From positions 1 through 34,666 of the forward strand of contig DATKWL010000116.1 in assembly GCA_035529555.1 (NCBI GenBank): a stretch of DNA of 34,666 nt. The letters are read 5' to 3'. The notes below the pieces were generated by a model. It worked only from the letters and a program-made list of their open reading frames with translations. It was not told where the DNA came from and searched no databases. This stretch comes from Dehalococcoidia bacterium. Its GTDB lineage: Bacteria > Chloroflexota > Dehalococcoidia > SZUA-161. The translations under genes were made by a program, and so were the position numbers. Positions within the stretch are counted from its first letter, which is position 1; the number at the start of each line of letters is the position of its first letter. This document shows, piece after piece, positions 1-34,666 of this stretch.

Positions 1-49
1 TTCTTGAACCCACACCGCCATAGGTTTTATTTCTACAGGACACTTTTTC

Positions 50-280
50 TCAGTCATTATTTCCTCCGCTTTTCGACACTTCTGTGGCTATAATCTGTAG
101 CACGGCATCATTCGGCCTGGAGCCGTAATCGAGAAACTTATCAAGAGAGTTGGTTATAACGGGGCTGGGCTCCTTGGCGCCAAAGGCTTCAGCTAATTTC
201 TGGGCTGCTGTCTCCCGATTCCCCTGGTTGTAGTTCTCCAGAGCTTCCAGGTACAGCTTCAGCGGCTTAGCTGAGGGCAT
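50..280 (-). CDS. hypothetical small protein (76 aa)
   Basis: ORF track 50..316 begins at TTG. The first well-placed start is ATG 280, with GGAG 6 nt upstream. Packed against the neighbouring gene. Confidence 0.5.
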   Translation of the reverse strand: MPSAKPLKLYLEALENYNQGNRETAAQKLAEAFGAKEPSPVITNSLDKFLDYGSRPNDAVLQIIATEVSKSGGNND

Positions 281-650
281 GCTCATCTCCTTCTGGTTCT
301 CCCAGGATTTCCTCAACCTTTCCGACGTCCTCAGAAGTGATTACCTGCCCTTCTGGCTCAACCACTACTGTAGATCTAACAGATATCTCCCTCTGCTCAA
401 GGAACTTTGGCAGGCTCTCCTCCAGCTCCAGCTCCCCAAGCTCGATTTCGGTGGCTTGGTATCCTTGGGACTTCAGATGTTCTATCCACTGCTGGCAGGT
501 CTCGTCATCCGACTGGCAGGTCTCGCAATAGCTTTTTTTTGCCTCGTCCTCGAGGCAGCTGGAGACCTGTCCACCTTCAAAGACGGTGACCAATATTTTC
601 CTGTCGCCCTTGGTCAATTCCACAAGCTTTTTTGCCTTACTTATGTCCAT
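267..650 (-). CDS. hypothetical acidic, Cys-containing protein (127 aa)
   Basis: ATG 650 is preceded by AGGAGG at 8 nt. No family recognised. Confidence 0.6.
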   Translation of the reverse strand: MDISKAKKLVELTKGDRKILVTVFEGGQVSSCLEDEAKKSYCETCQSDDETCQQWIEHLKSQGYQATEIELGELELEESLPKFLEQREISVRSTVVVEPEGQVITSEDVGKVEEILGEPEGDEHALS

Positions 651-653
651 TTC

Positions 654-1085
654 TTAAGCCTCCTGTTTTTCATAAATACCATAACTGACTCCGTAGAGGT
701 TTTCAGCATCAGGCAACTCTACAAATCCACCCCGTATCAATCTCAGCTCTTTTTCATAGGGATTCTCCTTAGGCTTAGTTTTCTTCTCCAGCGTTTGCTT
801 GGTTATATCCTCGATGTAGGCAATCTTCTCTTGATGATTGCCCCTTTCCATCGAGGGAAAGCCGGTGCCAATCAGACACTTGTCGCACCATCCTTCCAGG
901 TAAACCAACTTGTCCCGAACCTCAATCCAGTAGCACAGCACATCCGGCTCATCAAGGTCAGGGACCTGGTCAATAAGCTTTCGTAGCTTGAGCTCGGTGA
1001 TGTCTGTTCCCGGCCATCTCAACTGCAGACCCCTCGGCAGTGGGGGGCCTTCATCTGGTGGCATTGGCAAAAAGCCCTTCAACAC
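654..1085 (-). CDS. hypothetical protein with N-terminal EGPPLPRGLQLRWP motif (143 aa)
   Basis: GTG 1085 is preceded by AGGAGG at 5 nt. The motif is shared with two plus-strand small proteins. Confidence 0.6.
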   Translation of the reverse strand: MLKGFLPMPPDEGPPLPRGLQLRWPGTDITELKLRKLIDQVPDLDEPDVLCYWIEVRDKLVYLEGWCDKCLIGTGFPSMERGNHQEKIAYIEDITKQTLEKKTKPKENPYEKELRLIRGGFVELPDAENLYGVSYGIYEKQEA

Positions 1086-1094
1086 TTTAGCCTC

Positions 1095-1667
1095 CTAGAC
1101 TTCAATGCCTCGTTTGGTCAGTTCCGCACCCATGGCCGATAGCCACACTTCAAGCCGCTCGGTACCCCTCGGTATAGCCTCTATCTTCTTGTGCGCTTCC
1201 TCGGCTGCCTCAGCGAAAGTCTCATACCGCTTTGTCAGCGCCGGCTGAGCTTTATACATCTTGCCGGCCACGCAGTAGATATCCTGCTGGTCAGCAGCAA
1301 GCATCCCGACTATGCCCTTGCTCCAACAGAGATCCTTTCCCTTGTAGGTGAAGCAGGAGCATGGCGTGGCTCTGGCTCTGGCCTCGTCAAGGACTACTCC
1401 TGGGCTGGCCAGTTCCTCAACGCCAAAGTGAAGTAGCAGCTCGTGGTCCGAGGGCAGCTCCTCATATCTTCTAATATGGTCAGGCCCCAAATTGGCTTTT
1501 TTGGCCCTGATAGGGGGGAGGGTTACTTCCAGGTATTCCCCGCGTGCTCCCCTTTTTATAATGATTGGTTCAAGCGTGACTTCATCATTGATGGTTGACA
1601 GTACTCGCCCACAACTCCCGGTGTATTTGTCACAGACTTTGCTCCCCATTGCTATGTCAGGTATCAT
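1095..1667 (-). CDS. hypothetical protein (190 aa)
   Basis: ATG 1667 is preceded by AGGAGG at 6 nt. No family recognised. Confidence 0.65.
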   Translation of the reverse strand: MIPDIAMGSKVCDKYTGSCGRVLSTINDEVTLEPIIIKRGARGEYLEVTLPPIRAKKANLGPDHIRRYEELPSDHELLLHFGVEELASPGVVLDEARARATPCSCFTYKGKDLCWSKGIVGMLAADQQDIYCVAGKMYKAQPALTKRYETFAEAAEEAHKKIEAIPRGTERLEVWLSAMGAELTKRGIEV

Positions 1668-1681
1668 CCCCCACCTCCTCT

Positions 1682-2152
1682 TTACTTTTCCAGAATACCC
1701 CCATCTTCTGCGTACTCGAGGACGCTTTCCTCCAGTCCGGGTCCGCTCTTGAAAAAGCCTTGCTCAAACATTTCACGGGCATCATCATCCCACCAGCTTG
1801 CGAGATAATCACCAGTCTCCTTATTTTGTATTCCTATGTGAAGGCGGTCCCGCTCTTCCCAAACTTCGACTCTGACATCATCACGCGACAACTTAGATTT
1901 ACTTGAATGGCCGATTTTCTCTACATATCCGCCATCCATGCCTTGTTTCCAGTACCCATATCCAGTATCCCAACCAAGAGACACCTTATCTTTGTCAGAC
2001 TCAATATACCAGCCATCTCGCTCCCCATAAAAGTTCGCGGAGATTACCGTTCCTTCTGACCAACCGGCGGGGAATGAACCAGATGCAGTTGGTATGGTTA
2101 TTTTGACTCTATCTCCTTTTGCTAAATCAAATTCTTTCTTAAACTGCCCCAT
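1682..2152 (-). CDS. hypothetical protein (156 aa; ORF extends to GTG 2173)
   Basis: GGGAG lies 10 nt upstream of ATG 2152. The GTG at 2173 has no RBS. Confidence 0.55.
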   Translation of the reverse strand: MGQFKKEFDLAKGDRVKITIPTASGSFPAGWSEGTVISANFYGERDGWYIESDKDKVSLGWDTGYGYWKQGMDGGYVEKIGHSSKSKLSRDDVRVEVWEERDRLHIGIQNKETGDYLASWWDDDAREMFEQGFFKSGPGLEESVLEYAEDGGILEK

Positions 2153-2227
2153 CCCGAATTTGCTCCCTTTCACAGATATTCTGTGCTAGCCTTACTAGCT
2201 CTATCCACTCGTAGGATAATGTCCGCT

Positions 2228-2485
2228 TCACTTGCAGGTTCTTTCTATCTGCCAAACGGTTTTCTCCAAATTGGGGACAATACCATGGAAGCCATACACC
2301 TCATCAATGTCAGCATCGTCTATTTTAACAAAGAACCCATCAAACTCTTTTATTGCAGGTCTGTCCCCAAAATAATTCTTAATTTCGGCTACATCTTGCG
2401 AATCCGTAACTAAAATTAAATCCCCTCTCTTATTTAAATCGAGTATTGTTCCTTTTTCCTGAGCTTTCACATAGCATTTCATCAT
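2228..2485 (-). CDS. hypothetical protein (85 aa)
   Basis: ORF fills the gap between neighbouring genes on the same strand. No clear RBS. Confidence 0.5.
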   Translation of the reverse strand: MMKCYVKAQEKGTILDLNKRGDLILVTDSQDVAEIKNYFGDRPAIKEFDGFFVKIDDADIDEVYGFHGIVPNLEKTVWQIERTCK

Positions 2486-2490
2486 TACAC

Positions 2491-2826
2491 TTACTTAGGG
2501 GCCACCAGTTTACAGCCGCACTTTTGGGAAAGGGCATCCTTAACCATAGCAGGAACAGTACCCCACTGAAATGACTCGATTTTCCGAATATAGGCATCAT
2601 AATCTGATGATTCTATCCTGCCTTTTTGGAAAGCATAAGCCATCTCATCGACTATATCATCGATTCCCTGCCCGATGAAGAGCAGATTGTCAGCCATTTT
2701 GCCAAGCGAACAGCTCGCTGCTCGATATTTGGCCAGGTTATAGACTTGCTTGAGGTTGCCCAGGGTATCCCTGCTTATCACATCGGGAGCTTCCTCTATC
2801 AATTGTTCTACTGTTGGATAATCCAT
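2491..2826 (-). CDS. helical Cys-motif paralog (111 aa, C-terminal KCGCK)
   Basis: ATG 2826 follows a G-rich SD. It shares an internal Cys plus a C-terminal CxC pattern with 3537..3854, 3851..4222 and 16478..16807. Confidence 0.6.
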   Translation of the reverse strand: MDYPTVEQLIEEAPDVISRDTLGNLKQVYNLAKYRAASCSLGKMADNLLFIGQGIDDIVDEMAYAFQKGRIESSDYDAYIRKIESFQWGTVPAMVKDALSQKCGCKLVAPK

Positions 2827-2838
2827 CAGAACCCCCCC

Positions 2839-3021
2839 TCAGCTTATTGCAGAGATAATTTTATCTAGCTTGTGGTCCCTGAGAACCGTCAATATGTATT
2901 TATGAGGGCCGGTAGCAGACGCGTACCATTTACCATCCTCAAATTCATATAACGTATACATACCGTTGGCTTTCAAAATTAGCTTGTATTCATTATCCTT
3001 ATAAACTTCAAATTCTTTCAT
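2839..3021 (-). CDS. hypothetical protein (60 aa)
   Basis: ATGA start/stop overlap with the upstream gene. GAGGAGG lies 6 nt upstream. Confidence 0.5.
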   Translation of the reverse strand: MKEFEVYKDNEYKLILKANGMYTLYEFEDGKWYASATGPHKYILTVLRDHKLDKIISAIS

Positions 3022-3518
3022 CCCTCGCCTCCTCTACCCTCCAGTTTCTTAATAACCTCTCTGGCTTCTTCCTTGCTCATACCTCCCATAACTCGTGCCA
3101 TCGCATCAGACATCTTTAGTGTGTCTTTGGCTATTTTAAGCTGATGCTTTTCGGGGGTTGTTAATCTTTCGAGATAAGGATTTCCTTCATTAATCTCCTC
3201 TTTTTCCGGCTTATAATACTCTAAGTAAAATTGAGGGTTACTGAGCAGGTGCAGCAGTCGTGCGCCAGCATCACTGGTGTAAAGGAAGTTGGTCTTTTCT
3301 GCCTGTTCTTTCAGATAATTGAGTTCCTTCTTTAACACTGACCTTTCGTCATTTGAGAGGCAGGTCATCTTGTCCACATCTCCCAAAGCCTCGCCCGCTT
3401 CCCGGCTCAGGCGCTGGTATTCCTCATAGCTAGCGGTGGCAATGCCAGCACCTCTCAGGCCAAGCATTTGCAGCCACCTGGCCAGCTTCATTCCCTCCAA
3501 AATACATTTTTCTTTCAT
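3018..3518 (-). CDS. hypothetical protein (166 aa)
   Basis: ATG 3518 has a GAGG-type SD. Predicted helical. No family recognised. Confidence 0.6.
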   Translation of the reverse strand: MKEKCILEGMKLARWLQMLGLRGAGIATASYEEYQRLSREAGEALGDVDKMTCLSNDERSVLKKELNYLKEQAEKTNFLYTSDAGARLLHLLSNPQFYLEYYKPEKEEINEGNPYLERLTTPEKHQLKIAKDTLKMSDAMARVMGGMSKEEAREVIKKLEGRGGEG

Positions 3519-3536
3519 CCCTCATCTACCTCGATT

Positions 3537-3854
3537 CTAAGTGAAAAGGCACTTGCATTCAGTTTTAAGTCTTTTCTTTATCTCATCAGGCAAATCAGTG
3601 AACACAACCTGGTCTGTTGCATTGAGTATGCTGCCCAATTCACCTACGGTGATTAAACCATCTGAGAAGTTGTCAACTGTTCGCCTTCGCAAGAGATTCG
3701 CGGAGCGGTGGGCTTGGCTGAATCGCATGAACATCAGGTCAATATTGCAACGATCAGCAGACTGGACCGTCGTCTGAACGGCATCCTCAAGCTCATTAAA
3801 TTCTCTCTTCAGGTTTACCGAGGTTAGCTCCTTCAATTCCTCCAATTTCTTCAT
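3537..3854 (-). CDS. helical Cys-motif paralog (105 aa, C-terminal ECKCL)
   Basis: ATGA overlap with the upstream gene, plus the shared Cys pattern (see finding). Confidence 0.6.
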   Translation of the reverse strand: MKKLEELKELTSVNLKREFNELEDAVQTTVQSADRCNIDLMFMRFSQAHRSANLLRRRTVDNFSDGLITVGELGSILNATDQVVFTDLPDEIKKRLKTECKCLFT

Positions 3855-4222
3855 CCCTTACCTTCCTTCTCCTGGCATGACCAGAGTTCACGCAATAGAG
3901 GCAATTCAGCTTCTGCTGCTATTTCTGCTGCTTCAGATAAGCTATGTATATCGCCTCTCAATAACCCCGCTTCATAATGCGTTATGGCATTCTCCAGGAA
4001 TGTTTCGGGATGCTCAATGTTTATTCCACACGATTCGCCAACCCTTTTCAGATGTTCAGATGCTGATTCTATTTCCTCCCTTATTTCTATGGCAGTTGCC
4101 GGCAGTTTACCTGTCCTGGCGTGTTCATTATAGATAGATAGTAAATCATGAAGCTTTGCAAACAAATCGATTGCAGCAAGAGCGCATGAACAAGTTTTAT
4201 GGCTCTGGCAAGTTTGGTTCAT
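3851..4222 (-). CDS. helical Cys-motif paralog (123 aa, N-terminal CSCALAAIDLF)
   Basis: ATG 4222 has GAGGAG upstream, plus the shared Cys pattern. Confidence 0.6.
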   Translation of the reverse strand: MNQTCQSHKTCSCALAAIDLFAKLHDLLSIYNEHARTGKLPATAIEIREEIESASEHLKRVGESCGINIEHPETFLENAITHYEAGLLRGDIHSLSEAAEIAAEAELPLLRELWSCQEKEGKG

Positions 4223-4233
4223 CCCTTACTCCT

Positions 4234-4545
4234 CTATCCTATCCCCACATCTTTCGGGTTTATATTTTTCGCTCTCAACATCATCATTACCTGCTCTTGG
4301 GAGCACTTGCTTAGCTTGTTAAACAACTCTGCAGTTCTCTGCGTGGCTGCCTCCGATGGTTTCCCGAGAAACTCATTGAACCCTATGTCCCCCAAGCGCC
4401 TGCCGAGGAAAAAGCTGTCTGAGGTTTCAGTGATCTCGGCAAACCTGCCAAAGCCGAGTATATCATGTAGCAGGTCTATCCTAGGCTCAAATTTGAGTAT
4501 CTCGCTCTTGGCATCGCAGGCTGGCTTCCAAACTTGCTTTTCCAT
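4234..4545 (-). CDS. hypothetical protein (103 aa)
   Basis: GGAGG lies 6 nt upstream of ATG 4545. The track ORF starts one codon earlier, at GTG 4548. Confidence 0.55.
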   Translation of the reverse strand: MEKQVWKPACDAKSEILKFEPRIDLLHDILGFGRFAEITETSDSFFLGRRLGDIGFNEFLGKPSEAATQRTAELFNKLSKCSQEQVMMMLRAKNINPKDVGIG

Positions 4546-4560
4546 CACTTGCCTCCAGCT

Positions 4561-4863
4561 TTAATATTCCTCTGGAAATAGGACTGTTGTTACCGACCTG
4601 TCAGCTTCGGTAATTATCCATATTTTCGGTAAGGGTAACTTCTCATAGGCTGAAAAGAGGCGGAGATACTTGCCCAGGGCGTATTCATTTTCCCTCTTGT
4701 CTGCTTCAGACAAGTCGCCCCAGTCTCCTCTGGCGTGGCGGCCTAAGCTTTTCGTAACAAACAGGGCAAACTCGGTATTAGTAGCTACCAGGTCATTGAC
4801 CCCTCTGGTAAATACTAACTGCCCCATCTCGAATTTGCGCTCTTGCCCTGCCTCTGTATTCAT
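4561..4863 (-). CDS. small conserved protein resembling a plasmid/conjugative-element family (100 aa)
   Basis: The motifs GDWGDLSEADK and KIWIITEADRSVTTVLFPEEY at the C-terminus match, from memory, small proteins annotated as plasmid-related. GAGGAG SD. Family assignment not verifiable here. Confidence 0.6.
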   Translation of the reverse strand: MNTEAGQERKFEMGQLVFTRGVNDLVATNTEFALFVTKSLGRHARGDWGDLSEADKRENEYALGKYLRLFSAYEKLPLPKIWIITEADRSVTTVLFPEEY

Positions 4864-4871
4864 TCATCTCC

Positions 4872-5183
4872 TCACAGGACATCGCATATTTTTATCTTGA
4901 GCAGTTCATCGGCGGTCTGAGTGCCGATTACCTTCTCGGCAAGACTCATTTTATCCCACTTTTCCGGGGAGGGGACTTCACCGCCGTATATTCGGTAAAG
5001 GGTTTGTGCTTCCTCCAATGTCAGTTTGCCACAGGCAAACGCGGTAGATTGAAGTTTCTGATATTCAACAAGGTCTTTCCAGTCGGTCTTTAAGCTTTCA
5101 TTAAGACTGGCTAGTTTCTCCTCAGAAACTGTCTTCATTTTTTCGTTTATTCTGGCAATTCCTGCTTCGATGCGGTTTGGCAT
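4872..5183 (-). CDS. hypothetical protein (103 aa)
   Basis: ATG 5183 has GAGGTG 4 nt upstream. Confidence 0.6.
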   Translation of the reverse strand: MPNRIEAGIARINEKMKTVSEEKLASLNESLKTDWKDLVEYQKLQSTAFACGKLTLEEAQTLYRIYGGEVPSPEKWDKMSLAEKVIGTQTADELLKIKICDVL

Positions 5184-5197
5184 AGCTCACCTCGTAA

Positions 5198-5572
5198 TCA
5201 CCCTTTTTTGATGAGTGATGGTTGAGTCGGTTCCCACACTAGCGGTTTGGGCCCCCACATTTCCCTAGCCTTATCCACCAACTCGGGACTCAAAACCTCA
5301 TGATCAGCTCCGTAAATATAGCCGCAACCATCACCTTCATCAGCGTAGATAGCAAAGGCAGTGTTGGGGCCTAGAAAAAAGGCTAGCACTTCCTTTCCAC
5401 CTGCCTTAAGGTGCATAGCCAATTCGGAGTGTTGTATTTTTAGGTTCTCTTTGCGGACAAGTCCCGCCAGATTCTCCTGAAATATTACCGGGGTTTTCCT
5501 TACAAAAGCTTCGGAATCTTTGGCTAACAACATCCCAGCGGTTGCACATTCAATCTGGCATTTAGTTGTCAT
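5198..5572 (-). CDS. hypothetical protein (124 aa)
   Basis: ORF in the operon context, with a weak G-rich SD. Confidence 0.55.
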   Translation of the reverse strand: MTTKCQIECATAGMLLAKDSEAFVRKTPVIFQENLAGLVRKENLKIQHSELAMHLKAGGKEVLAFFLGPNTAFAIYADEGDGCGYIYGADHEVLSPELVDKAREMWGPKPLVWEPTQPSLIKKG

Positions 5573-5593
5573 AGCTATTCCCCACTTTCTTCT

Positions 5594-5995
5594 CTAAAAA
5601 AATGGATTCTCAATCTTAAAACGGCGGCTGCAGGCTTGGCAGTAGACAGCGTGGGCATCAGGCTCAGCTGGGGTCTCCGCACCACAGTAGGGGCAGACGG
5701 GATACCACATATCTTCCATGGTAGCCGCCTCAAGGTTTTTCTCAGTCATAGTGACTGTCTCTTCTTCGACCTCTGGCGCCCGTATTTTTTCCGCCTCCCC
5801 CAGCGCCTTGCGGGGTATTAACTTCTGCCCTACTCCTGTGCCCAACCCTATGCCGTGACTAATAAAGTGATCCTTACACATAAATGCCCACGGCCCCATG
5901 CGAGTTTTCCCGTCATAGAGGCCTGGCCAATCACAGAAATCGCACTTTGGTAGTTCCTGCACATATGCTGTGGTGCCGCTTCTTGGATTGCCCAT
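5594..5995 (-). CDS. zinc-ribbon protein (133 aa)
   Basis: Contains CDFC...CKDH near the N-terminus and CPYC...CQAC at the C-terminus. GGAGG lies 9 nt upstream of ATG 5995. Confidence 0.65.
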   Translation of the reverse strand: MGNPRSGTTAYVQELPKCDFCDWPGLYDGKTRMGPWAFMCKDHFISHGIGLGTGVGQKLIPRKALGEAEKIRAPEVEEETVTMTEKNLEAATMEDMWYPVCPYCGAETPAEPDAHAVYCQACSRRFKIENPFF

Positions 5996-6010
5996 CTTCT
6001 ACATCCTCCG

Positions 6011-6061
6011 AAAAAGAAAGGAGCAAGCATTATTTTGCTCGCCCCGTTTTTATCTATTGTA
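6011..6061 (-). promoter_or_regulatory. leader hairpin copy U1 (GGGGCGAGCA/TGCTTGCTCC + U-tract) with upstream TACAAT
   Basis: The minus strand reads TACAAT..AAAAACGGGGCGAGCAAAATAATGCTTGCTCCTTTCTTTTTCGGAGG..ATG(5995). The -35 element is weak. Confidence 0.55.
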
Positions 6062-6075
6062 AGCCCTATCTTTAT

Positions 6076-6753
6076 CTAGGTCTTAATTTCGCTCTTTCTC
6101 CTTTCTATAAATTCCCTGAGCCTTTCCCTGACCTCACTGCAGGTATCGCATTCCTCTTCCGGGATTGACCACAGCCGGCTCATGAACTCCTCGGTAACCT
6201 GGCTTGCCCTGGCCGCCGCCTGCTCCATGGTTTCAACGTCCTTTATGGCGGTGATGGAGTGCCTCAGCTCCCTCGACTGCTTGAGTGTCCAGACTGCGAG
6301 TTCCTTCTCGACTCCCTTGAGTTTGGCGATCTCATCCGGGGCAAGATCGATGCGCTCCATGACATTGAGCTCATCGAGGGCGATGCGGATTCGCCTGGTT
6401 ACCTCCGGCTGTCTGACGCCCTTATCTCGGGCAAACCTTATCCCCTCAGAAAGGGATGAGGAGGTGACAGAGAGATGGTCGCGGGAGCAGGGTAAACACG
6501 CCGTGCCTGCAGATATCGACCCCGGTGATGGGGATATCTCATCTTGACCTGGTGGCGGTTCTTTTAGCGTCTCAGGGGCTGTGGCAGGGGTTGCGGACTC
6601 CTGCAGGCCAAATTTCGCCGCGGCCTGGTCGAACTTATTGGCAACCTTGTCAATAATGTTCAGCCCAGTCTCAATGGCGTCACCCGCCTTGTCGATCACG
6701 GAGAACGCGTCCTCGGGGCGGGGCAATTTAGGCAATCTTGGCATACGAACCAT
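6076..6753 (-). CDS. hypothetical protein, N-terminal MPRLPKLPRPE motif, CLPC and CDTC pairs (225 aa)
   Basis: The track ORF 6076..6807 runs through the leader hairpin. GGGAG lies 8 nt upstream of ATG 6753. Confidence 0.6.
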   Translation of the reverse strand: MVRMPRLPKLPRPEDAFSVIDKAGDAIETGLNIIDKVANKFDQAAAKFGLQESATPATAPETLKEPPPGQDEISPSPGSISAGTACLPCSRDHLSVTSSSLSEGIRFARDKGVRQPEVTRRIRIALDELNVMERIDLAPDEIAKLKGVEKELAVWTLKQSRELRHSITAIKDVETMEQAAARASQVTEEFMSRLWSIPEEECDTCSEVRERLREFIERRKSEIKT

Positions 6754-6772
6754 GTGAGTTACTCCCGTCCTT

Positions 6773-6820
6773 AAAAAAGGGGGCAAGCCCTTCTCAGCGA
6801 AGGTCACCTGCCCCGTTTTT
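6773..6820 (-). terminator. leader/terminator hairpin copy U2
   Basis: The minus strand reads AAAAACGGGGCAGGTGACCTTCGCTGAGAAGGGCTTGCCCCCTTTTTT, directly before the SD of gene 6076..6753. Confidence 0.65.
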
Positions 6821-6842
6821 CCGGTATTTTCCTCCCCACCTT

Positions 6843-6871
6843 ATTATTGTTTCAGAGGAGGGAATTGTCAA
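6843..6871 (-). promoter_or_regulatory. sigma70-like promoter TTGACA-17-AATAAT
   Basis: The -35 element (6866-6871) overlaps the TGA stop of gene 6868..8292. The -10 element is at 6843-6848. Confidence 0.45.
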
Positions 6872-8292
6872 CCCTGGGGTCTGCCACCGAACAAGAGCTC
6901 ATCTTCAAGGTCCTTGGCCTCTCTCTCCAACACGACGGCTTCCTTCAGTCCCTTGGAAATTTTTGCCTTCTCCTGAGGGCTTTTCCTGACTGACTCCCCG
7001 CCACCGGTTAGGCCCATCAGCACTGGTTTTACATCGGACCTGATTCCGGTGACTTGGCTGTCAACGGAGGTCATTGCCTTTTCTAACAGTGCGAAGCGCC
7101 CCTCAAGTCCCCCCCGGTTTGACATATCTTTTCGCAACTCTTCTAGCCCTTTGGCCAGATTGCCCAACGCGCCTTTCACGGCATCCAGTTCTTGCTTCTG
7201 CAGCGAGTCCTTGAGCTCCCGGACCTCCGCCTGCAGCGCTCTCATCGTTTCAGAACCTTCTCCCTCACCCGTTTTTTTCAGCATCCCCAGCTGGTTCAGC
7301 TTGTCCAGCATCTCTATCTGCGTAACTCTTCCTTCCTCCCCGGTCTTTCGCAACAGCCCCAGCTGGTCCAGCTGGGCAAGCAATGCCCCCTCGCCGCCGC
7401 CATCACCCGTTTTTTTCAACATCCCCAGCTGGTTCAGCTTGTCCAGCATCTCTATCTGCGTAGTCCTTCCTTCCTCCCCGGTCTTTCGCAACAGCCCCAG
7501 CGAGTCCAGCTGGGCAAGCAATGCCCCCTCGCCGCCGCCCTCACTCTTTTTGAGCATCCCGAGCTTGTCTAACTTGTCCAGCGTGGTCATTTCATCGTCC
7601 CCTCCTCCTGTCTTGACTCCCATTGCTTCCTTCAAGCGTACTGACGCTTCTTCTCTCCTTGCCAGCTCCTCCACCGGGTCGATTGGCTCTCCCTTCTTGA
7701 GCGAGTCCTGGTACATCTGAAACACGGCAAACTCCCCGAAGCCTATCCTGCCCTTCGGGTTAAGTGTCCACGCGCCCTGCTCACCAACGATGAAGGCGGG
7801 CTCCTTTTTATCTCCGCTCTCCCTCTCCTCTATCTCTGCCAGGTCCTTCTTTACCAGCTTCTGGAGACTCTTGGCTTCGGAGAGGCTGACGGCTTTTTCG
7901 CCTTCTTTGGCCAAGCGTATCATCCCGCTTTCAGGGTCGACGGCATATTTCTCCTCCCCTTCCTCTTCTCTGGTTTCCCTTGTCTTGACGCCAGTCTCCT
8001 TTTCCATTTTCTGCCTTAGCCTTTTGGGGATGGGATGCTGGATTTCATCCGCCCAGAAGTTTACCACCTGCGTGACAAGCGACGGATGGACCCCCATCTC
8101 ACGCATCCTTGCCTCGACATCCTCTAGGTCTTCGAGCTTGCCCTTGGCACAGTGGTCGGCAACCATCGCGGCGTTCTTAATTTTGAATTTTTGGACAATG
8201 GCGGTGAACCTATCCACAATGTTGGTGAAGCTCTCTTCGCCTGTTGGTGCCTCAGCCCCCTCTTTCCCTTTTTCTTCTGTCCCGTTGCTCAT
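6868..8292 (-). CDS. acidic Glu/Lys/Gly-rich protein with tandem 46-aa repeats (474 aa)
   Basis: AAGGAGG lies 10 nt upstream of ATG 8292. Contains an in-frame 138-bp tandem repeat at 7266-7590. Confidence 0.7.
   Translation of the reverse strand: MSNGTEEKGKEGAEAPTGEESFTNIVDRFTAIVQKFKIKNAAMVADHCAKGKLEDLEDVEARMREMGVHPSLVTQVVNFWADEIQHPIPKRLRQKMEKETGVKTRETREEEGEEKYAVDPESGMIRLAKEGEKAVSLSEAKSLQKLVKKDLAEIEERESGDKKEPAFIVGEQGAWTLNPKGRIGFGEFAVFQMYQDSLKKGEPIDPVEELARREEASVRLKEAMGVKTGGGDDEMTTLDKLDKLGMLKKSEGGGEGALLAQLDSLGLLRKTGEEGRTTQIEMLDKLNQLGMLKKTGDGGGEGALLAQLDQLGLLRKTGEEGRVTQIEMLDKLNQLGMLKKTGEGEGSETMRALQAEVRELKDSLQKQELDAVKGALGNLAKGLEELRKDMSNRGGLEGRFALLEKAMTSVDSQVTGIRSDVKPVLMGLTGGGESVRKSPQEKAKISKGLKEAVVLEREAKDLEDELLFGGRPQG
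7266..7590 (-). repeat. 138-bp tandem repeat, 2 full copies plus a partial third, in frame within CDS 6868..8292
   Basis: Copies start at 7266 and 7404 (CACCCGTTTTTTTCA(G/A)CATCCCCAGCTGG...). They are nearly identical over 138 bp. A degenerate third copy starts at 7542. Confidence 0.85.
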
Positions 8293-8503
8293 AATAGTCG
8301 TTCCTCCTTTGCCCTTCTTGCGTTAAAAGCCAGACCTTACTTCCTTCACTCCACTTTATGTTCTGGACCAAGCCCGAGTGCTTCAGCTCGCTAAGTCTAG
8401 TAGAAACCGTGGTTAGCCTGGCGCCTATATAGTTTGCGATTTGATACCGATCGGCTCTGCCTATCCGGGCCAAATATCGGACTATCGCCTCCTTTCTTCT
8501 CAT
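8252..8503 (-). CDS. winged helix-turn-helix DNA-binding protein (83 aa)
   Basis: IVRYLARIGRADRYQIANYIGARLTTVSTRLSELKHSGLV fits the MarR/ArsR-type wHTH pattern. Its basic tail overlaps the next gene by 41 nt. Confidence 0.6.
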   Translation of the reverse strand: MRRKEAIVRYLARIGRADRYQIANYIGARLTTVSTRLSELKHSGLVQNIKWSEGSKVWLLTQEGQRRNDYYEQRDRRKRERGG

Positions 8504-8510
8504 TTTTTAA

Positions 8511-8565
8511 CGCCTTAACCCGTTAATTTGTGTCCTACACGGGGCTACGCCTTAAAATCGCCTTA
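8511..8565 (-). promoter_or_regulatory. three TTAAGGCG / TAAGGCG direct repeats upstream of the wHTH gene
   Basis: The plus-strand heptamer CGCCTTA occurs at 8511-8517, 8548-8554 and 8559-8565. The last two are 11 bp apart. Confidence 0.4.
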
Positions 8566-8610
8566 CAGAATCAAGCCGAGAAAGCCCCGCACTTTAGGGC
8601 TGGGGAGTAG

Positions 8611-8862
8611 TCACTTGTATCCTCTCTTCTTCAACATGTATTGCCTGAGATACTGCTCCCCCAGGTTGAAGCAGAAATTGCAGTAGTCGGTGAAATTGCC
8701 CCGGGGATGTCCCTCAATCAGCCCCTCTATGGTAGCGTATCTGGCAAACTTTTTGACTCGCTCATACGCATCAGCGGGCATGTAGATGTGGAGGCTGACC
8801 TTGCCGGGTTCGGTAGTTTCCGTTGCTTTTGGCTCTTCTTCGACTGTTTGCTCCTGCGACAT
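8611..8862 (-). CDS. ribbon-helix-helix-like small protein (83 aa)
   Basis: The track ORF starts at TTG 8898. GGAGG lies 8 nt upstream of ATG 8862. KVSLHIYMPADAYERVKKFA looks like an RHH strand-helix. Confidence 0.5.
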   Translation of the reverse strand: MSQEQTVEEEPKATETTEPGKVSLHIYMPADAYERVKKFARYATIEGLIEGHPRGNFTDYCNFCFNLGEQYLRQYMLKKRGYK

Positions 8863-8906
8863 CTCTAATACCTCCATCGCTTTAGCTGGGGGAAGCAACC
8901 CCCGCC

Positions 8907-8954
8907 AAAAAGGAGCGGGTCAAGTTACCTTCTCGGCGAAGGCTGCTTGCCCCG
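8907..8954 (-). terminator. leader hairpin copy U3
   Basis: The minus strand reads AACGGGGCAAGCAGCCTTCGCCGAGAAGGTAACTTGACCCGCTCCTTTTT, between the minus promoter and gene 8611..8862. Confidence 0.55.
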
Positions 8955-8964
8955 TTCTTCTGCC

Positions 8965-8993
8965 TTGACAAGTTGTAAAGTTAGATTTACAAT
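8965..8993 (+). promoter_or_regulatory. sigma70-like promoter TTGACA-17-TACAAT (rightward)
   Basis: -35 at 8965-8970 and -10 at 8988-8993. Confidence 0.6.
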
Positions 8994-9019
8994 ATACCAT
9001 ATGGGACAAAGGCTGTCAA
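8991..9019 (-). promoter_or_regulatory. sigma70-like promoter TTGACA-17-TATATT (leftward)
   Basis: -35 at 9014-9019 and -10 at 8991-8996 (reverse complement). Its -10 overlaps the rightward -10. Confidence 0.6.
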
Positions 9020-9123
9020 GCGTTACTACAGTCAATAGGACAAAGCACTCGTCGGAATTTCGACGGTTGTATGTCCGAAGGGGAGAAAGGGGGGGAATTT
9101 AGCGCTGCATTAAATTAAAAGGT

Positions 9124-9195
9124 AAAAAGGCGGTCAGTTGCTGAAACGAGAGTTTTGGCTGACCGTCTTTTCTCTCTATTCAGTAACTATCCCGC
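9124..9195 (+). repeat. 72-nt leader element copy A (bulged hairpin with GAGA tetraloop + U-tract)
   Basis: 69/72 identical to 20700-20771. Outer stem 9129-37/9159-67, inner stem 9141-47/9152-58, loop GAGA at 9148-51. Confidence 0.8.
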
Positions 9196-9240
9196 ACAAA
9201 AACGGGGCAAGCGAATCAATTGCTTGCCCTTTTCTTTTTT
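9196..9240 (+). terminator. leader hairpin copy (GGGCAAGCGA/TTGCTTGCCC + TTTTCTTTTTT)
   Basis: Stem 9205-14/9220-29, loop ATCAA. One nt different from the hairpin at 16429-16453. Confidence 0.7.
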
Positions 9241-9257
9241 CTGGCAGGAGTGGCGAC

Positions 9258-10064
9258 ATGAGAAAAATCGTAGTGGCTTCCATAAAGGGGGGTGTGGGGA
9301 AAACCACGGTGTCCTCAGGCTTGACACGAAGCCTCAAGAGGCTTGGGTCCAGAGTCGGCTACCTGGATGTGGACATTACCGCACCAACCGGTTCTGAGGC
9401 GTTTGGGCTGGAGAAGCCGCCCGACTGGGAACTGGATGCCGCTGCGGAAGGCGGCAGAGGGGCGATTGTCCCCTATAACGTAGAAGGCATACAGTTCATA
9501 ACACTCGCCTCACACTTCGGGCAAGCACCCGCCGTGCTGTGGAACGAAGAGAAAAAGATAGACGCCGCCAGGCAGCTGCTTCAGGGAGTGGTGGCCTGGC
9601 GGGACCTTGACTGGCTCATCCTGGATACCCCTCCCAGCTCGTCCGGCGAGATGCAAGCTCTTTACAAGTACATCACCGACCTTCACGGTGTGATACTCGT
9701 CTTTCAGCCCACTGACATGGCCGTCGCCGACCTTTATAGGACGCTTGATTTCCTCAAGTTCAAGAAGGTGGCGATACTCGGCCTGATAAGCAACATGAGT
9801 TATTGTATCTCGCCATCTGGGGAGAGGTTCTGGCCCTTCCTGTCGCCTGAGGTAGACCTCGCTGCCATCTGCGAGAATTTTGGGATTCCGCTTCTCGGCG
9901 AGATACCACTCACACCGGACAGAAAGGTGGTCGAGCAAGCATTTGACCGGATTGCCTCAAGGCTGGATGGGGCAAAGCCTGTCATCCTGAAGGAGGATAT
10001 CGCCAAGAGGCTGATCAGGGAAGGAAAAAGGAAGCTTCTGAAAGCGGCAGTAAGGAGACTGTAG
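9258..10064 (+). CDS. Mrp/NBP35 (ApbC)-family P-loop ATPase lacking the CxxC motif (268 aa)
   Basis: Has the deviant Walker A KGGVGKT, plus DVDITAP, LILDTPPSSSGE and LGLISNMSY. The N-terminal ORF extension 9138-9257 covers the leader hairpins and is rejected. Confidence 0.8.
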   Translation: MRKIVVASIKGGVGKTTVSSGLTRSLKRLGSRVGYLDVDITAPTGSEAFGLEKPPDWELDAAAEGGRGAIVPYNVEGIQFITLASHFGQAPAVLWNEEKKIDAARQLLQGVVAWRDLDWLILDTPPSSSGEMQALYKYITDLHGVILVFQPTDMAVADLYRTLDFLKFKKVAILGLISNMSYCISPSGERFWPFLSPEVDLAAICENFGIPLLGEIPLTPDRKVVEQAFDRIASRLDGAKPVILKEDIAKRLIREGKRKLLKAAVRRL

Positions 10065-10066
10065 CC

Positions 10067-10495
10067 ATGCGCACCGAAAAGACACTTGCTGAAGTTCTGA
10101 TTGACTTCGCCCTCGAGGACAAGGTAGCACACCAGGCGGTTATGGCCCAATTGCCCGCCGAGAAGATGGAGGCAATCACCGGCAGAAAAGGGAAACTGAT
10201 TGTCGACGGTGAGGAGGGTGGAGCATTTATCATCAGGATGACACCCTACGGCATCTATAGGGACAATAGCGAATCCGACCTCAGGAACGAGATATGGATG
10301 ACCGATACAACTTTTATCGACATAGTGATTGGGGAGCTTGAGCCGAAGACGGCGAGGGCTAGGGGCCAGGTGCTTTTCAGCGGTGACAGAAGCCTGTATG
10401 ACGCCGCCGAAATCATAGACATCTTTGAGAAGTGGATAATAACGAAGCTGAGGCCGGTTGCCCAAAAGATGATGAAAGCCGTTGGCAAGAGATAG
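10067..10495 (+). CDS. SCP2-like lipid-binding domain protein (142 aa)
   Basis: EIWMTDTTFIDIVIGELEPKTARARGQVLFSGD parallels the SCP2 pattern ([33 protein letters not shown]). AAGGAG SD. Confidence 0.55.
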   Translation: MRTEKTLAEVLIDFALEDKVAHQAVMAQLPAEKMEAITGRKGKLIVDGEEGGAFIIRMTPYGIYRDNSESDLRNEIWMTDTTFIDIVIGELEPKTARARGQVLFSGDRSLYDAAEIIDIFEKWIITKLRPVAQKMMKAVGKR

Positions 10496-10499
10496 CGGA

Positions 10500-10757
10500 A
10501 TGGCTTATGACCCGAATTGCTCGCTTTGCCGGAAAGAGCCGATTAAGGAGCAGCCTTATCATGATGAAATTTGCTGGGTTACATTCTGCCCTCTTCATGG
10601 GAATCCGATGATCGTTCTCAATGAGCATAGGCCGGAACCAACGCCGGAGGAGTGGGAGCACATAAAGGAGGTGAAGAATAAACTGTACCCAAACCTGAAA
10701 TTCAGAGGAGAGGGGATGCACTCTATGCCTCAGCATTTTCATGAACACCTTGTATAG
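10500..10757 (+). CDS. mini HIT-like protein (85 aa)
   Basis: Has an N-terminal CSLC, PMIVLNEHRPE, and a C-terminal HFHEHLV resembling the HxHxHxx histidine triad. The track ORF starts at TTG 10482. Confidence 0.45.
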   Translation: MAYDPNCSLCRKEPIKEQPYHDEICWVTFCPLHGNPMIVLNEHRPEPTPEEWEHIKEVKNKLYPNLKFRGEGMHSMPQHFHEHLV

Positions 10758-10759
10758 AA

Positions 10760-11425
10760 ATGATAGCTGAATTGCCCTTCGTTTTCTTAATCGCCGGGGC
10801 GGCCCTGGTTGGCCTGTGGATATCAAATATCCTCTTTGACCTAAAGGTCCCCCACTACGTCGCGCGTAAAATCGGCCACAGTGCCGGCGGGCTGGGCTTC
10901 CTGCTCTGCGCCCTATTATTTTCATCCGGGTGGTGGTCACTAATATTAGCCGCCATCTTTGCCGTCATGCTCGGGGGTGCCAGGTATGTCAGGCCCCAGA
11001 CTTTTCGTGGCGTGGGCGGCATCGGGCGGCCCGGGGAAGTGATGGCCGAGGTCTGGTTTCCCCTGGCTTCCTTGCCGGTTATCGGCGTGGGCTGGCTCTG
11101 GCTGGACAAGCCTTTGGTAGCCATATCCTGTCTTCTCTTTATGGCCTGGGGGGATATGATTACCGGAATTGTCCGCTCCCAGGTGTACGGCCGGCCAGTG
11201 AAGGGCCTGTGGGGTTCGGTGGCTATGCTCGCCACCTGCCTCGTGATCGCTTTGGCGTTTGTGCAACCGTTCTGGGTCGGGGCCGTGGCTGCCTTGGTGG
11301 CCACGGCTACCGAATGGGCCTGCGGGGATGTTGGGGTCATAAAATGCCTGGACGACAACCTGATGATACCGCTGACCAGCTTTGTCACTGTTTTCGGGAT
11401 ACTGGCTTTGATAGGGGAGCTATGA
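10760..11425 (+). CDS. polyprenol/phytol/dolichol kinase-like integral membrane protein (221 aa)
   Basis: Multi-TM protein. WGDMITGIVRS, KGLWGSVAM and DDNLMIPL match the CTP-dependent polyprenol kinase / CdsA superfamily pattern. Confidence 0.6.
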   Translation: MIAELPFVFLIAGAALVGLWISNILFDLKVPHYVARKIGHSAGGLGFLLCALLFSSGWWSLILAAIFAVMLGGARYVRPQTFRGVGGIGRPGEVMAEVWFPLASLPVIGVGWLWLDKPLVAISCLLFMAWGDMITGIVRSQVYGRPVKGLWGSVAMLATCLVIALAFVQPFWVGAVAALVATATEWACGDVGVIKCLDDNLMIPLTSFVTVFGILALIGEL

Positions 11426-11904
11426 GGGAACTGCTAACATTGCCCAATCCCATACTCAGGAAGAAGTGCCATCCGGTTGGCAACTTCAACAAAGAAATTA
11501 AGGAACTCATAGAAGAGTTGGCTGGTTATATGTATGCCCACCGCACCGATGAAATCGCCCCGATTGGGCTCACGGCCCCGCAACTTGGCGAATCCCTTCA
11601 GGTGATAGTCTTTTACCCCAACCCGGCCTTCCGGGAGAAGAAAGGGATAGAGGAGCTTATCAATCCGGAACTTGTCTATGCCAGAGAATCGATTACAGTT
11701 ACCGAGTCTTGCCTGAGCCTTCCGGGTAAAACATATACTCTCCAACGGGCAAAGCTGGTGAAGGTTCGAGGATACAACTTTGACGGACGCAAGAGGACAT
11801 ACAAAGCCAGGGCGCTCTTTGCCCAAATGTTTCAGCACGAACTAAATCACCTCGATGGCATACTCATAGACAGAATCGGAGAGCTTATCGTATTTAGGAA
11901 GTAG
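11422..11904 (+). CDS. def: peptide deformylase (160 aa)
   Basis: Has the three PDF motifs IGLTAPQLG, ESCLSLPG and QHELNHLDG. ATGA overlap with the upstream stop. The track ORF 10930..11904 is a spurious extension. Confidence 0.85.
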   Translation: MRELLTLPNPILRKKCHPVGNFNKEIKELIEELAGYMYAHRTDEIAPIGLTAPQLGESLQVIVFYPNPAFREKKGIEELINPELVYARESITVTESCLSLPGKTYTLQRAKLVKVRGYNFDGRKRTYKARALFAQMFQHELNHLDGILIDRIGELIVFRK

Positions 11905-11915
11905 AAGGAGAGGCA

Positions 11916-12803
11916 ATGAAAGATAAAATTAAAGCTCACATCGGGCTGGGGCGATTCTTCGCCCTGCCCATAGTTGTCTGCTCCGTCCTGCTTGGCGTTG
12001 CCCTCGTAGGTCACTGGAGCTGGCTATCTGCCATGGTGGCTCTCGGGGCCATATTCCAGATGGCCTATGCACACAGCTTTAACACGCTGCTGGATTTTTC
12101 CTGGACCGGGTTTGACAAGGGTGCTGAAGAGGAGCGGAGCCGAGGTAAGGTCTATACCCATGGCCAGCAGACGATAGCCGCCGGCATAATGTCCCCCAAA
12201 GAGGTGCTGGCCAACGGCCTTGTCTACCTTGCTATATCGGCTGTCTTCATCGGCATTGTCGCCTGGAAGGTATCACCGGTAATATGGATTATCTGGGCGA
12301 CTACAGCCTTGATGACGTTCTGGTATAGCTGGGGGAAGCTTCATTATCAGTGTGAGCTGGCACTGGGTATCGGCTTCGGCTCGCTGGCGGTGATGATGGG
12401 TATGGCCACCCAGCCGAACCCGGATTTCCTGCTGGCTTTTCTGGCGGGGATACCAATATTAATTTTGTTTGGATACGGGGCGGAGACAATGGATCAGTTC
12501 GCCGATGCGAGCGTGAATTGGAAGAGGGGATTGAGAAACTTCGGTGCCCTGGTGTGGAGAAACAAAGTCTCAATTACCATGTTCATCGTCTGGCTGCTTT
12601 GCGCCACCTTTCTCTCCCAGCTGTTTCTCATCGCCGCTGGAGTATTGCATCCGCTGACGGCACTAACACTCATCACCCTCATTCCCTTTTCTTTTTGCCT
12701 TCTCTTCCTGGAGATGAAACCCAAAGTCGGCATCATCTGGGGGCTGGGCGGAATTTATTTATATGGACTGCTACTACTGCTCGGGGAGGTACTTGGACGA
12801 TAA
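11916..12803 (+). CDS. UbiA-superfamily-like membrane prenyltransferase (295 aa)
   Basis: About 8-9 TM segments. Divergent Asp-rich motifs NTLLDFSWTGFD and DQFADASVNWKRG. GAAGGAGAGG SD. Confidence 0.55.
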   Translation: MKDKIKAHIGLGRFFALPIVVCSVLLGVALVGHWSWLSAMVALGAIFQMAYAHSFNTLLDFSWTGFDKGAEEERSRGKVYTHGQQTIAAGIMSPKEVLANGLVYLAISAVFIGIVAWKVSPVIWIIWATTALMTFWYSWGKLHYQCELALGIGFGSLAVMMGMATQPNPDFLLAFLAGIPILILFGYGAETMDQFADASVNWKRGLRNFGALVWRNKVSITMFIVWLLCATFLSQLFLIAAGVLHPLTALTLITLIPFSFCLLFLEMKPKVGIIWGLGGIYLYGLLLLLGEVLGR

Positions 12804-12826
12804 ATCCAAAGGTAAAAATAATATCC

Positions 12827-13849
12827 ATGGGCTATGCTGTCCCCGAGCATAGCTACAGTCAGGAAGAAGTATTCCAGGTGCTCGGGTACCCGCAGCGCTT
12901 CTGGAGGGTGTTCAAAGAGAGTGGGATTGAGAAGAGGCACCTTTGGGTACCGCCATGCGAAGCTAAGGAGATCAGCTGGCAGCAACAGCAGGAGATATAC
13001 AGGGTTGGGGCCGTAAAGCTTTCCCTGCAGGCGGTAAAAGAGTGTCTAGACAGCCGGAGCGCCGAGGATATCGCCTGCGTTGTCTATGGGAGTTGCACAG
13101 GATTTACCCCGGGACCGACGATAGCCCACTACCTGGCCAAAGAGTTATCTCTTGAACCCTCGACCTATTATACGAACATAATCGGGCAGGGATGCGAATC
13201 AGGCTTCCCCGGGCTCCGGAGAGCCTACGATTTTGCTGTAGCCACAGGAAAGCAAGCCCTGGTTGTCAACTGCGAGCTCTGCTCATGCACTTACTATCCC
13301 GAGCCTGCCGGCAGACCGGACCCTGAGAATCATTTTGAATGCTTGAGGAGCAATGCCATCTTTGCCGATGCTGCCTCCTGTGTTCTGGTGGGGTTTGATG
13401 AGAACCTGCGGCATCCTTCTATAATTGACATGGAGACACATACCAATACCGACTTCATCAATGAGCTCGGCTATACCTGGCGGTATGGCCGGCTAAGAGT
13501 TATGTTGTCGCGGCGGGTACCGGAACTGGCGCCACTGGTGGTTAAGCCGGCTGTCAATGCCGTGCTGCAGCGCCAGGGACTAAGTATTGACGACATAAGA
13601 TGGTGGGTGATCCACGCGGCTGGCAGCACAGTCTTGGACAACATAAGGGATGCACTTGGCATAGCCGAGGAAAAGGTAACTCTCTCGAGGGAAACATTGA
13701 GAAATTTTGGCAACACCAGCTCAACCTCGGTCGGCATTACCGGGAAGAGATTGATGGCGGGAGATATCCACCATGGAGATTATGCGGCGGTTTTGAGTAT
13801 CGGACCCGGCATGAGCGGCGGCATGACTCTCTTGCGCTTCGGAGGTTGA
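12827..13849 (+). CDS. type III polyketide synthase (chalcone-synthase-like, 340 aa)
   Basis: Cys-His-Asn triad contexts GQGCESG, WVIHAAGS and FGNTSSTS. The first ATG after the upstream stop is taken as start; the track extension overlaps the UbiA gene. Confidence 0.85.
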   Translation: MGYAVPEHSYSQEEVFQVLGYPQRFWRVFKESGIEKRHLWVPPCEAKEISWQQQQEIYRVGAVKLSLQAVKECLDSRSAEDIACVVYGSCTGFTPGPTIAHYLAKELSLEPSTYYTNIIGQGCESGFPGLRRAYDFAVATGKQALVVNCELCSCTYYPEPAGRPDPENHFECLRSNAIFADAASCVLVGFDENLRHPSIIDMETHTNTDFINELGYTWRYGRLRVMLSRRVPELAPLVVKPAVNAVLQRQGLSIDDIRWWVIHAAGSTVLDNIRDALGIAEEKVTLSRETLRNFGNTSSTSVGITGKRLMAGDIHHGDYAAVLSIGPGMSGGMTLLRFGG

Positions 13850-13850
13850 A

Positions 13851-14291
13851 GTGAGACTGCGAGATGCCCTGGCCAGCTTGCCTGATATAGACCACGAGAT
13901 TATTGACTGGTTGGCTGAAATAAATAGCTACAAGGGAGTATGCACCCTGAACTCATGTGCCGGACACAATAACCACTACAATCAACCATTTGTGATCCTG
14001 GCATTCTCCAAGGGCAGCCCCTTTCACAAGTTCTGCCACGAGATATCACCGGTGAGGTCTGATGTTAGTCCTGTGCTGACTCTGTTTTCTGACAAAGGCT
14101 GGGTAGCAGTATTTCCTCCAACAAAAGATATTAGTGTTGAACAAGGTAGCGGAGTAACACCAGAACGCTTGCCGACTGTTAGAAGGGACCTGTTTGAACG
14201 TATCATAGCAACACTGGAGAAGGTGATAGAAAGGAAGGCGAGTGTGAAGGAGATCGAGCGAAAAATAAAGGTGCTGGGGAGGGGGCTATAA
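13851..14291 (+). CDS. hypothetical protein (146 aa)
   Basis: GTG start with GGAGG 5 nt upstream. No family recognised. Confidence 0.55.
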   Translation: MRLRDALASLPDIDHEIIDWLAEINSYKGVCTLNSCAGHNNHYNQPFVILAFSKGSPFHKFCHEISPVRSDVSPVLTLFSDKGWVAVFPPTKDISVEQGSGVTPERLPTVRRDLFERIIATLEKVIERKASVKEIERKIKVLGRGL

Positions 14292-15224
14292 ATGGCAGTA
14301 TTGGTAACGGGGGGCACCGGGACGCTTGGTCGGGAGCTGGTTCACAATCTAGTCGCCAGAGGGCAAAAGGTAAGGATTCTGGCCAGAGACACTAAGAAGG
14401 CAGAGGAGCTTTTCAGCGGTTTGGAGATACTAAAGGGCAATGTCACCGAGGACAATCTTGGCCTGGTGGCTAATCCCCATGTTGATGCAGTATACCACCT
14501 GGCCGGTTTTCTTGACCTGAGTGAGAAACATCGAGACGACTTGTGGAACGTCAATGTCGCCGGCACGCAAAATGTCATCAAGCTCATGAAACTTTATGAG
14601 ATCCCCCACCTTTATTATTGTTCAACTGCATATACCCAGGGAAGGAACTGCTATGAGGAGACCAAAGCCACGGCCGAGAATTGGGTCAGGGAATCGGGCG
14701 TCAAGTACTCCATCTTTAAGCCCGGCATCATCGTCCCCAACTCCAGAACCTTCGAGATTGATAAGCCACAGCACCTTTATCTGGCGGCCAGGTTATGGGC
14801 CAGGCTCCACCGCCGGGCAGAGCCAATCAGGAAAAAATTAGAGAATAAACTTAATCTACCACCCAAGCAAATTAGCTGCCGGATAAAGGGTAACCCCAGT
14901 GCCACCTTGAACCTAGTTCAGGTTGACTGGATAGCAGAAAAAATGGCCAGCGTCCAGGACGAAGGCGTCTACATGCTCACCAGCCAAAGGCCGCTAAGGG
15001 TTTCTAAACTGCTGGAGTGGCTTGGTGAGGTCCTGTTTCTAAACCTCAAAGTGGAGCCTGAGTTCAAGCTGAGGCCACACGAGGCTTTATTTGACCGCCT
15101 GGCCAAGCCGTTCTTGGACTACGTACAAGATGATTTTTCCCGCTTTAAGCACTCATTCAATGACTGCCCTGCCATCAGCCGGGAATTTATTCAAAAGACA
15201 GTTATCAATAGTATTTTAAATTGA
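14292..15224 (+). CDS. NAD(P)-dependent extended SDR (epimerase/reductase family, 310 aa)
   Basis: VLVTGGTGTLGRELV Rossmann motif and a YEETK (YxxxK) motif. Confidence 0.8.
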   Translation: MAVLVTGGTGTLGRELVHNLVARGQKVRILARDTKKAEELFSGLEILKGNVTEDNLGLVANPHVDAVYHLAGFLDLSEKHRDDLWNVNVAGTQNVIKLMKLYEIPHLYYCSTAYTQGRNCYEETKATAENWVRESGVKYSIFKPGIIVPNSRTFEIDKPQHLYLAARLWARLHRRAEPIRKKLENKLNLPPKQISCRIKGNPSATLNLVQVDWIAEKMASVQDEGVYMLTSQRPLRVSKLLEWLGEVLFLNLKVEPEFKLRPHEALFDRLAKPFLDYVQDDFSRFKHSFNDCPAISREFIQKTVINSILN

Positions 15225-15249
15225 CTAACCCGCCCTAAGGGTTTAGAAT
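15221..15249 (+). promoter_or_regulatory. sigma70-like promoter TTGACT-17-TAGAAT without a downstream hairpin
   Basis: The -35 element overlaps the TGA stop of the SDR gene. The SD and ATG 15272 follow within about 20 nt. Confidence 0.55.
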
Positions 15250-15271
15250 TTTCAGCAAGGAGGGGCTTCTA

Positions 15272-15595
15272 ATGGTTATGGGGCAAGGCAAAGGTCTTCT
15301 GTCAGAGCTTGAAAGGAAATTGGGATTACCGCCGCTTTCCCAGGTCGCCGAAACCTTACAGAAATTTCCCGATATGCCAAGGCTGCGCCTGATCAAAAAC
15401 ATCCTTGAGGCCTGCGAGCGCCTTTCTCGCACCGCGCCCGAGCTGGAAAAGATTGTCACCCTGGTCAACCTGATTGCCGATACCCCTACCGATAGGCTGG
15501 AGAAGCTGGAGAAGATCCTGAAGCAGGCAAACAAGCTGGTGGCACATGCCCCGAATGGGCTGCTTGAGTTTCTGTCCTCTTTGAAGGAGGATTGA
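15272..15595 (+). CDS. hypothetical helical protein (107 aa)
   Basis: AAGGAGGGG SD. First gene after the hairpin-less promoter. Confidence 0.6.
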   Translation: MVMGQGKGLLSELERKLGLPPLSQVAETLQKFPDMPRLRLIKNILEACERLSRTAPELEKIVTLVNLIADTPTDRLEKLEKILKQANKLVAHAPNGLLEFLSSLKED

Positions 15596-15804
15596 TGATA
15601 ATAAGCCCTGTATTTGCTTTGATTGTTGCCGCGGTCGGTGCCGTGGGAGCAGTGGCTGGGGCTTCAGCCCTCGCCGTAGGAAGGAAAATAGGGCCGAACC
15701 TAACGCTGGCAGACATGTTGCCTCTCGCACCCTGGGAAGGTCCGCCCTTACCTAGATTCACCAAGACGAAGCCAGAGCTTCTTGCTGAGTTGAAGACGAG
15801 GTGA
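15595..15804 (+). CDS. small membrane protein with WEGPPLPRF motif (69 aa)
   Basis: N-terminal Gly/Ala-rich TM helix. GAAGGAGG SD. TGATG coupling with the upstream stop. Confidence 0.55.
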   Translation: MIISPVFALIVAAVGAVGAVAGASALAVGRKIGPNLTLADMLPLAPWEGPPLPRFTKTKPELLAELKTR

Positions 15805-15809
15805 AAACA

Positions 15810-16013
15810 ATGGTTATTGAAATCAAAACTACAGTAGCTTGCCCTATCTGTTCTGAGCAAATACCCGGTGTAGTAGATAAAATAACAAGAACTGATGTTT
15901 TGATGGGTCATCTTGTCACAGTACATGGAAGCCAAGCAAGACCAGCCACACCATTGGAGGGACCACCCCTGCCCAGAGCGTTAGGTATTCACTGGCCATG
16001 GAGGAAGCCTTGA
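15810..16013 (+). CDS. small zinc-finger-like protein with C-terminal LEGPPLPRALGIHWPW motif (67 aa)
   Basis: Has CPIC...HLVTVH. GAGGTG lies 6 nt upstream of ATG 15810. The track ORF starts at GTG 15801. Confidence 0.5.
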   Translation: MVIEIKTTVACPICSEQIPGVVDKITRTDVLMGHLVTVHGSQARPATPLEGPPLPRALGIHWPWRKP

Positions 16014-16378
16014 TCCTGCAGTTAGTTGAATCTGACAGACCAAAGACGGTCGGTGAGAAAATCGCCGAGTTTCTGGCTCGGCCTCCCCAGCCTGTGCTCA
16101 AGTTTTACGGCGATTTCAGCACTGAGACAGCCGACGGCAAAAGGCACCTGTTCTTCGCGATAAGAAACGGGCTGCCGCTTCCCCTTTTCTATGGAATATA
16201 TGTCAGATCTAGTTATGACGGATTCATAGACTACATGGAGAAGACAGACCATATCGGCCCCTTCAGCACTGACGACTGGCGTCTGACGCTGGACACCACG
16301 GGGCCGGCTCAGGCAGAAATTCGCTTGGGGCTTCTCCCGTTTGAAATTTTAACCGACAAGTCTCAGGTTGCAGTTTAG
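15998..16378 (+). CDS. hypothetical protein (126 aa)
   Basis: ORF overlaps the upstream gene by 16 nt. No clear SD. Confidence 0.5.
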   Translation: MEEALILQLVESDRPKTVGEKIAEFLARPPQPVLKFYGDFSTETADGKRHLFFAIRNGLPLPLFYGIYVRSSYDGFIDYMEKTDHIGPFSTDDWRLTLDTTGPAQAEIRLGLLPFEILTDKSQVAV

Positions 16379-16407
16379 TTGACCTTCTCAAAATTCTAGT
16401 TTACAAT
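16379..16407 (+). promoter_or_regulatory. sigma70-like promoter TTGACC-17-TACAAT
   Basis: Starts immediately after the TAG stop at 16376-78. Confidence 0.6.
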
Positions 16408-16418
16408 TGGTGAAAAGG

Positions 16419-16464
16419 CAGAAAAATGGGGCAAGCAAATCAATTGCTTGCCCTTTTCTTTTTT
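16419..16464 (+). terminator. intrinsic-terminator-like hairpin between promoter and RBS
   Basis: Stem 16429-38/16444-53 (10 bp), loop ATCAA, then TTTTCTTTTTT at 16454-64. Confidence 0.7.
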
Positions 16465-16477
16465 GGTGAGGTTGTAA

Positions 16478-16807
16478 ATGACAGTTAGCCAAGACTGCCT
16501 AGAGAAAGCCTACCACATTTACGAAGCCCATGAATGTGCCCACGCTGCATCGAGGGAAGCACTAAGCCGGGATAAAAAGTCTGCCGAGATGTATTTGAAC
16601 CTGATAAATCAGCACTTATATGCCGCGGATGCTTCACTTTCACCGGAGACTAAAATGGAATTGAATCGTGATCTGGCAGAAGCAAGAAAGTTGATTTACC
16701 AGGATGATAAAAATGCCGTCTTCTCGCTAGGTCGCTTTCTGGATAAGACGAAGGAATTGATGTTTGAAGTCGCCGTGGCCTGCGAGTGCCGGAAAGGAGG
16801 GCAATGA
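16478..16807 (+). CDS. helical Cys-motif paralog (109 aa, C-terminal ACECR)
   Basis: GGTGAGG lies 6 nt upstream. Same Cys pattern as three minus-strand genes. Confidence 0.6.
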   Translation: MTVSQDCLEKAYHIYEAHECAHAASREALSRDKKSAEMYLNLINQHLYAADASLSPETKMELNRDLAEARKLIYQDDKNAVFSLGRFLDKTKELMFEVAVACECRKGGQ

Positions 16808-17178
16808 TGCTAAGGTTTAAGTTACCGAAACTCCCTGGCCAAAAAGAACCACCGAAGCTATGGCCGCCAACATTACCCTCGACCACCATTCCCACGCCCT
16901 TTGGGAAAGTGTCCCTCCCCGAGCACAAAATAGGGCTGCCTAAAATGCCATCCCTCGACAAGAGAACCGGCAGTGCCATGAAGCACGCCGTCGGCATCGA
17001 CCTGTCAATAATACCAGGCCTTCTTCCTTTCGTGGGGGACGTGGTCGCGGACGTAGTAGAAGACCTCCATGGTGCTGAATTAAGGAAAATACTGACCTCA
17101 AAAGAGTATGATGAGTTTCTAAAACAGGACAAGATAGCCCCGGCTATAATAGCGATGGCGCGGACATTGACGAAATAA
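16804..17178 (+). CDS. hypothetical protein with N-terminal FKLPKLPGQKEPPKLWPP (124 aa)
   Basis: ATGA-type overlap with the upstream stop, and an AAGGAGGG SD. Confidence 0.55.
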   Translation: MMLRFKLPKLPGQKEPPKLWPPTLPSTTIPTPFGKVSLPEHKIGLPKMPSLDKRTGSAMKHAVGIDLSIIPGLLPFVGDVVADVVEDLHGAELRKILTSKEYDEFLKQDKIAPAIIAMARTLTK

Positions 17179-17191
17179 GGGGAGGCGAGAG

Positions 17192-19699
17192 ATGGAACGA
17201 GCTGAACTGGCTGACGCACCAGAAATCGCAACGATAGAAATAACAGAACCTCTTCCTGAGAGCGGGGTCGTTGACAGCACCTACAAGATTAAAGGCTCAG
17301 TCAAAATGTTTGATGCCATAGGCGCCCCACCCTGGGTTTACGCCGAGGTTAGGTTAAAGGAGTGGGACAAGCCGGAGGTTGCTGAGGAGGTCAGTTACGA
17401 GCGCGGCTTTCCCATGCCGATAACCGGTGAATTTACCATTGAGTTCAAGCCGGAGAAAGAGGGAGATTACGAAATTACTGTTCTGGCTACCCCAGCACCT
17501 TTATCCCTACCCGTCATCGGGGTATTCCCGGTCACCGGCAAGAGCGATGTAATGAAGGTTGCCGTTGGCGAAAGGCCGCCAGCGGTGTTCAGATTCTCGG
17601 ACGTAACGATTGACGAGAATGATATAGCGCTTACCGACCACGATGCTGATTCCGGATTGCTGCTGGAGAAAACCACGGCCGATTATCTGGACATAACCCC
17701 GGCCTTTGAGTGGACGGGTCCCAGCAAGAAGGCCACTGTAAGCATAAAGGCCGGATACAGGGATTGGCTCGGTGCTTTTAGCCCCAAGACGGGGGCTTAT
17801 ACGCGCACCATTACGCTGCCTGAATCACCTACTACTCCCTATTCCGGCGAACTTGAAAGCCCGATAAGGATTCCACTTACCGCCTGCAGCGGCATTACCG
17901 ATGGCGCCATAGAGATGGTGCTCAAGATAGCCAGGGAGCCCGACTACATCAGTCGTATCTGGAACGTCTACGCCACCAAAGCTCCGCCTGAAGCGTTAGA
18001 CTTCGATTTAACAAGGCCTAGCGTCTCCCAAACCCCCGTAGACCCGGGAACCATCATAGACATCACTTGCCCCATTACCTCGAGGTGCGAGAAGGCGGTT
18101 GATGCCCGTGCCAAGGTCATTATCTATGAGGGGTCAGCTCTTCCCGGTCATGGTAGTAAGATTAAGCAATACGATAGCGATGTGTTCCATATAGAGCCGA
18201 ACGAGAGCACAAATGTCGTTGTCCACCACACGGCAGTCAAGGGCACCATAGACAGGCGGGATGTGGAGGTGGAGGTATACGTTGACACGCAGCTGGTCAA
18301 GGAGAGCGAGTGGGATGACGTGTTCTACGTCGGTGTACCGCCAGAAGAGGTAATCGACTTTAACCTGACAAGACCCACAGTTACTCCAGCGGAAATCGCT
18401 CCGGGAACACCTATCACGATAACGTGCCCGGTGACCTCGGCCTGCACCAAGGAGCAAACGGCCACCGCTCAGGTTAAGATTTATGAAGGCAGTTTTTATG
18501 CCGGCCACGGGACCCTGATAACCACCAAGAATTCACCAGCCTTCTCCATAGCACCAGGCCAGGCTTATAATGTCATCGTTCAACACACCGCTATAGCCGG
18601 CACAATTGACCGTCGTGATGTTGAGGTTGAGATTTATATCGGTGGCAAGCTGGTCAAGGAGAGCGAGTGGGATGATATTTACTATGTAATTATCCCCCCC
18701 CCACCACCCGTGCCTCCCACATCTGATATTAGGAACTTTGACTTTCAGCCAGTGAAGGGCACTTATGATGTTGGAGACAGAGTATCCTATAGTGCCCCCT
18801 ACGAATACAAGGGCAAGGCTCAAGGCGGCTGGCTGACAATCTACCTCGGCACAGGAGTGTATCCCTATTTCTCTATCAAGCATACCTACCCCAGGACTGC
18901 GGTAAGTTTTGGTGAGGCGATGGACTGGACATTGGGCCAATTGTCAGGAAACTTCCTCCTGCCAAGCACACTGGTGCCCGGCCAGACATACAATGTCAGG
19001 GCTAAATTAGAGACTGCTGATGGCAAGCAGATAATTGACACCGACTGGGGAGTGATTACCATCCCCGAGATAACACCGCCTCCACCGCCTGTGCCACCCG
19101 CGGCGGACATCAGGAATCTCGACCTTGTGGCCACCAAGGGCACCTATGACATTGGCGACAGAGTGCCATTCACTTGCAATTATGAATACAAGGGAAAGGC
19201 GCAAGGCGGCCATCTTGTCCTTTCACTGGGCACCGGCGTATATCCAACCTTCAGCACGGTGGTAAACTACTACCCGATGCCAGTCAGCTTCGACGAGGCG
19301 ATGGACTGGACCCGGCGCAGTTTTACGGGAACTTTCCTTTTGACTGAAGCCCTTAATCCCGGGCGGACCTATAACACCAGAGCCAAGCTGGAAACTCTAG
19401 ATGACCGCACGAAGGAAACCGACACCGACTGGGAGGTGGTGAGAATACAGGAAGCGGCACCTCCCGGAGAATATACCGTTTTTGTCCTAGCGCTGCCCCT
19501 TGCTGCCGGATGGGTCACCAAGGAGCCGGATAAGGACTCATACGCTTATGGCGAAACGGTGAAGCTGACCGCCATGAGCGCCCCCGGCTACAAGTTTTCT
19601 TACTGGCAAGTTGACGGCGAGTGGGCGGGCTATAGCAGCACCCTGACCCTCATGGTAACCACGGATCTCGAAGTGAGAGCGTATTATACAAAGGTGTAG
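17192..19699 (+). CDS. large multi-domain repeat protein, candidate virion or surface protein (835 aa)
   Basis: GGGGAGG SD. Has an internal 118-aa repeat x2 (aa 265-501) and a 127-aa repeat x2 (aa 502-755), each B copy preceded by PPPPPVPP. The C-terminal approx 80 aa fit the InlB B-repeat-like pattern (YGETVKLTAMSAPGYKFSYW). No signal peptide. Confidence 0.8.
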   Translation: MERAELADAPEIATIEITEPLPESGVVDSTYKIKGSVKMFDAIGAPPWVYAEVRLKEWDKPEVAEEVSYERGFPMPITGEFTIEFKPEKEGDYEITVLATPAPLSLPVIGVFPVTGKSDVMKVAVGERPPAVFRFSDVTIDENDIALTDHDADSGLLLEKTTADYLDITPAFEWTGPSKKATVSIKAGYRDWLGAFSPKTGAYTRTITLPESPTTPYSGELESPIRIPLTACSGITDGAIEMVLKIAREPDYISRIWNVYATKAPPEALDFDLTRPSVSQTPVDPGTIIDITCPITSRCEKAVDARAKVIIYEGSALPGHGSKIKQYDSDVFHIEPNESTNVVVHHTAVKGTIDRRDVEVEVYVDTQLVKESEWDDVFYVGVPPEEVIDFNLTRPTVTPAEIAPGTPITITCPVTSACTKEQTATAQVKIYEGSFYAGHGTLITTKNSPAFSIAPGQAYNVIVQHTAIAGTIDRRDVEVEIYIGGKLVKESEWDDIYYVIIPPPPPVPPTSDIRNFDFQPVKGTYDVGDRVSYSAPYEYKGKAQGGWLTIYLGTGVYPYFSIKHTYPRTAVSFGEAMDWTLGQLSGNFLLPSTLVPGQTYNVRAKLETADGKQIIDTDWGVITIPEITPPPPPVPPAADIRNLDLVATKGTYDIGDRVPFTCNYEYKGKAQGGHLVLSLGTGVYPTFSTVVNYYPMPVSFDEAMDWTRRSFTGTFLLTEALNPGRTYNTRAKLETLDDRTKETDTDWEVVRIQEAAPPGEYTVFVLALPLAAGWVTKEPDKDSYAYGETVKLTAMSAPGYKFSYWQVDGEWAGYSSTLTLMVTTDLEVRAYYTKV

Positions 19700-19700
19700 A

Positions 19701-19955
19701 ATGCCGAACGAAGAATGGGAAAAAGTAAAGCAAGCTTTGAAAAAGCCGGCAACGCCGGAGGCGATGAAAGAAGCCGCCCAAGCCTTTGAGCGATACCAGG
19801 TGGTGAAGTTGGCCAAAGGCAAGGGCTCCAAGCCGACGCTGGTTACCCTGGGCCGGGGGAGAGGGTACCCCAACGCTGTTCCAGTGAACAAAATCCCTGA
19901 GGAGCTGGCCAAGAACCCCAATTTCTTCAACCTCATGCAGAGGGTGGTGAAGTAA
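19701..19955 (+). CDS. hypothetical basic protein (84 aa)
   Basis: Starts 2 nt after the upstream stop. Confidence 0.55.
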   Translation: MPNEEWEKVKQALKKPATPEAMKEAAQAFERYQVVKLAKGKGSKPTLVTLGRGRGYPNAVPVNKIPEELAKNPNFFNLMQRVVK

Positions 19956-20633
19956 ATGCCTGTCGCAGTGCTGATGTCTGACTATGACCTTCCCACTCGC
20001 TCCGCCTCTGGGTTTGTGCTCAGATATATAGCGCCTAGGTTGGAGCCTGTGCACCTTTACGCCATCATGGCGAGGAGAGTGCCCTTTGAGCTTTCCGCGC
20101 CACAATCCGACTTAATCATCGGAGTCGGCCATGGAGATGAAGTCGGCTTCAGCGGGCAGAACGAGGCAGTGATTCTCGAGGTTGGCAAATATAACCCCGT
20201 GGAAGTTAGAGGCAAGGTGATAAAGCTCTTGTCCTGCCAGACCGGCATAGCACTCGGCCCCGATCTGGTAAAAAATGGTGCAGCGGCTTTCCTTGGCTAT
20301 GTGGACGATTATGTGTGGCTTTGCGATGCTGATCTTGCTTCAACGCCCTGGTCTGATAAGATGGCCACCGCCTGTCTCATGCCGGTGGTAGATTCGCTGA
20401 ACGCACTGCTTGATGGCAAAACATGCCGCGAAGCTTTCCAGATAGAGCTGGACGGCTACTCGAGGAATGCCGAGGTTGAAGAGGACGAACTGGCAAAAAG
20501 CTGTTTAGAGTTCAACCGAGAAAATGCCGTCCTGCTTGGGGATCCAGCGGGGCGGGTAAGAAAACGACCCAAACTCCCTTTGCCATTTCGGTTGGTGCCA
20601 CCGCCTCCGCTTTTAGTGCCTTTAAGGAGGTGA
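19956..20633 (+). CDS. candidate clan-CD-like cysteine peptidase with proline-rich tail (225 aa)
   Basis: IIGVGHGDE (His59) and KLLSCQTG (Cys94), 35 residues apart, resemble the gingipain/caspase His-Gly ... Cys dyad. Tail is KRPKLPLPFRLVPPPPLLVPLRR. Pattern-level evidence only. Confidence 0.45.
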   Translation: MPVAVLMSDYDLPTRSASGFVLRYIAPRLEPVHLYAIMARRVPFELSAPQSDLIIGVGHGDEVGFSGQNEAVILEVGKYNPVEVRGKVIKLLSCQTGIALGPDLVKNGAAAFLGYVDDYVWLCDADLASTPWSDKMATACLMPVVDSLNALLDGKTCREAFQIELDGYSRNAEVEEDELAKSCLEFNRENAVLLGDPAGRVRKRPKLPLPFRLVPPPPLLVPLRR

Positions 20634-20658
20634 TACCAAAAATAAACTAAATAAAAAC

Positions 20659-20688
20659 TTGACAAATTTCTGTCCCTGTGTTTAGAAT
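20659..20688 (+). promoter_or_regulatory. sigma70-like promoter TTGACA-18-TAGAAT with an AT-rich upstream tract
   Basis: -35 at 20659-64 and -10 at 20683-88. The sequence AAAAATAAACTAAATAAAAAC lies upstream. Confidence 0.6.
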
Positions 20689-20699
20689 TGTAGCGGGAT

Positions 20700-20771
20700 A
20701 AAAAGGCGGTCAGTTGCTGAGACGAGAGTTTTGGCTGACCGCCTTTTCTCTTTATTCAGTAACTATCCCGC
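20700..20771 (+). repeat. 72-nt leader element copy B
   Basis: Outer stem 20705-13/20735-43, inner stem 20717-23/20728-34, loop GAGA at 20724-27, followed by TTTTCTCTTT. Confidence 0.8.
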
Positions 20772-20777
20772 CCGCTC

Positions 20778-20835
20778 AAAAACGGGGCAAGCAACCTTCC
20801 CCGGAAGGTTTGAACGGCTTGCCCCGTTCCTTTTT
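20778..20835 (+). terminator. leader hairpin copy (CGGGGCAAGC ... GCTTGCCCCG with inner ACCTTC/GAAGGT stem + U-tract)
   Basis: Outer stem 20783-92/20817-26, followed by TTCCTTTTT. Confidence 0.65.
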
Positions 20836-20872
20836 GGTGAGGGTTGCTTCCCCAGAGTAAAAGGAGGGTGAC

Positions 20873-21187
20873 ATGCCTAATAAGCTTCCGGAGCCAACAA
20901 CTATTATTAGTGCCTTAGGAGGCGGAGCTATTGATCTGGCCGAGGGGCCGGTAATAGCTGCCATCAACACCGCCGGAGTCGCCCAGGAATTTGCCAATAA
21001 TGTCAAAGGTAACCTTGACAACCTCAAGAAGGGGATACCCCAAGACCCGTCAGCTATACCTGATTTTGCGGTGAGGGCAGTCACGCACACGATTTCTGAC
21101 GGCTTGGGTTTCTTCGAGGGCCTCGGCAAAGCGGCAACGCAAACTTTTGAAAGTGTCCGCGGTGAGCTCAGGAGAATCACAGGTTAA
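20873..21187 (+). CDS. hypothetical protein, N-terminal MPNKLPEP (104 aa)
   Basis: AAAAGGAGGG SD. First gene after the double-hairpin leader. Confidence 0.6.
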   Translation: MPNKLPEPTTIISALGGGAIDLAEGPVIAAINTAGVAQEFANNVKGNLDNLKKGIPQDPSAIPDFAVRAVTHTISDGLGFFEGLGKAATQTFESVRGELRRITG

Positions 21188-21197
21188 GGAGAGGAAT

Positions 21198-21527
21198 ATG
21201 CCGTACAAGAATCCAACAGAATTATTGGTTGACGCAACCAAGTTGCCAGCGGCGATAGAGGCGAAGCTGCCCGCGGGCGCGCCCAAACTTTCGACAACGT
21301 TGGTGAACATAGCCACCAAGCTTCCCAAGGTTCCCGATTTCCCGATGGAGCTTCCCGACCTGCCGGCGCCGCCAGAGCTGCCCGAACTGCCGGCACCCCC
21401 TGGAGCTGAGCTGCGGCGCTATGTCACCGGTGTCGAGGTGGCGCCAGTGGTGGGTGCGGCTGTGGTTGCGCCAACGCCAGCGCCAGTACCCGCCAGACGG
21501 GGATTGGTTCCCTTTGTCTATGAATAA
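21198..21527 (+). CDS. proline-rich KLP/ELP-repeat protein (109 aa)
   Basis: AAGGAGAGG SD upstream of ATG 21198. The track ORF 21147 extension overlaps the previous gene. Confidence 0.55.
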   Translation: MPYKNPTELLVDATKLPAAIEAKLPAGAPKLSTTLVNIATKLPKVPDFPMELPDLPAPPELPELPAPPGAELRRYVTGVEVAPVVGAAVVAPTPAPVPARRGLVPFVYE

Positions 21528-21550
21528 ATTTAGGAGGAGGACATAGGAAA

Positions 21551-22309
21551 ATGGCTGAAATTGTTGGGCCAGCATTTGCAAAACTAAATCTGATGGCAGG
21601 CACCGCCAGACTTCTGGAGCAAGTAGACCTAAAGCCAGACGACTTAATGGTCTTCAATAGAGACTTCGACCTGCTTGTGAAGGAGCTGTCAAAGGTTGAC
21701 CCTGAGTTGGGGCACAATCTGGCTGCCGAAAAAGAGTTTTACCTCGGTGTCAACCAGATAGCCAAAGGCTACTTCAACATGAAGCCCTTTGGCGGATTAA
21801 AGTCTTCAACCGGGCAATATGGTATGAACATCATTTCGCCCCAGAATCTGAAGACTGATGCAGCCGGCGCAACCCGCCGATATTTGAGCTGGGCGCAGAC
21901 GCTTAGCGTCACCATTAGCGGCACCCATCAGTTTATACTTGGGACTTCTGCTACTGCAGAGTGCTATGCCTCTGCTGAAAGTGAGAAGAAGGAAGTTATT
22001 GGCTTTCACGCCTTCCTCAGCTATAAGCCGGACCCGAAGCTCGTTCTGCTCCACTTGGAAATCAATGATTACCCCTATCCTACCTGGAATGTGGAGCCAT
22101 ATGCCAAGATTACCAAGGCCGATAAGCTATTCAAGATTCTGCCTATTCCCGGTCGAGTAATCCTGCATCCGGGTGGCAAGTTCGCCCTTCAGGGTTTCTT
22201 CGACATCGGCAGCAGCATGGCCGCCGCGGTTTCTGTTGACGTTGAGATATGTCCATTTGGCCTTTGCTTTGCCGAATACGACCAGTTTGAATCCAGCAAC
22301 ATACACTAA
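21551..22309 (+). CDS. hypothetical protein, candidate major structural subunit (252 aa)
   Basis: AGGAGGAGG SD. Largest ORF of the module. No family recognisable by eye. Confidence 0.6.
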   Translation: MAEIVGPAFAKLNLMAGTARLLEQVDLKPDDLMVFNRDFDLLVKELSKVDPELGHNLAAEKEFYLGVNQIAKGYFNMKPFGGLKSSTGQYGMNIISPQNLKTDAAGATRRYLSWAQTLSVTISGTHQFILGTSATAECYASAESEKKEVIGFHAFLSYKPDPKLVLLHLEINDYPYPTWNVEPYAKITKADKLFKILPIPGRVILHPGGKFALQGFFDIGSSMAAAVSVDVEICPFGLCFAEYDQFESSNIH

Positions 22310-22323
22310 AAGGAGGTGACTAA

Positions 22324-22740
22324 ATGACGACAAGTATTTATAAGTTCGAGCAGGGTCGCCTCCTGGTCCACGAAGAGAGAACGTTAGAGACGGGCTATCC
22401 AGCCGTACAAAGTGGCGTCCCGGTCAGGATCGGCCATGTCAGGGCAATAGACCAAGTTCTTTCTATTGATACCAACTATAGTAGGTACGGCCTTATCACT
22501 CAACTCGACGAGGTGAGAATCAGCGGCAACGAGATTTTCGTGGTGATGCGGCGGGGTGACATGGGTACTGTAGTTACCAGTGGCCTCTTTAGTGGTATTT
22601 CACCTGCGGGTCTCAGCGGAATGGCTGCCCTCGGACTCATGAGCGGTATCACCAGCGGGCTTGACTGGCGCGCAGAGCTGCTCAGTGGAGTAGGAATTAG
22701 CGGCGTGGTCAAGGTAACCGCTAACGTCATTGGCTACTAA
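22324..22740 (+). CDS. hypothetical protein with Gly/Ser-rich C-terminal half (138 aa)
   Basis: AAAGGAGGTG SD. Repeated (L/I)SG motifs. Confidence 0.6.
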   Translation: MTTSIYKFEQGRLLVHEERTLETGYPAVQSGVPVRIGHVRAIDQVLSIDTNYSRYGLITQLDEVRISGNEIFVVMRRGDMGTVVTSGLFSGISPAGLSGMAALGLMSGITSGLDWRAELLSGVGISGVVKVTANVIGY

Positions 22741-22786
22741 GGTCGGCTTTGCCCCCTGAAAAGAGAAAAGAGATGGAGGTGGCCCG

Positions 22787-23401
22787 ATGTTAGAACTGCG
22801 GCCGATTGAGGTCTTTGAGCAGGTATGGCCCAGACCGAAGGTCTTGCTACCGGGGCACAATGTCCAGTTCAGCGACAAGTTCCCCGACGGGCTGGACTTC
22901 GTCAAGGGCAAGACTTTCCGGATTACCAAGACGGCCCAGGTAAGATATGAGCTGTCCTGGATTCTGCCCGCCATCAACTACAAGGATATAAACCTGTCGA
23001 ATGAGAACGCCGGGGAGAAGCTCTATCCCGAGGCTAAGGATGAAGTCTACGAGACCCTTATCGGCTTCAAGCCCGGAAACTACTTTACCCTTATCTACTT
23101 CCCCGCCGAGCAGCCCATCTACCGGCTTGGCTACTACACGATGACGCCGCTTATCAGCAGCGCCTCCCTGAAATACCTTGGCGCCATCAAGCCGGAAGAT
23201 AGCCCGGTAAATAACCCCACCCTCAAGATATACACGTTCTTTAAGCTTAACCCGTTCATCTTCAGGATCGCCGTTGACAACGGCGTGGATTACGAAAAGA
23301 TGACCTGGGAAATCTGCGTCAACAAGTGCAAGCTGGAAACGATTGCGGCCCCGGCGGAGCCGGTTAAATACATACCCTATATTGACGAGCTGAAATGGTA
23401 G
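22787..23401 (+). CDS. hypothetical protein, candidate structural subunit (204 aa)
   Basis: GGAGGTGG SD. Confidence 0.6.
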   Translation: MLELRPIEVFEQVWPRPKVLLPGHNVQFSDKFPDGLDFVKGKTFRITKTAQVRYELSWILPAINYKDINLSNENAGEKLYPEAKDEVYETLIGFKPGNYFTLIYFPAEQPIYRLGYYTMTPLISSASLKYLGAIKPEDSPVNNPTLKIYTFFKLNPFIFRIAVDNGVDYEKMTWEICVNKCKLETIAAPAEPVKYIPYIDELKW

Positions 23402-23411
23402 GAGGTGAGCC

Positions 23412-23774
23412 GTGGCAACTAAGATAGTCAACGCCATAACGACCGGCATGGACCTGTGGGCGGAGCACGAGCACAAGAAGGGGCACCTGCTCGGGCTCAA
23501 AGTTGATAACAAGCACTCAGCGCCCGAGACCATCAGACTCATGGACAACTTCACCACCGATGCCGGCTACACCTCCGGCGGCTCGGCCTACAGCGCCGAG
23601 AGCCTCATCAGCGGCTCCGCCATACAGAAGTTCCAGGTAACGGTCCCGGCGGGGGACTCGATTTCCCTTGGGGAGGAAGACTGCAAGGGTCTTGAGTTTC
23701 TGGGAAGAGCTGCAGCCCTTGGTTCAGCAACAGCATCCGGTTGCATAATCACCGCCCAGTACAAGCTCACCTAA
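23412..23774 (+). CDS. hypothetical protein (120 aa)
   Basis: GTG start with AGGAGGTG 4 nt upstream. Confidence 0.55.
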   Translation: MATKIVNAITTGMDLWAEHEHKKGHLLGLKVDNKHSAPETIRLMDNFTTDAGYTSGGSAYSAESLISGSAIQKFQVTVPAGDSISLGEEDCKGLEFLGRAAALGSATASGCIITAQYKLT

Positions 23775-23783
23775 GGAGACAAT

Positions 23784-24194
23784 ATGCCAATAACGGTAAT
23801 AAAAGGGCCTGAGGGCGTCCGGACAGTATTTAGTGCTGTTGAAACTATCACGCAGCTTAGAACTGTGCAGATTGCCTCCGGCTTTACCAGATCCATAATG
23901 GAGGCTGTTTCAGGTTACCCGGAACTGGGCTTGGGAGTGGCCGCTGAGAGCGTTGCATCAGGGGACTTGGCGAGGATAATAACCGGGGGCTATGTTAGCG
24001 GTGTGATATGCGCCTCTGGTGTTAGCTTTGGCGATATTCTCCAGGCCTTCGCGGCATCGGGACTGGGGTCTGGCACAGGGCATGTGGCGCCACAGCTTTC
24101 CGGTCAGATGATGATTGGTAAGGCAGCGATGTCAGGTGGAAGGGGTAGCGGAATAGGTATGATAGTTGATTTCGGTCCAAAAGCAGTACCGTAA
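23784..24194 (+). CDS. hypothetical Gly-rich protein, faintly DUF2190 / capsid-decoration-like (136 aa)
   Basis: TAAGGAG SD. The Gly-rich pattern (SGDLARIITGGYVSG ... IGKAAMSGGRGSGIGMIV) is only a loose resemblance, recalled from memory. Confidence 0.55.
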   Translation: MPITVIKGPEGVRTVFSAVETITQLRTVQIASGFTRSIMEAVSGYPELGLGVAAESVASGDLARIITGGYVSGVICASGVSFGDILQAFAASGLGSGTGHVAPQLSGQMMIGKAAMSGGRGSGIGMIVDFGPKAVP

Positions 24195-24197
24195 TTT

Positions 24198-24251
24198 AGC
24201 CTTGGCGGCGGAATACCGCTCTTTGTTTGGGCCGTTTGCCAAGGCTTTTTT
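24198..24251 (+). terminator. rho-independent terminator closing the 20873-24194 operon
   Basis: Stem AGCCTTGGC (24198-206) / GCCAAGGCT (24238-46), with an internal GCGG..CCGC mini-stem, then TTTTTT. Confidence 0.6.
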
Positions 24252-24284
24252 GGGGGCAATGTCTGAAGGAATTTTACTATAACT

Positions 24285-24464
24285 ATGCAGCAGACTGTTG
24301 AAATCCCGCTCGGCACTATAAAAACCTACGGCACCGTGAGTGGCTATATCTATCTTCACATCCCGAACTTCATAGCCAAGCAGTTCAACATTACCCCCTC
24401 CACATGTTTCTTTATCATCTACAAAGACAGCAAAATAGTGCTTGAGCAAAAAAAGGAGAAATAA
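24285..24464 (+). CDS. possible AbrB/SpoVT-type small DNA-binding protein (59 aa, below the ORF-track cutoff)
   Basis: My own translation is MQQTVEIPLGTIKTYGTVSGYIYLHIPNFIAKQFNITPSTCFFIIYKDSKIVLEQKKEK. It fits the looped-hinge-helix pattern (IPxxhxKxhxI..., then a short strand ending IVLE). No SD. Confidence 0.35.
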   Translation: MQQTVEIPLGTIKTYGTVSGYIYLHIPNFIAKQFNITPSTCFFIIYKDSKIVLEQKKEK

Positions 24465-24466
24465 TA

Positions 24467-25132
24467 ATGGGTTCCTGGGAACGGCAGAAAGTAAAGGAAA
24501 ACAGAGTACTCTTATCTACTATCTCTCCCCCTGATGGAAAGGTTTCATATCAATGGGCAAGAAGCTGGAGGGAGCTCCAATTACCCCAAGAGTCGGATAA
24601 CTTGATTGTGCAGGGCCTGCCTTACGGCGTTGCTAGGAATTACGCGGTGAAACAGTTACTGGAACAGGGGTTCAGCTGGCTCTTCTTCCTCGACAGTGAC
24701 ATCACTCTGCCACCCAACGCAGTGATGCGACTGCTGGAAACCAAACTGCCCCTGATAGGCTGTTATTATACCCACCGTTTCCCCCCTTACGAGCCTTGTT
24801 TCTACGGAGCTAAGCAGGATGAGCAAGGGAAAATCCAAAAGGTTGCCCTTACCGGGTGGAATTTCGGGGATATTGTGCCGTCTGTATTTTTGCCGGGTGG
24901 TGCTTGCCTGATTCATCGTTGTGTGTTTGAAAGGATGTCGGCGGCAGGGATTAGGAAGTGGTATGAATGGACGCTCGATGTAGATGAACCAATAGGGATT
25001 TCAGAGGATTACTCGTTCTCGTTAAAAGCTTATTCATTGGGGATTACCCCCATGGCGCATACAGGAATCCAAGCTCGCCATGAATGCCTCGCTACCTGCG
25101 GGGTGAGAGGAATAGAGGCAGTAACGCAATGA
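24467..25132 (+). CDS. GT-A fold glycosyltransferase-like protein (221 aa)
   Basis: FFLDSDITLPPNAV (DxD) and SEDYSF. AAGGAG SD. Confidence 0.7.
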   Translation: MGSWERQKVKENRVLLSTISPPDGKVSYQWARSWRELQLPQESDNLIVQGLPYGVARNYAVKQLLEQGFSWLFFLDSDITLPPNAVMRLLETKLPLIGCYYTHRFPPYEPCFYGAKQDEQGKIQKVALTGWNFGDIVPSVFLPGGACLIHRCVFERMSAAGIRKWYEWTLDVDEPIGISEDYSFSLKAYSLGITPMAHTGIQARHECLATCGVRGIEAVTQ

Positions 25133-26673
25133 AAGCAGAAGATTGCCCCAAGGTTAAAATGGACGGCAAATTAAAAAGCTTGGAAGAACTCACTGAAATA
25201 GTTCAAGCATTGAAGGAACAAGACAAGAAAATCGTCCATTGCCACGGGGTCTTTGACCTCCTCCATCCAGGCCATATCCGCCATTTGAAAGCGGCTAGTC
25301 GTGAGGGGGATGTGCTTATAGTAACCGTGACCCTGGACAGATTTGTCAATAAAGGATCCGGCCGCCCCGTTTTTAATGAGGAACTCCGTGCCGAATCTAT
25401 CGCTGCCCTACACTGTGTGGACTTTGTGGCCATTAATGAGTGGCCAACAGCCGTTGAGACAATAAAGAAATTGAAACCTGATGTCTATGTTAAGGGGAGC
25501 GATTACATTCACCGTGAAAATGACCCAACCGGGGGGATATATGAAGAGGAGGAAGCCATTTGGTCCATTGGCGGGCGAATTCACTTTACTAATGAACTCT
25601 CCTTCAGCTCAACCGAGTTACTGAACGGTAACTTTAGCATCCCCAAACAGGCACAGAAATTCCTTGAGCAGTTCCGTTCCATATACTCGGCAGATGATGT
25701 TATACAACGACTAAGAGAGCTGGCAAAAACGAAGGTGCTCGTCATCGGCGATGCGATTATCGATGAGTACCACTACTGCGAACCTATGGGAAAGTCCCCC
25801 AAGGAGAGCATCATGACGACAAGATATCTGCGCGAGGAGGCGTTCGCCGGGGGTGCCCTGGCAGCTGCCAACCACGCTGCTGGATTCTGTGAATGCGTTC
25901 ACTTGATTACCTGTTTGGGGGCAGAGAGCAGCCAAGAGGGATTCATTAGGAGTCACCTCAGGTCAAACGTGAAGGCAAAGTTCTTTTACCGTGAAGATGC
26001 CCCCACACCAACCAAGCGCCGCTATATTGACCCTTTTCTAGCCAAGATATTCGCTGTCTATTACTTGAATAATAGCGATTTGCCTCTGGCTATCGAGAAT
26101 GAAGTTTGCCAGTATATAGAGGCAAACGTTGGGGAATACGACTTAGTCGTCGTAACCGATTTCGGGCACGGATTTATTGGCTCCCGAATCATAGACTTGG
26201 TATGCAACAAAGCCCGGTTTCTGGCTGTCACCGCCCAGACTAATAGTGCCAATATTGGCTTCAATCAGATAACGAAATACCCCAGAGCTGATTATATCTG
26301 TCTTGATGGGTTAGAACTTCGACTCGCCTGTCATGACAAATGTGGTGAGTTTGAAAAACTAGTGCCTAGAATAGGGCAACTGCTTGAATGCAACAACATT
26401 GCCGTTACCCGCGGCAATGACGGTTCACTGACTTACCTGGGCCAAGGTGGCTTCTTTGAAGTCCCTGCCCTAACTGACAAGGTGGTGGATAGACTCGGCG
26501 CCGGTGATGCTTATCTCGCCATTACCGCACCCTGCGCCGCCAAGGGTTACCCTATGGACATGGTAGGTTTTATCGGGAATGCGGTAGGTGCTCTCCAAGT
26601 TCAAGGCATTGGTAACAAAGAGCCGGTGGCGGCACCTGCTTTGTTTAAATTCATTAAGGCGTTGCTTAAATAA
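25129..26673 (+). CDS. bifunctional nucleotidyltransferase (N-terminal) / PfkB sugar kinase (C-terminal), 514 aa
   Basis: HCHGVFDLLHPGHIRHL (HxGH cytidylyltransferase-like) at the N-terminus. LGAGDAYLA (PfkB GAGD) near the C-terminus. ATGA overlap with the upstream stop. Confidence 0.85.
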   Translation: MKAEDCPKVKMDGKLKSLEELTEIVQALKEQDKKIVHCHGVFDLLHPGHIRHLKAASREGDVLIVTVTLDRFVNKGSGRPVFNEELRAESIAALHCVDFVAINEWPTAVETIKKLKPDVYVKGSDYIHRENDPTGGIYEEEEAIWSIGGRIHFTNELSFSSTELLNGNFSIPKQAQKFLEQFRSIYSADDVIQRLRELAKTKVLVIGDAIIDEYHYCEPMGKSPKESIMTTRYLREEAFAGGALAAANHAAGFCECVHLITCLGAESSQEGFIRSHLRSNVKAKFFYREDAPTPTKRRYIDPFLAKIFAVYYLNNSDLPLAIENEVCQYIEANVGEYDLVVVTDFGHGFIGSRIIDLVCNKARFLAVTAQTNSANIGFNQITKYPRADYICLDGLELRLACHDKCGEFEKLVPRIGQLLECNNIAVTRGNDGSLTYLGQGGFFEVPALTDKVVDRLGAGDAYLAITAPCAAKGYPMDMVGFIGNAVGALQVQGIGNKEPVAAPALFKFIKALLK

Positions 26674-27743
26674 TGGATAATTTAAGGATTGATTCGCATA
26701 AATTGCTTTATCACCCAAAAAGGGTAGCCCAGTGGCTCAACGAGGAGAATGTCTACCCGCTTTATCTTGAGATTGGGCCCTCAGGCAGGTGTAATCACTG
26801 TTGCATATTTTGTTCCTTCGATTACCTAAAGTACCAAGGCCCGTTTATTGAAAAGGGTGCTCTGGCTAGCTTTATTTCCGAGTCGGCCACAGTGGGAGTT
26901 AAAAGCGTTCTCTATTCCGGAGAAGGAGAGCCACTACTACATGAGGATGTAGCCGAAATTATCCTGCAAACGGAGAAATTTGGCATTGATGTAGCACTCA
27001 GCACCAATGGTGTTCTCTTTAACAACAGTCTTGCTAGGCAAACTCTGGGCTCCCTTACTTGGATAAGATTTAGCCTGGATGCTGCCACCAAAGAGACACA
27101 CGGTAAAATTCACCGTTGCCCAGAAGGGGACTTTGGTTTAATCATCAAAAACATCTCTGATGCCGTCAAAATAAAGAGACAGAATAACTACGCCTGCACC
27201 ATTGGCGTTCAGTTTCTTTTGCTCCCGGAGAACCACCACGAAGCCATCAAGCTGGCAGCAATGACGGGAGATATGGGAGTTGACTATTTAACAATAAAAC
27301 CCTTCTACAGGCGCCCGATGAGTTATCATACCCCCGATAGGGACTTCCATTATACTGATCTCTTAGCCCTTGATGACGACCTTCAGGAATTGGCAAGCGA
27401 CCAATTCAAGGTAATTTTCCGTGCCCGCGCCATGGAGAAACTTGAAGATGAGAAGAAGGAGTACGAGCAATGTTTGGGATTGCCCTTTGCCGCTCATATT
27501 GACGCCAAGGGAGATATGTATACATGCAGTGCCTTTGTCGGGGATAAAAACTTTTGCTATGGCAATATCTACCAGAGTTCCTTTTCTGAAATCTGGGAAG
27601 GGGAAAAGAGGAAAGAGGTATTGCTGAGAGTAGCTGAAATGGACATTAGCCAGTGCCGTAGGAATTGCAGGCTGGATGAGATAAACAGATACTTGTGGAG
27701 CTTAAGGCATACCGAACAGATTCCTCATGGAAAATTTATTTAA
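26673..27743 (+). CDS. radical SAM enzyme with C-terminal Cys-rich auxiliary region (356 aa)
   Basis: CNHCCIFC provides CxxxCxxC, followed by GEGEPLL. Additional Cys cluster near the C-terminus. Confidence 0.85.
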   Translation: MDNLRIDSHKLLYHPKRVAQWLNEENVYPLYLEIGPSGRCNHCCIFCSFDYLKYQGPFIEKGALASFISESATVGVKSVLYSGEGEPLLHEDVAEIILQTEKFGIDVALSTNGVLFNNSLARQTLGSLTWIRFSLDAATKETHGKIHRCPEGDFGLIIKNISDAVKIKRQNNYACTIGVQFLLLPENHHEAIKLAAMTGDMGVDYLTIKPFYRRPMSYHTPDRDFHYTDLLALDDDLQELASDQFKVIFRARAMEKLEDEKKEYEQCLGLPFAAHIDAKGDMYTCSAFVGDKNFCYGNIYQSSFSEIWEGEKRKEVLLRVAEMDISQCRRNCRLDEINRYLWSLRHTEQIPHGKFI

Positions 27744-28725
27744 GATGAAACGCAGATTTGTCATAATCGGCAGCAATTCTTTCTCAGGAAGCACCCTGAT
27801 TGACCTTCTCCAGCAGGATGAGGGAAATGAAGTAGTTGGTATCAGCCGGTCAAAGGAAAAAGACCGCCTCTTCCTAGCTTATAAAGGAGGCTTACAATTC
27901 CATCAGATGAACCTGAATACTGACCTCGATAAAATGCTTCAGCTCTTTGATAAGTATGAGCCTCACTATATTGTTAACTTCGCTTCCCAGAGCGAGGTCG
28001 CACCAAGCTGGGAATACCCGGAACAGTGGTATCAAACCAACTGCATGAGCATTGTAAGACTGAGCAACGAGCTTAAAGACAGGAAATACCTCAAGGGCTA
28101 TGTCCATATTTCAACACCAGAGGTATATGGGAGCTGCCCTAAAGTAACTGAGTCTGCTCCCCTCAACCCCAGCACCCCTTATGCAGCATCAAGAGCAGCC
28201 GCCGATATGTTCTTACTCTGCCTAGCGAGAAACTTTGACTTCCCGCTCACCATAATCCGCTCCACCAATGTATATGGTGCGCACCAGCAACTTTGGAAAA
28301 TCATCCCCCGGACAGTAATTTACCTGAAGCAGGGGAGGAAAATAGAGCTGCATGGGGGAGGTGACCAAATAAGGTCTTTTATTCATATTCGAGATGTTGC
28401 CCGTGGTATTCTTAAAGCTATTGAGTTGGGTAAACCAGGAAGCATTTATCACCTTTCGCCCCAAAACGGCTGCAGTATCAAGTGGATTGTGCAGCGAGTC
28501 TGCGAACTGATGGGCCATGATTTTGATAAAGCAACGGTCTCTTTTGGCAAGAGGGCGGGACAGGATGCGTGCTACATCATAGACTCCTCCAAAGCCCGCA
28601 CTGAGCTGGGGTGGCATCCGCAGATTCCCTTGGATGAAGGCCTTAAGGAGGTTATACAGTGGGTGGGGGAGAACTGGGAGGGAATTTCAACGGCGCCGCT
28701 GGAATATATCCACAAGGCGTATTAA
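27727..28725 (+). CDS. NAD-dependent epimerase/dehydratase-family extended SDR (332 aa; alternative start ATG 27745)
   Basis: FVIIGSNSFSGS Rossmann motif and ISTPEVYGS. The active-site motif reads YAASR instead of YxxxK. Confidence 0.8.
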   Translation: MENLFKMKRRFVIIGSNSFSGSTLIDLLQQDEGNEVVGISRSKEKDRLFLAYKGGLQFHQMNLNTDLDKMLQLFDKYEPHYIVNFASQSEVAPSWEYPEQWYQTNCMSIVRLSNELKDRKYLKGYVHISTPEVYGSCPKVTESAPLNPSTPYAASRAAADMFLLCLARNFDFPLTIIRSTNVYGAHQQLWKIIPRTVIYLKQGRKIELHGGGDQIRSFIHIRDVARGILKAIELGKPGSIYHLSPQNGCSIKWIVQRVCELMGHDFDKATVSFGKRAGQDACYIIDSSKARTELGWHPQIPLDEGLKEVIQWVGENWEGISTAPLEYIHKAY

Positions 28726-28738
28726 AGAAGGTGGGGCC

Positions 28739-30520
28739 ATGAAGGTATCAGATTATATAGTCGATTTCCTGAGCCGGCAGGGAATCAAGCACGCCTTTGT
28801 AATTACCGGAGGCGCCGCTGCCCATCTAATTGACTCTATAGCTAGAAACCCGGAGATGGACTATATCTGCACCCAGCATGAGCAGGCGGCGGCTATGGCC
28901 GCTGATGCCTATTCAAGGGTGACCGGCAATTTGGGGGTGGCGGTGGCAACCAGCGGACCGGGGGCAACAAATCTGCTGACTGGCATTGGCTGTGCATACT
29001 GTGACTCCATCCCTGTAATCTATATTACAGGGCAAGTTGTTACTCATCGTTTGAGGAGTGGTACCGGGGTCAGACAACTGGGCTTTCAGGAAGCGCCTAC
29101 TGTTGAAATCTACAAACCAACCACCAAGTATGCCGTCCTGATTGATGACCTTAAAAGAATCAGATATGAGATGGAGAAAGCAACTTATCTGGCCAAGTTT
29201 GGAAGACCAGGTCCGGTCTTGATTGACATTCCTGATAACCTTCAGAGGGAGCAGGTTAACCCTCATGAGCTGGAATCATTTGTCCCCGAGGAAAGCAACG
29301 ACCCAAAATTGGATGAACAGGTCGACCAGTTCATTCAACTTCTTGAGAGGGCGAGAAGGCCTGTTGTTATACTTGGCTGGGGGATTCGGTTGGCCCAAGC
29401 CGAAAAAGAGGCGAGAGAATTCATAAACAAGTTGCGCCTCCCAGTGCTACTGACTTGGGCAACGATGGATATGCTACCCTCTAGTGACCCGCTGGTTGTT
29501 GGCTCGTTTGGGCAACATGGCACCAGATACGGAAATTTCACCGTTCAGAATGCCGACCTCGTTCTAGCCATAGGCAGCAGATTGGACACACACTTAACCG
29601 GGGCTTCCATTACCAGCTTTGCCAGAGAGGCTAAGAAAATCATTGCCGATATTGACTTGAGCGAGTTGAATAAATACAAATTACTCGGCATGGATGCGGA
29701 TTTGCTCATCAATGCCGATGCCAAAGGCCTGCTCCGTGTTATGAACAGCAAAGTCGATGAAATGGTTAAGCCAGATATCTCAGAATGGAAAAGGAAAATT
29801 GAAACTTGGAAAGCCAAGTATCCTATCTGTCTACCTGAGTACTACCAGCAGGAAGAAGTTAACCCCTATGTCTTCGTAAAGGCTCTCGCCAGAGAATCGC
29901 CACAAGGGAGCACATTCCTCGCCGACACCGGTTGTGGACTGGTATGGCTGATGCAGGCATTTGAGTTTAAACAGAATCAGAGATTGTTTAGTGCCTTTAA
30001 CAATACTCCTATGGGATATTCGCTGCCAGCCAGCATTGGGGCCTGTTTTGCCCTTGGGAAAAAGCCGGTAATCTGCATTACCGGGGATGGTGGCCTTCAA
30101 GTTAACATCCAGGAGATGGCAACCATCATAAGGCACGACCTGCCAGTCAAGATCTTTCTTATCAATAACCGCGGTTATTCGATGGTAAGGCAGACGCAGG
30201 AACAATGGTTCGGCTCAAGGTACGAGGCTTCAACCGTGGAAAGCGGTTTGCCCGCGGTGAACTTCGTGAAGGTCGCTGAGGCTTACGGTTTTAAGGCTCT
30301 CACTATTACCACCAATAGAGAATTAGGCCAGCGAATACGGGAGGTACTGGATAGTGAGGGGCCAGTCTTCTGCGATGTTAAGATTAACCCAAATCACCGG
30401 GTCATCCCTCAGGTAAGGTTTGGGAGACCTATTGAGGATGGTGAGCCTTTCTTAGACAGGGATGAGCTACTATCGAATATGATTGTGAAACCAATGGAGA
30501 TTGGAGAGAAGTTAGCATGA
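28739..30520 (+). CDS. thiamine-diphosphate enzyme, acetolactate-synthase-like (593 aa)
   Basis: Typical N-terminus MKVSDYIVDFLSRQGIKHAFVITGG. ThDP motif ITGDGGLQVNIQEMAT...INNRGY. The track extension 28634-28738 overlaps the previous gene. Confidence 0.85.
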   Translation: MKVSDYIVDFLSRQGIKHAFVITGGAAAHLIDSIARNPEMDYICTQHEQAAAMAADAYSRVTGNLGVAVATSGPGATNLLTGIGCAYCDSIPVIYITGQVVTHRLRSGTGVRQLGFQEAPTVEIYKPTTKYAVLIDDLKRIRYEMEKATYLAKFGRPGPVLIDIPDNLQREQVNPHELESFVPEESNDPKLDEQVDQFIQLLERARRPVVILGWGIRLAQAEKEAREFINKLRLPVLLTWATMDMLPSSDPLVVGSFGQHGTRYGNFTVQNADLVLAIGSRLDTHLTGASITSFAREAKKIIADIDLSELNKYKLLGMDADLLINADAKGLLRVMNSKVDEMVKPDISEWKRKIETWKAKYPICLPEYYQQEEVNPYVFVKALARESPQGSTFLADTGCGLVWLMQAFEFKQNQRLFSAFNNTPMGYSLPASIGACFALGKKPVICITGDGGLQVNIQEMATIIRHDLPVKIFLINNRGYSMVRQTQEQWFGSRYEASTVESGLPAVNFVKVAEAYGFKALTITTNRELGQRIREVLDSEGPVFCDVKINPNHRVIPQVRFGRPIEDGEPFLDRDELLSNMIVKPMEIGEKLA

Positions 30521-31359
30521 AAGACAACAAAGAAATTAGCGAGCCAAAAGTTGTTCTCTTAATTTCCATCACCAGTGACATCGGCACGGCACTGGCCACG
30601 AGATATGCCGGTGAAGGTTTCACCGTTGTCGGCACATACCGTTCGACCAAACAGCTGAATAAATTGACGAACATCCCAAACTGTCACCTATTCTCCTGTG
30701 ATATCAATGACCGACAGAGTGTTGCCAGATTTACCAAAGAATACGTTGAGCTAGGCTTACCATGGGACACTTTTATATCTTTACCCGCTAGTCCGCTGCC
30801 CCTGAAAGCTTTTTTCAGATGTGATTTTGACGATTGGGCCGTTTCCATCCATATCAATTCCATTGAGCAGCTACGGGTACTTCATCAACTTTATCCATTT
30901 AGGAATAAGGAGCAGGTATCAAATGTTGTTTTCTTTGCCGCCGGCGGTGTTAATAATGCAGTGGTAAACTTTTCGGCCTTGACCGTTTCCAAGATAATGT
31001 TAAGCAAGATGTGTGAATTTCTGGACGCGGAAAATGAAGACCTGAACATATTTATAGTTGGTCCCGGCTGGACAAAAACAAAAACCCATCACCTAATATT
31101 AGAGCACGTGGACCGAACCGATGAGAGATATCAAAAAACCATTAATTTTCTGGAAAATGAAGAAGGCACCAGTATGGATGATATCTACGGCTGCATAAAG
31201 TGGTTATGTGAACAAGGTAAAGAAGTAAGCAGTGGCCGAAACTTTTCGGTTGTGAATGACAAGTGGAAAGGACAACCAAGTACTAAATTAGCATCTGAAC
31301 TAAGGTCTGATATCAATATGTACAAGTTGAGGAGATATAAGAGCGATTTCCCCCAATGA
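30517..31359 (+). CDS. atypical short-chain dehydrogenase-like protein (280 aa)
   Basis: ISITSDIGTALA Rossmann-like motif. The expected YxxxK region reads LTVSKIML, with no Tyr. ATGA overlap. Confidence 0.65.
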   Translation: MKDNKEISEPKVVLLISITSDIGTALATRYAGEGFTVVGTYRSTKQLNKLTNIPNCHLFSCDINDRQSVARFTKEYVELGLPWDTFISLPASPLPLKAFFRCDFDDWAVSIHINSIEQLRVLHQLYPFRNKEQVSNVVFFAAGGVNNAVVNFSALTVSKIMLSKMCEFLDAENEDLNIFIVGPGWTKTKTHHLILEHVDRTDERYQKTINFLENEEGTSMDDIYGCIKWLCEQGKEVSSGRNFSVVNDKWKGQPSTKLASELRSDINMYKLRRYKSDFPQ

Positions 31360-32063
31360 GCATGGAGGTTGGCTCAATGAAAAAATTAACACAAAAGGAG
31401 GCGTTTGAAAAAGGCGCTCAATATCAAATTGACACAGAACCCGTGTCTCTCGGGCCATTGACTTCATTTAGTCTGCTGGAGGATCCGAAGCACATGTGTT
31501 TTGTTTTGTCCCGATATAAGTTCTGTTCCAAAATACTGGAGGGTAAAGAAAATATATTGGAGATTGGTTGCGGTGATGGTTTTGGGATACCCATAATTGC
31601 CCAGAATGCAAAATATGTCCTGGCCATAGATTCCTGTGATAGGCTAATTGTCGGCAACAGCCAAAGACTGAAAAAAATAAAGAAAGTCCAATTTAAAAAC
31701 CTTGATATTTGTAAAGCTGTTCCCGATAAGACCTTCGATGGCGTATTCTCAATAGATGTGATTGAACATCTGGACCCCCATCTTGAAACACCCTTCATGG
31801 TGAATTCGTGCAAATGCCTCAAAGAAGATGGGATATGCATTGTTGGAACCCCTAATATAACTGCCAGTAAATATGCGACTCCAAGAAGCAGAGTTCAGCA
31901 CATTAATTTGAAAGGTCATAAAACATTACGAGATTTAATGAGTAAATATTTTGAGAACGTACTAATGTTTTCGATGAACGATGAGGTGATACATACCGGG
32001 TACGATCCAATGGCACATTACTTGTTTGGTATTGGGGTTGGCAAGAAGAGAGGAAGTGTGTGA
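31356..32063 (+). CDS. class I SAM-dependent methyltransferase (235 aa)
   Basis: ILEIGCGDGFG motif I. ATGA overlap. Confidence 0.8.
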   Translation: MSMEVGSMKKLTQKEAFEKGAQYQIDTEPVSLGPLTSFSLLEDPKHMCFVLSRYKFCSKILEGKENILEIGCGDGFGIPIIAQNAKYVLAIDSCDRLIVGNSQRLKKIKKVQFKNLDICKAVPDKTFDGVFSIDVIEHLDPHLETPFMVNSCKCLKEDGICIVGTPNITASKYATPRSRVQHINLKGHKTLRDLMSKYFENVLMFSMNDEVIHTGYDPMAHYLFGIGVGKKRGSV

Positions 32064-32755
32064 AAGTAAAGGTATCGGAAATGATGGGACAGGAAATTAA
32101 TTTGCTCAACTTGTATCCCCGCTTCAAGCGCCCGATCGAGGAGCGCGGCAGGCTGGCCACGGAAGAATGCCGGGAAGTCGCCCGCCAGTTCGGTAAAGAT
32201 TTTTTTGACGGTGACCGTCTATACGGCTATGGCGGTTACTACTATCACCCACGCTTCTGGCAGGCGACCGCCAAGCGATTTCGGGACTACTACCAGCTAG
32301 CTGAGAATGCCAGTGTGCTGGACGTAGGCTGCGCCAAGGGATTCATGCTGCATGACTTCAAGGAACTCTTGCCGAATCTTACCATCGCTGGCATTGATAT
32401 TTCCGAGTATGCCATCGAGAACGCCATAGAGACTGTCAAGCCCTTCTTGCGTGTGGGTAATGCCAAGGAATTGCCCTACGGGGACAACTCATTTGACCTG
32501 GTGATCTCCATTAACACCGTACACAACCTGCCCCTGGAGGAGTGCAAGCAGGCGCTACGCGAGATTCAGCGAGTTAGTCGCCAGCATGCCTTTATCACAG
32601 TAGATGCCTGGCGAACTGAGGAGGAAAAGGAACGGCTTATCAAGTGGAATCTAACCGGGTTAACATATATGCAGGTAGATGAGTGGAAACGATTATTTGA
32701 AGAAGTTGGATATCAGGGCGACTACTTCTGGTTTATTGCGGAACATGAAAACTAA
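32060..32755 (+). CDS. class I SAM-dependent methyltransferase (231 aa)
   Basis: VLDVGCAKGFML motif I. GTG start overlapping the upstream TGA. Confidence 0.75.
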   Translation: MKVKVSEMMGQEINLLNLYPRFKRPIEERGRLATEECREVARQFGKDFFDGDRLYGYGGYYYHPRFWQATAKRFRDYYQLAENASVLDVGCAKGFMLHDFKELLPNLTIAGIDISEYAIENAIETVKPFLRVGNAKELPYGDNSFDLVISINTVHNLPLEECKQALREIQRVSRQHAFITVDAWRTEEEKERLIKWNLTGLTYMQVDEWKRLFEEVGYQGDYFWFIAEHEN

Positions 32756-33800
32756 AGCTGCCGTATTATACAAGATTGGTAAACCTTTGGTCATTGAAGA
32801 GTTGCAAATACCCGAGCTGCATCATGGTCAGGTGCTGGTAAAGGTGCTATACAGTGGAGTATGCCGGAGCCAATTGAACGAGATAAATGGGTTAAAAGGT
32901 GAAGATAAATATCTCCCTCACACACTGGGCCATGAGGGTTCAGGTATAGTTGAAACAGTTGGGCCGAGCGTAGGGAAGGTCAAGTCAGGCGACCATGTTG
33001 TGCTTACCTGGATTAAAGGTGATGGATTGGATGTTCCGTCCGCAATTTATCGGAGAAACAATGGGGCAGTAGTGAATTCCGGAGCGCTTTCCACCTTCAT
33101 GGAGCATGCGGTTATATCAGAAAACCGGCTCATTGCCATTCCAAAGAAAATGCCGCTCCGTGAAGCGTTATTGCTTGGGTGTGCAGTTCCTACCGGCGCC
33201 GGAATAGTAATGAACACTTTGAAGGCCAAAGAAGGTGACACAATCGCAATTTTGGGGGTTGGTGGAGTAGGGTTAAGTGCCGTTATGGCCTCCAGCCTTA
33301 TGAACGCCACTACTATTATTGCCATCGACGTGCTCGAGAGAAAACTTGAGCAAGCCCGTCAGCTTGGTGCCACACACCTGATTGATGCTCGCCAGCAAGA
33401 CCCGCTGGCAACCATCTTGGAGATTACTGGCGGTTGTGGGGTGGACTACGCCATTGAGGCGGCTGGGCAGCGTGAAACCATGGAAACCGCTTTTCAGGCT
33501 GTGCGTGACAATGGTGGGCTCTGCGTGCTGGCTGGCAATCTCGCCCGGGGGGAAAAGATTTCTATCGACCCCTTCGCTTTAATAAAAGGCAAAAGAATAA
33601 TTGGAAGCTGGGGTGGAGAAACTAACCCGGATAAAGATATACCACACTACGTAAAGCTCTATTTGTCTGGCAAGATAAAACTGGGAAGCTTAATCAGCCA
33701 TCAATACAGCTTAGAGGCAATAAATGATGCCCTGGCCGCGTTCGAGGCTGGGGAAACTACCAGGGTTCTAATTGAGATAGGCGACAGTGATAATGCTTGA
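32745..33800 (+). CDS. zinc-type medium-chain alcohol dehydrogenase/reductase (351 aa)
   Basis: GVCRSQL, GHEGSGIVETVG and GVGGVGLS. No Cys cluster for a structural zinc. The track ORF starts earlier, inside the previous gene. Confidence 0.85.
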   Translation: MKTKAAVLYKIGKPLVIEELQIPELHHGQVLVKVLYSGVCRSQLNEINGLKGEDKYLPHTLGHEGSGIVETVGPSVGKVKSGDHVVLTWIKGDGLDVPSAIYRRNNGAVVNSGALSTFMEHAVISENRLIAIPKKMPLREALLLGCAVPTGAGIVMNTLKAKEGDTIAILGVGGVGLSAVMASSLMNATTIIAIDVLERKLEQARQLGATHLIDARQQDPLATILEITGGCGVDYAIEAAGQRETMETAFQAVRDNGGLCVLAGNLARGEKISIDPFALIKGKRIIGSWGGETNPDKDIPHYVKLYLSGKIKLGSLISHQYSLEAINDALAAFEAGETTRVLIEIGDSDNA

Positions 33801-34666
33801 TTTGTTTACTATAGTCTGGGGAGAAATGGCAGATTCTTATCTGGAGTTCACCTTGCCTTCTATGCTGCAAGAGGGAAATATCCCGGCTGCCAGAGAATCA
33901 ATTGGTAGCTATACGTTCTACGCCAGCGACGAAGCGAAAAGCGTAATCACTGCCGATAGGTTATACCCGCAGCTAGAAAAGCTAGTGCCTATCCTTTGGC
34001 AACCACTACAAAAGGGCGAGTGGGAGCTTAACAGCAATATCCTCTCCCAGATGAAAGCCAGTGCTTCAATGAAAAACTATATACTACCTTTGCCGCCTGA
34101 TGTAACACTGGGCAACAAGTCCCTGTTAAATCTTACCGGCCTTATTAACCAAAATTTCAATCCAATCCTATATAGCATCCCCCGAATCACGGAAGAGGGC
34201 TGTGAGGCCTTAAAGTCATTATTGAAGGCGCAGGAGGTGGTCAGCAATAGAGAGATGGTCTCCCTCGCCATGAAATATTTTTGGAAGAGAGCTTACCCCA
34301 TAGTCGATAGGGGTGACCACTGGGAAGTGTCCTGTCCACTGCCAGCCCCTTGTTTTTTGCCAGATGCCGAATTAATCGACTACTTCTCACAAGACACAAC
34401 ATTAACAGGTTACAATATCGACCATTGCCTTCCTTACACAATGGTGGAAAGAGGCTACCCCTGGCATTTGATCAACCACAGCGACATATTCTTTGGAGTA
34501 GAGAGGAAAACTCAGATACTCACAAAAAAAGTCAGCGAGCTTGGCATTTGGCGTCCGGAGCGAGAGGAAGACATTATCAAAACAAGACAAGCCGAGGAAT
34601 TTTTCGTGAGACAAAGCGTACAAACTTGGCAGGGGTTCGAGCGTAGTAAGCCACAGGATTTTATAA
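33793..34666 (+). CDS. hypothetical protein, 5' partial view (291 codons, open to the window end)
   Basis: Not in the ORF track because no stop is reached. I translated it codon by codon from ATG 33793 (ATGCTTGA overlap with the upstream stop) to 34665 and found no stop: MLDLFTIVWGEMADSYLEFTLPSMLQEG... Confidence 0.6.
   Translation, partial: MLDLFTIVWGEMADSYLEFTLPSMLQEGNIPAARESIGSYTFYASDEAKSVITADRLYPQLEKLVPILWQPLQKGEWELNSNILSQMKASASMKNYILPLPPDVTLGNKSLLNLTGLINQNFNPILYSIPRITEEGCEALKSLLKAQEVVSNREMVSLAMKYFWKRAYPIVDRGDHWEVSCPLPAPCFLPDAELIDYFSQDTTLTGYNIDHCLPYTMVERGYPWHLINHSDIFFGVERKTQILTKKVSELGIWRPEREEDIIKTRQAEEFFVRQSVQTWQGFERSKPQDFI

Follow-up and report, generated by a model that had tools for sequence, protein, structure and literature searches.

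Six near-identical, terminator-shaped hairpins are present in the leaders of almost every operon of the element studied here, placed between promoter and RBS. The window, i.e., the whole stretch of DNA that was analyzed (34,666 nt), is part of a metagenome-only, uncultured virus-like family. From comparison of the sequences, the hairpins may be promoter-proximal attenuators or insulators within a copy-and-paste promoter-hairpin-RBS cassette, a lineage-specific RNA module; this is the reading that we favor, tentatively and at somewhat less than an even chance.

Six hairpins with one stem sequence

The stem common to the six hairpins is GGGGCRAGC/GCTYGCCCC. The hairpins, lettered A to F, and the parts next to them are as follows.

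6020-6045, minus strand: hairpin A, simple, GGGGCGAGC-aaaataat-GCTTGCTCC, -16.9 kcal/mol; A-tract 6046-6052, T-tract 6010-6019, SD GGAGG 6005-6009, ATG 5995; 30 nt past the stop of gene 6076-6753
6780-6814, minus strand: hairpin B, composite, outer stem GGGGCAGGT/GCTTGCCCC with two G.U pairs, inner stem CCTTC/GAAGG, -28.8 kcal/mol with flanks; T-tract 6773-6779, SD 6762-6770, ATG 6753
8916-8954, minus strand: hairpin C, composite, CGGGGCAAG...CTTGACCCG with one G/A mismatch, inner stem CCTTC/GAAGG
9204-9230, plus strand: hairpin D, simple, GGGGCAAGCga-atcaa-ttGCTTGCCCT; T-tract 9231-9241, SD GGCAGGAG 9243-9250, ATG 9258
16428-16454, plus strand: hairpin E, simple, GGGGCAAGCaa-atcaa-ttGCTTGCCCT; T-tract 16455-16464, SD GGTGAGG, ATG 16478
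20784-20825, plus strand: hairpin F, composite, GGGGCAAGC...GCTTGCCCC, inner stem CCTTCC/GGAAGG with a GAACGG extension

An earlier note on this DNA had placed six copies at these sites, and all of them are present, with coordinates that agree to within 1-3 nt. Its main claim, that the stem sequence is shared and not the shape alone, is borne out by the exact 9-mer GGGGCAAGC, of which there are 6 copies where 0.66 would be expected (none of 100 shuffles has as many); when one mismatch is allowed, 26 matches are found against 13.5 expected. The 5' A-tract and 3' T-tract that it described flank all six copies, and the SD that it saw after the hairpin stands directly behind the T-tract in four copies (A, B, D, E) and about 30 nt further on in C and F. 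Both of its subtypes, the simple one (A, D, E) and the one with an outer stem and an inner CCTTC/GAAGG stem (B, C, F), were recovered, as was the motif that C and F share after the hairpin, which extends over 51 nt at 78% identity. Its statement that stem deviations are mostly G.U is correct for the two pairs in B, but the deviation in C is a G/A mismatch. The SD that recurs in the leaders is GGCAGGAGG, and a block of sequence, TAGATAAAGATAGGGCTTACAATAGATAAAAAC, accompanies hairpin A in relatives.

All six hairpins have a GC-rich stem of 9-11 bp that begins with GGGG/CCCC and is closed by G-C beside the tail. The make-up of A, D, and E (GC-rich stem of 11 bp, loop of 5 nt, and UUUUCUUUUUU) is that of textbook terminators; with their short loop and uninterrupted U-tract, these three were flagged as terminator-like by the scan and have positive scores in the sense orientation. 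The terminator score (d'Aubenton-Carafa formula with ViennaRNA energies; approximate) is negative for B, which has a good U-tract and a composite loop, and for C and F, which have composite loops and tails that start with GCUCC or GUUCC before UUUUU. In the antisense orientation the score is negative for every copy and A.C mismatches are frequent, so that the case for bidirectional terminators is weak. The predicted folds of A, B, D, and E contain the hairpin as drawn, and the energy z-scores of their folding windows range from -3.4 to -5.8. For C and F (z of -3.2 and -3.8), the predicted fold is an alternative long helix in which the hairpin is not formed. Pairing between A-tract and U-tract is also predicted.

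Promoters and position in the leader

The promoters recognized in the window are listed below.

6056-6061, minus strand: -10-like TACAAT of leader A, 10 nt upstream of hairpin A; the -35 is poor
6843-6871, minus strand: P_B, TTGACA-17-AATAAT, 11/12; overlaps the stop of gene 6868-8292
8991-9019, minus strand: P_C, TTGACA-17-TATATT, 11/12, TG before the -10; back to back with P_D and overlapping it
8965-8993, plus strand: P_D, TTGACA-17-TACAAT, 11/12; heads the leader of about 260 nt of the ParA/Mrp-like gene
16379-16407, plus strand: P_E, TTGACC-17-TACAAT, 10/12; begins 1 nt past the stop of gene 15998-16378
20659-20688, plus strand: P_F, TTGACA-18-TAGAAT, 11/12
15221-15249, plus strand: promoter without hairpin, TTGACT-17-TAGAAT; SD and ATG directly behind

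A near-consensus promoter of the sigma-70 type precedes five of the six hairpins, and A has just a weak one. The earlier note had reported a recognizable -10 at five sites and mostly a TTGACA -35; promoters with at least 10/12 consensus positions do stand before B, C, E, and F, but the -35 of A is poor and none lies near D. P_D is 210 nt upstream of hairpin D, with another shared hairpin module in between. Conversely, five of the six strong intergenic promoters of the window are followed by a hairpin. The sole one without is 15221-15249, and its orthologous site in the relative L249 has a hairpin. The -10 of P_B ends 28 nt upstream of hairpin B, and hairpin E begins 20 nt downstream of the -10 of P_E.

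The same arrangement was found in a set of relatives comprising 95 family loci (540 kb), in which 51 unique hairpins of the shared-stem type were collected. The order is always promoter, hairpin, gene, and the median distance from hairpin to start codon is 25 nt. A promoter of at least 10/12 lies within 100 nt upstream of 29 of 48 family hairpins and downstream of none of them (background, 1.4% per 100-nt window). Between the -10 and the start of the hairpin there are 9-44 nt, or more if the hairpin 1 described below comes first. In one class of sites the distance is just 9-12 nt, essentially the 5' end of the transcript, and in many others it is 20-44 nt. No copies were found outside leader positions in the family loci. 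Leaders C and D are divergent and back to back without an upstream unit, so that there the hairpin must act on its own transcript.

Conservation as an RNA structure

The hairpin is selected as a sense-strand RNA structure. Read in gene orientation, the family stems contain 44 G.U pairs and only 2 A.C pairs. At one stem position A-U occurs 25 times, G.U 13 times, G-C 3 times, and U-A 3 times, and changes on both sides are seen at 7 of 10 stem pairs; 0 of 500 shuffles reach the observed values. The percentage of paired positions is inflated by ascertainment, since the collection of hairpins required pairing. A dimeric DNA operator was ruled out by the arm spacing of 5-26 nt and by the strand specificity of the G.U pairs.

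Variation is almost absent from stem positions 2-5 and 7-9 (41-43 of 44), whichever sites and genomes are compared, and the same stem is kept in relatives whose proteins are just 50-80% identical, which indicates that the module is old. Loops vary from 5 to 26 nt in length and are unconserved between copies (ATCAA-type loops, AAAATAAT, inner stem-loops). These elements also contain other strict terminator-like hairpins; their stems are of various, unrelated sequences, and they do not stand behind promoters. A search of the whole window on both strands gave no Rfam match at E <= 1. Of 2.9 million contigs in IMG/VR, two contained the extended motif, one being a family member and the other carrying an unrelated terminator 3' of a tRNA gene. 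The loose 17-nt pattern GGGGCAAGC-N3-30-GCTTGCCC was also run against viral and genome collections, and scattered single sites in all phyla are among the matches listed.

Presence, absence, and copying between leaders

At any given promoter, the hairpin is an optional module. About half of the orthologous promoters overall are without it. At the B site, approximately 21 orthologues are filled and 22 empty, with the promoter retained in both; in nearly all of these roughly 43 classified upstream regions, the P_B position scores 9-11/12, mostly 10-11. L255 is an example of the empty type. One relative, L284, has compact -10/SD/ATG leaders and lacks the hairpin at all three covered sites (B, C, D). 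The C and D sites vary together, with both hairpins present in 11 genomes and neither in 2. In distant relatives the hairpin is absent.

Complete hairpins, loops included, recur at non-orthologous leader sites of relatives. In the window itself, D and E have 47 nt in common at 94% identity, including the loop. The loop gccgtaaggc is found at the D-type site of L286 and at the B-type sites of L287 and L288, and the long ttcgctgagaagg..gaacgg loop is found at the C and B sites of L277 and at the F sites of other genomes. Rare stem variants are likewise common to different sites within one genome (L295, L320/L321, and the clade L297-L311), and the clade-specific variants GGGGGCGC, GGGGGTGC, and GGGGTAAGC recur at different leaders with different loops in one genome. 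In L320, even the distal arm described below follows the stem variant (GCACCCC).

Copying or homogenization of the hairpins between leaders, i.e., concerted evolution, is well supported by these comparisons. The earlier note had suggested recent duplication of one regulatory cassette; the copying stands, as the D/E identity and the loops shared across sites show, but it was not one recent event, given the same stem in relatives of such low protein identity. Copying alone does not fully explain the co-variation, within clades, of stems with different loops. Since stems are near-invariant and their variants co-vary across loop types, room is left for a factor that reads the sequence, the specific protein or RNA that the earlier note had given as its other suggestion.

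Alternative helix and hairpin 1 in leaders C, D, and F

Three leaders contain further conserved parts.

8889-8913, minus strand: distal arm of leader C, CCTTTTTGGCGGGGGTTGCTTCCCC, made up of T-tract and post-hairpin motif
20829-20853, plus strand: distal arm of leader F, CCTTTTTGGTGAGGGTTGCTTCCCC; SD AAGGAGG 20861-20867, ATG 20873
9123-9195, plus strand: 73-nt module of leader D, 96% identical to 20699-20771
9129-9137 and 9159-9167, plus strand: hairpin 1 of leader D, GGCGGTCAG/CTGACCGTC, with the conserved loop TTGCTGAA..GTTTTGG and a TTTTCT tail
20699-20771, plus strand: 73-nt module of leader F, hairpin 1 formed by GGCGGTCAG 20705-20713 and CTGACCGCC 20735-20743

In an alternative conformer, called ALT, the 5' arm and inner stem of hairpin C form a duplex of about 25 bp with the distal arm of leader C, and the distal arm of leader F is an alternative partner for the 5' arm of hairpin F. 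In the predicted folds, ALT is a conserved and more stable long helix of 20-25 bp directly upstream of the SD. The hairpin pairing (T) and ALT are mutually exclusive, and both are conserved in the C and F leaders. Sequestration of the SD by a T/ALT switch was ruled out, for SD accessibility is equal in both conformers. Hairpin 1 occurs in relatives with a compensatory variant, GGCGGGTAG/CTACCCGCC. A leader peptide in the D/F module was also ruled out, its reading frame being broken by indels in relatives.

Proposed function and alternatives

In the attenuator reading, a GC-rich stem with an A-tract upstream and a U-tract downstream would make the hairpin an intrinsic terminator close to the promoter, and the strong promoter ahead would be damped in its output. 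Where the promoter overlaps the end of the upstream gene (B, E, and F, with the weak one of A), the hairpin could also insulate the unit from read-through. Promoter, hairpin, and RBS would together make a portable expression cassette, and the shared stem would come mainly from common descent and repeated copying or gene conversion rather than from a need for the exact sequence. Read-through transcripts of C and F may refold, the 5' arm trading its proximal 3' arm for the distal arm, into the ALT helix, which is about 20-25 bp long and ends shortly before the SD; mRNA stabilization or processing of the RNase III type are guesses at its role. Against attenuation, a strong terminator right behind a strong promoter is wasteful unless relieved, and no antiterminator candidate that could relieve the hairpins was detected among the window proteins. 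The U-tract may possibly serve otherwise, pairing with the A-tract or, in ALT, with the purine-rich inner stem.

A fairly unlikely alternative is a 5'-UTR stabilizer and translation module without a terminator, in which the hairpin or the ALT helix at the mRNA 5' end would block 5'-end-dependent decay while the U-rich stretch and SD favor ribosome loading. The universal order of promoter then hairpin fits it, as do the sites that begin 9-12 nt past the -10, the predicted A-tract/U-tract pairing that extends the hairpin, and the preference of C and F for a conserved 20-25 bp helix upstream of the SD over the terminator. B-type leaders begin with an SD-like sequence, AAGGCAGGAG, and in this presumably resemble stabilizers of the STAB-SD type. 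However, the many sites 20-44 nt from the -10 would leave a long single-stranded 5' tail, A, D, and E look like textbook terminators, and SD accessibility does not differ between the conformers.

A bolder form of leader control, which we consider about equally doubtful, would place the same attenuator RNA at every operon, to be opened or locked together genome-wide by a lineage-specific trans-factor, a protein or a small RNA, that co-evolves with the stem; C and F would then be bistable riboregulators, with the terminator hairpin and the helix of about 25 bp as their two states. If true, such a previously undescribed system would account for stem invariance with loop drift, for stem variants that change in step, and for the co-occurrence of C and D. 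Somewhat less likely still is a simple regulon site, in which a protein or RNA encoded by the element or the host reads the stem or 5'-arm sequence in all leaders and switches the operons jointly, e.g., by blocking hairpin formation (antitermination) or by stabilizing the hairpin. Near-invariant stem positions at such protein divergence speak for it, together with the clade-specific variants shared by leaders with different loops (and, in L320, by the distal arm), the joint presence or absence of C and D, and the conserved loop of hairpin 1 in leaders D and F. On the other side, with loops of 5-26 nt a protein that reads the loop, as lambda N reads boxB, is unlikely, and a dimeric DNA operator is disfavored by the variation in arm spacing. 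Searches of the window proteins brought up no RNA-binding or antiterminator domain, and individual promoters, as well as the three covered sites of L284, do without the hairpin.

It is quite unlikely that the hairpin is a small mobile palindrome, MITE- or REP-like, which inserts between -10 and SD and duplicates its target, with regulatory effects being secondary. Filled B alleles do differ from empty ones by the addition of about 80 nt, with GCAGGAG as a direct repeat of 7-8 bp at either end, and the heptamer TTGGTGA stands on both sides of the E cassette (16408-16414 and 16464-16470). Presence and absence are interleaved along the protein-identity ranking of the relatives, and whole hairpins appear at non-orthologous sites. 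B and E, however, have unlike insert ends; the repeats, purine runs that resemble an SD, could be selected or due to chance; and recurrent precise deletion between direct repeats flanking a palindrome gives the same pattern. Neither a transposase nor an HUH/RAYT protein was found in the window, no copies lie beyond leader positions, and the motif in IMG/VR is restricted to the family, bar the one unrelated tRNA-gene terminator.

We regard as very improbable that the units are recombination cassettes of the PeSL type, that is, promoter-stem-loop units acting mainly as crossover points that shuffle accessory genes. Their description (PMC2839356) does fit, as a strong sigma-70-type promoter is combined with a terminator-like stem-loop in repeated units, and the gene behind hairpin A varies between relatives. 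Yet hairpins are missing from the junctions of the heavily shuffled small-gene block that lies downstream of gene 6076-6753, which rules out such shuffling as the main role; only A borders the block. Moreover, the hairpins stand at the starts of conserved core operons, 9-44 nt downstream of the -10 and not between -35 and -10, and indel breakpoints inside the cassettes are already largely absent.

Chance similarity of ordinary host-type terminators, to which the scattered matches of the loose pattern in all phyla (among the matches listed) and the tRNA-gene terminator that fits even the extended motif would lend themselves, is the least credible reading and is contradicted inside the element family by the excess of exact 9-mers, the 51 copies in fixed context in relatives, and the unrelated stems of the other terminators of the same elements.

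Comparison with known systems

Promoter-proximal terminators relieved by antitermination are known from lambda PR'-tR' with Q, from nutL/nutR boxB with N, and from the put RNAs of HK022. As in the window, a terminator closely follows a strong constitutive promoter in these systems, and near-identical leader hairpins occur on divergent operons (nutL, nutR). Unlike them, the present element has no identified Q-, N-, or put-like component; it has at least six sites per genome rather than one or two, and the hairpins themselves carry the U-tract. In addition, recognition of boxB is through its conserved loop; in the present hairpins it is the stem that is conserved and the loop that varies.

Like terminator/antiterminator leaders, C and F have two exclusive, conserved pairings that share a strand, one being the terminator hairpin. 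The ALT partner, however, lies downstream of the terminator and, judging by the order of the segments, could not pre-empt termination kinetically. No aptamer or leader peptide was recognized here, unlike in attenuators and riboswitch platforms.

Short intergenic palindromes of the REP/BIME and MITE-like kinds, e.g., REP with RAYT transposases and Correia elements, are similar in being imperfect and in having many copies of shared sequence. They can act as terminators or mRNA stabilizers, as may be the case here. They also show presence/absence polymorphism, which here comes with short flanking direct repeats. In the family loci and IMG/VR contigs covered, the copies in the present case are limited to the promoter-to-SD leaders of one virus-like family, and no transposase was found.

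A further parallel is offered by the PeSLs, promoter-early stem-loops of the T4-type phages RB49 and phi1 (Arbiol et al. 2010, PMC2839356; Comeau et al. 2014, PMC4122927). Both are small repeated units of a strong sigma-70-type promoter, a terminator-like stem-loop, and an SD before many genes, with copies similar in sequence and with copying and recombination between them. The stem-loop of PeSLs is mostly located between -35 and -10 or overlaps the -10, whereas here it belongs to the transcribed leader. PeSLs are found on the flanks of ORFans in hyperplastic regions and at indel junctions, whereas the present hairpins head conserved core operons. The virus groups are different and unrelated.

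The ESAS/SAS repeats of Cluster K mycobacteriophages (Pope et al. 2011, PMC3203893) are imperfect inverted repeats with a variable spacer (5-26 nt here) that directly precede the RBS of some of the genes. They too are oriented with transcription, present or absent per gene, and of sub-lineage-specific consensus; the resemblance is one of arrangement only, as the sequences are unrelated. ESAS are missing from the host genome, and their function is unknown (PMC3203893). Their authors saw little support for an RNA hairpin (PMC3203893), in contrast to the G.U asymmetry and compensatory changes found here, and the flanking A- and U-tracts and the strong promoter directly upstream are further differences. 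No equivalent of the 13-bp SAS GGGATAGGAGCCC is present beyond the recurrent SD.

Absent from Rfam, the hairpin is a new RNA motif family. If the favored reading holds, it would be an unusually clear and compact natural example of modular promoter/leader-terminator-hairpin/RBS cassettes, with a single structured RNA module distributed over nearly all operons and kept uniform. The filled and empty natural alleles make its function directly testable and may offer a handle on how such elements time or balance transcription. The family also provides a data point on the spread and concerted evolution of regulatory hairpins, one that bears on ESAS-type repeats and on the T4-like PeSLs.

The element and its proteins

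Almost all proteins of the element are without known relatives. Sequence searches of the neighboring proteins against Pfam, PHROGs, and PDB revealed a ParA/Mrp-like ATPase, a winged-HTH regulator, an InlB-type repeat, and almost nothing else; no antiterminator, RNA-binding protein, or transposase was seen among the window proteins in these searches. A megablast comparison of 24 kb of the window with phage and plasmid records gave no match, nor did an IMG/VR protein search with the 252-aa protein alone as query. The model of this protein has a pLDDT of 88, and its jelly-roll-like matches are weak (TM below 0.3), so that a capsid identity was not assigned. One family member, L050/L335, was detected solely via the DNA motif. 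The family includes contigs of about 45-98 kb. The element is widespread in sediment and subsurface metagenomes.

Six leader hairpins with a common stem

Hairpins sharing a stem sequence had been reported at six places in the earlier note, and all six were found on reading the sequence; the feature is real, and wider in extent than that note saw.

6020-6045, minus strand: hairpin A, simple
6780-6814, minus strand: hairpin B, composite
8916-8954, minus strand: hairpin C, composite
9204-9230, plus strand: hairpin D, simple
16428-16454, plus strand: hairpin E, simple
20784-20825, plus strand: hairpin F, composite

In the sense direction all six follow the order A-tract, (C)GGGGCRAGC, loop, GCTYGCCCY, T-tract, in agreement with the flanks described before. 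The division into two subtypes also holds, with simple loops in A, D and E and an inner CCTTC/GAAGG stem in B, C and F. The Shine-Dalgarno (SD) sequence follows the hairpin as noted, adjoining the T-tract in A, B, D and E and lying about 30 nt further in C and F, and the post-hairpin motif common to leaders C and F was recovered by sequence comparison. The claim of a promoter before most copies stands for B, C, E and F, where near-consensus sigma-70-type promoters (10-11/12) lie 20-94 nt upstream. Hairpin D has none nearby, its promoter being the divergent one at 8965-8993, 210 nt upstream, and hairpin A has a TACAAT -10 alone. Stem deviations, described as mostly G.U, are all of this kind apart from a single G/A mismatch, which is in C.

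The exact 9-mer GGGGCAAGC occurs 6 times in the window against 0.66 expected, and at least 6 times in 0 of 100 shuffles. Hairpins A, B, D and E fold as drawn (window energy z-scores -3.4 to -5.8); for C and F, whose windows have z-scores of -3.2 and -3.8, an alternative long helix is predicted instead. D and E have 47 nt in common at 94% identity, and D and F share an additional upstream 73-nt module at 96% identity.

Conservation among relatives

The set of relatives comprised 95 family loci (540 kb), in which 51 unique hairpins of this type were found, each flanked by A- and T-tracts and followed by a start codon at a median of 25 nt downstream. Leader position and orientation are clear: promoters scoring 10/12 or better lie within 100 nt upstream of 29 of 48 hairpins, and none lies that close downstream of any of the 48, against a background of 1.4% per window. 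The distance from the end of the -10 to the stem is 9-44 nt.

Sense-strand stems contain 44 G.U pairs against 2 A.C pairs, and one stem position is A-U in 25 copies, G.U in 13, G-C in 3 and U-A in 3. Changes on both sides occur in 7 of 10 stem pairs, values matched by 0 of 500 shuffles, for copies that were themselves gathered by requiring pairing. Compensatory changes between orthologous leaders were seen in leader F of locus L252 (GGGGCGAGC/GCTCGCCCC) and in L295 (GGGGTAAGC/GCTTACCCC), and also in hairpin 1, a separate hairpin of the 73-nt module (GGCGGTCAG/CTGACCGCC versus GGCGGGTAG/CTACCCGCC). These substitutions show that selection acts on the hairpin as sense-strand RNA.

Proposed termination and the alternative helix

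In the sense orientation, and in that one alone, hairpins A, D and E have the features of textbook terminators; on the classical score B, C and F come out weaker. The hairpins may be promoter-proximal intrinsic terminators (attenuators), a reading with somewhat less than an even chance of being right. At C and D, which have no upstream unit, the hairpin must then act on its own transcript. At B, E and F, and at A with its weak promoter, the promoter overlaps the end of the upstream gene, and the hairpin would additionally block read-through from that gene.

In the minimum-energy fold of the C and F leaders, the 5' arm and inner stem pair with the U-tract and post-hairpin motif and the terminator hairpin is not formed. 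In an alignment of 13 C- or F-type leaders the terminator hairpin and the alternative helix are both conserved, with 90% and 86% of cells paired respectively; of the 25 pairs in the alternative helix, 7 show substitutions on both sides. The pairing of the alternative helix far exceeds slid controls, the RNAalifold consensus is the same helix, and its distal arm tracks clade-specific stem variants (GCACCCC in L320, GCUGCCCC in L267). The helix exceeds the terminator in stability by 7-16 kcal/mol, and SD accessibility is equal in the two structures. Because the strand with which the 5' arm pairs is made later than the terminator, the helix cannot work as a kinetic antiterminator and can arise in read-through transcripts alone; that it is a 5' stabiliser or an RNase III-type site is a guess. 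That the hairpins as a whole serve as a 5'-UTR stabiliser and translation module is unlikely, though not strictly exclusive of attenuation.

The same compatibility with attenuation applies to a trans factor that reads the sequence and makes the leaders a regulon, a slightly more doubtful proposal. A second common leader module, which could be a protein- or RNA-binding element, lies upstream of hairpins D and F:

9123-9195, plus strand: window, upstream of D
20699-20771, plus strand: window, upstream of F
L249:9163-9237, relative
L252:9113-9183, relative
L270:207-278, minus strand, relative
L335:323-391, minus strand, relative

Its stem is 9 bp long (GGCGGTCAG/CTGACCGCC; relatives show the compensatory variant GGCGGGTAG/CTACCCGCC), the loop measures about 21-23 nt and has conserved ends (UUGCUGAA...GUUUUGG), and UUUUCUCU comes after the stem. 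The folding predictions leave room for an alternative long hairpin as well (AGUUGCUGAA/UUCAGUAACU, GAGAG/CUCUC). Lambda PR'-tR' with Q, and likewise nutL/nutR with N, offer no more than a functional analogy: no match to components of the Q or N systems was found, and, unlike in lambda, the conserved part is the stem and not the loop.

Optional presence and copying

The hairpin is optional. At site B, upstream of the gene for a 225-aa protein, a promoter overlapping the upstream stop codon is kept in nearly all of about 43 classified orthologous regions, whereas the hairpin is present in about 21 and absent from about 22, both states being interleaved along the protein-identity ranking. The layout of empty alleles is -10, AAGGCAGGAGG, 7 nt, ATG, and that of filled alleles is -10, AAGGCAGGAG, insert (AAAAATAACAGAAAAAC-hairpin-GTTCCTTTTT), GCAGGAGG, 7 nt, ATG. 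Comparison of the two layouts thus gives an insert of about 80 nt between direct repeats of 7-8 bp. Hairpin E in the window has the heptamer TTGGTGA on both flanks. The repeats at B and E are compatible with an insertion that duplicated its target, and also with precise deletions that recurred between repeats on either side of a palindrome. The promoter at 15221 is without a hairpin in the window and with one in L249; the C and D sites are both filled in 11 genomes and both empty in 2; L284 has compact -10/SD/ATG leaders at B, C and D; and the more distant relatives L337, L339 and L340 are without hairpins.

Copying is equally evident. Entire hairpins, loops included, recur at non-orthologous sites, and rare stem variants are common to different leaders of one genome (GGGGTAAGC in L295, GGGGGTGC in L320/L321), so the module evolves in concert. 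In the clade L297-L311 the variant GGGGGCGC occurs with both simple and composite loops. A mobile palindrome of MITE or REP type, which could coexist with attenuation, is improbable.

A PeSL-type recombination cassette is very improbable. The PeSLs of T4-type phages are closest in kind, since they too combine promoter, terminator stem-loop and SD in repeated cassettes; in them, however, the stem-loop is placed within the promoter or overlaps it, and the cassettes mark ORFan shuffling junctions (PMC2839356). The hairpins here do neither. A PeSL-type arrangement, unlike that of the leaders, is seen at L339:5720-5830 and L340:5574-5690, where a CCCCCC...GGGGGG stem-loop extends across the spacer and -10 of a strong promoter. 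The ESAS/SAS elements of Cluster K mycobacteriophages are likewise variable-spacer inverted repeats just upstream of the RBS, with a lineage-specific consensus, gene-by-gene presence or absence and a function not yet assigned; RNA pairing is not supported for them (PMC3203893), whereas it is for the present hairpins. The module is best filed as a novel variant among known promoter-plus-hairpin cassettes, with a putative function.

Chance or a generic terminator is hardly credible: other strict terminator-like hairpins of the same loci have varied, unrelated stems and do not stand behind promoters. In IMG/VR the motif is specific to the family but for a single hit. Its extended form, AAACGGGGCRAGC-N3-30-GCTYGCCCYKTT, was found in 2 of 2.9 million contigs, one a family member and the other carrying an unrelated terminator 3' of a tRNA gene. 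The window gave no Rfam match at E <= 1; the hairpins are an RNA leader module, absent from Rfam, of a largely unknown virus-like family.

The element and its genes

Genes run leftward from about 8900 and rightward from about 9250, starting from back-to-back promoters at a GC-skew sign change (about 9000). These two promoters, each 11/12 consensus, overlap mutually at 8965-9019. The sequence in which they lie is symmetric in part (CCTTGACAAG ... GCTGTCAAGC), and the site may be an origin of replication or a control region.

A megablast of 24 kb of the window found nothing similar among phage and plasmid records, and most of the window's proteins have no match in Pfam or PHROGs. A ParA/Mrp-like ATPase and a small winged-HTH regulator are recognisable. 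The UbiA-type prenyltransferase, type III polyketide synthase, epimerase and variable sugar-nucleotide gene block were named by eye from translations and from Pfam labels of relatives' homologues, and the peptide deformylase by eye only. The ATPase, deformylase, UbiA, polyketide synthase and epimerase genes of this virus-like element and its large sugar-nucleotide/glycosyltransferase block lie at 9258-15224 and 24467-33800 (plus strand); the block varies in content among relatives, as L249, L252 and L253 show.

The 252-aa protein (21551-22309, plus strand) and the 225-aa protein (6076-6753, minus strand) have well over 100 homologues each (more than 120 for the former, a core protein), all metagenomic (sediment, subsurface, soil), two being binned as Dehalococcoidales. 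The 252-aa protein is modelled with confidence (pLDDT 88) as a beta-sandwich that has helices at the N terminus. All its matches of jelly-roll type are weak, with TM below 0.3 (IBDV VP2, SPV1 capsid protein, carbohydrate-binding modules); the protein may be structural, and of a new kind. The 225-aa product, downstream of hairpin B, is the best-conserved core protein and has no match in Pfam, PHROGs or PDB; its invariant GTAC(L/I)PC(S/C)RDH and EEC.TC motifs, with four cysteines, suggest metal binding.

Gene order is kept among relatives, one of which is a 44.9-kb IMG/VR viral contig (L050/L335), others lying on contigs of 78-98 kb. L339 (77,883 bp) and L340 (78,969 bp), of near-equal length and from different metagenome samples, suggest that contigs of about 78 kb are complete genomes in one branch of the family. 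The window, at 34.7 kb, stops within a gene and is thus partial. Sigma-70 promoters and GGAGG-type SDs suggest a bacterial host for the element, which is treated here as uncultured and virus-like.

Several small proteins of the element, unrelated in other respects, carry the peptide motif (D/E)EGPPLPR and, after it, a basic or aromatic stretch (e.g. GLQLRWP, ALGIHWPW). The motif may be a common targeting or interaction peptide:

654-1085, minus strand: gene with the motif
15592-15804, plus strand: gene with the motif
15801-16013, plus strand: gene with the motif
L268, downstream of the 225-aa gene: motif also present

Within the gene at 6868-8292 (minus strand), tandem 138-nt (2 x 69-nt) repeats at 7257-7582 encode LDKLNQLGMLKKTGEGG-like units in a 474-aa protein without known relatives. 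The gene at 17192-19699 (plus strand) contains an internal repeat of about 380 nt in three copies (18291-19438). Its 835-aa product bears an InlB-type B-repeat at the C terminus and ranges in size from 805 to 913 aa among relatives, as expected of a surface or adhesion protein.

Follow-up and report, generated by a model that had tools for sequence, protein, structure and literature searches.

The 255 bases in front of the lipid/polyketide gene cluster of this contig are, judged by comparison with related loci, a real transcribed leader that contains two conserved RNA hairpin modules, namely a 73-nt bistable hairpin (el1) and a hairpin built on GGGGCAAGC (hp2). All coordinates refer to the window, that is, the whole 34,666-nt stretch that was analysed, and related loci are designated by L numbers. 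The position and strand of the modules, their conservation and the covariation of their base pairs are features observed across the family. Both modules may act as promoter-proximal attenuators on the nascent sense RNA that are overridden by some factor, a reading that is preferred tentatively, at a probability put a little below even.

Organization of the Leader

Transcription of the leader is predicted to start at ~9000, and the original prediction of a -10 box at 8988-93 with a start near 9000 is borne out by an 11/12 promoter whose TACAAT occupies 8988-8993 (Table 1). In 10 relatives, the -35 box of this promoter is invariant and the -10 box reads TAnAAT. The -10 box of the leftward promoter (8991..9019, minus strand) overlaps the rightward one at 8988-8993, giving a back-to-back pair, and CTGTCAAG of the leftward promoter is invariant among relatives; from its arrangement, this divergent pair is a back-to-back switch. 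The operator-like boxes at 9001-9081 are putative binding sites that co-vary in L008/L022 (TAGCCC / GGGCTA), and the hairpin that they flank (9049-9066) is not conserved. A leader of ~255 nt before ATG 9258 had been anticipated, and 255 bases with an SD at 9243-9250 were found. The ORF at 9258 encodes a Mrp/NBP35 ParA-type P-loop ATPase with a Walker A motif from residue 10.

The hairpins were originally taken for elements of this leader and not for the ends of a preceding operon, and several observations agree with this assignment. No co-directional gene lies upstream, as had been claimed, the plausible genes there (8862 down to 267) all being on the minus strand. A promoter at 9240-9258 that bypasses the hairpins had been named as a refuting observation, and no promoter-like site occurs anywhere in 9033-9258, even at 8/12; a promoter just upstream of el1 copy 1 (9123) was also considered and none was found there. 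The order of promoter, hairpin(s), SD and start codon recurs at five promoters of the window (8965, 9019(-), 16379, 20659, and 6871(-)), the whole leader of the 9258 operon is syntenic in 10 relatives, and its stems show compensatory changes and sense-strand G·U pairs. Metagenomic relatives with a first-gene ATPase 50-95% identical keep the same leader. Some boundaries were revised: the first element, described as 72 nt at 9124-9195, is present with a size of 73 nt (9123-9195), and the second hairpin, described at 9205-9240, is present with its T-run and starts at 9204.

Table 1. Coordinates of promoters, hairpin modules, and start sites in the leaders of the window.
Feature	Position	Strand	Details
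Rightward sigma-70-type promoter	8965..8993	+	TTGACA (8965-8970), 17-nt spacer, TACAAT (8988-8993); 11/12 consensus match
Leftward promoter	8991..9019	-	TTGACA, 17-nt spacer, TATATT
Operator-like boxes in leader	9001..9081	.	ATGGGACAAAG 9001-9011; ATAGGACAAAG 9035-9045; inverted ATGTCCGAAGG 9071-9081
el1 copy 1	9123..9195	+	73-nt leader RNA module; 5' arm 9125-9147
hp2, short type	9198..9240	+	AAAAAC, stem GGGGCAAGC...GCTTGCCC, then TTTTCTTTTTT; intrinsic-terminator shape
SD and start codon	9243..9260	+	SD GGCAGGAG 9243-9250; ATG 9258, first gene of operon 9258-15224
Promoter of 20873 operon	20659..20688	+	TTGACA, 18-nt spacer, TAGAAT
el1 copy 2	20699..20771	+	96% identical to 9123-9195, 3 differences
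hp2, long type	20778..20835	+	AAAAAC-GGGGCAAGC, inner hairpin AACCTTCC..GGAAGGTT, then TGAACG-GCTTGCCCCGTT-CCTTTTT
Distal partner GGGTTGCTTCCCC	20841..20853	+	Complementary to hp2 5' arm 20784-20797; -26.7 kcal/mol, 0/1000 shuffles as good; contains CUUCC anti-SD-like motif, 8 nt before SD 20861-20868; ATG 20873
Third leader	16379..16480	+	Promoter TTGACC, 17-nt spacer, TACAAT (16379-16407); hp2 short type 16428-16454, T-run to 16464, SD GGTGAGG, ATG 16478
Leftward-operon leader	8860..8961	-	hp2 long type, degenerate proximal arm; 5' arm 8956-8945, distal partner 8903-8889, SD 8875-8870, ATG 8862 (-); fold -46.5 kcal/mol, z = -4.9
6753 leader	6753..6871	-	Promoter TTGACA, 17-nt spacer, AATAAT (6871-6843); hp2-like long hairpin 6820-6773; start codon 6753
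Intercistronic hp2, short type	5993..6051	-	No good promoter upstream; SD and ATG 5995 follow

The el1 Module

The el1 module is a bulged hairpin whose long form has one 5' arm (AAAAGGCGGUCAGUUGC) and two alternative 3' partners. Pairing with the proximal partner can produce a terminator-like hairpin of 20 bp with a U-run (the T fold), and pairing with the distal partner can produce a rod. In copy 1, the proximal 3' arm lies at 9152-9171 with the U-run at 9168-9177, and the distal 3' arm of the rod consists of 9179-9188 plus 9192-9195. The T fold has 12+8 pairs, then UUUUCUCUCU, and an energy of -24 to -38 kcal/mol, with UUUUCUCU following; in its alignment, 93% of the cells are paired and six pairs carry double changes, and its covariation score was reached by 0/500 shuffles. 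The conserved 5' arm is AAAAGGCGG(N)TAGC, and the loops vary over the conserved stem (GAGA, UCUC, UUCG, AUUU, GUAA, and GUGA), with GAGA in the window, UUCG in L008, L011, L283, and L022, and UCUC or AUUU elsewhere. The rod fold was assessed by per-sequence duplex energies against shuffles because the MAFFT alignment puts the distal arms three columns out of register (L020, L024, and L285). A covariance model of el1 matches at loci of the family only, on the sense strand, with no match in ~700 kb of control sequence.

Within the window, el1 is confined to two leaders, at 9123 and 20699. Copy 2 has a G-C pair in place of one G·U stem pair of copy 1, and GCGGGAT near it (20693-20699) is able to pair with ATCCCGC (20765-20771). 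The original prediction that both operon leaders contain the same two hairpins holds for the first, the 73-nt element, and fails for the second, which differs in type. Similarly, the proposed link of the two operons through both hairpins survives for the 73-nt element, which is specific to them, and not for the GGGGCAAGC hairpin. The 9258-15224 and 20873-24194 operons may be co-regulated.

The hp2 Module

The hp2 stem consists of 10-12 G+C-rich pairs with the conserved 5' arm AAAAACGGGGCAAGC, followed by 5-10 U. The copy at 9204-9230 has arms GGGGCAAGCGA/TTGCTTGCCCT that form 11 pairs, then UUUUCUUUUUU, with TTTTCTTTTTT at 9230-9240 (RNA fold energy -18 kcal/mol, z = -3.8); it is of the short-loop type, and its closest copy is 16418-16464 (94% over 47 nt). 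The copy at 20784 is of the long type with an inner hairpin and has the stem GGGGCAAGC/GCTTGCCC in common with the 9204 copy. With at most one mismatch, ACGGGGCAAGC is found seven times in the window, where chance alone would give 0.72, and at least six leaders of the window contain hp2 (before 9258, 20873, 16478, 8862(-), 6753(-), and 5995(-)). The hairpin of the 6753(-) leader has orthologous copies in L008, L229, and L283, and a distal partner of the hp2 5' arm is also found in L020, L281, L283, L285, and L286.

The stems of hp2 persist in relatives with an ATPase identity of only 50-55%, and the U-run after it is kept in 11/11 aligned ATPase leaders, its exact sequence varying. In L286, an unrelated hairpin stands in place of the ordinary terminator (24199-24250) that follows the 20873-24194 genes, and the conservation of hp2 at the sequence level would be unusual for plain terminators. 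Stem changes are compensated in L034 (GGGGTAAGC/GCTTACCCC), and in the sense orientation G·U pairs outnumber A·C mismatches (19 vs 11 overall; 10 vs 0 in the ATPase leaders); the sense-strand compensatory changes together with this G·U excess therefore point to an RNA structure of el1 and hp2. A promoter of at least 10/12 lies within 260 nt upstream of 26/30 sense hp2 copies in relatives, compared with 139/2000 random positions (7%). REP/BIME palindromes are multi-copy, intergenic, and typically located 3' of genes in either orientation. The hp2 copies, although multi-copy and intergenic, always precede a gene, have the sense orientation, and adjoin an SD, and do not belong with them. A promoter within the hp2 loop, suggested by (A/G)ATAAT loops, was dropped since no -35 box is present.

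Possible Attenuation and Alternative Functions of the Hairpins

If the hairpins are attenuators, positions 9000-9257 would form the transcribed 5' leader of the ATPase-UbiA-type III PKS operon, in which el1 and hp2 would act as intrinsic terminators that hold back transcription from the consensus promoters of the element. Read-through would depend either on a factor or on RNA-autonomous modification of the polymerase, and such a factor would recognise the conserved 5' arms of el1 (AAAAGGCGG(N)TAGC) and hp2 (AAAAACGGGGCAAGC). While hp2 would gate nearly every operon of the element, el1 is confined to the leaders at 9123 and 20699, and those two long operons would therefore share an extra control step. 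The leader hairpins would thus be cis-regulatory, with termination, the control of read-through, and the existence of a factor being presumed.

As expected of attenuators, a G+C-rich stem-loop with an immediate U-tract is found both in hp2 (9204-9230) and in the el1 T fold, and the hairpins follow the promoter and precede the first start codon of the operon. A competing antiterminator that forms before the 3' arm of the terminator was sought upstream and none was found. Both alternative 3' partners, the distal arms of el1 (9179-9195) and hp2 (20841-20853), come after the U-runs and would therefore be unable to prevent termination on the first passage of the polymerase. Further points count against attenuation: CCCCGUUCCUUUUU makes a suboptimal U-tract at the tail of the long type, the same operon is run from a promoter abutting the ATG in relatives that lack every hairpin, and the ~60 ORFs scanned yielded no recognisable antiterminator, whether a NusG paralogue, Q, N, or a member of another family. 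Pfam scans of the window ORFs gave no match to NusG or KOW. A trans-acting factor was also sought by gene co-occurrence between hp2-positive and hp2-negative relatives, which returned two families specific to the positive ones (126 aa at 15998-16378 and 100 aa at 4561-4863); this comparison was rejected as evidence because the hp2-negative loci are also the most divergent.

The main rival, which is possible though less probable than attenuation, takes the leader for a 5'-UTR cassette that serves mRNA stability and translation; termination would then be weak or a by-product, and there would be no dedicated factor. In such a cassette, hp2 (and el1) would protect the mRNA near its 5' end, and the U-rich tract with the SD would provide a strong ribosome-loading site. 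Stem-loops at the 5' end stabilise the ompA, T7 gene 10, and ermC mRNAs. The hp2 copies are always in the sense orientation, 0-10 nt upstream of the SD and 19-67 nt from the start codon, a position that would fit a translation or stability cassette equally well as an attenuator. In L285, L011, L015, and L034, the hp2 stem starts 9-12 nt after the -10 box, and would thus be a 5'-terminal stem-loop comparable to the mRNA stabilisers. In addition, relatives without hp2 also lack the SD and have the promoter abutting the ATG, and hp2 with its SD looks like one inserted unit when L015 is compared with L023. However, a U-run abutting a G+C-rich stem is not needed for stability and is expected to terminate bacterial RNA polymerase, ~200 nt separate the hairpin at 9204 from the mRNA 5' end, and the conserved stem sequence, el1, and the duplicated 3' arms are left unexplained.

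An extension of attenuation to a genome-wide hairpin-recognition regulon is doubtful. Here, a factor unlike N, Q, and NusG paralogues would read the conserved 5' arms of terminator hairpins that follow every consensus promoter, or el1 would act on RNA polymerase in a put-like manner, after which the spare 3' arm past the U-run would refold the leader, remove the terminator, and free the SD.

It is improbable that the long duplexes (el1 as T fold or rod, and the hp2 5' arm paired with its distal partner) are RNA-processing sites at which RNase III, or a hairpin-specific endonuclease encoded by the element, cleaves, maturing or inactivating the operon mRNAs, with refolding after read-through making or removing the site as in lambda sib retroregulation. 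The duplexes of 20-25 bp (-27 to -34 kcal/mol for el1 as T fold or rod, -46.5 kcal/mol for the leftward leader), the alternative folds that exist solely in read-through RNA, and a conserved stem sequence that suits a sequence-specific nuclease are compatible with processing, but the 11-bp stems of short-type hp2 are too short for RNase III, the U-runs are unnecessary, and no nuclease gene for hairpin processing was recognised.

A somewhat lower probability still is given to plain bidirectional terminators that insulate the promoters by stopping stray antisense or read-in transcription, at the cost of some sense attenuation. The AAAAAC and T-run flanks make hp2 terminator-like on both strands, and one copy lies on either side of the divergent promoters (8956-8905 and 9198-9240). 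Nevertheless, orientation is strictly tied to the downstream gene, since the inner loop GCUGAGA, the tail GUUCCUUUUU, and the distal partner are in the sense orientation without exception; the stem sequence is conserved, unlike that of the ordinary terminator at 24199, and there are no minus-strand genes to the right of 9257.

Independent small RNA genes are very improbable. A trans-acting RNA of ~55 or 140 nt would be transcribed from the promoter at 20659 up to the U-run of either el1 or hp2, and a leader would contain this RNA as the copy at 9123. The lambda 6S RNA is a comparable case. The two el1 copies are near-identical, and copy 2 starts ~5 nt past the predicted start of a consensus promoter (20659..20688) and is followed by two terminator-like ends; but the hairpins are not followed by a separate promoter for the 20873 operon, so that read-through must occur, no target complementarity was found outside the leaders, and el1 lies deep within the leader in most relatives. 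Least probable are DNA-level sites bound as double-stranded or extruded DNA (palindromic operators, ParA-type ATPase/ParB centromere-like sites, or cruciforms), for although the palindromes are many-copy with a conserved sequence, the first gene encodes a ParA-superfamily ATPase, and a ParB-like protein is present in one relative, the inter-arm spacing ranges between 5 and 26 nt, tolerance of G·U pairs is limited to the sense strand, the el1 short form is not a DNA palindrome, and the ATPase belongs to the Mrp/NBP35 family (PF10609) and not to a classical partition ParA family.

Comparison with Known Systems

In the dfn and mln polyketide operons of Bacillus velezensis, LoaP acts with a small conserved hairpin that is near-identical in the two leaders and lies upstream of an intrinsic terminator (PMC12691694). 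These leaders provide a working precedent for a small hairpin and a terminator before two long biosynthetic operons, and the window shares with them a near-identical hairpin in two long operon leaders and a terminator before the first gene. The UNCG-tetraloop that is a LoaP-type hallmark is found as UUCG in the short el1 of four relatives (L008, L011, L283, and L022), with GAGA in the window. Unlike the LoaP leaders, el1 is longer, bulged, and bistable, its loop is not conserved, and the terminator hairpin hp2 has its own conserved sequence and is reused at operons without el1; moreover, no NusG-paralogue gene is found in the window, and Pfam scans of the window ORFs revealed no loaP gene beside the cluster.

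Lambdoid antitermination operates at PR'-6S RNA-tR' with Q and at nutL/nutR with N. The window resembles these systems in having a strong promoter followed at once by a terminator before a long operon of a mobile element and, as with nut, a cis element present twice per genome, in two operon leaders. It differs in that neither a Q or N homologue nor a boxA/boxB consensus was found: the only boxA-like sequence (compare CGCUCUUA of lambda nut) is a CUCUUUA run in the U-tract of el1 copy 2 (20748-20754), which is absent from the short form of el1, and the variable loop of el1 makes a boxB-like recognition, for which a conserved GNRA-like loop is typical, unlikely. The putL/putR RNA of HK022 is a factor-independent processive antitermination element made of two separate stem-loops. 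Like put, el1 is a structured RNA of ~70 nt with two copies just past two promoters and terminators following; in contrast, el1 is one bulged hairpin with an alternative rod and has no sequence similarity to put.

The 12-nt ops consensus of RfaH (GGCGGTAGCGTG) occurs in the leaders of long horizontally acquired operons (PMC5995543). The 5' arm of el1, which likewise sits in the leader of long biosynthetic operons, matches it at 8/12 positions in the window (GGCGGTCAGTTG, 9129-9140) and at 9/12 in L008/L011 (GGCGGTAGCCGA), a resemblance that may be due to chance. By contrast with ops, el1 of most relatives carries a 1-nt insertion (GGCGGGTAGC), this stretch lies within an RNA stem that covaries, and no RfaH-like gene is present among the window ORFs.

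The T7 gene 10 leader, ompA, and ermC have 5'-terminal stabiliser hairpins with U-rich translational enhancers. Their arrangement of a hairpin near the 5' end, a U-rich tract, an SD, and an AUG is shared by hp2, which is reused across the transcripts of one genome. Here, however, an A-run precedes the hairpin, the U-tract abuts a G+C-rich stem in terminator geometry, and the hairpin can lie 200 nt from the 5' end and has alternative pairing partners.

No curated Rfam family accounts for the modules: Rfam searches gave 0 matches at the gathering threshold in the window, best leader matches with E values no better than 0.12, well short of the cut-offs, and a tRNA as the sole match in 12 relatives. 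A preQ1-I riboswitch, suggested by CUAUAAAAAAC in L008, was dropped as it had no Rfam match.

Nature of the Element and Possible Significance

If the proposed control by attenuation is correct, an uncultivated element family would run all of its operons through a few reusable leader RNA modules, and el1 would link the lipid/polyketide biosynthesis operon to a module of conserved, possibly structural, proteins. The two modules would represent new structured-RNA families for Rfam-type catalogues, the conserved 5' arms would offer a handle for fishing out the regulator, and the layout of one 5' arm with two 3' arms separated by a U-run would be an unusual switch. A regulon as described above would in addition provide a transcription and translation switch of new design, used by an uncharted virus-like lineage with lipid/polyketide genes; a device for stability and translation only would still be an expression element that is compact and portable, from a lineage of which little is known.

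The claim that both operons are parts of one genetic entity is upheld, the ATPase-UbiA-type III PKS module and the 20873-24194 module being syntenic in relatives. The label "particle-like" for the latter is unproven, as the PHROG profiles gave nothing firm, only one weak scaffold-protein match, and the conserved 252-aa protein has only weak jelly-roll fold matches. This protein (AlphaFold model pLDDT 84) was considered as a capsid protein and is not called so, since Foldseek returned only generic jelly-roll matches at TM 0.2-0.3. It had no tblastn match in GenBank phages or PLSDB plasmids, and the leader had no blastn match in GenBank phages. Scanning IMG/VR with a 21-mer of el1 gave no match, and with a 14-mer of hp2 at least 120 loci, nearly all by chance, with L128 as the sole true relative; a scan of GTDB genomes yielded one relative, on a 5.4-kb contig of a Dehalococcoidia MAG, which added nothing on the context in the host. 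The leader probably belongs to an uncultivated virus-like or integrative element. Members of the element family are found in subsurface and sediment communities, and some are binned with Dehalococcoidia.

Leader Organization

The rightward promoter predicted upstream of the biosynthetic operon is present (TTGACA at 8965-8970, a 17-nt spacer and TACAAT at 8988-8993; 11/12 match) and is followed by a 73-nt bulged-hairpin module, here called el1, at 9123-9195, with 96% identity to a second copy at 20699-20771. Next come a G+C-rich, terminator-shaped hairpin, here called hp2 (GGGGCAAGCGA/TTGCTTGCCCT at 9204-9230, then TTTTCTTTTTT; RNA fold energy -18 kcal/mol, z = -3.8), GGCAGGAG at 9243-9250 and the ATG at 9258. 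All credible genes from 8862 to 267 lie on the minus strand, leaving no co-directional gene to the left, and a lenient scan between 9033 and 9258 found no promoter, even at 8/12, that would bypass the hairpins. The ORF from 9258 encodes an Mrp/NBP35 ParA-type P-loop ATPase (PF10609, E = 1e-42), and it is followed by genes for an SCP2-like protein, a membrane protein, a peptide deformylase, a UbiA prenyltransferase, a type III polyketide synthase and an NAD-dependent reductase/epimerase, so that the label of lipid/polyketide operon is reasonable.

The original prediction took these hairpins for leader elements common to this operon and to the genes at 20873-24194. Their position as leader elements is borne out by the order promoter, hairpin(s), Shine-Dalgarno sequence (SD) and start codon, which is found five times in the window (see table). 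Their sameness holds in part: el1 is truly the same in both leaders, but the second hairpins have only the stem in common, that at 9204 being of a short-loop type (nearest copy 16418-16464, 94%) and that at 20784 of a long type enclosing an inner hairpin. The sequence ACGGGGCAAGC occurs seven times in the window with at most one mismatch (0.72 expected), each time directly 5' of a gene and oriented with it, and a sixth hp2 copy (6051-6011, minus strand) lies between two cistrons. The proposed co-regulation of the two operons would draw its specific link from el1, which this genome has in two long operons only, as hp2 precedes further operons.

The two consensus promoters at 8965-9019 diverge, with overlapping -10 hexamers, and three conserved ATAGGACAAAG-type boxes, one of them inverted, lie between and beside them (8965-9081). 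All three boxes are changed together in two related loci (L008 and L022), with TAGCCC/GGGCTA in place of TAGGAC/GTCC, as might be expected of operator sites tracking the specificity of a repressor.

Coordinates of promoters with leader hairpins and of two recurrent motifs
Feature	Position in window (strand)	Leader hairpins	Start codon	Related loci
Promoter	8965 (+)	el1, hp2	9258	
Promoter	9019-8991 (-)	hp2, long type	8862	
Promoter	16379 (+)	hp2	16478	
Promoter	20659 (+)	el1, hp2, long type	20873	
Promoter	6871-6843 (-)	hp2-like	6753	
(A/G)ATAAT-like hp2 loops	6034-6027 (-)			L008 ~9961; L283 ~7120; L015, L034, L011
ORFs with EGPPLPRxxxx(K/R)WPW	654-1085 (-), 15592-15804 (+), 15801-16013 (+)			L225 ~18030-18130; L285 ~6330-6430

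Conservation of the Leader in Related Loci

Ten relatives with 80-91% ATPase identity align over the whole leader, promoter to ATG. Among them TTGACA is invariant, the -10 is TAnAAT, and the boxes, the divergent promoter's -35, an A/T-rich block, el1, hp2 (U-run included) and the SD are all kept. The more distant L015, L034 and L020 retain hp2 between promoter and ATG, and other distant relatives (L225, L013, L016-L019, L021, L023, and L230) lack any hairpin, their consensus promoter lying directly against the start codon. The -10 ends ~7-10 nt before the ATPase start codon and no SD is seen in L225 (9858-10001), L013, L016, L017, L019, L023, and L230, which suggests leaderless mRNAs for the ATPase operon in relatives that lack hp2. 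Comparison of L015 with L023 suggests that hp2, U-run and SD form one insertable cassette. The pair of el1 and hp2 is also mobile between promoters: the window, L285 and L286 have it ahead of the 20873-type operon (hp2 only in L283), and an identical second pair in L281 lies behind the counterpart of the window's hairpin-free promoter 15221. Across the relatives, a promoter of at least 10/12 lies within 260 nt upstream of 26 of the 30 sense hp2 copies, compared with 7% of random positions in the same loci.

Structure of el1

The 5' part of el1, AAAAGGCGG(N)TAGC, is kept throughout. Most ATPase leaders have a short form, a bulged hairpin (P1 of 3-5 bp; P2 GCYGAAAC/GUUUCRGC) with a UUCG, UCUC or AUUU loop and no U-run, and hp2 begins 5-8 nt downstream. 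In the long form (both window copies, both L281 copies, L020, L024, L285, and L286), one 5' arm has two 3' partners, of which the proximal yields a 12+8-bp hairpin followed by UUUUCUCU (T fold) and the distal (9179-9188 and 9192-9195 in the window) yields a rod that rebuilds the short-form architecture.

Both helices are held to be real on several grounds. In the T fold, 93% of cells are paired, compared with only 39-57% in slid controls, six pairs are changed on both sides, and none of 500 shuffles reaches the observed covariation score. The proximal duplexes have energies of -22 to -38 kcal/mol, equalled or bettered by 0-4 of 2000 shuffles, and the distal ones of -14 to -23 kcal/mol (0-4 of 2000 in five of six variants; 27 of 2000 in L024). 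The distal arms vary between variants, each matched to its own 5' arm (AGUUGCUGAA/UUCAGUAACU, GGUAGCAGCU/GGCUGCUACC, and GGGUAAUUGCUGA/UCAGCAAUUACCC), and two substitutions in the L286 distal arm are retained as G·U, pairing in the sense RNA only. The minimum-energy structure is the rod for window copy 1 (-27.5 kcal/mol, z = -5.0) and the T fold for copy 2 with its 5' extension (-34.2 kcal/mol, z = -5.5). A long-form covariance model matched the sense strand of family loci only, with no match in ~700 kb of unrelated contigs.

Structure of hp2

The sense consensus of hp2 is AAAAAC-GGGGCAAGC-loop-GCTTGCCCC-GTT-CCTTTTT, with the SD 0-10 nt beyond, and the long type carries an inner hairpin (AACCTTC-GCTGAGA-GAAGGTT) that is always in the sense direction. 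Some stem changes are compensated (e.g., GGGGTAAGC/GCTTACCCC in L034), and most non-Watson-Crick positions read as G·U in the sense orientation: overall there are 19 G·U and 11 A·C, and in the aligned ATPase leaders 10 G·U and no A·C. Nine of 16 long-type leaders have an extra segment, GGGTTGCTTCCCC, directly before the SD, which is complementary to the hp2 5' arm (-16 to -28 kcal/mol; equalled or bettered by no more than 6 of 1000 shuffles) and covaries in L279 (AGCC/GGCU); CUUCC within this segment could pair with the GGAGG SD. Short-type loops share an (A/G)ATAAT-like motif (AAAATAAT, AGAATAAT, AATATAAT, GATAAT, and TGATAAT) and could serve as recognition loops; a promoter role is unlikely, no -35 being present.

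An ordinary terminator follows the 20873-24194 genes at 24199-24250 (AGCCTTGGC...GCCAAGGCT, then six T), and the same site in L286 (~12640-12675) has a hairpin of unrelated sequence, so plain terminators of this lineage do not keep their sequence, whereas that of hp2 is kept down to 50% protein identity. This difference is the main argument that hp2 is probably either read by something sequence-specific or held uniform for a common function.

Possible Mode of Action

Selection acts on el1 and hp2 as RNA structures of the sense strand; they lie behind promoters, right before ribosome-binding sites, and are reused across operons. As to how they act, we infer a favoured, still tentative reading of promoter-proximal attenuation with factor-dependent read-through, in which the hairpins would brake transcription soon after near-consensus promoters and a factor would grant read-through. 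An intrinsic terminator is defined by a G+C-rich stem abutting a U-run, and the conservation of that geometry here favours attenuation, as does the tested precedent of the same layout in the LoaP system (PMC12691694); near-consensus promoters also make some brake plausible. The 5' arms of el1 (AAAAGGCGGGUAGC) and hp2 (AAAACGGGGCAAGC) match at 10 of 14 positions, which suggests a common reader that would recognise both conserved arms. Against attenuation, no antiterminator gene was recognised among the window ORFs scanned. Nor can the alternative 3' arms prevent termination, since they are transcribed too late; they can act only on read-through RNA, where they might unfold the hairpin, expose the SD or form a processing site. 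In some relatives, moreover, the hairpin forms the extreme 5' terminus of the transcript, as mRNA stabilisers do. The main rival, that the leader hairpins are an mRNA stability and translation cassette, is worth weighing but somewhat unlikely. Processing sites, bidirectional insulators, DNA-level sites and independent small RNAs are less probable still.

Comparison With Known Systems

Neither the window nor 12 relatives match any Rfam family. The leaders resemble those of the LoaP system in having a leader hairpin and then a leader terminator; there, a small hairpin is near-identical in two polyketide-operon leaders, upstream of a NusA-dependent leader terminator (PMC12691694). The RfaH ops element is GGCGGTAGCGTG (PMC5995543), and el1 GGCGGT(C)AG matches it at 8-9 of 12 positions, but an extra base breaks the match in most relatives, the segment lies inside a covarying RNA stem, and no NusG paralogue was found among the window ORFs scanned; the resemblance may serve as a lead only. 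By boxA/boxB criteria the leaders are not nut sites, put RNA is analogous to el1 in copy number, size and position but differs in fold, and REP elements differ in position and orientation. The el1/hp2 leaders therefore belong with leader hairpin and leader terminator modules of an already known kind. Two features look unusual: a terminator stem with conserved sequence common to the whole element, and one 5' arm with two 3' arms and a U-run between them.

Nature of the Element

Seven near-identical soil/sediment metagenome contigs have the same leader at 100% identity, and the ATPase homologues form a graded series from 95% to 50% identity, whose only sources are metagenomes and a few MAG bins labelled Dehalococcoidales, Dehalococcoidia or Patescibacteria. 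The relatives include a 44.9-kb IMG/VR viral contig, one with a tyrosine integrase adjoining tRNA-Met (L279, 1770-2763) and one encoding an 811-aa ParB-like protein. The biosynthetic module, a large Ig-repeat/InlB-repeat protein and the genes at 20873-24194 are syntenic in relatives. Taken together, these features place the window in one genetic entity, as proposed earlier, and fit a temperate virus or integrative plasmid-like element. The "particle" label given to the 20873-24194 genes is not established: a PHROGs search gave nothing useful, and the 252-aa protein (21551-22309), confidently modelled by AlphaFold (pLDDT 84) as a helical arm and beta-sandwich, gives only weak jelly-roll matches to viral capsid proteins (such as IBDV VP2 and SPV1 VP4; E ~1e-3, TM 0.2-0.3). 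The protein is highly conserved: upwards of 120 homologues share at least 44% identity with it, all of them from subsurface or sediment metagenomes, and searches of GenBank phages and PLSDB plasmids returned none.

Downstream of the unknown-protein module 20873-24194, the interval 24467-33800 holds a run of sugar/cofactor-type enzymes (a cytidylyltransferase-PfkB fusion, a radical SAM/SPASM enzyme, a GDP-mannose-dehydratase-like enzyme, a TPP enzyme, an SDR, two methyltransferases and a Zn-dependent alcohol dehydrogenase), a cargo unusual in a virus-like element. An IS605 OrfB/TnpB (Cas12f-like) gene is inserted within the biosynthetic operon of L282 (5689-6804). The first gene leftward of the divergent promoters encodes a ribbon-helix-helix-like product, judged from sequence alone and with no Pfam match, and the second a winged-helix protein with a weak HTH_Crp_2 match. 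The 835-aa protein at 17192-19699 has internal ~125-aa repeats (DNA repeats 18291-19438) and a C-terminal InlB B-repeat domain, and its counterparts in relatives are 654-913 aa long. Within the minus-strand gene 6868-8292 there is a tandem repeat of 138 nt (46 aa) at 7257-7582; the gene's 474-aa product is 427, 428 or 474 aa long among near-identical strains, so that repeat copy number varies within the population. Several small ORFs have in common the motif EGPPLPRxxxx(K/R)WPW, usually C-terminal, in which PPLPR is similar to the SH3-ligand motif PxxPxR.

Follow-up and report, generated by a model that had tools for sequence, protein, structure and literature searches.

Two copies of a 72-nt sequence lie 11.6 kb apart in the stretch of DNA considered here (34,666 nt, referred to as a whole as the window), each of them upstream of a set of genes. 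The question raised by this locus is whether the sequence represents a functional RNA structure or just a DNA repeat, and, in the former case, what such a structure might do to the operons that it precedes. An earlier note on this DNA had proposed an RNA structure, with an antitermination site as its first suggestion; here, the two copies, their surroundings, and their relatives in other contigs are analysed.

The 72-nt element and its two copies

The repeat search carried out on the window retrieved positions 9123-9195 and 20699-20771 as a 73-nt repeat sharing 96% identity (70 out of 73), which confirmed the 69 identities out of 72 previously reported for 9124-9195 and 20700-20771. A search of the window for a core pattern of 37 nt, in which as many as three mismatches were tolerated, retrieved only these two sites, the number expected from shuffled sequences being zero. 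Each copy of the element (HP1 in the following) consists of an outer stem (GGCGGTCAG/CTGACCG(T/C)C), a UUG bulge, an inner stem (CUGA(A/G)AC/GUUUUGG), and a GAGA loop, followed by a T-rich tract and by the tail ATTCAGTAACTATCCCGC; all the parts listed in the earlier note were found again on re-reading both copies. They can be arranged in two mutually exclusive ways, i.e., a bulged hairpin (Fold A) and a longer helix that makes use of the tail (Fold B), as follows:

9124-9195, plus strand: HP1 copy 1, with the A-tract (9124-9128), the Fold A hairpin (9129-9167), the pyrimidine tract (9168-9177), and the tail (9179-9195)
9129-9137/9159-9167, plus strand: outer stem of Fold A in copy 1, with the bulge at 9138-9140
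9141-9147/9152-9158, plus strand: inner stem of Fold A in copy 1, with the loop at 9148-9151
9130-9133:9192-9195, 9136-9145:9179-9188, and 9148-9152:9172-9176, plus strand: pairs of Fold B in copy 1
20700-20771, plus strand: HP1 copy 2, with the Fold A hairpin (20705-20743), the U/pyrimidine tract (20744-20753), and the tail (20755-20771)

The two copies differ by an A/G substitution in the inner stem, which turns an A-U pair into G.U, by a T/C substitution in the outer stem, which turns G.U into G-C, and by a C/T substitution in the pyrimidine tract. The claim that both stem substitutions keep pairing was borne out by the alignment of the copies; the third one had been rightly placed in the U-tract, but its role in pairing, i.e., the conversion of a G-C pair of Fold B into G.U, had been missed. 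All three substitutions are neutral in Fold A and Fold B alike. The folding z-scores are -4.96 for copy 1 and -4.34 for copy 2, and none of 200 shuffled sequences equalled either of them. The hairpin of the earlier note can be formed by both copies, but for copy 1 folded alone (72 nt) the minimum free energy (MFE) structure is the long helix using the tail.

Promoters, leaders, and downstream genes

A sigma-70 consensus scan of the window revealed the following promoter-like sequences:

8965-8993, plus strand: sigma-70-like promoter (TTGACA-17-TACAAT), in face-to-face overlap with the minus-strand promoter 9019-8991
20659-20688, plus strand: sigma-70-like promoter (TTGACA-18-TAGAAT), conserved in all the relatives
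16379-16407, plus strand: further strong sigma-70-like promoter
15221-15249, plus strand: further strong sigma-70-like promoter
9019-8991, minus strand: further strong sigma-70-like promoter
6871-6843, minus strand: further strong sigma-70-like promoter
near 6056, minus strand: weaker sigma-70-like promoter

The leader of copy 1 is most likely driven by the 8965-8993 promoter, no better one lying closer; copy 1 does not occupy the 5' end, being located about 125 nt downstream of the predicted start of this promoter. In copy 2, the hairpin starts 16 nt past the -10 hexamer of the 20659 promoter. A terminator-like hairpin follows six out of the seven sigma-70-like promoters inspected, the 15221 leader alone being bare, and the distance between hairpin and predicted start site is 7-12 nt in most leaders.

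Copy 1 precedes a gene for a ParA/NUBPL-type ATPase (9258-10064; PF10609, E = 1e-42), after which genes for a peptide deformylase, a UbiA prenyltransferase, a type III PKS, and an epimerase are found. Copy 2 precedes a gene for a 104-aa protein and then a run of proteins without any family match. Moreover, a small winged-helix protein is encoded at 8252-8503 (HTH_Crp_2, E = 2e-5, below the Pfam cut-off), and an operon encoding a putative regulator is among those whose leaders bear hairpins. A TTG-initiated ORF runs through both window copies; it was rejected as a leader peptide, as the relatives have indels of 1-2 nt in the loop that change its reading frame, and the peptide sequences are not conserved.

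Distribution of the element in related contigs

Contigs gathered through the homologues of two proteins, of 252 aa (encoded downstream of copy 2) and 109 aa, were searched with a covariance model of the hairpin, the check proposed in the earlier note. Seven further distinct versions were retrieved from these syntenic contigs, with compensatory changes that keep the stems, making nine with the window copies:

L009, 9160-9246: element
L024, 4003-4089: element
L015, 9109-9193: element
L021, 5075-5159: element
L029, 1970-2055: element
L030, 9139-9221: element
L031, 9173-9258: element, very divergent (24.6 bits, compared to 61-105 bits for the remaining copies)

All seven copies start 14-19 nt past the -10 of a conserved TTGACA-17/18-TAGAAT-type promoter, and are followed, in this order, by a second hairpin (T2, see below), its box, an SD, and an ATG. 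The covariance-model matches above E = 0.01 are all on the strand of the gene, in leaders extending from promoter to SD. The earlier note had regarded copies at random positions as a sign of REP/MITE behaviour; every copy has the same orientation, within a leader between a promoter and the first gene.

A single copy of the element is known in most relatives, and in L013 and L014 (53% identity in the 252-aa protein) leader hairpins are absent at either site. In L024, a cassette of about 180 nt (element, T2, and box) is cleanly inserted between the -10 TTTAGAAT and the SD AAGGAGGGGCT of a promoter placed at the end of the epimerase gene. The window counterpart of this site (15221-15270) has the same promoter and SD with nothing in between; therefore, the leader cassette appears to be optional, modulating expression and being dispensable for it. 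The L008 contig starts at position 44 of the model, i.e., the assembly was broken inside copy 2, and an assembly break inside a sequence is the usual mark of a repeat.

Outside this set, the strict element pattern did not retrieve any match from the IMG/VR contigs or the GTDB genomes; the single match of a looser core pattern in viral contigs falls inside a coding sequence and was rejected as due to chance. The Rfam search, also proposed in the earlier note, pointed to no unrelated known family: probing the whole window with Rfam 15 gave no match at the gathering score, and around copy 2, with E up to 10, the best match was STnc40, on the opposite strand and with 22 bits (cut-off 45).

Fold A, a terminator-like hairpin

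In the alignment of the nine versions, which was fitted to the model and is thus biased towards the structure, 98.6% of the cells of Fold A are paired, and 9 out of 16 pairs show changes on both sides, a result reached by none of 500 shuffles; when the alignment was slid, pairing fell to 31-53%. Copies with broken stems, which the earlier note had named as evidence against its proposal, did not appear among these nine versions. RNAalifold independently recovered Fold A and extended it by pairs between the A-tract and the U-tract. The outer stem occurs in the compensatory variants GGUCAG/CUGACC, GGGUAG/CUACCC, GGGCAG/CUGACC, and GGGGUGAC/GUCACCCC, on a GGCGG/CCGCC base, and the energy of the fold ranges from -24 to -34 kcal/mol. 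On the complementary strand Fold A is 4-10 kcal/mol weaker because of its G.U pairs, which account for three of the seven or eight pairs of the inner stem. Taken together, the compensatory changes and the strand bias strongly support Fold A as a conserved RNA-level structure of the plus strand, so that the idea of a functional RNA rather than a simple DNA repeat is upheld.

Fold A has the GC-rich hairpin of an intrinsic terminator. At its 3' side, six copies have the tract UUUUCUCU(C/U)U, L021 and L030 a weak one (UUACUCUUU), and L031 a poor one (UGUUAUCCC); this degradation implies that termination may not be the conserved activity. Furthermore, L021 and L030 have a C in place of the first U of the tract, accompanied by an A to G change in the A-tract (A-U to G-C), a joint change suggesting that selection acts on pairing and not on the U-run.

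The loop changes from copy to copy (GAGA, GAGGA, AUAAGA, AUGAGA, GUAAGA, CAAGA, and GAUAA) and varies from 4 to 6 nt in length; the GNRA-class loop seen in the window by the earlier note is, therefore, not kept.

Fold B, an alternative helix formed with the tail

In every copy, the 5' arm and the purines of the loop find complementary sequence in the tail and the pyrimidine tract, and the Fold B that results cannot coexist with Fold A. It is made up of GCGG:CCGC, AGUUGCUGAA:UUCAGUAACU, and GAGAG:CUCUC in the window, where the third of these pairings joins the loop purines to the pyrimidine tract; its L015 counterpart consists of GGGUAGUUGCUG:CAGCAAUUACCC and AAGAG:CUCUU. L031 keeps both folds with entirely different sequences, its Fold B being formed by GGGUGAcAAUCU:AGAUUaUCACCC and GGGAUAAC:GUUAUCCC. 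The helix spans about 19-23 bp in the element and, in seven out of nine copies, it either is the MFE structure or lies within 0.2 kcal/mol of it. Neither it nor the T2 modules described below had been recognised in the earlier note.

Shuffling the tail only gave z-scores from -2.0 to -6.5 over the nine copies; tails doing as well as the real one were at most 6 out of 1000 in eight of the nine copies (0 out of 1000 in L031 and L029) and 47 out of 1000 in L030. In the eight close copies, whose alignment was likewise fitted to the model and biased towards the structure, 92.7% of Fold B is paired, compared to 32-66% in the slid controls. Covariation is not significant in these eight copies (two pairs with changes on both sides, reached by 61 out of 500 shuffles); thus, the support for Fold B rests on the statistics of complementarity, on one divergent copy (L031), and on the paralogues described below, and within the eight copies it is conservation that speaks for it, not covariation. 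Fold B is about equally stable on both strands.

The pyrimidine tract and the tail, located 3' of the hairpin, represent the only conserved competitor of Fold A. The conservation of AGAG seems better explained by its pairing with CUCU in Fold B than by a GNRA role.

T2 modules and their relationship to the element

The leaders contain a second and commoner type of module (T2), made up of a terminator hairpin, a U-tract, and a GGUUGC..CCCC box. In a full T2 the order is A-tract, 5' arm, inner hairpin, 3' arm, U-tract, and box GGUUGC(n)CCCC; the arm has its complement in the box, and the purine strand of the inner hairpin has its own in the U-tract. After each window copy of the element, a T2 hairpin (AAAAACGGGGCAAGC...GCTTGCCCC plus U-tract) follows with a gap of 8-10 nt. 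In the window, the following modules were found:

20778-20853, plus strand: full T2 module, with the A-tract (20778-20782), the terminator fold (about 20781-20828), the inner hairpin (20793-20810), the U-tract (20827-20835), and the box GGGTTGCTTCCCC (20841-20853), pairing back to the 5' arm in a helix of about 25 bp
20863-20868 and 20873, plus strand: SD and ATG, respectively, after the 20778-20853 module
9198-9240, plus strand: simple T2-type hairpin flanked by an A-tract and a U-tract, between copy 1 and the ParA/NUBPL-like gene (ATG at 9258)
16379-16464, plus strand: leader without the 72-nt element, with the promoter TTGACC-17-TACAAT (16379-16407), a simple T2-type hairpin (16428-16454), and a U-tract
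8874-8966, minus strand: leader with a full T2 (terminator-type fold and GGGGGTTGCTTCCCCC box), downstream of the promoter 9019-8991
6011-6051, minus strand: leader with a simple T2-type hairpin directly after the TACAAT -10, upstream of the gene 5594-5995
6775-6871, minus strand: leader with TTGACA-17-AATAAT, a T2-type hairpin with inner hairpin, and a U-tract, upstream of a 225/243-aa gene

For T2, covariation was evaluated on a MAFFT alignment of 11 distinct sequences, fitted to no structure. The terminator fold is 90% paired, with six pairs changed on both sides, and the extended fold is 88.7% paired, with 12 such pairs; in neither case did any of 500 shuffles reach the result. The extended fold (about 25 bp) is the MFE structure of all 11 sequences, its advantage over the terminator fold being 7.6-22.3 kcal/mol. 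Prefix folding of three full leaders revealed that the terminator hairpin is the best structure during the U-tract and that a switch to the extended helix takes place once the box is present.

The single leader hairpin of L036 has an outer stem (GGCGGGUAGC/GCUACCCGCC) identical to that of the L009 element, which links the 72-nt element and T2 as module types. According to these comparisons, the 72-nt element is a paralogue of T2 with the same two-state design. T2 also occurs without the element, i.e., at 16379-16464 and in the minus-strand leaders of the window, in L034, and in L036. In L015, prefix folding indicated an alternative partner for the tail of the first module, namely the box of the second, and the tandem leader (HP1 plus T2) would, therefore, have two global states. 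Two further pairings were considered: the tail as an antiterminator of T2 was rejected, its pairing with the T2 5' arm being limited to 3-5 bp, and the complementarity between the T2 box and the SD, which might sequester the latter, is weak and inconsistent.

Nature of the replicon

Soil and sediment metagenomes contain identical or nearly identical contigs, and the 252-aa protein has more than 120 homologues, all of them metagenomic. A megablast search with 12 kb of the sequence against phage and plasmid collections did not retrieve any match, and neither the 109-aa nor the 252-aa protein had a match in IMG/VR. Among the GTDB species representatives, these two proteins were found only in two short MAG contigs, one binned as Dehalococcoidales and the other as Heimdallarchaeota. 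The presence of sigma-70 promoters, SD sites, and a peptide deformylase gene points to a bacterial host.

The structural model of the 252-aa protein (pLDDT 75) comprises an N-terminal helical region and a beta-sandwich. Its assignment as a capsid protein, and of the locus as viral, was set aside, as the jelly-roll-like matches are weak (TM-score of 0.32 at most, E about 1e-3) and insufficient. We therefore refer to this replicon, known only from metagenomes of sediment and soil, as a mobile element or virus of bacteria that is as yet uncharacterised.

Possible roles of the element

The structural claim, i.e., the existence of two folds, their conservation, and their position in leaders, is strongly supported by the comparisons reported above. 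As for its meaning, the reading that we tentatively prefer is that the element acts as a promoter-proximal attenuator module, in which a terminator would form first and the read-through RNA would then refold. Concerning termination, the order of refolding in the cell, and the fate of the extended helix, we infer the following succession of events. During transcription, Fold A would form first, no other fold being available as long as the polymerase stands on the U-tract. It is a GC-based bulged hairpin which, with its A-tract and U-rich flanks, has the shape of an intrinsic terminator; from this shape, a part of the polymerases is predicted to stop at the hairpin. Fold B could form only once the polymerase has passed the U-tract, when the tail (in the element) or the box (in T2) would pair with the 5' arm, and the pyrimidine tract with purines of the loop or of the inner stem, the longer helix dissolving the terminator hairpin. 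Read-through and terminated RNAs would thereby differ in structure, and the long helix (about 19-23 bp in the element and about 25 bp in T2) might represent a processing site, e.g., for RNase III, or a stabiliser of the 5' end of the mRNA. Since the competitor lies beyond the U-tract, no classical antitermination of the same polymerase is expected, and the effect would fall on the read-through RNA.

Some observations are unfavourable to this attenuator module. Its termination part is weakened by the poor U-tracts of L021, L030, and L031 and by the covarying A-tract:U-tract pairs, and the distance of copy 1 from its predicted start (about 125 nt) counts against it as well. Moreover, the occurrence of hairpins after six of the seven promoters would require either leaky terminators or some antiterminator.

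A more specific version, which seems to us possible but rather unlikely, depicts the leaders as carrying modular, self-resolving terminators of a class not described before, each stopping a share of the polymerases and then being erased by its downstream anti-arm; the two global states of the tandem HP1 plus T2 leader could be switched by a factor, or by a short RNA acting in trans, so that two operons might be regulated together.

The covarying pairs between A-tract and U-tract, and the erosion of the latter in three copies, would instead be accounted for if the hairpin had no role in termination and served at the 5' end as a stabiliser, blocking 5'-dependent RNases, or as a processing hairpin cut by RNase III. 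In this explanation, which is plausible, the U-rich tract would be maintained because it pairs with the A-tract, because it enhances translation from a position upstream of the SD, or for both reasons; indeed, the U-tract adjoins the SD in some leaders (in L009, at 2740-2800, the two abut). The short distance of the hairpins from the predicted start in most leaders, and extended helices long enough to be RNase III substrates, go in the same direction, and precedents exist in the stable 5' stem-loops of the phage T7 late mRNAs and in the ompA-type stabilisers. However, a stabiliser leaves unexplained why a terminator-type fold beside a U-run is kept up by compensatory changes in spite of a more stable extended helix; copy 1 is far from the 5' end and most modules have canonical terminator geometry. 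We therefore consider a stabilising or processing hairpin without any termination role to be somewhat improbable.

A put-like (or EAR/conAn2-like) antiterminator, acting in cis, would bind its own polymerase and allow the read-through of T2 and of later terminators. The put-like site suggested in the earlier note is favoured by location: two similar copies of about 72 nt, both immediately followed by a strong terminator-like hairpin, lie just past a promoter in one case and about 125 nt downstream of a different promoter in the other, which matches the layout of putL and putR in HK022, and RNA-only antiterminators upstream of terminators are known from conjugative plasmids, as in the case of conAn2 (PMC8191782). 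The architecture that defines put is absent, though: all nine copies form either one bulged hairpin with a tail or one long helix, compared to the two stem-loops of put, and the element carries a terminator-like U-tract of its own. Its paralogy to T2, with the same two-state design, argues for a function like that of T2 and not for an opposing one, and leaders with T2 and without the element exist. In L031 the primary sequence has been replaced almost completely, which is unexpected for an RNA docking on the polymerase, and no Rfam match was found. In our opinion, this possibility is unlikely. The RfaH ops site (GGCGGTAGnnTG), brought to mind by the arm of the relatives, which reads GGCGG(G)TAGTTG, was rejected, as there is no match at the elements.

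We deem it very unlikely that the element is the source or the target of a trans-acting sRNA, that is, an RNA of about 55 nt with its end at the first U-tract, or a processed leader fragment, pairing with the arm, the B segment, or the tail of the nascent leaders of both operons and coupling their termination, in the manner of the P4 CI RNA with seqA and seqC. The arm is complementary both to the B segment and to the tail, two operon leaders share these sequences, and a promoter followed by a hairpin and a U-tract has the shape of an sRNA gene; nevertheless, the complementary partners are all in cis and strongly paired, the loops vary, leaving no exposed and conserved single-stranded seed, and most relatives are known with one copy only.

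The same holds to a greater extent for a feature acting at the DNA level, i.e., an inverted-repeat operator or a REP/MITE-like mobile repeat, which we regard as highly improbable. Inverted repeats do lie beside promoters, with a small winged-helix protein encoded nearby (8252-8503), relatives differ in having or lacking the cassette at one site, and Fold B is about equally stable on both strands. On the other hand, the inner stem contains G.U pairs and Fold A is weaker on the other strand, covariation extends over several nested helices, a property not required of an operator, and REP/MITE sequences are expected in many copies, in both orientations, and unrelated to operons, compared to two copies in 34.7 kb, with one orientation relative to the downstream gene and a fixed distance from the promoter; terminal inverted repeats and target duplications are absent.

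Finally, a nut/boxB-like hairpin presenting a GNRA loop to an N-like protein, the leading idea of the earlier note, can hardly be maintained: the two window copies do have a GAGA tetraloop with terminators downstream, but the loop is conserved neither in sequence nor in length, the stem (16-19 bp) is far longer than that of boxB, the eight matches of boxA (CGCTCTTTA, with up to one mismatch) in the window correspond to the chance expectation, none being within about 460 nt of either copy, and none of the ORFs scanned with Pfam was found to encode a protein resembling N, Q, or NusG.

If the two-state design of the preferred attenuator module works as proposed, it would represent a compact and portable transcription stop that also leaves a structural mark on the read-through RNA, and it would add a structured RNA family absent from Rfam. 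It would also provide a testable model for operon expression in elements carrying lipid and sugar biosynthesis genes together with many uncharacterised proteins. In addition, the "conserved tail" and the "GNRA loop" of the earlier note would be parts of the alternative helix and not protein-binding features.

Comparison with known systems

In HK022, putL and putR are similar sequences of about 70 nt, the former just past PL and the latter about 270 nt from the start of PR (PMC9378689); put folds into two stem-loops, arranged in a V shape that clasps the zinc-binding domain of beta' (PMC9378689). The element resembles put in its length of about 70 nt and in having two similar copies downstream of promoters and upstream of terminators; it differs in being one hairpin or one long helix, in its own U-tract, and in the little primary sequence that is kept.

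Classical attenuators and riboswitch platforms share with the element the presence, in a 5' leader, of mutually exclusive helices, one of which is an intrinsic terminator. In those systems the competitor lies upstream of the 5' arm of the terminator, or overlaps it, and forms before the 3' arm, being thus able to forestall the terminator, whereas in both the element and T2 it is located downstream of the U-tract.

The hok mRNA of plasmid R1 has metastable 5' hairpins and refolds through the fold-back of tac and fbi. As in the element, a local hairpin comes first and is later replaced by a more stable pairing with sequence made later; unlike the element, hok controls the translation of a toxin mRNA and the binding of an antisense RNA, over hundreds of nucleotides and with no terminator geometry. 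In the immunity of phage P4, the CI RNA and the pairings among seqA, seqB, and seqC control premature termination in trans. Here too one leader segment is complementary to two others of the same leader; however, P4 uses a processed, stable RNA in trans, and the order of the segments is different.

In the tI/sib region of lambda, responsible for the retroregulation of int, a terminator hairpin is contained within a longer helix, the distal strand of which lies beyond the U-tract, and the read-through RNA is cleaved by RNase III. The two systems have in common that the extended pairing requires sequence beyond the U-tract and that terminated and read-through RNAs differ. They are set apart by the position of sib, 3' of the gene that it regulates, and by its extending the same hairpin, whereas the modules described here are in 5' leaders and their alternative pairing dissolves the hairpin. 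No described family matches the element, and what is new here is the two-state design, together with the membership of the element in a wider family of leader modules. If the proposed mechanism is true, the logic of lambda sib would have been transferred to 5' leaders and would recur in almost all the operons of an uncharacterised mobile element or virus from sediments.

Conserved box and alternative folds of the leaders

Between the U-tract of T2, the commoner paralogous leader module with a terminator-like hairpin, and the SD lies a GGUUGC(n)CCCC box, which is conserved across the leaders of the window and of related metagenomic contigs (L009, L015, L021, L024, L029, L030, L031, L034, and L036). 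In the window, it occurs at the following positions:

20841-20853, GGUUGC(n)CCCC box
8908-8893, minus strand, GGUUGC(n)CCCC box

The 5' arm of T2 is complementary to this box, and the extended helix of about 25 bp supplants the terminator fold; covariation was detected in both the terminator and the extended fold.

Downstream, minimum-energy folds of window 20863-20895 pair GGAGG, the SD for the 104-aa protein encoded first after copy 2 of the 72-nt leader element (20700-20771), with CUUCC of codons 5-6, with equivalents in the minimum-energy folds of L009 and L015. The sequence at this point, AAGCUUCCGGAGCC, codes for the conserved KLPEP. According to these folds, the pairing may represent an SD-sequestering hairpin.

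Variation among related contigs

In L024 (3962-4175), the whole leader cassette (element, T2, and box; about 180 nt) lies between the -10 and the SD, whereas the same promoter in the window (15221-15272) lacks it; this is a clean presence/absence polymorphism. The 109-aa protein shares 99% identity between the window (16478-16807) and L015 (4967-5296), while the 252-aa protein, encoded 5 kb from it, shares only about 58%. This contrast points to mosaic genomes and to recent recombination within the family.

The metagenome contig L008, belonging to the window's own population, begins within copy 2 (L008 1-44, corresponding to window 20739-20780); therefore, assemblers break at the 72-nt repeat. 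Contigs L010-L012 start at similar places upstream.

Opposed promoters and repeat-bearing proteins

The region 8965-9019 harbors two near-consensus sigma-70-like promoters facing each other, with -10 regions common to both:

8965-8993, plus strand, rightward promoter, TTGACA-17-TACAAT
9019-8991, minus strand, leftward promoter, TTGACA-17-TATATT, with a TG extension

Simultaneous occupancy by RNA polymerase is probably excluded, with one promoter used at a time, and the pair may act as a switch between the rightward ParA/lipid operon and the leftward operon (minus strand), which carries the genes for a 95-aa protein, a winged-helix 83-aa protein, and a 474-aa protein with repeats.

Repeats are present in the following:

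6868-8292, minus strand, 474-aa protein gene, no family match
17192-19699, 835-aa protein, internal repeats of about 380 nt at 18291-19438

The former gene contains a tandem duplication of 138 nt (7257-7582, minus strand; 95% identical), composed of units of about 66-72 nt and coding for repeats of the form LDKLNQLGMLKKTGEGG; the versions in close relatives are 427-428 aa long. The latter protein has an InlB B-repeat-like domain (PF18998) at its C-terminus; in relatives, its length varies between 752 and 913 aa.

Gene content of the locus

The regions 9258-15224 and 24467-33800 are rich in biosynthetic genes, which encode:

ParA/NUBPL-type ATPase, SCP2-like protein (weak match), peptide deformylase
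UbiA prenyltransferase, type III PKS, NAD-dependent epimerases/reductases
cytidylyltransferase-PfkB fusion, radical SAM/SPASM protein, TPP enzyme
SDR, methyltransferases, Zn-ADH

Next to these genes lie about 25 small ORFs, none of which has a family match, and no phage hallmark genes were found in the locus. The 252-aa protein (21551-22309) has conserved counterparts in more than 120 metagenome clusters and is predicted to fold as a beta-sandwich with N-terminal helices; the model retrieved only weak jelly-roll capsid-like matches (TM-score <=0.32), to IBDV VP2 and to an ssDNA virus capsid protein.

Follow-up and report, generated by a model that had tools for sequence, protein, structure and literature searches.

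Organization of the operon

A 34,666-nt contig from a Dehalococcoidia bacterium (DATKWL010000116.1; referred to at its full length as the window) carries genes for a type III polyketide synthase (PKS) and a UbiA-like prenyltransferase in one compact cluster, which raised the question of what compound is made there and whether the pathway belongs to a bacterial chromosome or to a mobile element. The cluster comprises nine co-directional, tightly packed open reading frames on the plus strand (9258-15224), with gaps of 0-23 nt and a single overlap of 4 nt. All nine were found where the initial annotation had placed them, and gene calls made independently on identical metagenomic contigs yielded the same nine genes. 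They are preceded by a sigma-70-type promoter (8965-8993, plus strand; TTGACA-17-TACAAT) matching the consensus at 11 of 12 positions, and a reading of the sequence placed a divergent partner promoter on the minus strand (9019-8991). The promoter at 8965-8993 and the terminator-like sites computed in the window are bacterial expression signals. On balance, we regard the nine genes as one transcription unit.

The nine genes are not a fixed set, as gene content was found to vary among relatives. In addition to the UbiA protein, the PKS, and a short-chain dehydrogenase/reductase (SDR), the conserved core encodes a MinD/Mrp-like ATPase, an orphan protein with eight transmembrane (TM) helices, and a small protein that may bind lipids. 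The three other genes are accessory inserts confined to the window lineage, and in one relative lineage the operon is interrupted by a gene for a B12-radical SAM enzyme. The first insert encodes a short peptide deformylase (PDF; 160 aa, 11422-11904, plus strand) that matched PF01327 (5e-35), scored 102.7 bits against TIGR00079 (cutoff 103.95), and contains the metal ligands, i.e. the Cys of ESCLS and the two His of HELNH; it is missing from the operon in relatives, and its homologs are metagenomic in 70 of 70 cases. The second, an 85-aa protein (10500-10757, plus strand; 91 aa if TTG at 10482 is used), has a CxxC and a C-terminal HFHEHLV, a HIT-like motif by eye; its earlier designation as a mini-HIT protein was left unconfirmed by Pfam and NCBIfam HMM searches, which gave no match. 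Outside the window lineage it was found only in L023, with weak similarity in L107. The third, a 146-aa protein (13851-14291, plus strand), bears a weak TYW3/Taw3-like N-terminal motif (PF02676, E 9e-4, sub-threshold; NCBIfam PRK04235, E 9e-5) and has no homolog in the relatives. Our slight preference is that the PDF, mini-HIT-like, and TYW3-like genes were acquired by the window lineage.

Proteins of the conserved core

HMM searches confirmed, above Pfam thresholds, the identities proposed earlier for the ATPase, PDF, UbiA, PKS, and SDR. The type III PKS (12800-13849, plus strand; annotated ATG at 12827, 340 aa) matched Chal_sti_synt_N/C and ACP_syn_III_C, while its score against the NCBIfam DpgA model (153 bits) was under the cutoff of 425. 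Its closest PDB matches were THNS 1u0m (1e-25) and PKS11, with the catalytic Cys, His, and Asn all aligned, and this triad (C123, H263, N296) is intact and invariant in 23 relatives. The annotated ATG drops about nine N-terminal residues found in all homologs, which start 8-11 residues earlier; the start used by relatives, overlapping the UbiA stop and following the SD sequence GGGGAGG, reads ATA at 12800 in this contig, an irregular start. The UbiA protein (295 aa, 11916-12803, plus strand) is a divergent intramembrane prenyltransferase of its superfamily (PF01040, 4.5e-10; 39.7 bits vs. a cutoff of 34.2) with approximately 7-9 TM helices by hydropathy. PDB sequence searches returned no match for it, and its first motif, NxxxD...D, differs from the canonical NDxxDxxxD. 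Across 11 relatives, no variation was seen at N56, D60, D67, and D193xxxD197. Both genes are intact and under constraint, and the catalytic residues of the enzymes are invariant across relatives of 33-92% identity.

The extended SDR (310 aa, 14292-15224, plus strand; motifs GGTGTLG and YEETK), the gene for which was found in every relative, belongs to the lipid-type NAD_binding_4/3-beta-HSD class (Pfam NAD_binding_4, 1e-19; also Epimerase and 3Beta_HSD); its top NCBIfam models (PRK07201, HpnA, SdmB, OleD, and thioester reductase) likewise point to the lipid type. The first gene of the operon encodes a ParA/MinD/Mrp-like P-loop ATPase (268 aa, 9258-10064, plus strand; PF10609, ParA/NUBPL, 1.3e-42) with a deviant Walker A motif (KGGVGKT) and a basic, amphipathic C-terminus, which is kept in relatives at 34-64% identity. 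Unlike Mrp, it has ISPSG (by eye) in place of the CxxC motif, and it scored 124 bits against MrpORP, well under the cutoff of 450.

The two remaining core proteins did not bear out the functions first proposed for them. The 221-aa membrane protein (10760-11425, plus strand; eight predicted TM helices, AF2 pLDDT 96) had been called polyprenol-kinase-like, an identity that failed Pfam, NCBIfam, PDB profile, and Foldseek tests: none of 56 family members matched a Pfam or NCBIfam model, the PDB profile search gave no match, and the best Foldseek hit had an E of 0.59. In a set of 1.84 billion representatives, the family accounts for only 113 clusters. D132, E185, and D199 are invariant, and conservation reaches at least 90% at R36, G131, G136, D198, and N200. 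Since this protein has no known relative, the role proposed for it below is a guess. The 142-aa soluble protein (10067-10495, plus strand), whose position is kept in alignments with relatives, may be an SCP2-like lipid binder; this earlier assignment was not confirmed, as the match to PF02036 (E 0.0067) was sub-threshold and a search of the PDB with the family profile found nothing.

A leader shared with a module of putative particle proteins

The initial annotation had described a leader common to the operon and a particle-like module, and this proved to be real. A 73-nt repeat at 9123-9195 recurs at 20699-20771 with 96% identity. On the plus strand, it contains a terminator-like element (9125-9176; repeat D2), a hairpin of about 20 bp with a U-run downstream, in which 97.5% of cells are paired under the terminator pairing, with nine pairs showing compensatory changes and none of 500 shuffles as good; an alternative, antiterminator-type pairing extends to about 9193 (81% paired), and the MFE and centroid structures of the leader differ (z = -4.1). 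A second hairpin, AACGGGGCAAGC..GCTTGCCC followed by a T-run (9201-9240, plus strand), is likewise a terminator-like site and belongs to an element-wide conserved motif present in seven copies vs. 0.23 expected and at the same positions in relatives. Promoter and two-hairpin leader occur a second time at 20659-20850 (plus strand; promoter 11/12 consensus; repeats D2, D4, and D6), ahead of genes p09-p15. In alignments with relatives the two-hairpin leader is conserved with compensatory changes, i.e. it is terminator/antiterminator-like and supported by covariation.

The conserved, probably co-regulated block p09-p15 (20873-24194, plus strand) encodes putative particle proteins and keeps its synteny with the lipid genes at every informative locus. 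Its p11 (21551-22309, plus strand; AF2 pLDDT 86.5) combines a helical N-terminus with a jelly-roll and gave weak capsid or C1q-like Foldseek matches (capsid E about 1e-3, TM about 0.28); two of its 123 homologs are of viral-metagenome origin. The p12-p15 proteins are beta-rich. In all nine loci with enough upstream sequence (9/9), the distance from the lipid genes down to p11 is 8-9.5 kb; the membrane protein, UbiA, and SDR are constant there, and the PKS is usually present too. Since the same leader stands before the jelly-roll module, lipid synthesis is probably induced together with particle or envelope building.

Genomic context

The order membrane protein-UbiA-PKS-SDR was recovered on Loki's Castle contigs of 63-93 kb, a 97.6-kb NCBI contig, JGI contigs of 78-104 kb, and two IMG/VR UViGs. 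Every syntenic relative came from a metagenomic contig no longer than 104 kb rather than from an ordinary chromosome: besides the two IMG/VR UViGs there were virome entries and short contigs, most of which had been binned to Dehalococcoidia. In a search of 185,579 species genomes, close PKS relatives were confined to contigs of at most 25 kb, mostly binned to Dehalococcoidia/Chloroflexota. The relatives' contigs are rich in ORFans. A 69-kb IMG/VR contig encodes beta-helix proteins, an MmcB-like nuclease, a DNA methylase, TnpB, a tyrosine recombinase, RadC, a clamp loader, and HNH, and one relative carries NUMOD3 and an intein. An ArdC-like protein was identified by eye.

The mobile-element-like context proposed initially therefore stood, in that the locus is part of a non-chromosomal, mobile or virus-like element. 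Pfam, PHROGs, and tblastn searches of the parts examined revealed no terminase, portal, HK97 or double-jelly-roll capsid, or packaging ATPase. Because terminase, portal, and HK97 capsid went undetected, a virus is probable rather than shown. We lean towards an undescribed family of large extrachromosomal elements, at least 80-104 kb, from anaerobic-sediment bacteria; metagenomic binning makes Dehalococcoidia the most likely hosts.

Proposed product and alternatives

Taken together, these data make it somewhat better than an even chance that the operon, expressed together with the putative particle genes, directs synthesis of a prenylated polyketide lipid encoded by the element. The PKS would convert an acyl-CoA starter and malonyl-CoA into a phenolic or pyrone polyketide, to which UbiA would join a polyprenyl chain within the membrane; the SDR would act as reductase on a keto or thioester group. 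Three further proteins, namely the ATPase and the SCP2-like and orphan membrane proteins, may handle, flip or localize the hydrophobic product. The resulting lipid would insert into a membrane and may have a role there or in the virion. Transcription would start at the strong sigma-70 promoter and require read-through of both hairpin/U-run elements of the leader, so that a mechanism such as antitermination could switch on lipid synthesis and particle or envelope building together.

The best-surviving alternative, which we nevertheless consider unlikely, is that PKS, UbiA, and SDR make a polyketide quinol or quinone of the alkylquinone or 'polyketide quinone' type, a membrane electron carrier boosting or rewiring host respiration during infection; the operon would then serve auxiliary metabolism and have no structural role. 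Streptomyces and Myxococcus oxidize alkylresorcinols to alkylquinones (PMC10896814), and the pairing of PKS and UbiA resembles quinone-type tailoring, as does a cluster on a cellular Dehalococcoidaceae contig (L025) that adds a methyltransferase and an FAD aromatic hydroxylase to these two enzymes. The window itself encodes a UbiE/COQ5-like methyltransferase (32060-32755) with 29% identity to that of L025. However, a hydroxylase/oxidase is absent from both operon and window, neither the MinD-like ATPase nor the putative lipid-transfer protein is needed for a quinone, and a fixed syntenic core beside putative particle genes with a common leader would be unusual for a sporadic metabolic gene.

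Less probable still is a glycan carrier, in which UbiA, SDR, and the membrane protein would build or modify a polyprenyl-phosphate-linked sugar by decaprenyl-phosphoribose-type chemistry, feeding downstream glycosylation of surface or particle proteins, with the PKS or an acyl carrier protein (ACP) adding an acyl/aryl decoration. Downstream of the p-module, the window and nearly all relatives do have a glycosyltransferase-like gene (s1) along with sugar-nucleotide genes, but the sugar genes lie 9 kb away in a separate transcription unit; similarly, the SDR also fits the Epimerase and GDP_Man_Dehyd models, yet lipid-type models (NAD_binding_4, HpnA, SdmB, OleD) score it best. One lineage (L107/L121) can do without the PKS: ParA, the membrane protein, UbiA, and SDR are retained, an ACP takes the place of the PKS, and no PKS gene lies within 10 kb. 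This lineage also speaks against the prenylated polyketide favored above, since the invariant chemistry of the module may not be polyketide-based. Against the glycan carrier, most lineages retain a strongly conserved PKS.

We give slightly less credence to a small biosynthetic cluster on a plasmid-like element whose product, a prenylated phenolic compound secreted as an antibiotic or signal, benefits the host cell, the ParA protein being the partition ATPase of the plasmid. Bacterial alkylresorcinols frequently have antibiotic activity (PMC10896814), a ParA-type ATPase opens the operon, and the undetected virus hallmarks together with the tyrosine recombinase, RadC, and ArdC-like protein would suit a plasmid. 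Nevertheless, the ATPase is of Mrp/NUBPL type, not plasmid ParA, and adjoins no ParB or centromere partner, the operon has no exporter, the leader is common to the operon and jelly-roll/beta-rich proteins, and relatives occur in IMG/VR and viral metagenomes.

Finally, it is very improbable that the operon is an ordinary chromosomal one from an uncultured bacterium and looks mobile through fragmented assembly: most contigs are indeed short and binned into MAGs, and the membrane protein has a distant homolog on a cellular 146-kb contig, but contigs of up to 104 kb showed no housekeeping gene in the ~20-60 kb examined on each, nearly all neighbors are ORFans, mobile-element genes are present, and no large genome contig among the 185,579 species carries a copy.

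Comparison with known systems

The initial annotation knew of no virus- or element-encoded pathway of this kind, and among 50,697 GenBank phage records we found neither a UbiA homolog nor a close type III PKS. As it had also proposed, the pairing of PKS and UbiA follows a logic known from the clusters for prenylated alkylresorcinols/hydroquinones, for which AgqA, whose products are prenylated (PMC10896814), provides a precedent. The gene set of L025 is agq-like and represents a cellular analogue, whereas the operon studied here has no monooxygenase or methyltransferase and is thus not an agq cluster. In Azotobacter cysts, alkylresorcinols replace membrane phospholipids (PMC4824345); for the operon, the conserved core module suggests that the element makes an unusual membrane lipid of its own.

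Results

An operon with an intact type III polyketide synthase and a UbiA-like prenyltransferase

The nine ORFs of the operon lie on the plus strand (9258–15224) with spacings of 0 to 23 nt and a single 4-nt overlap, and they are served by a sigma-70-like promoter at 8965–8993 (TTGACA-17-TACAAT, 11 of 12 consensus positions). Identical contigs from Finnish-type soil (JGI 33000315xx) and in ENA assemblies carry the same nine genes according to independent predictions, which together with these features confirmed the nine-gene arrangement proposed in the initial annotation. Beside the operon promoter, a divergent partner promoter drives minus-strand genes. The GC content of the operon (0.51–0.54) is the same as that of its flanks, and the window contains no tRNA genes. 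The window comprises the entire contig (34,666 bp), sister contigs lengthen it by less than 1 kb, and an exact-match search for the window in IMG/VR found none.

The prenyltransferase scored above the Pfam gathering cutoff for PF01040 (39.7 versus 34.2 bits) and is a polytopic membrane protein with at least seven hydrophobic segments, which bears out its description as UbiA-like. Residues N56, D60, D67 and the D193xxxD197 motif are invariant in 11 relatives (30–80% identity). Its first aspartate motif is non-canonical, since it reads N56xxxD60 and then D67 as compared with NDxxDxxxD, and the second, DxxxD, is kept. No sequence relative of this protein was found in the PDB. The polyketide synthase (PKS) contains the N- and C-terminal Chal_sti_synt domains (Pfam PF00195, 2.4e-13; PF02797, 2.9e-10; PF08541, 2.2e-15), and its best solved relatives in the PDB are THNS (1u0m, 1.2e-25) and M. 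tuberculosis PKS11 (2.6e-23). The motifs GQGC(123)ESG, IH(263)AAG and GN(296)TSS align with the Cys-His-Asn triad of 1u0m, and C123, H263 and N296 are invariant in 23 relatives (59–92% identity), so that its assignment as a type III PKS holds. Every one of its 312 homologs is metagenomic. Because its score against the DpgA equivalog model (153 bits) fell below the cutoff (425), no PKS product could be assigned.

The homologs of the PKS begin 8 to 11 residues upstream of the annotated ATG at 12827, typically overlapping the UbiA stop codon. At the corresponding position (12800; region 12797–12830) this contig has an ATA preceded by a Shine-Dalgarno sequence (GGGGAGG), and a start at ATG 12827 would drop about nine conserved N-terminal residues. 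Judged from the sequence, this implies that the PKS would either be translated by ATA (non-canonical) initiation or be a slightly truncated enzyme without part of its first strand. The gene is otherwise not degraded. The possibility that the PKS or UbiA gene is a pseudogene, which the initial annotation had raised against its own reading, was rejected, as both are full ORFs with invariant catalytic residues. The best models for the short-chain dehydrogenase/reductase (SDR) at the end of the operon are of the lipid type (NAD_binding_4, PRK07201, HpnA, SdmB, OleD and thioester reductase; Pfam and NCBIfam).

An orphan membrane protein and the accessory proteins

The 221-aa membrane protein, annotated as polyprenol-kinase-like, matched no Pfam or NCBIfam family. 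No Pfam match was found among nine of its relatives, nor among 56, and two profile searches of the family against the PDB were negative. Its AF2 model (pLDDT 96) consists of eight helices and gave no match in Foldseek (best E value 0.59; CdsA 4q2e, E value 2.4, TM 0.34). As all these tests were negative, the 'polyprenol kinase' label was dropped; neither a sequence nor a fold relationship to the CTP-dependent polyprenol/phytol/dolichol kinases (CTP_transf_1-like) was found. The RKxGH, GDxxTGxxR..KGxWGS and DDN segments, which we take to resemble VTE5/DolK motifs, serve as a lead only. Residues D132, E185 and D199 are invariant, and R36, G131, G136, D198 and N200 are at least 90% conserved. The protein represents an orphan membrane family, with only 113 clusters among 1.84 billion representative proteins.

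The ATPase at the head of the operon contains a ParA/NUBPL P-loop domain (Pfam PF10609, 1.3e-42), but its scores against the Mrp/ApbC equivalog models of NCBIfam were far below the cutoffs (124 versus 450 and 79 versus 348). Since ISPSG stands at the position of the CxxC motif, the Mrp-like label, in its sense of an Fe-S carrier (Mrp/NBP35/ApbC), was given up, and the protein is more aptly called an Mrp-derived ATPase of the MinD/ParA type. The 142-aa protein, proposed to be an SCP2-like lipid binder, matched PF02036 at an E value of 0.0067 (17.2 bits, under the cutoff of 21.3), and a profile of seven relatives found no match in the PDB; its likeness to SCP2 thus stands as a sub-threshold one. 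In the 85-aa protein, a CxxC and a C-terminal HFHEHLV were recognized by eye only, and no HMM match was obtained at E≤0.01 (Pfam) or E≤0.1 (NCBIfam), so that the mini-HIT label is a motif-based one. The 146-aa protein carries a weak TYW3-like motif at its N-terminus.

The peptide deformylase (PDF) is correctly named, as it matches PF01327 (5.2e-35) and carries GLTAPQLG, ESCLS and HELNH with the metal-binding Cys/His/His; its TIGR00079 score (102.7) is just under the cutoff (103.95). It belongs to a clade of 70 short metagenomic PDFs, mostly of 150–170 aa, and because all 70 homologs are metagenomic, no host can be read from them. Some members of this clade reside on other phage-like contigs that have nothing else in common with the element family of the window. 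Two such contigs, L179 (SDBT01002765.1) and L180, encode DNA_pol_B_2 (faint), AAA_24, LAGLIDADG and UDG proteins, and the PDF is all that they hold in common with that family.

A conserved core on mobile-element-like contigs

Comparison by tblastn found the membrane protein, UbiA and SDR in every lineage, down to 31–36% identity, and the ParA-like ATPase wherever the contig extends to it. The PKS is present in most lineages (33–92% identity). In one lineage, represented by the metagenomic contigs L107 (3643–5769) and L121 (3497–5623), an 81-aa ACP (PP-binding) is located between UbiA and the SDR, and there is no PKS within 10 kb; it may therefore be UbiA, the SDR and the membrane protein, and not the polyketide, around which the invariant chemistry is built. 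In the Loki's Castle lineage (L011, 8662–10011; L131, 250–1599), a B12-binding radical SAM enzyme, which could C-methylate the lipid, is placed between UbiA and the PKS. The PDF and the 146-aa protein were found by tblastn in the lineage of the window only, and the 85-aa protein in this lineage and in contig L023 (80% identity), with weak similarity in L107. The lipid genes lie 8–9.5 kb upstream of the gene for p11, a jelly-roll protein, at each of the nine loci that extend 9 kb or more upstream of it, and the p10–p14 block and the glycosyltransferase-like gene s1 are likewise conserved.

The left flank consists of 19 small, mostly acidic minus-strand ORFs which, among those searched, gave no Pfam match at E≤0.01 except for one Crp-type HTH. 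A basic HTH protein of 83 aa (8252–8503, minus strand; weak HTH_Crp_2 match) is encoded beside the divergent promoters and may regulate the region of the promoter or leader. A 474-aa coiled-coil protein (6868–8292, minus strand), found family-wide, is encoded divergently from the operon, and its gene contains a 138-nt tandem duplication (7262–7537); as it measures 427–428 aa on near-identical contigs of other samples, the repeat copy number is polymorphic. On the right, the ORFans p01–p15 are followed by a sugar-modification cluster (24467–33800) with an RfaE-like kinase/adenylyltransferase, a radical SAM/SPASM protein, an epimerase, a TPP enzyme, an SDR, two methyltransferases and an ADH. The GT-A-like s1 precedes this cluster and is conserved after p15 in nearly all relatives; its homolog in contig L106 harbors an intein with a LAGLIDADG endonuclease inside, and that relative also has NUMOD3. 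The methyltransferase at 32060–32755 shows a weak UbiE/COQ5 match and 29% identity to a methyltransferase encoded beside UbiA on contig L025, and its substrate might be the lipid and not a sugar.

Syntenic relatives include Loki's Castle marine-sediment contigs of 63–93 kb, an NCBI contig of 97.6 kb, JGI contigs of 78–104 kb and two IMG/VR UViGs of 41 and 69 kb. In a search of 185,579 species-representative genomes, PKS relatives of at least 41% identity were confined to nine contigs, none longer than 25 kb (seven binned as Chloroflexota/Dehalococcoidia, one as Aenigmatarchaeota and one as Thermotogae), and the next match was an actinobacterial PKS of 29% identity. The 69-kb IMG/VR contig encodes two beta-helix proteins (680 and 721 aa), an MmcB-like nuclease, an N6/N4 DNA methylase, an IS605 TnpB, a 204-aa tyrosine recombinase, DUF1643, ASCH, DnaJ, RadC, a DNA-polymerase-III delta'-type clamp loader, HNH, SAP and HTH proteins and, by eye, an ArdC-like protein. 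Housekeeping genes were not encountered in the inspected parts of the window and its relatives. With these mobile genes and ORFan neighbors, the surroundings of the operon are mobile-element-like, as had been suggested, and not ordinary chromosome. The family is widespread in marine sediment, subsurface, soils and groundwater and is associated with Dehalococcoidia.

Putative particle proteins and the question of a virus

Hallmark genes were searched for with Pfam, PHROGs and NCBIfam in about 90 proteins of the window and its relatives, covering between about a third and 90% of any one genome inspected. Pfam, PHROGs and tblastn against 50,697 phages revealed neither a terminase or packaging ATPase nor a portal or a capsid protein of the HK97 or double-jelly-roll type, and tblastn of p11, p13 and a 1.9 kb-equivalent of downstream proteins against the same phages was also negative. 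The proposed check of the flanks for phage or plasmid hallmarks hence yielded mobile-element genes on a relative contig and no virus hallmark. The p11 protein (21551–22309) has 123 homologs (44–97% identity), among them two 'viral metagenome' records and one Dehalococcoidales MAG. Its AF2 model (pLDDT 86.5) combines a three-helix N-terminus with a jelly-roll sandwich, for which Foldseek returned weak matches to IBDV VP2, the SPV1 capsid protein and C1q/TNF-like proteins (E about 1e-3, TM about 0.28). Because no hallmark gene was found and these capsid matches are weak, we call the element 'virus-like' and not a 'virus', a virus being its most probable identity.

Two further products of this region are of note. 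The p06 protein (17192–19699; 835 aa, 332 to 1084 aa among relatives) is acidic, with internal repeats of roughly 120 aa (357–384 nt spacing) and a C-terminal InlB B-repeat, and it is likely a surface or fiber protein. The p08 protein (19956–20633) is the most conserved of the p-block (52–72% identity), with invariant His59 (GHG) and Cys94 (SCQTG); its likeness to a caspase-like dyad was noted by eye, and no sequence match was found in the PDB. As the lineage of contig L104 lacks p08 and has a subtilisin (Peptidase_S8) at its place, p08 may be a maturation protease.

A structured leader precedes both the operon and the particle-like module

A two-hairpin leader with U-runs is located downstream of strong sigma-70 promoters at 9118–9250, before the operon, and at 20694–20850, before the p09–p15 block (20873–24194, plus strand), and it is also found at 16415–16471. 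A 73-nt repeat (9123–9195) recurs at 20699–20771 with 96% identity, both copies are then followed by AACGGGGCAAGC...GCTTGCCC(C) hairpins and T-runs, and both leader copies stand downstream of promoters with 11 of 12 consensus positions. The 12-mer AACGGGGCAAGC, which is half of the conserved hairpin, occurs seven times in the window with at most one mismatch (6037, 6777, 8945, 9201, 16425, 20781 and 20817), versus 0.23 expected. Relatives carry it at the homologous positions ahead of ParA and of p09, and it is retained letter for letter where the proteins are only about 65% identical. The initial claim that the particle-like module has the same leader as the operon is thereby borne out.

In an alignment of ten leaders, 97.5% of the cells of hairpin 1 were paired and nine pairs showed compensatory changes, as compared with 0 of 500 shuffles as good and with 37–55% in slid controls. 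An alternative pairing, which is moderately supported, would sequester the 5' arm of hairpin 1 (81% paired versus 34–57% in slid controls); in the leader of the window it is the MFE structure, and the centroid is the terminator form (z = -4.1). No Rfam family matched the leader. Its predicted folding has the anatomy of a terminator/antiterminator switch, and it resembles a new type of attenuator or target for antitermination. Since it precedes both the lipid operon and the jelly-roll module, the leader argues for their co-regulation, which would proceed, for example, by late-gene antitermination acting through it.

Discussion

The combination of enzymes suggests the following pathway: the PKS would make a phenolic or pyrone polyketide, the UbiA enzyme would prenylate it in the membrane, and the SDR would reduce a keto or thioester function; the product would be handled or localized by the MinD-like ATPase, the orphan membrane protein and the small protein that possibly binds lipids. 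From gene content and order, we favor a structural membrane or particle lipid as this product, because the module belongs to the core of the element, is syntenic with the putative particle genes and has its leader in common with them. Three rival products are possible and less probable, namely (i) a quinone-type electron carrier, (ii) a polyprenyl-linked glycan carrier, which would feed the glycosylation genes lying downstream, and (iii) a secreted metabolite, which would make the element plasmid-like. An archaeal host or an archaeal lipid pathway (DGGGPS/CarS) was rejected, as the contig has consensus sigma-70 promoters, intrinsic terminators, Shine-Dalgarno sites and a PDF, and no CarS/CdsA similarity was found. 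The earlier proposal of a prenylated phenolic lipid is therefore supported in part; its product, virion role, viral identity and host are what we infer.

Taken to its full extent, the structural-lipid reading would make these contigs a new lineage of large membrane-containing Dehalococcoidia viruses with jelly-roll-type particle proteins, which, by a core, late-expressed pathway switched by a dedicated antitermination leader, make a prenylated polyketide lipid that enters the virion or an assembly membrane. We regard this joint proposal as rather improbable. If true, it would describe the first group of prokaryotic viruses with an encoded multi-enzyme membrane-lipid pathway, including a new membrane-enzyme fold. 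Bacterial viruses are thought to borrow the lipids of their hosts, and almost no viruses of Dehalococcoidia are known to us. Being associated with this class, widespread and without detectable similarity to known phages, the family may mark an unrecognized lineage of viruses or elements. A PKS/prenyltransferase pathway that is conserved and encoded by an element would demonstrate the ability of mobile elements to produce a specialized membrane lipid of their own, and lipid biomarkers from anoxic sediments would have to be attributed differently. Besides being of genuine interest, the finding brings several parts within reach of testing: the small type III PKS/UbiA/SDR set, the orphan 8-TM family, whose fold is confidently predicted and in which acidic residues are invariant, and a new regulatory leader of structured RNA.

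Viruses of prokaryotes with an internal membrane and a jelly-roll capsid (Tectiviridae, Corticoviridae, sphaerolipoviruses and the SPV1 type) resemble the window in the small jelly-roll block adjoining lipid genes and in the weak match of p11 to the SPV1 and birnavirus capsid proteins, which is too weak (E about 1e-3, TM about 0.28) for an assignment of p11. The window family differs in its far larger genome, and neither a packaging ATPase of the FtsK/HerA type nor a double-jelly-roll capsid protein could be identified in it. To our knowledge, these viruses take host lipids and encode no lipid synthesis. Host-type enzymes are carried by cyanophages as well, namely lipid desaturases (PMC5776448) and PDF (PMC3660681), and the short PDF of the window (160 aa) fits this known theme of phage-borne PDFs. 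However, the auxiliary genes of cyanophages are single and sporadic, whereas here a multi-enzyme pathway forms a fixed core module. The 50,697 GenBank phage records searched contain no homolog of UbiA, and for the PKS they gave only three remote FabH-like matches (about 24% or less) and no close one, and a literature search found no described virus or element with a type III PKS and UbiA, which agrees with the initial remark that no such pathway was known from a virus or element.

Among chromosomal systems, the ars genes of Azotobacter vinelandii (alkylresorcinols and alkylpyrones) comprise dedicated type I fatty acid synthases, ArsA and ArsD, and, unlike the operon, no prenyltransferase. The type III PKS products of ars and of Streptomyces srs (phenolic lipids) serve in a dormant and resistant form as structural lipids of the membrane or envelope, and in Azotobacter cysts alkylresorcinols replace the membrane phospholipids (PMC4824345), which provides a functional analogy for a particle or envelope lipid here. 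The agq cluster of Actinoplanes missouriensis is closer in content, as a type III PKS adjoins a UbiA-family prenyltransferase in both and a prenylated phenolic lipid is the expected product. AgqB is reportedly a monooxygenase, AgqC a methyltransferase and AgqD the UbiA-like prenyltransferase. According to a later paper, the alkylresorcinol products of AgqA are prenylated and hydroxylated (PMC10896814, citing Awakawa et al. 2011). The agq-type product logic applies to the operon in its PKS and UbiA and not in the monooxygenase and O-methyltransferase, both absent from it: the window encodes no monooxygenase, and its methyltransferases occur only at 31356–32755, in a separate unit. Since neither a hydroxylase nor a methyltransferase is inside the operon, it is not of the agq type. 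It adds four unrelated conserved partners (the extended SDR, the orphan 8-TM protein, the MinD/Mrp-like ATPase and the small SCP2-like protein), it resides on a virus-like element and not, as agq, on a chromosome, and its PKS is at most 29% identical to the actinobacterial enzymes found in genomes. An agq-like set is also present on L025 (CAZOMF010000009.1, a Dehalococcoidaceae MAG; 6054–11014), where a class A flavin aromatic hydroxylase, a SAM methyltransferase and UbiA are encoded divergently from a type III PKS, next to genes of cellular appearance, as judged by eye (CoA-transferase, amidohydrolase, histidine kinase). Among relatives that look cellular and lie outside the element, it is the closest (PKS 41%, UbiA 33% and methyltransferase 29% identity), and it differs from the window in having the FAD hydroxylase and in lacking ParA, the membrane protein, the SDR and the p-module. 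This set is likely the source or a sister of the genes of the element. The PKS and UbiA clusters are accordingly of a known kind, and it is the element around the operon that is possibly of a new one.

Follow-up and report, generated by a model that had tools for sequence, protein, structure and literature searches.

The window analyzed here, a stretch of 34,666 nucleotides from a Dehalococcoidia bacterium, contains six near-identical leader cassettes, distributed over both strands and each located before the first gene of an operon, and the promoter-terminator arrangement of these operon starts points to a cluster-wide transcription switch. We propose that each cassette acts as an intrinsic terminator within its leader, the set of them gating a regulon, and that termination is relieved by a putative sequence-specific factor, a reading to which we assign a rough probability of 45%. 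The anatomy of the cassettes, their conservation, their pairing in the sense-strand RNA, their modularity and the alternative pairing of their arms can be followed directly in the window and in related loci, and it is the RNA hairpin itself, and not a promoter-embedded site, that is conserved.

Promoter and leader hairpin of operon B

The first-pass annotation had described, at 16379-16480, a near-consensus promoter followed by a textbook intrinsic terminator and a ribosome-binding site, and all of these elements were recovered there base for base:

16379..16407, + strand: promoter B, TTGACC-17 nt-TACAAT (scan score 10/12), directly 3' of the TAG stop codon (16376-78) of a 126-aa gene
16418..16468, + strand: leader cassette B, short type (63.4 bits with CM R1)
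16465..16480, + strand: SD GGTGAGG (16465-71) and ATG (16478) of a 109-aa gene, opening operon B (16478-20633)

Cassette B is composed, in this order, of an A-run, a hairpin (GGGGCAAGCAA-ATCAA-TTGCTTGCCCT, 16428-16454) with a GC-rich stem of 11 bp, a T-run (16454-16464) and the first part of the SD, and its hairpin is separated from the -10 by 20 nt, which include the run AGAAAAA. The -35 and -10 elements show no variation in 11 orthologous sequences, and they are unchanged even in those orthologues that have an insert of 13-15 nt between the stop codon and the -35. The hairpin is predicted to fold with a dG of -17.7 kcal/mol, and the 67-nt putative transcript of site B with -22.3 kcal/mol (z = -3.0 versus shuffles). 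Its description as a terminator agrees with the scoring: a d'Aubenton-Carafa-type score d amounts to about +26 in the sense and about -6 in the antisense direction, and the hairpin and its twin at 9204-30 are the top two terminator-like sites in a pattern scan (11 pairs, 6 GC, tail TTTCTTTTTT), the hairpin core having no chance matches in the shuffled window.

In lambdoid phages, the PR'-tR' unit (6S RNA) consists of a strong promoter and an intrinsic terminator within tens of nucleotides, with a short terminated RNA as the default product. The likeness to this unit that had been pointed out for site B stands as regards the layout of promoter, short leader, terminator and genes, and a lambda-type Q mechanism, in which a DNA-binding protein would engage a promoter-proximal paused polymerase and make it resistant to all downstream terminators, could draw on further features of the B-type promoters. 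In their spacers, AAATTCT is conserved and makes up an inverted repeat together with the AGAATT(T) of the -10, and the early transcribed region of some orthologues carries a -10-like TAAAAT; integrases nearby and a relative listed in IMG/VR would fit such a mechanism as well. Beyond the layout, however, the likeness is lost. The Q family is unmatched among the ORFs tested, Pfam gives no antiterminator match, at least six gates are present, and the same hairpin is found behind several promoter classes that differ in spacers and distances. The early transcribed segment with its TAAAAT-like or TGAAAAG sequences is absent from the other promoter classes and deleted in one B-type orthologue (L013_B), and a conserved, co-evolving RNA hairpin would be superfluous for a processive mechanism that is indifferent to the terminators it passes. 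We consider Q-type control of these operons very unlikely.

Cassettes and promoters in the window

The order of promoter, terminator and SD claimed for site B is kept in its orthologues and recurs at six operon starts, with the general layout GAAAAAC-GGGGCAAGC-loop-GCTTGCCCC-TTTCTTTTT-SD and, almost always, a strong sigma70-like promoter upstream. A search of the window with CM R1 returns precisely the six cassette sites, on their sense strands, and these end 15-47 nt 5' of the operon-first start codons. Nine promoter-like sites score at least 10/12 in the window (4.1 +/- 2.0 in shuffles), and five of them, including all four that reach 11/12, lie directly upstream of a cassette hairpin and are co-oriented with it; the arrangement exceeds what chance would give. 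Besides site B, the relevant features are:

8965..9019, both strands: divergent promoters with overlapping -10s (both 11/12), TTGACA-17-TACAAT (8965-8993, +) leading to leader A and TTGACA-17-TATATT (9019-8991, -) leading to leader E
9194..9244, + strand: leader cassette A, short type (59.4 bits; d about +25), hairpin 9204-9230 and T-run, preceding ATG 9258 of a ParA/Mrp-like gene, the first of operon A
8888..8963, - strand: leader cassette E, long type (51.6 bits), hairpin 8953-8917, mismatched at two positions of its basal stem, then GCTCCTTTTT and, at about 8902-8888, a distal element, preceding an RHH-like gene with likely start ATG 8862
20659..20688, + strand: promoter C, TTGACA-18 nt-TAGAAT (11/12), kept in C-type orthologues
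20774..20853, + strand: leader cassette C, long type (62.8 bits), hairpin 20784-20825 bearing an additional apical helix, followed by GTTCCTTTTT and by GGGTTGCTTCCCC (20841-20853), a distal element that is the complement of the 5' arm; ATG 20873
6766..6871, - strand: promoter D, TTGACA-17-AATAAT (6871-6843; 11/12), and leader cassette D (54.3 bits; hairpin 6814-6780, CTTTTTT), preceding the likely ATG 6753 of a 243-aa gene
6006..6084, - strand: weak promoter F, AAGACC-17-TACAAT (8/12), and leader cassette F (58.0 bits; d about +14; hairpin 6045-6020, TTTCTTTTT), with the -10 just 10 nt from the stem; ATG 5995
15221..15249, + strand: conserved promoter TTGACT-17-TAGAAT before a 107-aa gene (ATG 15272), without a cassette in the window
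24198..24252, + strand: ordinary operon-end terminator AGCCUUGGCGGC...GCCAAGGCU followed by U6, unrelated in sequence to the cassettes and included as a contrast case

Cassettes A, B and F agree well with the criteria for intrinsic terminators, having stems of 10-11 bp with 6 GC pairs, loops of 5-6 nt, tails TTTCTTTTTT or TTTCTTTTT and d values from +14 to +26 that turn negative in the antisense direction. The fit is only loose for cassettes C, D and E, in which 1-5 non-U bases separate stem and U-run and d is negative; their poor scores as terminators count against the gating reading.

The cassette is modular, in that it can be present or absent behind one conserved promoter: the orthologues of the 15221 promoter in loci L013, L018 and L115 do carry it. 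The element is thus dispensable at this promoter, an observation that counts against the gating reading as well.

Four cassettes (B, C, D and F) are situated at operon junctions, where their hairpin is the sole terminator available to the upstream operon, and the initial suggestion that the hairpin of site B might simply be the terminator of the preceding operon is partly upheld there, as a second role. As a sole role it fails, since the region of A and E has divergent promoters and offers no co-directional upstream gene that could be terminated, so that a plain upstream-terminator reading cannot cover the family. A broader version of this idea would have the cassettes act, without any factor, as dual-use terminators and insulators that efficiently end upstream transcripts and are passed more often by polymerases fresh from the nested promoter, whose sigma would still be bound or whose NusA and NusG would not yet be loaded, or that leak at a low constitutive level, a dedicated regulator being unnecessary. 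The promoters squeezed between the upstream stop codon and the hairpin, or overlapping them, at B, C, D and F, the short -10-to-stem distance (8-39 nt) at many sites, the absence of the cassette in cases where promoter and gene remain and the lack of an antiterminator gene among the ORFs tested all speak for this explanation, and leader terminators elsewhere have been documented as NusA-dependent (PMC12691694). On the other hand, nothing lies upstream of A and E that would call for insulation, the terminators of leader A and of hp2 in leader C are about 90-230 nt from their promoters, and the constant stem sequence across copies and diverged genomes, together with its lineage-specific versions, would be left unexplained, the cluster's own operon-end terminator being unrelated. 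On balance, factor-less passage seems unlikely to us.

Conservation of the cassettes across related loci

About 45 further cassette copies occupy equivalent positions in related loci, which comprise metagenome contigs and MAGs labelled mostly Dehalococcoidia and one IMG/VR contig, and all but one of the copies tabulated for these relatives have an ATG at most 53 nt downstream. Pairing is found in 99.7% of 297 stem cells, a percentage inflated by the use of tools that favour paired stems to gather the sites, and five of the nine base pairs of the stem display double-sided (compensatory) changes, such values of pairing and compensation being attained in none of 500 shuffles. Every one of the 35 non-Watson-Crick stem cells is G·U or U·G when read in the orientation of the gene; this strand asymmetry, which is unaffected by the way in which the sites were gathered, shows selection on the sense RNA. 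The U-run, conserved like the stem, supplies some of the most informative cassette positions, and no information is found upstream of the hairpin beyond the A-run. Loops are variable, ranging from 4 to 24 nt and being A/U-rich or sometimes containing an extra helix, and stem dG values extend from -13 to -27 kcal/mol.

Conservation also concerns the sequence of the stem. The window and locus L007 have identical stems within flanking leaders that share no similarity, and the sole homologue compared between them, likely a paralogue of the 109-aa protein, has 57% identity. Certain stem variants are common to all copies of a genome (GGGGCGAGC at three of three sites in L005; GGGGGCGA[GA]C in L011 and L013), and a distant lineage has a separate stem consensus, GGGG[CT]TGAC...GTC[AG][GA][TC]CCC. 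Selection thus seems to act on the stem sequence and not on structure alone, which implies a sequence-specific reader. The uniformity of stems within a genome could partly reflect gene conversion or duplication instead of a reader.

High-scoring copies are confined to loci of this cluster family. Of 100 unrelated loci in which the core pattern occurs, none exceeds 40 bits apart from one Dehalococcoidales contig, and for L119, a complete Dehalococcoidia chromosome with a pattern match, no CM match was among those listed. A comparison with Rfam found nothing in the window at gathering thresholds and nothing at E <= 1 over 5900-21000.

Conserved arms around a variable spacer, presence/absence polymorphism and genome-specific variants common to all copies are also features that could be put down to a selfish palindrome of the REP/REPIN or MITE kind, with no dedicated regulatory role, or to a palindromic operator in the DNA, bound by a dimeric regulator, and two small DNA-binding proteins are indeed encoded beside the divergent promoters. 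Such an origin strikes us as highly improbable. The copies are limited to this cluster family, where they always keep one orientation with respect to the gene that follows and always lie between promoter and SD, no Y1/RAYT transposase-like match appears among the scanned ORFs, the strand-specific G·U pattern indicates that it is the sense RNA that is selected, and a dimeric operator could not accommodate arms spaced anywhere between 4 and 24 nt. A DNA operator of fixed spacing is ruled out by the variable loop length in combination with the G·U strand bias.

Alternative folding of the leaders

An additional hairpin with its own U-run, hp1, is restricted to A- and C-type leaders:

9129..9177, + strand: hp1 of leader A, hairpin GGCGGTCAG...CTGACCGTC then TTTTCTCTCT (19 pairs, 9 compensatory)
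20705..20771, + strand: hp1 of leader C, hairpin 20705-20743, T-run 20744-20753 and distal complement of the 5' strand at about 20757-20771

In leader A the distal complement of the hp1 5' strand is located at about 9181-9195, and the 73-nt stretch that spans hp1 (9123-9195) has 96% identity to 20699-20771. Present in one or two copies per genome, hp1 drifts via ordinary compensatory change, unlike the cassette stem, and its alternative helix is 90% paired in register as opposed to 17-64% when slid. Long-type cassette leaders also possess a distal complement (z from -4 to -7 versus shuffles), which co-varies with the 5' arm between two lineages. The duplex of 5' arm and distal element reaches -26.1 kcal/mol in leader C (z = -7.1), the full-length MFE of which is the alternative fold (-43.4 kcal/mol), and a z of -4.8 in leader E. 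The alternative fold of the long leaders was judged by per-sequence duplex energies against shuffles; MAFFT lost the register of the apical helix. The predicted folds of full-length leaders place the U-tract in a helix and leave the SD unpaired, and if the terminator hairpin is retained the SD tends to be taken up in pairing with the U-tract or CCCC. The refolded read-through products look selected. Two other candidates were rejected: an upstream antiterminator, for which the CCCG...CGGG pairing before hp2 is weak and inconsistent across orthologues, and ribosome-mediated attenuation via a leader peptide, leaders A and C holding only TTG-start ORFs without an SD.

The same folds are relevant to an explanation in which the element would be a 5'-UTR module for stability or translation and not a terminator, the hairpin shielding the mRNA from 5' decay, the U-rich tract by the SD providing a landing or standby site for the ribosome (S1) and the A-run or the distal complement holding the anti-SD-like U-tract off the SD. 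Short-type hairpins end 15-25 nt ahead of the start codon, a distance that varies rather little, with the U-run adjoining the SD, the full-length fold pairs the U-tract and frees the SD, and the cassettes resemble the Cluster K mycobacteriophage repeats SAS/ESAS (PMC3203893). Transcripts of F-type sites and of L013_B would have the start of the stem 1-4 nt from their 5' end, a position that also fits a 5' stabiliser. Most B-type sites, by contrast, would have about 13 nt of single strand ahead of the hairpin (assuming a start about 7 nt past the -10) and leaders A and C more than 100 nt, and leaders with such a single-stranded 5' stretch protect poorly. In addition, intrinsic terminators are defined by just this anatomy, a GC-rich stem with 8-10 U directly after it; the U-run equals the stem in conservation, and stabiliser hairpins have no need of a conserved sequence. 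We deem a module of this type, taken in place of a terminator, quite unlikely.

Gene content and genomic setting

The genes of the cluster encode lipid or polyketide enzymes and many uncharacterised small proteins and include a sugar-modification operon; integrases are located near it, and one related contig is catalogued in IMG/VR. The 109-aa protein is confidently modelled as a four-helix bundle, for which comparisons with PDB and BFVD were uninformative (best E 0.08 and 0.15, respectively) and a PDB sequence search gave no match. No antiterminator family was found by Pfam among the 50 window ORFs scanned or by NCBIfam and PHROGs among the ORFs tested. Specifically, there is no NusG paralogue (NGN, KOW) among the scanned ORFs of the 34.7-kb window and of L027, no ANTAR-domain protein among the Pfam-scanned window ORFs and no CAT or PyrR domain protein among the scanned ORFs. 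This lack of a candidate antiterminator gene among the ORFs tested counts against the gating reading.

Recognised regulators are limited to two DNA binders encoded beside the divergent promoters, one a winged-helix protein and the other probably of the RHH type. A weak winged-helix similarity of an 83-aa protein was the sole NCBIfam result for ten small proteins, and PHROGs returned one match for ten larger proteins, to a family of unknown function. The window and five related loci contain no tRNA genes, and megablast of 8900-21000 against phage and plasmid databases returned nothing. A protein-pattern search with the 109-aa family recovered no relatives in GTDB genomes or IMG/VR, whereas the hairpin DNA pattern recovered relatives in both. 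The IME1 elements of Dehalococcoides were rejected as a counterpart, their gene content being different and including a pI-like ATPase (10.64898/2026.09.15.751708).

Proposed mechanism and significance

The recurrent order of elements and the divergent arrangement of A and E make gating by attenuation or antitermination, as first put forward for operon 16478-20633, the best-supported reading, in which termination and read-through, the relief of termination and the existence and nature of a factor are what we infer from the DNA. At site B, RNA polymerase would start near 16414 and by default end at the U-tract after about 50 nt, and at the junction sites the cassette hairpin would also terminate the upstream operon. 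Expression of the operon would require a trans-acting factor recognising the conserved hairpin sequence, the simplest target being (A)AAC-GGGGCAAGC, the 5' arm as it appears in nascent RNA, and this factor might either stop the hairpin from completing locally or load onto the polymerase. In the long-type leaders C and E, and at hp1, read-through transcripts would then refold, with the 5' arm pairing with the distal complement, the U-tract being buried and the SD left free. Because the same element is found on all operons, one factor would switch the entire cluster. Relief of several leader or internal terminators of a locus by one factor has been described for EutV/ANTAR (PMC3369931), and LoaP likewise acts on several leader terminators in one locus (PMC12691694).

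A more far-reaching proposal, possible but in our view rather doubtful, is that the cassettes are the cis-elements of an undescribed antitermination system belonging to a novel integrative, possibly viral, Dehalococcoidia element. An element-encoded, sequence-specific RNA-binding protein or RNA would read the terminator arm at every operon start and thereby license the whole element, refolding would commit the mRNA to translation, and the terminator would serve as an address label that co-evolves with its reader, giving rise to lineage-specific versions. Given the integrases nearby, the relative in IMG/VR and the genes of the cluster, the switch may control the life cycle of an unrecognised mobile element or virus.

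If the cassettes are conditional terminators with a specific reader, they represent an RNA motif new to cis-regulation and point to an antiterminator family that is new as well, in subsurface Dehalococcoidia, an uncultured lineage whose gene regulation is essentially unstudied. The hairpin motif is also a practical marker, having located loci in species-representative genomes that the protein pattern missed.

Comparison with known systems

Lambda PR'-tR' resembles the operon starts described here in having a promoter and then a close terminator ahead of the controlled genes, but lambda has one late promoter-terminator unit for one late operon, whereas six units with different promoters are found here on both strands. 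Moreover, lambda depends on the Q gene and a DNA site in the promoter, and here no Q-family gene is detected and the terminator hairpin is conserved as RNA. For the NusG paralogue LoaP, several leaders of the dfn and mln polyketide clusters contain a near-identical small hairpin, each with an intrinsic terminator, and this hairpin is the specificity determinant of the antiterminator (PMC12691694). The setting is likewise a biosynthetic cluster with a polyketide synthase, as here; however, the LoaP recognition hairpin (UNCG loop) is separate from the terminator and upstream of it, whereas here the conserved hairpin is the terminator, the cassette loops are variable and not UNCG, and the window has no NusG-like gene.

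One RNA-binding regulator and a motif repeated within one locus are also characteristic of PyrR attenuators and of the RAT sites of BglG/SacY. The same applies to EutV/ANTAR in the Enterococcus eut locus, in which the RNA motif is repeated at leader and intergenic terminators (PMC3369931). The ANTAR (dual hexaloop hairpins) and BglG/SacY (RAT) motifs overlap the 5' arm of the terminator, whereas the cassettes have no upstream antiterminator structure.

The SAS/ESAS repeats of Cluster K mycobacteriophages, for which a role in translation initiation was proposed by their authors (PMC3203893), are like the cassettes in being element-specific inverted repeats with a variable spacer, placed just 5' of a subset of start codons in one orientation, with genome-specific differences in consensus and an occasional clean absence at an orthologous gene. 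They differ in that ESAS has 17-bp imperfect arms without a U-run and is paired with a 13-bp SD-containing SAS, whereas the cassettes combine 9-bp GC-rich stems with A- and U-runs and a sigma70-like promoter upstream; the 13-bp SAS GGGATAGGAGCCC with its 17-bp imperfect inverted repeats is not matched by the cassette consensus.

Finally, the zipper-type attenuator of pLS20 also operates in a mobile-element operon with a long leader, and its terminator arm has a second complementary partner (PMC13401043). In pLS20 this partner is upstream and the antiterminator forms before the terminator, whereas the partner in the cassettes lies downstream of the U-tract and, being 3' of it, could act only after read-through. 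Among the systems compared, a promoter nested upstream of a shared terminator with a downstream refolding complement is a design without a close described counterpart, and it would be a compact combination of operon insulation and co-regulation.

Leader cassettes in the window

Site B, the promoter and hairpin ahead of the start codon at 16478, is of greater interest than an isolated promoter-terminator unit would be, since it belongs to a family-wide motif. On sequence evidence, this cassette (A-run, hairpin, T/U-run and Shine-Dalgarno (SD) start ahead of an operon-first gene) is an RNA motif, unannotated, conserved and co-evolving, found at the operon starts of an uncharacterised element of Dehalococcoidia. 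All elements that the first-pass annotation had named for site B were found in place by sequence inspection, the promoter matching at 10/12 in a consensus scan:

16376-78, forward strand: TAG stop codon
16379-84 and 16402-07, forward strand: promoter B, TTGACC and TACAAT, 17-nt spacer
Between the -10 and the stem, forward strand: 20-nt stretch containing AGAAAAA
16428-54, forward strand: stem GGGGCAAGCAA/TTGCTTGCCCT, loop ATCAA
16454-64, forward strand: T-run, then GGTGAGG, then ATG 16478

The putative 67-nt transcript of site B folds at -22.3 kcal/mol (z = -3.0), and its d'Aubenton-Carafa-type terminator score is about +26 in sense and negative in antisense; hairpin B and a near-twin at 9204-30 are the top two terminator-like sites in 18 kb in the consensus scan. 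Good support for the predicted B-type promoter comes from 11 orthologous sequences, all of which share TTGACC and TTTA[CG]AAT without variation, four of them despite an interval of 13-15 nt from the stop codon to the -35.

The hairpin and T-run of site B recur at 9194-9240 (94% identical), and a longer form of them lies at 20771-20842. A fuzzy scan, followed by a covariance model of the cassette (R1, built from 18 seeds), locates exactly six sites in the window, with the following R1 hairpins:

9204-30, forward strand: site A
16428-54, forward strand: site B
20784-825, forward strand: site C
6814-6780, reverse strand: site D
8953-17, reverse strand: site E
6045-20, reverse strand: site F

All six cassettes stop 15-47 nt short of an SD and operon-first start codon, and five lie downstream of one of the best sigma70-like promoters of the window, which holds nine promoter-like sites of at least 10/12 (4.1 +/- 2.0 in shuffles); all four sites at 11/12 feed a cassette. 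Operon C ends in an ordinary terminator (24198-24252) that is unrelated in sequence, and the cassette motif is therefore leader-specific. Sites B, C, D and F have their promoter squeezed in between hairpin and preceding stop codon, or overlapping these, and the upstream operon has no other predicted terminator than the hairpin. Sites A and E flank a divergent promoter pair (8965-9019) with overlapping -10 elements and hence cannot terminate any upstream gene. A factor-less terminator or insulator in dual use, relying on promoter-proximal escape or leakiness, would suit the former four sites better than the latter two, and we regard it as rather unlikely.

The -10 hexamers of the divergent 11/12 promoters (8988-8993 and 8991-8996) overlap, so that RNA polymerase binding should be mutually exclusive; the genes for the RHH-like and winged-helix proteins lie behind one promoter, the biosynthetic operons behind the other, and the region may be a switch. 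Separately, the promoter alignment reveals AAATT(T)CT in both B- and C-type promoters, forming an inverted repeat with AGAATT(T) of the -10 region (16390-16407 and 20664-20690; spacing 5 nt in B, about 11 nt in C) that may be an operator overlapping the -10.

The cassette is also modular. The promoter of the 107-aa gene (15221-49) is kept in six genomes; a cassette lies between it and the SD in L013 (809-859), L018 (210-262) and L115 (3172-3217), and is cleanly missing behind it in the window, L005 and L009. The IMG/VR relative L152 (2572-3248) passes from the 126-aa to the 123-aa gene homologue with no B module in between, lacking promoter, hairpin and 109-aa gene alike; the module behaves like an inserted unit.

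Conservation of the hairpin

Across 43 sites of the window-type lineage (lineage 1), information is confined to GAAAAAC-GGGGCAAGC-loop-GCTTGCCCC-TTTCTTTTT-GG. At 33 short-type sites read in sense orientation, standard pairs occupy 99.7% of 297 stem cells and five of the nine stem pairs show double-sided changes; neither shuffled nor slid controls came near this pairing. Departures from Watson-Crick pairing number 35, every one of them G·U or U·G when read with the gene and an A·C mismatch when read on the opposite strand. Loops range from 4 to 24 nt, with an extra helix possible. Pairing, the strand pattern of G·U and loop variation show a hairpin under selection in the sense RNA, not as a DNA operator. 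A selfish palindrome or DNA operator, with which the presence or absence of the cassette behind one promoter would accord, is on these grounds the least probable of the readings weighed.

The stem is identical in the window and L007, where the flanking leader has no similarity (the single protein compared there, probably a paralogue of the 109-aa protein, is 57% identical). Small stem variants are common to all copies of one genome, and a distant lineage (L021, L026, L027 and L028) builds this architecture on a stem of its own, GGGG[CT]TGAC...GTC[AG][GA][TC]CCC. Unlike the cassette stem, hp1, an extra hairpin upstream of it in A- and C-type leaders, has diverged through compensatory substitutions of the usual kind (at 9 of its 19 pairs). 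Family members reach 42-64 bits in the covariance model, with several sites per locus, and unrelated loci bearing the core pattern at most 40 bits, L098 excepted. Rfam gave no match at gathering thresholds over the whole window, and none with E values up to 1 over 5900-21000.

Short and long leaders

Short-type leaders (A, B and F) show canonical terminator anatomy and lack additional complementarity. Long-type leaders (C, E and orthologues) have a few non-U bases ahead of the U-run and, 3' of it, a distal element complementary to the 5' arm (in C, 20841-53, GGGTTGCTTCCCC). This duplex amounts to -20 to -26 kcal/mol, with z of -4 to -7 against shuffles (near 0 for the short type), and between the two lineages the distal element and the 5' arm vary together. 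Of the 14 full-length long leaders of lineage 1 that were folded, nine have as their minimum-energy fold the alternative helix, in which the U-tract is buried and the SD stays free; for leader C of the window this helix reaches -43.4 kcal/mol versus -24.1 for the terminator hairpin. The covariation-supported hp1 is likewise followed by a U-run and a spacer complementary to its 5' strand, the alternative helix being 90% paired in register versus 17-64% slid. The 73 nt at 9123-9195 and 20699-20771 (leaders A and C), which contain hp1, its U-run and the spacer, are 96% identical ahead of unrelated genes.

Lying downstream of the U-run, the alternative partner is unable to prevent termination and can only remodel read-through transcripts. 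A refolding element acting only after read-through implies that such transcripts would exist and be under selection. A 5'-UTR stability and translation module would accord with the free SD, less so with the canonical terminators of the short type, and seems distinctly unlikely.

Relatives and gene content

The window is of metagenomic origin, with identical copies in four ENA assemblies. Homologues of the 109-aa protein (46-98% identity) yielded 25 further loci. A protein-pattern search of GTDB species genomes returned no relatives; the hairpin DNA pattern returned 11 loci there, ten of them confirmed by proteins similar to those of the window. The eleventh, L098, has no such similarity, its sole link being a 48-bit covariance-model match. 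Taxon labels are Dehalococcoidales, Dehalococcoidia or Chloroflexota in 9 of the 11, and mis-binning is suspected for the other two. IMG/VR holds one syntenic contig of 44.9 kb (L152, UViG_3300031643_000637), and tyrosine integrases lie close to the cluster in L007 and L027. The gene content of the window is:

Operon A: ParA/Mrp-like ATPase, UbiA-type prenyltransferase, type III polyketide synthase, reductase
Operons B and C: uncharacterised proteins and an 835-aa InlB-B-repeat protein
24467-33800: nine-gene sugar-nucleotide modification operon
Left arm, reverse strand: many small uncharacterised ORFs, one winged-helix protein

No tailed-phage hallmarks were seen in a PHROGs scan of ten larger proteins, and the cluster is possibly part of an integrative, perhaps viral, element, differing in gene content from the Dehalococcoides IME1 elements.

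Several further features were observed. The cluster, whose relatives adjoin integrases, unites two unusual gene sets: one at 9258-15224, with the proteins listed for operon A (the reductase being fatty-acyl-reductase-like) and weak SCP2 similarity, and one at 24467-33800, encoding a cytidylyltransferase/kinase, radical SAM-SPASM, dehydratase, TPP enzyme and two methyltransferases. The first gene behind hairpin F encodes a 133-aa Cys-rich protein (5594-5995, reverse strand), the sole PHROGs match among the ten proteins scanned (phrog_23287, function not assigned, E = 8e-19). A 474-aa coiled-coil-like protein (6868-8292, reverse strand) carries a perfect-register 138-nt tandem duplication, 95% identical (7262-7537), with repeats reading LDKLNQLGMLKKTG. 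The 835-aa protein (17192-19699), with three or four diverged repeats of about 360-380 nt (18291-19438) and a C-terminal InlB B-repeat (Flg_new_2) domain, may be surface or adhesin-like. In distant relatives (L020, 5108-5908; L023, 3656-4648), the 109-aa four-helix-bundle domain is fused to that of the 163-aa protein (1682-2173, reverse strand, in the window). In L027, GGGGGCCGGGGGTTCGAATCCCCGGCCCCC (19492-19521), about 5.4 kb from an integrase gene, resembles a tRNA T-arm and may be an attachment-site remnant; ARAGORN called no tRNA there.

Proposed mechanism and known systems

The first-pass annotation had likened site B to lambda PR'-tR' and proposed gating of the operon at 16478-20633. That interpretation is partly supported: its layout and likely gating hold up, neither the comparison with lambda Q nor the restriction to one operon does, and a true lambda-Q-type mechanism, suggested by the element order at B, is very improbable for a six-site family. 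The most economical reading, to which we assign a rough probability of 0.45, takes the cassettes as terminator gates in the leaders of one regulon. RNA made from each promoter, or arriving from the operon upstream, would by default end at the U-run, and a factor reading the conserved hairpin sequence would lift termination at every operon at once. Such a reader would be needed because hairpin conservation is sequence-level and lineage-specific. Known antiterminator domains were absent from the ORFs scanned (window, ten small proteins and L027), no leader peptide was found in leaders A and C, and the leaders showed no antiterminator structure upstream of the terminator.

In EutV/ANTAR (PMC3369931) and LoaP (PMC12691694) a single factor acts at several leader or internal terminators, which sets a precedent. 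The ESAS repeats of Cluster K mycobacteriophages, themselves still unexplained (PMC3203893), closely resemble the cassette phenomenon, and the pLS20 zipper attenuator is arranged in reverse to the long leaders described here, in which the partner lies downstream of the U-run.

Follow-up and report, generated by a model that had tools for sequence, protein, structure and literature searches.

Introduction

Terminators and attenuators placed in leaders are textbook regulatory devices. In the lambda PR'-qut-tR' arrangement, which is served by Q and gives rise to a short 6S transcript, at least one intrinsic terminator lies 50-200 nt behind a strong constitutive promoter and ahead of a long operon that needs read-through. 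Classical attenuators and riboswitch platforms rely on two mutually exclusive, conserved folds, one of which is an intrinsic terminator, with the competing strand being made before or together with the 3' arm of the terminator and thus being able to prevent termination. The HK022 put and lambda N/nut elements are structured RNAs repeated just downstream of several promoters in one mobile genome. The RNase III hairpins of T7, T3 and SP82 and the ermC and aprE stabilisers are long irregular hairpins of intergenic regions or mRNA 5' termini, lying beside ribosome-binding sites. Finally, in hok mRNA, a metastable early hairpin is thermodynamically displaced once its downstream complement is made.

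In the present report, a 34,666-nt stretch of DNA from a Dehalococcoidia bacterium (assembly GCA_035529555.1, contig DATKWL010000116.1; the whole stretch is referred to as the window) was considered. Two hairpins found at 20705-20826, ahead of the gene module at 20873-24194, are copies, of different subtypes, of one modular 75-85 nt leader RNA unit that resembles each of these systems in part. The order of promoter, terminator-like hairpin and long operon is that of lambda PR', yet no Q-like protein was found among the ~50 proteins of the window, the units lie at many operons rather than at one late operon and, unlike tR', they possess a conserved refolding partner after the T-tract. As in attenuators, two exclusive folds are conserved; in the unit, however, the competing strand, termed a'', comes after the U-tract. 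The 'zipper-type' attenuator of pLS20 (PMC13401043), which belongs to this class, likewise follows a different logic from that of the unit. Like put and nut, the units are repeated behind several promoters, although neither put nor nut is itself a terminator, and the loops of the units vary, none of a boxB-like kind being conserved. The T7, T3, SP82, ermC and aprE elements, similar in shape and location, have neither a U-tract nor an alternative terminator fold. Lastly, the hok switch, which shares displacement of an early hairpin, acts on a toxin mRNA, where it governs translation and the binding of antisense RNA, whereas the first fold of the unit is a predicted terminator in a multi-copy operon leader. 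A conserved two-state leader with a partner downstream of its terminator is, unlike leader terminators as such, not textbook.

Results

The leader of the 20873-24194 module

A promoter preceded by an AT-rich tract and followed by two terminator-like hairpins, a Shine-Dalgarno sequence and a start codon had originally been predicted here, and each was confirmed on the sequence, as follows.

20636..20658, + strand: AT-rich, UP-element-like tract upstream of the -35 box (read from the sequence)
20659..20688, + strand: sigma-70-type promoter TTGACA-18-TAGAAT (11/12 match; -35 box 20659-20664, -10 box 20683-20688)
20705..20753, + strand: hairpin 1, GGCGGTCAG (20705-13) pairing with CTGACCGCC (20735-43), then TTTTCTCTTT (20744-53) (from the sequence)
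20783..20835, + strand: hairpin 2, CGGGGCAAGC (20783-92) pairing with GCTTGCCCCG (20817-26), then TTCCTTTTT (20827-35) (from the sequence)
20860..20875, + strand: Shine-Dalgarno sequence AAAAGGAGGG (20860-69) and ATG (20873) of g104 (20873-21187), the first gene of the module (sequence and ORF list)
24200..24252, + strand: terminator closing the module, AGCCTTGGC...GCCAAGGCT followed by TTTTTT (from the sequence)

The promoter, with a predicted transcription start at ~20695, is the top-scoring one in the 15-26 kb region (11/12 match). Across the whole window, four matches of at least 11/12 were found where 0.23 were expected, and just one of 200 Markov simulations reached four. For the 181-nt leader, a folding energy of -82.2 kcal/mol was obtained, as compared to -56.8 +/- 4.4 for shuffled sequences (z = -5.74, 0/200). 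Hairpin 1 comprises a 9-bp GC-rich stem followed by its T-rich tract and hairpin 2 a 10-bp outer stem and a 7-bp inner stem followed by a tract of the same kind, such that both present the anatomy of an intrinsic terminator, namely a GC-rich stem-loop leading directly into a U-rich tract; the stems, moreover, covary. No further terminator was found in the interval from the upstream stop codon (20633) to the promoter at 20659, and the two hairpins would, as had been suggested, also serve as stop signals for transcripts arriving from 16478-20633. Expression of the module must rely on transcripts that run through both T-tracts. To this extent, the read-through of two terminators put forward in the original prediction stands; a need for two does not, given relatives with a single unit. 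The terminator closing the module was matched by neither of the unit models, R1 and R2, and falls outside the unit family.

Unit architecture

Each unit reads as an A-tract, a 5' half (a, b), a loop, a 3' half (b', a') and a T-tract. Long units contain, in addition, a fused second copy of the hairpin 3' half (a'') that, in every case, begins 2-6 nt past the T-tract. As a'' duplicates the 3' half of the hairpin, a long unit can adopt two mutually exclusive folds that compete for the 5' half. The T fold, a GC-rich terminator hairpin, is predicted to be the sole strong fold until a'' is transcribed, while in the R fold the 5' half pairs with a'' to give a rod of ~28 bp. The two units of the leader are arranged as follows.

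20700..20773, + strand: unit B1 (hairpin-1 type); A-tract 20700-04, T hairpin 20705-20743, T-tract 20744-53, a'' TTCAGTAACTATCCCGCC at ~20755-20773
20778..20853, + strand: unit B2 (hairpin-2 type); A-tract 20778-82, outer stem 20783-92/20817-26, T-tract 20827-35, a'' GGGTTGCTTCCCC at 20841-53

In B1, which scores 97.2 bits with model R2, a'' complements the hairpin's 5' half, the R duplex reaching -21.6 kcal/mol versus -9.3 for shuffled sequences (0/300). Among hairpin-1-type units, the T form is 96.6% paired, with four compensatory pairs, and the R helix is 87% paired, versus at most 63% when slid. B2 scores 93.2 bits with model R1 (E = 4e-21). Its inner stem pairs AACCTTC (20793-99) with GAAGGTT (20804-10), its R duplex reaches -25.9 versus -9.4 for shuffles, and its full-length minimum free energy (MFE) structure is the R form, lying 13 kcal/mol below T.

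A small ORF across hairpin 2 and pairing of a'' or the U-tract with the Shine-Dalgarno sequence were also considered; by eye, neither is conserved in relatives, and both were set aside. Hairpin 1 was likewise compared with CRISPR repeats, as would be mimicked by an RNA anti-CRISPR, and no convincing likeness was seen.

Sister units in the window

The window contains eight units, each in the same orientation as its genes. Apart from B1 and B2, these and their promoters are as follows.

9122..9240, + strand: units A1 and A2, ahead of a ParA/Mrp-like gene (ATG ~9258) (repeat and model scores)
8965..9019, both strands: two overlapping divergent promoters, TTGACA-17-TACAAT on the + strand (8965-8993) and TTGACA-17-TATATT on the - strand (9019-8991), each 11/12
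8885..8963, - strand: unit D (long type), ahead of a divergent operon made up of 8611-8874, the HTH gene at 8252-8503 and 6868-8292 (R1 66.5 bits, E = 2e-14)
6751..6871, - strand: promoter TTGACA-17-AATAAT (6871-6843; 11/12) and unit E (6824-6772), ahead of the gene at 6076-6753 (R1 35 bits, E = 2e-6)
5995..6060, - strand: TACAAT -10 box and short unit F, CGGGGCGAGCA..TGCTTGCTCC followed by TTTCTTTTT (R1 18.3 bits, a weak score; terminator scan match)
16379..16471, + strand: promoter TTGACC-17-TACAAT (16379-16407) and short unit C (16421-16465) (R1 30 bits, E = 4e-5)

A1 is of the hairpin-1 type and 96% identical to B1, the two forming a 73-nt direct repeat (R2 96.9 bits). A2 is of the short type, GGGGCAAGC..GCTTGCCC followed by TTTTCTTTTTT (R1 22.5 bits); no R partner was found in either A2 or unit C. 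The outer stem of unit D contains, by eye, two mismatches, yet its R form is strong (duplex -25.4; MFE favouring R by 21.8 kcal/mol). The promoter of unit E overlaps the upstream stop codon. Unit C adjoins the Shine-Dalgarno sequence and ATG at 16478, as does unit F those of the gene at 5594-5995.

Seven of the eight units lie downstream of a promoter-like match, five of them at most 30 nt away and the rest behind an upstream unit or a 130-nt leader; unit F is preceded just by the TACAAT box and a 9/12 promoter match. Conversely, each of the four promoter matches in the window that reach 11/12 or more is trailed by units. First units start 7-12 nt past the -10 box, where the transcript is predicted to begin, and finish beside the Shine-Dalgarno sequence. 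The -10 boxes of the divergent promoters at 8965-9019 adjoin, a layout also present in a relative from IMG/VR (L072). As no same-strand gene lies upstream of unit D, D cannot terminate an upstream operon; indeed, with units D and A both sitting in the divergent promoter region, neither can do so.

Beyond the 20873-24194 module, the unit family heads at least six further gene strings in the window, among them an operon that combines the ParA/Mrp-like gene with metabolic-type genes, the divergent HTH-protein operon and strings of small orphan genes. In this uncultivated virus-like element, units stand ahead of the majority of gene strings, and not of structural genes alone.

Terminator strength

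Terminators were scored according to d'Aubenton-Carafa, with d > 0 taken as a pass. Hairpin 1 (B1) scored +14.3 and hairpin 2 (B2) a borderline -7.1, since its T-tract is broken by CC. Elsewhere in the window, values of +2.3 (A1), +25.4 (A2), +25.6 (C), +7.3 (E) and +13.2 (F) were obtained. In total, d exceeded 0 in six of the eight window hairpins, with short units at ~25, although the value for unit D is unreliable, as the hairpin bounds used took in its T-tract. Judged by its two outer-stem mismatches, D nevertheless looks like a weak terminator. In hairpin-2-type units, the T-tract and the upstream A-tract are near-invariant, and both are longest in the short units, which lack the R form.

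Conservation and distribution of the leader

The order of promoter, two terminator-like hairpins, Shine-Dalgarno sequence and ATG seen in the original prediction is kept at the junction of g225 and g104 in many diverged relatives. In most of the relatives examined, this junction holds a promoter-like match (TTGACA-17/18-TAnAAT), one or two units and a Shine-Dalgarno sequence, after which comes a g104 homolog; at the junctions of L030, L034 and L039, no consensus promoter was found. Relatives with the junction include L011/12, L016-18, L028-30, L034, L035, L037-39, L041, L044, L050, L065 and L073, in which the g252 protein is just 46-78% identical. At the DNA level, the T part is 83-98% identical, as compared to 58-81% for the flanking genes.

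The number and arrangement of units vary. One unit per leader is present in L016, L017, L034, L035 and L037, other leaders contain two, and the order of the subtypes is flipped in L036 and L050. The stems of L017, L034 and L041 differ strongly in sequence. In L074, a unit lies between genes with no promoter in front, and in L072 the hairpin-1 equivalent has no sense-strand T-tract, raising the possibility that the hairpin-1 subtype, at least, may be kept for something besides termination. The metagenome contigs L001, L007, L036 and L039 break inside units. The gene module also occurs in the distant relative L070 (97.6-kb contig), there with neither consensus promoters nor units, and the leader system is therefore restricted to a subclade.

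On present sequence evidence, the unit is a previously undescribed leader RNA, with nothing similar in Rfam: searching the whole window against Rfam 15 gave zero matches at gathering thresholds, the top permissive match reaching 22 bits against a threshold of 45. No tRNA or tmRNA was found. In IMG/VR, neither the exact hairpin-1 pattern nor the g252 profile yielded a match, and the hairpin-2 core pattern retrieved one 44.9-kb viral contig, a relative. When 185,579 species genomes were searched with the g252 profile, one 3.8-kb contig of a Dehalococcoidales MAG was obtained and nothing more, which argues that g252 is not a normal chromosomal feature.

The partner found after each T-tract, the repetition within the window and the conservation in relatives had all escaped the original prediction.

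Evidence for both folds

At the level of sequence comparison, compensatory changes over some 22 diverged relatives support the T and R folds alike. Across 22 units, the T fold is 95.1% paired, versus at most 58% when slid, with changes on both sides at 11 of 19 pairs, and no shuffle of 500 matched the observed values. Alignment A6, it should be noted, was fitted to the T structure. The R fold, assessed on an alignment that was not fitted to it, comprises 28 pairs in three stacked helices and is 86.6% paired, as compared to at most 63% when slid. Compensatory changes are seen at 12 of its pairs, and none of five measures was reached in 500 shuffles, bearing in mind that the shuffle statistics for either fold overstate independence, as the relatives are phylogenetically linked.

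Taken unit by unit, R duplexes range from -17 to -31 kcal/mol, versus -7 to -14 when shuffled, and the a'' partner of a given unit outdoes those of other units (-24.3 versus -16.6; permutation 0/5000). Of 29 long units, 27 have the R form as their full-length MFE structure. G-U pairs number 43, and 22 of 29 units fold more stably in the sense than in the antisense orientation (p = 6e-4). The loops vary among units, with GAGA, AUAA, CUGAGA and AUUGG all being represented.

Proteins of the element

The products of g252 and g204 are predicted jelly-roll beta-sandwiches, the top structural matches of which are viral capsid proteins at TM-scores of just 0.27-0.36; at such scores, these folds hint at, and do not establish, the 'particle-like' nature originally ascribed to the module. 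When the ~50 proteins of the window, past which the element runs, were compared with Pfam and PHROGs, no Q, N, NusG/KOW/LoaP-like or sigma family was found, the search for regulators returning only an HTH_Crp_2 protein and the ParA/Mrp-like ATPase. The IME1 Dehalococcoides virus described in a preprint (10.64898/2026.09.15.751708) is a different element.

Discussion

With a probability of about 0.5, the unit is a promoter-proximal attenuator and insulator, the read-through transcripts of which refold into a fully paired leader. In the nascent RNA, T alone could form and would act as an intrinsic terminator, halting a fraction of the polymerases coming from the upstream operon and from the unit's own promoter. 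Those polymerases continuing beyond the U-tract would transcribe a'', upon which the RNA could switch to the more stable R form, a rod that would bury the U-tract and stop a few nt short of the Shine-Dalgarno sequence. Productive transcripts would in this manner lose their own terminator hairpin and be left with a compact, fully paired 5' leader that might plausibly, although this is a guess, shield the mRNA or create an RNase III-type processing site. Lying downstream of the release site, a'' can have no effect on termination of the same transcript. The analysis shows the sequence features, the repetition of the units, the orientation shared with the genes, conservation, the covariation of both folds and, in almost all long units, the predicted T-to-R stability switch; promoter activity, termination and its efficiency, a role for the R form and any regulation of read-through by a factor are inferred.

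A strong promoter with a strong terminator immediately behind it would be wasteful unless read-through is regulated, a consideration that fits factor-dependent antitermination no less well than a fixed partial attenuator. In that case, efficient terminators would silence the structural module until a Q-, N- or LoaP-like antiterminator encoded by the element intervenes, as in classic late control. The near-consensus promoter directly before terminator-like hairpins, the highly conserved stem sequences, the short units (d ~25) between promoter and Shine-Dalgarno sequence, hard to justify without regulated read-through, and downstream jelly-roll folds consistent with virion proteins all speak for such control. 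It is, nonetheless, unlikely. The same units precede the ParA/Mrp-like, HTH-protein and small-orphan strings, their number (one or two) and order differ among relatives, the loops vary, unlike boxB, and neither an antiterminator, a NusG paralog nor a sigma family was seen among the ~50 proteins. High conservation, moreover, can be explained by the double pairing constraint, with no protein being needed. The late, structural-gene logic of the original prediction thus gives way before the at least six other strings headed by the same unit family and the intercistronic, promoterless copy in L074. The latter, together with the L072 hairpin-1 equivalent devoid of a sense T-tract, also speaks for a post-transcriptional element, i.e., a 5' stabiliser hairpin and/or an RNase III site, comparable to the T7 intercistronic sites or the ermC, aprE and SP82 stabilisers, in which termination is incidental or minor. 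Here, the first units do sit where the transcript is predicted to start and reach the Shine-Dalgarno sequence, R is strong in unit D despite its mismatched T outer stem and, as a 28-bp irregular rod, is typical of RNase III substrates, its 28 pairs exceeding the size expected of such sites (an irregular duplex of at least ~20 bp). Yet a stabiliser needs neither T- nor A-tracts, and these are almost invariant in the hairpin-2 type and longest in the short units that lack R, such that this explanation seems quite improbable.

A polymerase-modifying RNA acting in cis, comparable to HK022 put or EAR, would assign another role to the R rod, namely binding its RNA polymerase so as to resist downstream terminators over long operons. 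In its favour, structured RNAs lie just past several promoters of one genome and no partner protein was found for them, R would arise only in transcripts past the first terminator, and the primary sequence is strongly kept across elements with diverged proteins. However, conservation has the simpler explanation given above, no likeness to any Rfam family was seen, put and EAR contain no terminator and short units without the R form hold the same position; we consider this reading very unlikely. Even further from the evidence is the view that the units act as DNA-level repeats, be they operators bound by the HTH protein, linkers for recombination where modules meet or a mobile repeat of the MITE kind. 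The many intergenic copies at module boundaries do have inverted-repeat character, and contigs break inside units, as expected of a dispersed repeat. By contrast, it is complementarity rather than sequence that is kept (as in the L017, L034 and L041 stems), G-U pairs occur often and in a strand-specific manner, all eight window units run in the direction of their genes and placement is syntenic across diverged relatives, and not scattered. A DNA operator was rejected on the first two of these grounds, and no flanking duplications, as expected of MITE- or Correia-like repeats, were seen around the units. Such roles are accordingly considered highly improbable.

Returning to the attenuator and insulator reading, the presence of a partner after the terminator implies selection on transcripts following read-through, and may point to a general and overlooked reuse of terminators as 5' mRNA structure. 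A bolder and rather doubtful extension is that the units represent a new class of regulatory RNA, the 'self-erasing terminator', in which the terminator is a transient checkpoint and a'' turns all read-through transcripts into an active rod. Were this so, the rod may bind the transcribing polymerase for processivity, in a put-like manner, or license processing or translation, and a virus-like lineage with jelly-roll proteins would run its transcription via one RNA module without a protein antiterminator. The unit also marks a lineage of environmental virus-like elements, found for the most part in bins of Dehalococcoidia and other Chloroflexota and largely missed by standard viral pipelines. 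Being ~80 nt long, modular and abundant, with natural variants that do or do not contain the refolding arm, the unit could offer a handy system for studying co-transcriptional folding in vitro and, possibly, a synthetic biology part, namely an insulator with a stabilising effect on the mRNA behind it. Finally, the tail of hairpin 1 contains CTCTTTA, and this CTCTTTA/TTCTTTG tail may resemble the boxA core.

Promoter and leader upstream of the 20873-24194 module

Examination of the region preceding the 20873-24194 module revealed the promoter, two hairpins, SD and ATG to lie exactly where the original prediction had placed them, as follows:

20636-58, + strand: AT-rich tract, read from the sequence
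20659-88, + strand: promoter, TTGACA (20659-64), 18-nt spacer, TAGAAT (20683-88)
20705-43, + strand: hairpin 1, GGCGGTCAG/CTGACCGCC, then TTTTCTCTTT
20783-826, + strand: hairpin 2, CGGGGCAAGC/GCTTGCCCCG, inner stem AACCTTC/GAAGGTT, then TTCCTTTTT
ATG at 20873, + strand: preceded by AAAAGGAGGG (SD)

The promoter at 20659 agrees with 11 of 12 consensus positions and is the top match within 15-26 kb. The window contains four matches of at least 11/12 versus 0.23 expected, a number reached in one of 200 simulations. The folding energy of the leader is -82.2 kcal/mol, as compared to -56.8 +/- 4.4 kcal/mol for shuffled sequences (z = -5.7). Based on the d'Aubenton-Carafa score (d), hairpin 1 qualifies as a terminator (d = +14.3) and hairpin 2 is borderline (d = -7.1), the latter because CC breaks up the T-tract.

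Repeated units across the window

The 20659-20875 leader contains two copies of a repeated element, termed here a unit and comprising an A-tract, a GC-rich hairpin and a T-tract. A repeat search of the window showed hairpin 1 to recur at 9123-9195 with 96% identity, and the hairpin-2 core to recur at both 9194-9240 and 16418-16464. A covariance model made from hairpin-2-type sequences (R1) matched six copies, and a hairpin-1-type model (R2) matched two more, the E-values of such models being rough:

20774-20857, + strand: unit B2 (hairpin 2), R1 93 bits
8885-8963, - strand: unit D, R1 66 bits
6751-6824, - strand: unit E, R1 35 bits
16418-16485, + strand: unit C, R1 30 bits
9194-9264, + strand: unit A2, R1 22.5 bits
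5995-6055, - strand: unit F, R1 18 bits
20698-20775 and 9122-9199, + strand: units B1 (hairpin 1) and A1, R2 97 bits each

In all eight cases, the downstream genes are co-directional with the unit and a start codon lies just downstream. A promoter-like match is found upstream of seven of the eight; the exception, unit F, has a TACAAT box and a match of no more than 9/12. Units also follow each 11/12 promoter match of the window, of which there are four (20659+, 8965+, 9019-, 6871-). The first unit of a leader in most cases begins 7-12 nt past the -10 box and is thus placed where the transcript is predicted to start, with an SD found within ~15 nt after the last unit. Units D and A flank an overlapping divergent promoter pair (8965-9019) and, as such, cannot terminate any upstream operon.

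Conservation in related loci

Homologs of g252 (21551-22309), the largest protein of the module, number more than 120, all unnamed, and come from sediment, subsurface, groundwater and soil metagenomes. For comparison, 56 related loci (L-numbers) were retrieved, these relatives not being independent samples. Gene order is kept, namely, g835, g84, g225, an intergenic gap, g104, g109, g252, g138, g204, g120 and g136, and in most relatives with sufficient upstream sequence, the g225/g104 gap contains TTGACA-17/18-TAnAAT, one or two units and an SD. The gap may hold one unit of each type (L011, L018, L028, L039, L073), two hairpin-2-type units (L041, L044, L030) or a single unit (L016, L017, L034, L035, L037), with subtype order being reversed in L036 and L050. 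Because L030:5074 is a hybrid, combining the outer stem of hairpin 1 with the inner part of hairpin 2, and because R1 and R2 cross-match weakly, both subtypes were treated as one architecture.

IMG/VR yielded just one relative, a 44.9-kb contig with three long units, one of which immediately precedes the g204 homolog and has no promoter ahead of it. In the more distant L070, the genes are kept and neither consensus promoters nor units were found. Several short-read metagenome contigs start or end inside a unit (L001, L007, L036, L039), which fits a dispersed repeat disrupting assemblies and may be why the lineage has mostly been recovered as fragments.

Two mutually exclusive folds

Long units also carry a'', a segment 3' of the T-tract, complementary to the hairpin's 5' half and amounting to a fused duplicate of the 3' half. 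Two exclusive folds can hence be drawn, a terminator hairpin (T) and a longer rod of 28 pairs (R), in which the 5' half pairs with a'' and the inner purine run with the U-tract, together with a small apical hairpin.

Across 22 units, in an alignment fitted to T, T was 95.1% paired, versus at most 58% when slid; both sides had changed in 11 of 19 pairs, and the observed values were reached by none of 500 shuffles. An independent MAFFT alignment gave 89.7% pairing and 10 compensatory pairs, and the T fold of hairpin 1 gave 96.6% and four. For R, to which the alignment was not fitted, pairing was 86.6%, versus at most 63% when slid, with 12 compensatory pairs and none of 500 shuffles matching any measure. 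Duplexes of 5' half and a'' in individual units range from -17 to -31 kcal/mol, versus -7 to -14 shuffled (at most 2/300 shuffles as good), and a unit's own a'' outperforms those of other units (-24.3 versus -16.6; 0/5000 permutations). Clear R examples are offered by L034 (GGGGCAGTCT with AGACTGCCCC), L033 (GAACAGCCTC with GAGGCTGTTC) and L037 (16 contiguous pairs).

Until a'' is made, no strong fold other than T is available. Once it is there, the MFE corresponds to R in 27 of the 29 long units, with a margin of 5-37 kcal/mol; a few of the largest margins are overstated, owing to a crudely chosen T-tract position. The short units A2, C, E and F are without an R partner; A2, C and F are canonical terminators abutting the SD (d = 13-26), and E has a d of +7. 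G-U pairs are common (43/515) and the sense fold is better than the antisense in 22 of 29 units (p = 6e-4), pointing to structure at the RNA level, on the coding strand.

The T part is the best-conserved DNA of the region (83-98% identity, versus 58-81% in flanking genes). The simplest explanation is that every 5'-half base is constrained by two or three pairings, with no call for a protein ligand.

Proposed action of the unit

The anatomy, repetition and orientation of the unit, as well as the conservation and covariation of both folds, are directly observed. The unit is read as a leader terminator whose conserved refolding arm would act after the terminator. The T form would be an intrinsic terminator and attenuator, stopping transcripts arriving from the upstream operon, given that the stretch from the stop codon at 20633 to the promoter is free of other terminators, as well as those from the unit's own promoter. 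Transcripts extending past the U-tract would refold to the R form, in which the U-rich linker is buried and the 5' leader is compact and stops shortly before the SD. Candidate roles for this form are in stability, in RNase III processing or in acting on polymerase. Since a'' is transcribed only past the release site, a role as a classical antiterminator is precluded.

The originally predicted need for read-through holds. The phage late-gene logic attached to it does not, as units stand ahead of most gene strings of the window and their number and order differ among relatives. Moreover, the hairpin-1 equivalent of L072 (12747-12790, - strand reading), located upstream of a ParA-like gene, has retained the upper stem (GCUGAAAC...GUUUCGGC) and has its T-tract on the antisense rather than the sense strand. 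In addition, Pfam and PHROGs scans of ~50 window proteins detected no antiterminator-like protein. Genome-wide factor-dependent antitermination is a possible alternative.

No matching Rfam family was found. The nearest analogies to such a leader terminator with a refolding arm are lambda PR'-tR'/Q, classical attenuators, the pLS20 zipper attenuator (PMC13401043), HK022 put, T7 RNase III sites and hok-type sequential folding, from each of which the unit departs in at least one defining feature.

The downstream module

The 20873-24194 module proteins are orphans in Pfam and PHROGs, apart from a weak match of g136 to a scaffold family. AlphaFold models of g252 (pLDDT 87.6) and g204 (pLDDT 77.8) present jelly-roll beta-sandwiches. 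The top PDB matches of g252 include birnavirus VP2 and SPV1 capsid protein among other beta-sandwiches, and those of g204 are mostly viral single-jelly-roll capsid proteins. These predicted folds make the earlier "particle-like" label plausible but, with TM-scores of only 0.27-0.36, do not establish it. The genes g104-g109-g252-g138-g204-g120-g136 (relatives L009-L074) may be the virion genes of a hitherto undescribed lineage of non-tailed viruses. Contigs of the lineage reach 104 kb, and the element was found in only one of 185,579 species genomes. Host assignment is by binning labels alone, these being mostly Dehalococcoidales or Chloroflexota, with one Patescibacteria. Single in the window, g138 occurs in 2-3 tandem copies in L029, L043, L044, L054, L056, L059 and L064.

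Other features of the window

At 8965-9019, two near-consensus promoters overlap on opposite strands with adjacent -10 boxes, such that they cannot both be occupied at once. A small protein and an HTH_Crp_2 protein (8252-8503, - strand) are encoded on one side and the ParA/Mrp-like operon lies on the other. The arrangement, which looks like a genetic switch, recurs in the IMG/VR relative L072 at 12871-12926.

The 9258-15224 gene set, adjoining the structural-looking module and kept even in distant relatives (L070 1-4167; L072 6894-12728), encodes a ParA/Mrp-like ATPase, SCP2-like protein, membrane protein, peptide deformylase, UbiA prenyltransferase, type III polyketide synthase and NAD-epimerase. 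This is odd cargo for a virus-like element and hints at lipid or phenolic lipid synthesis. Lying 3' of the module, a long sugar-modification cluster (24467-33800) comprises glycosyltransferase-like, cytidylyltransferase-PfkB fusion, radical SAM/SPASM, epimerase, TPP enzyme, SDR, two methyltransferase and alcohol-dehydrogenase-like proteins, and may glycosylate module proteins.

A 474-aa protein (6868-8292, - strand) contains tandem 138-nt (46-aa) repeats of 95% identity at 7257-7582 (LDKLNQLGMLKKTG...GALLAQLDQLGLLRKTGEEGR). An 835-aa protein (17192-19699), with ~380-nt internal repeats, proline-rich linkers (PPPPVPP) and a C-terminal divergent InlB B-repeat domain, varies in domain number in relatives and looks like a surface, fibre or adhesin-type protein. 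Finally, three small proteins (15592-15804; 15801-16013; 654-1085, - strand) share an (E)GPPLPR motif and cross-match one L072 region in tblastn, and form a small paralogous family. Two of the three are held in the 15272-16378 operon, the sole gene string with a promoter (15221-15249) yet no unit.
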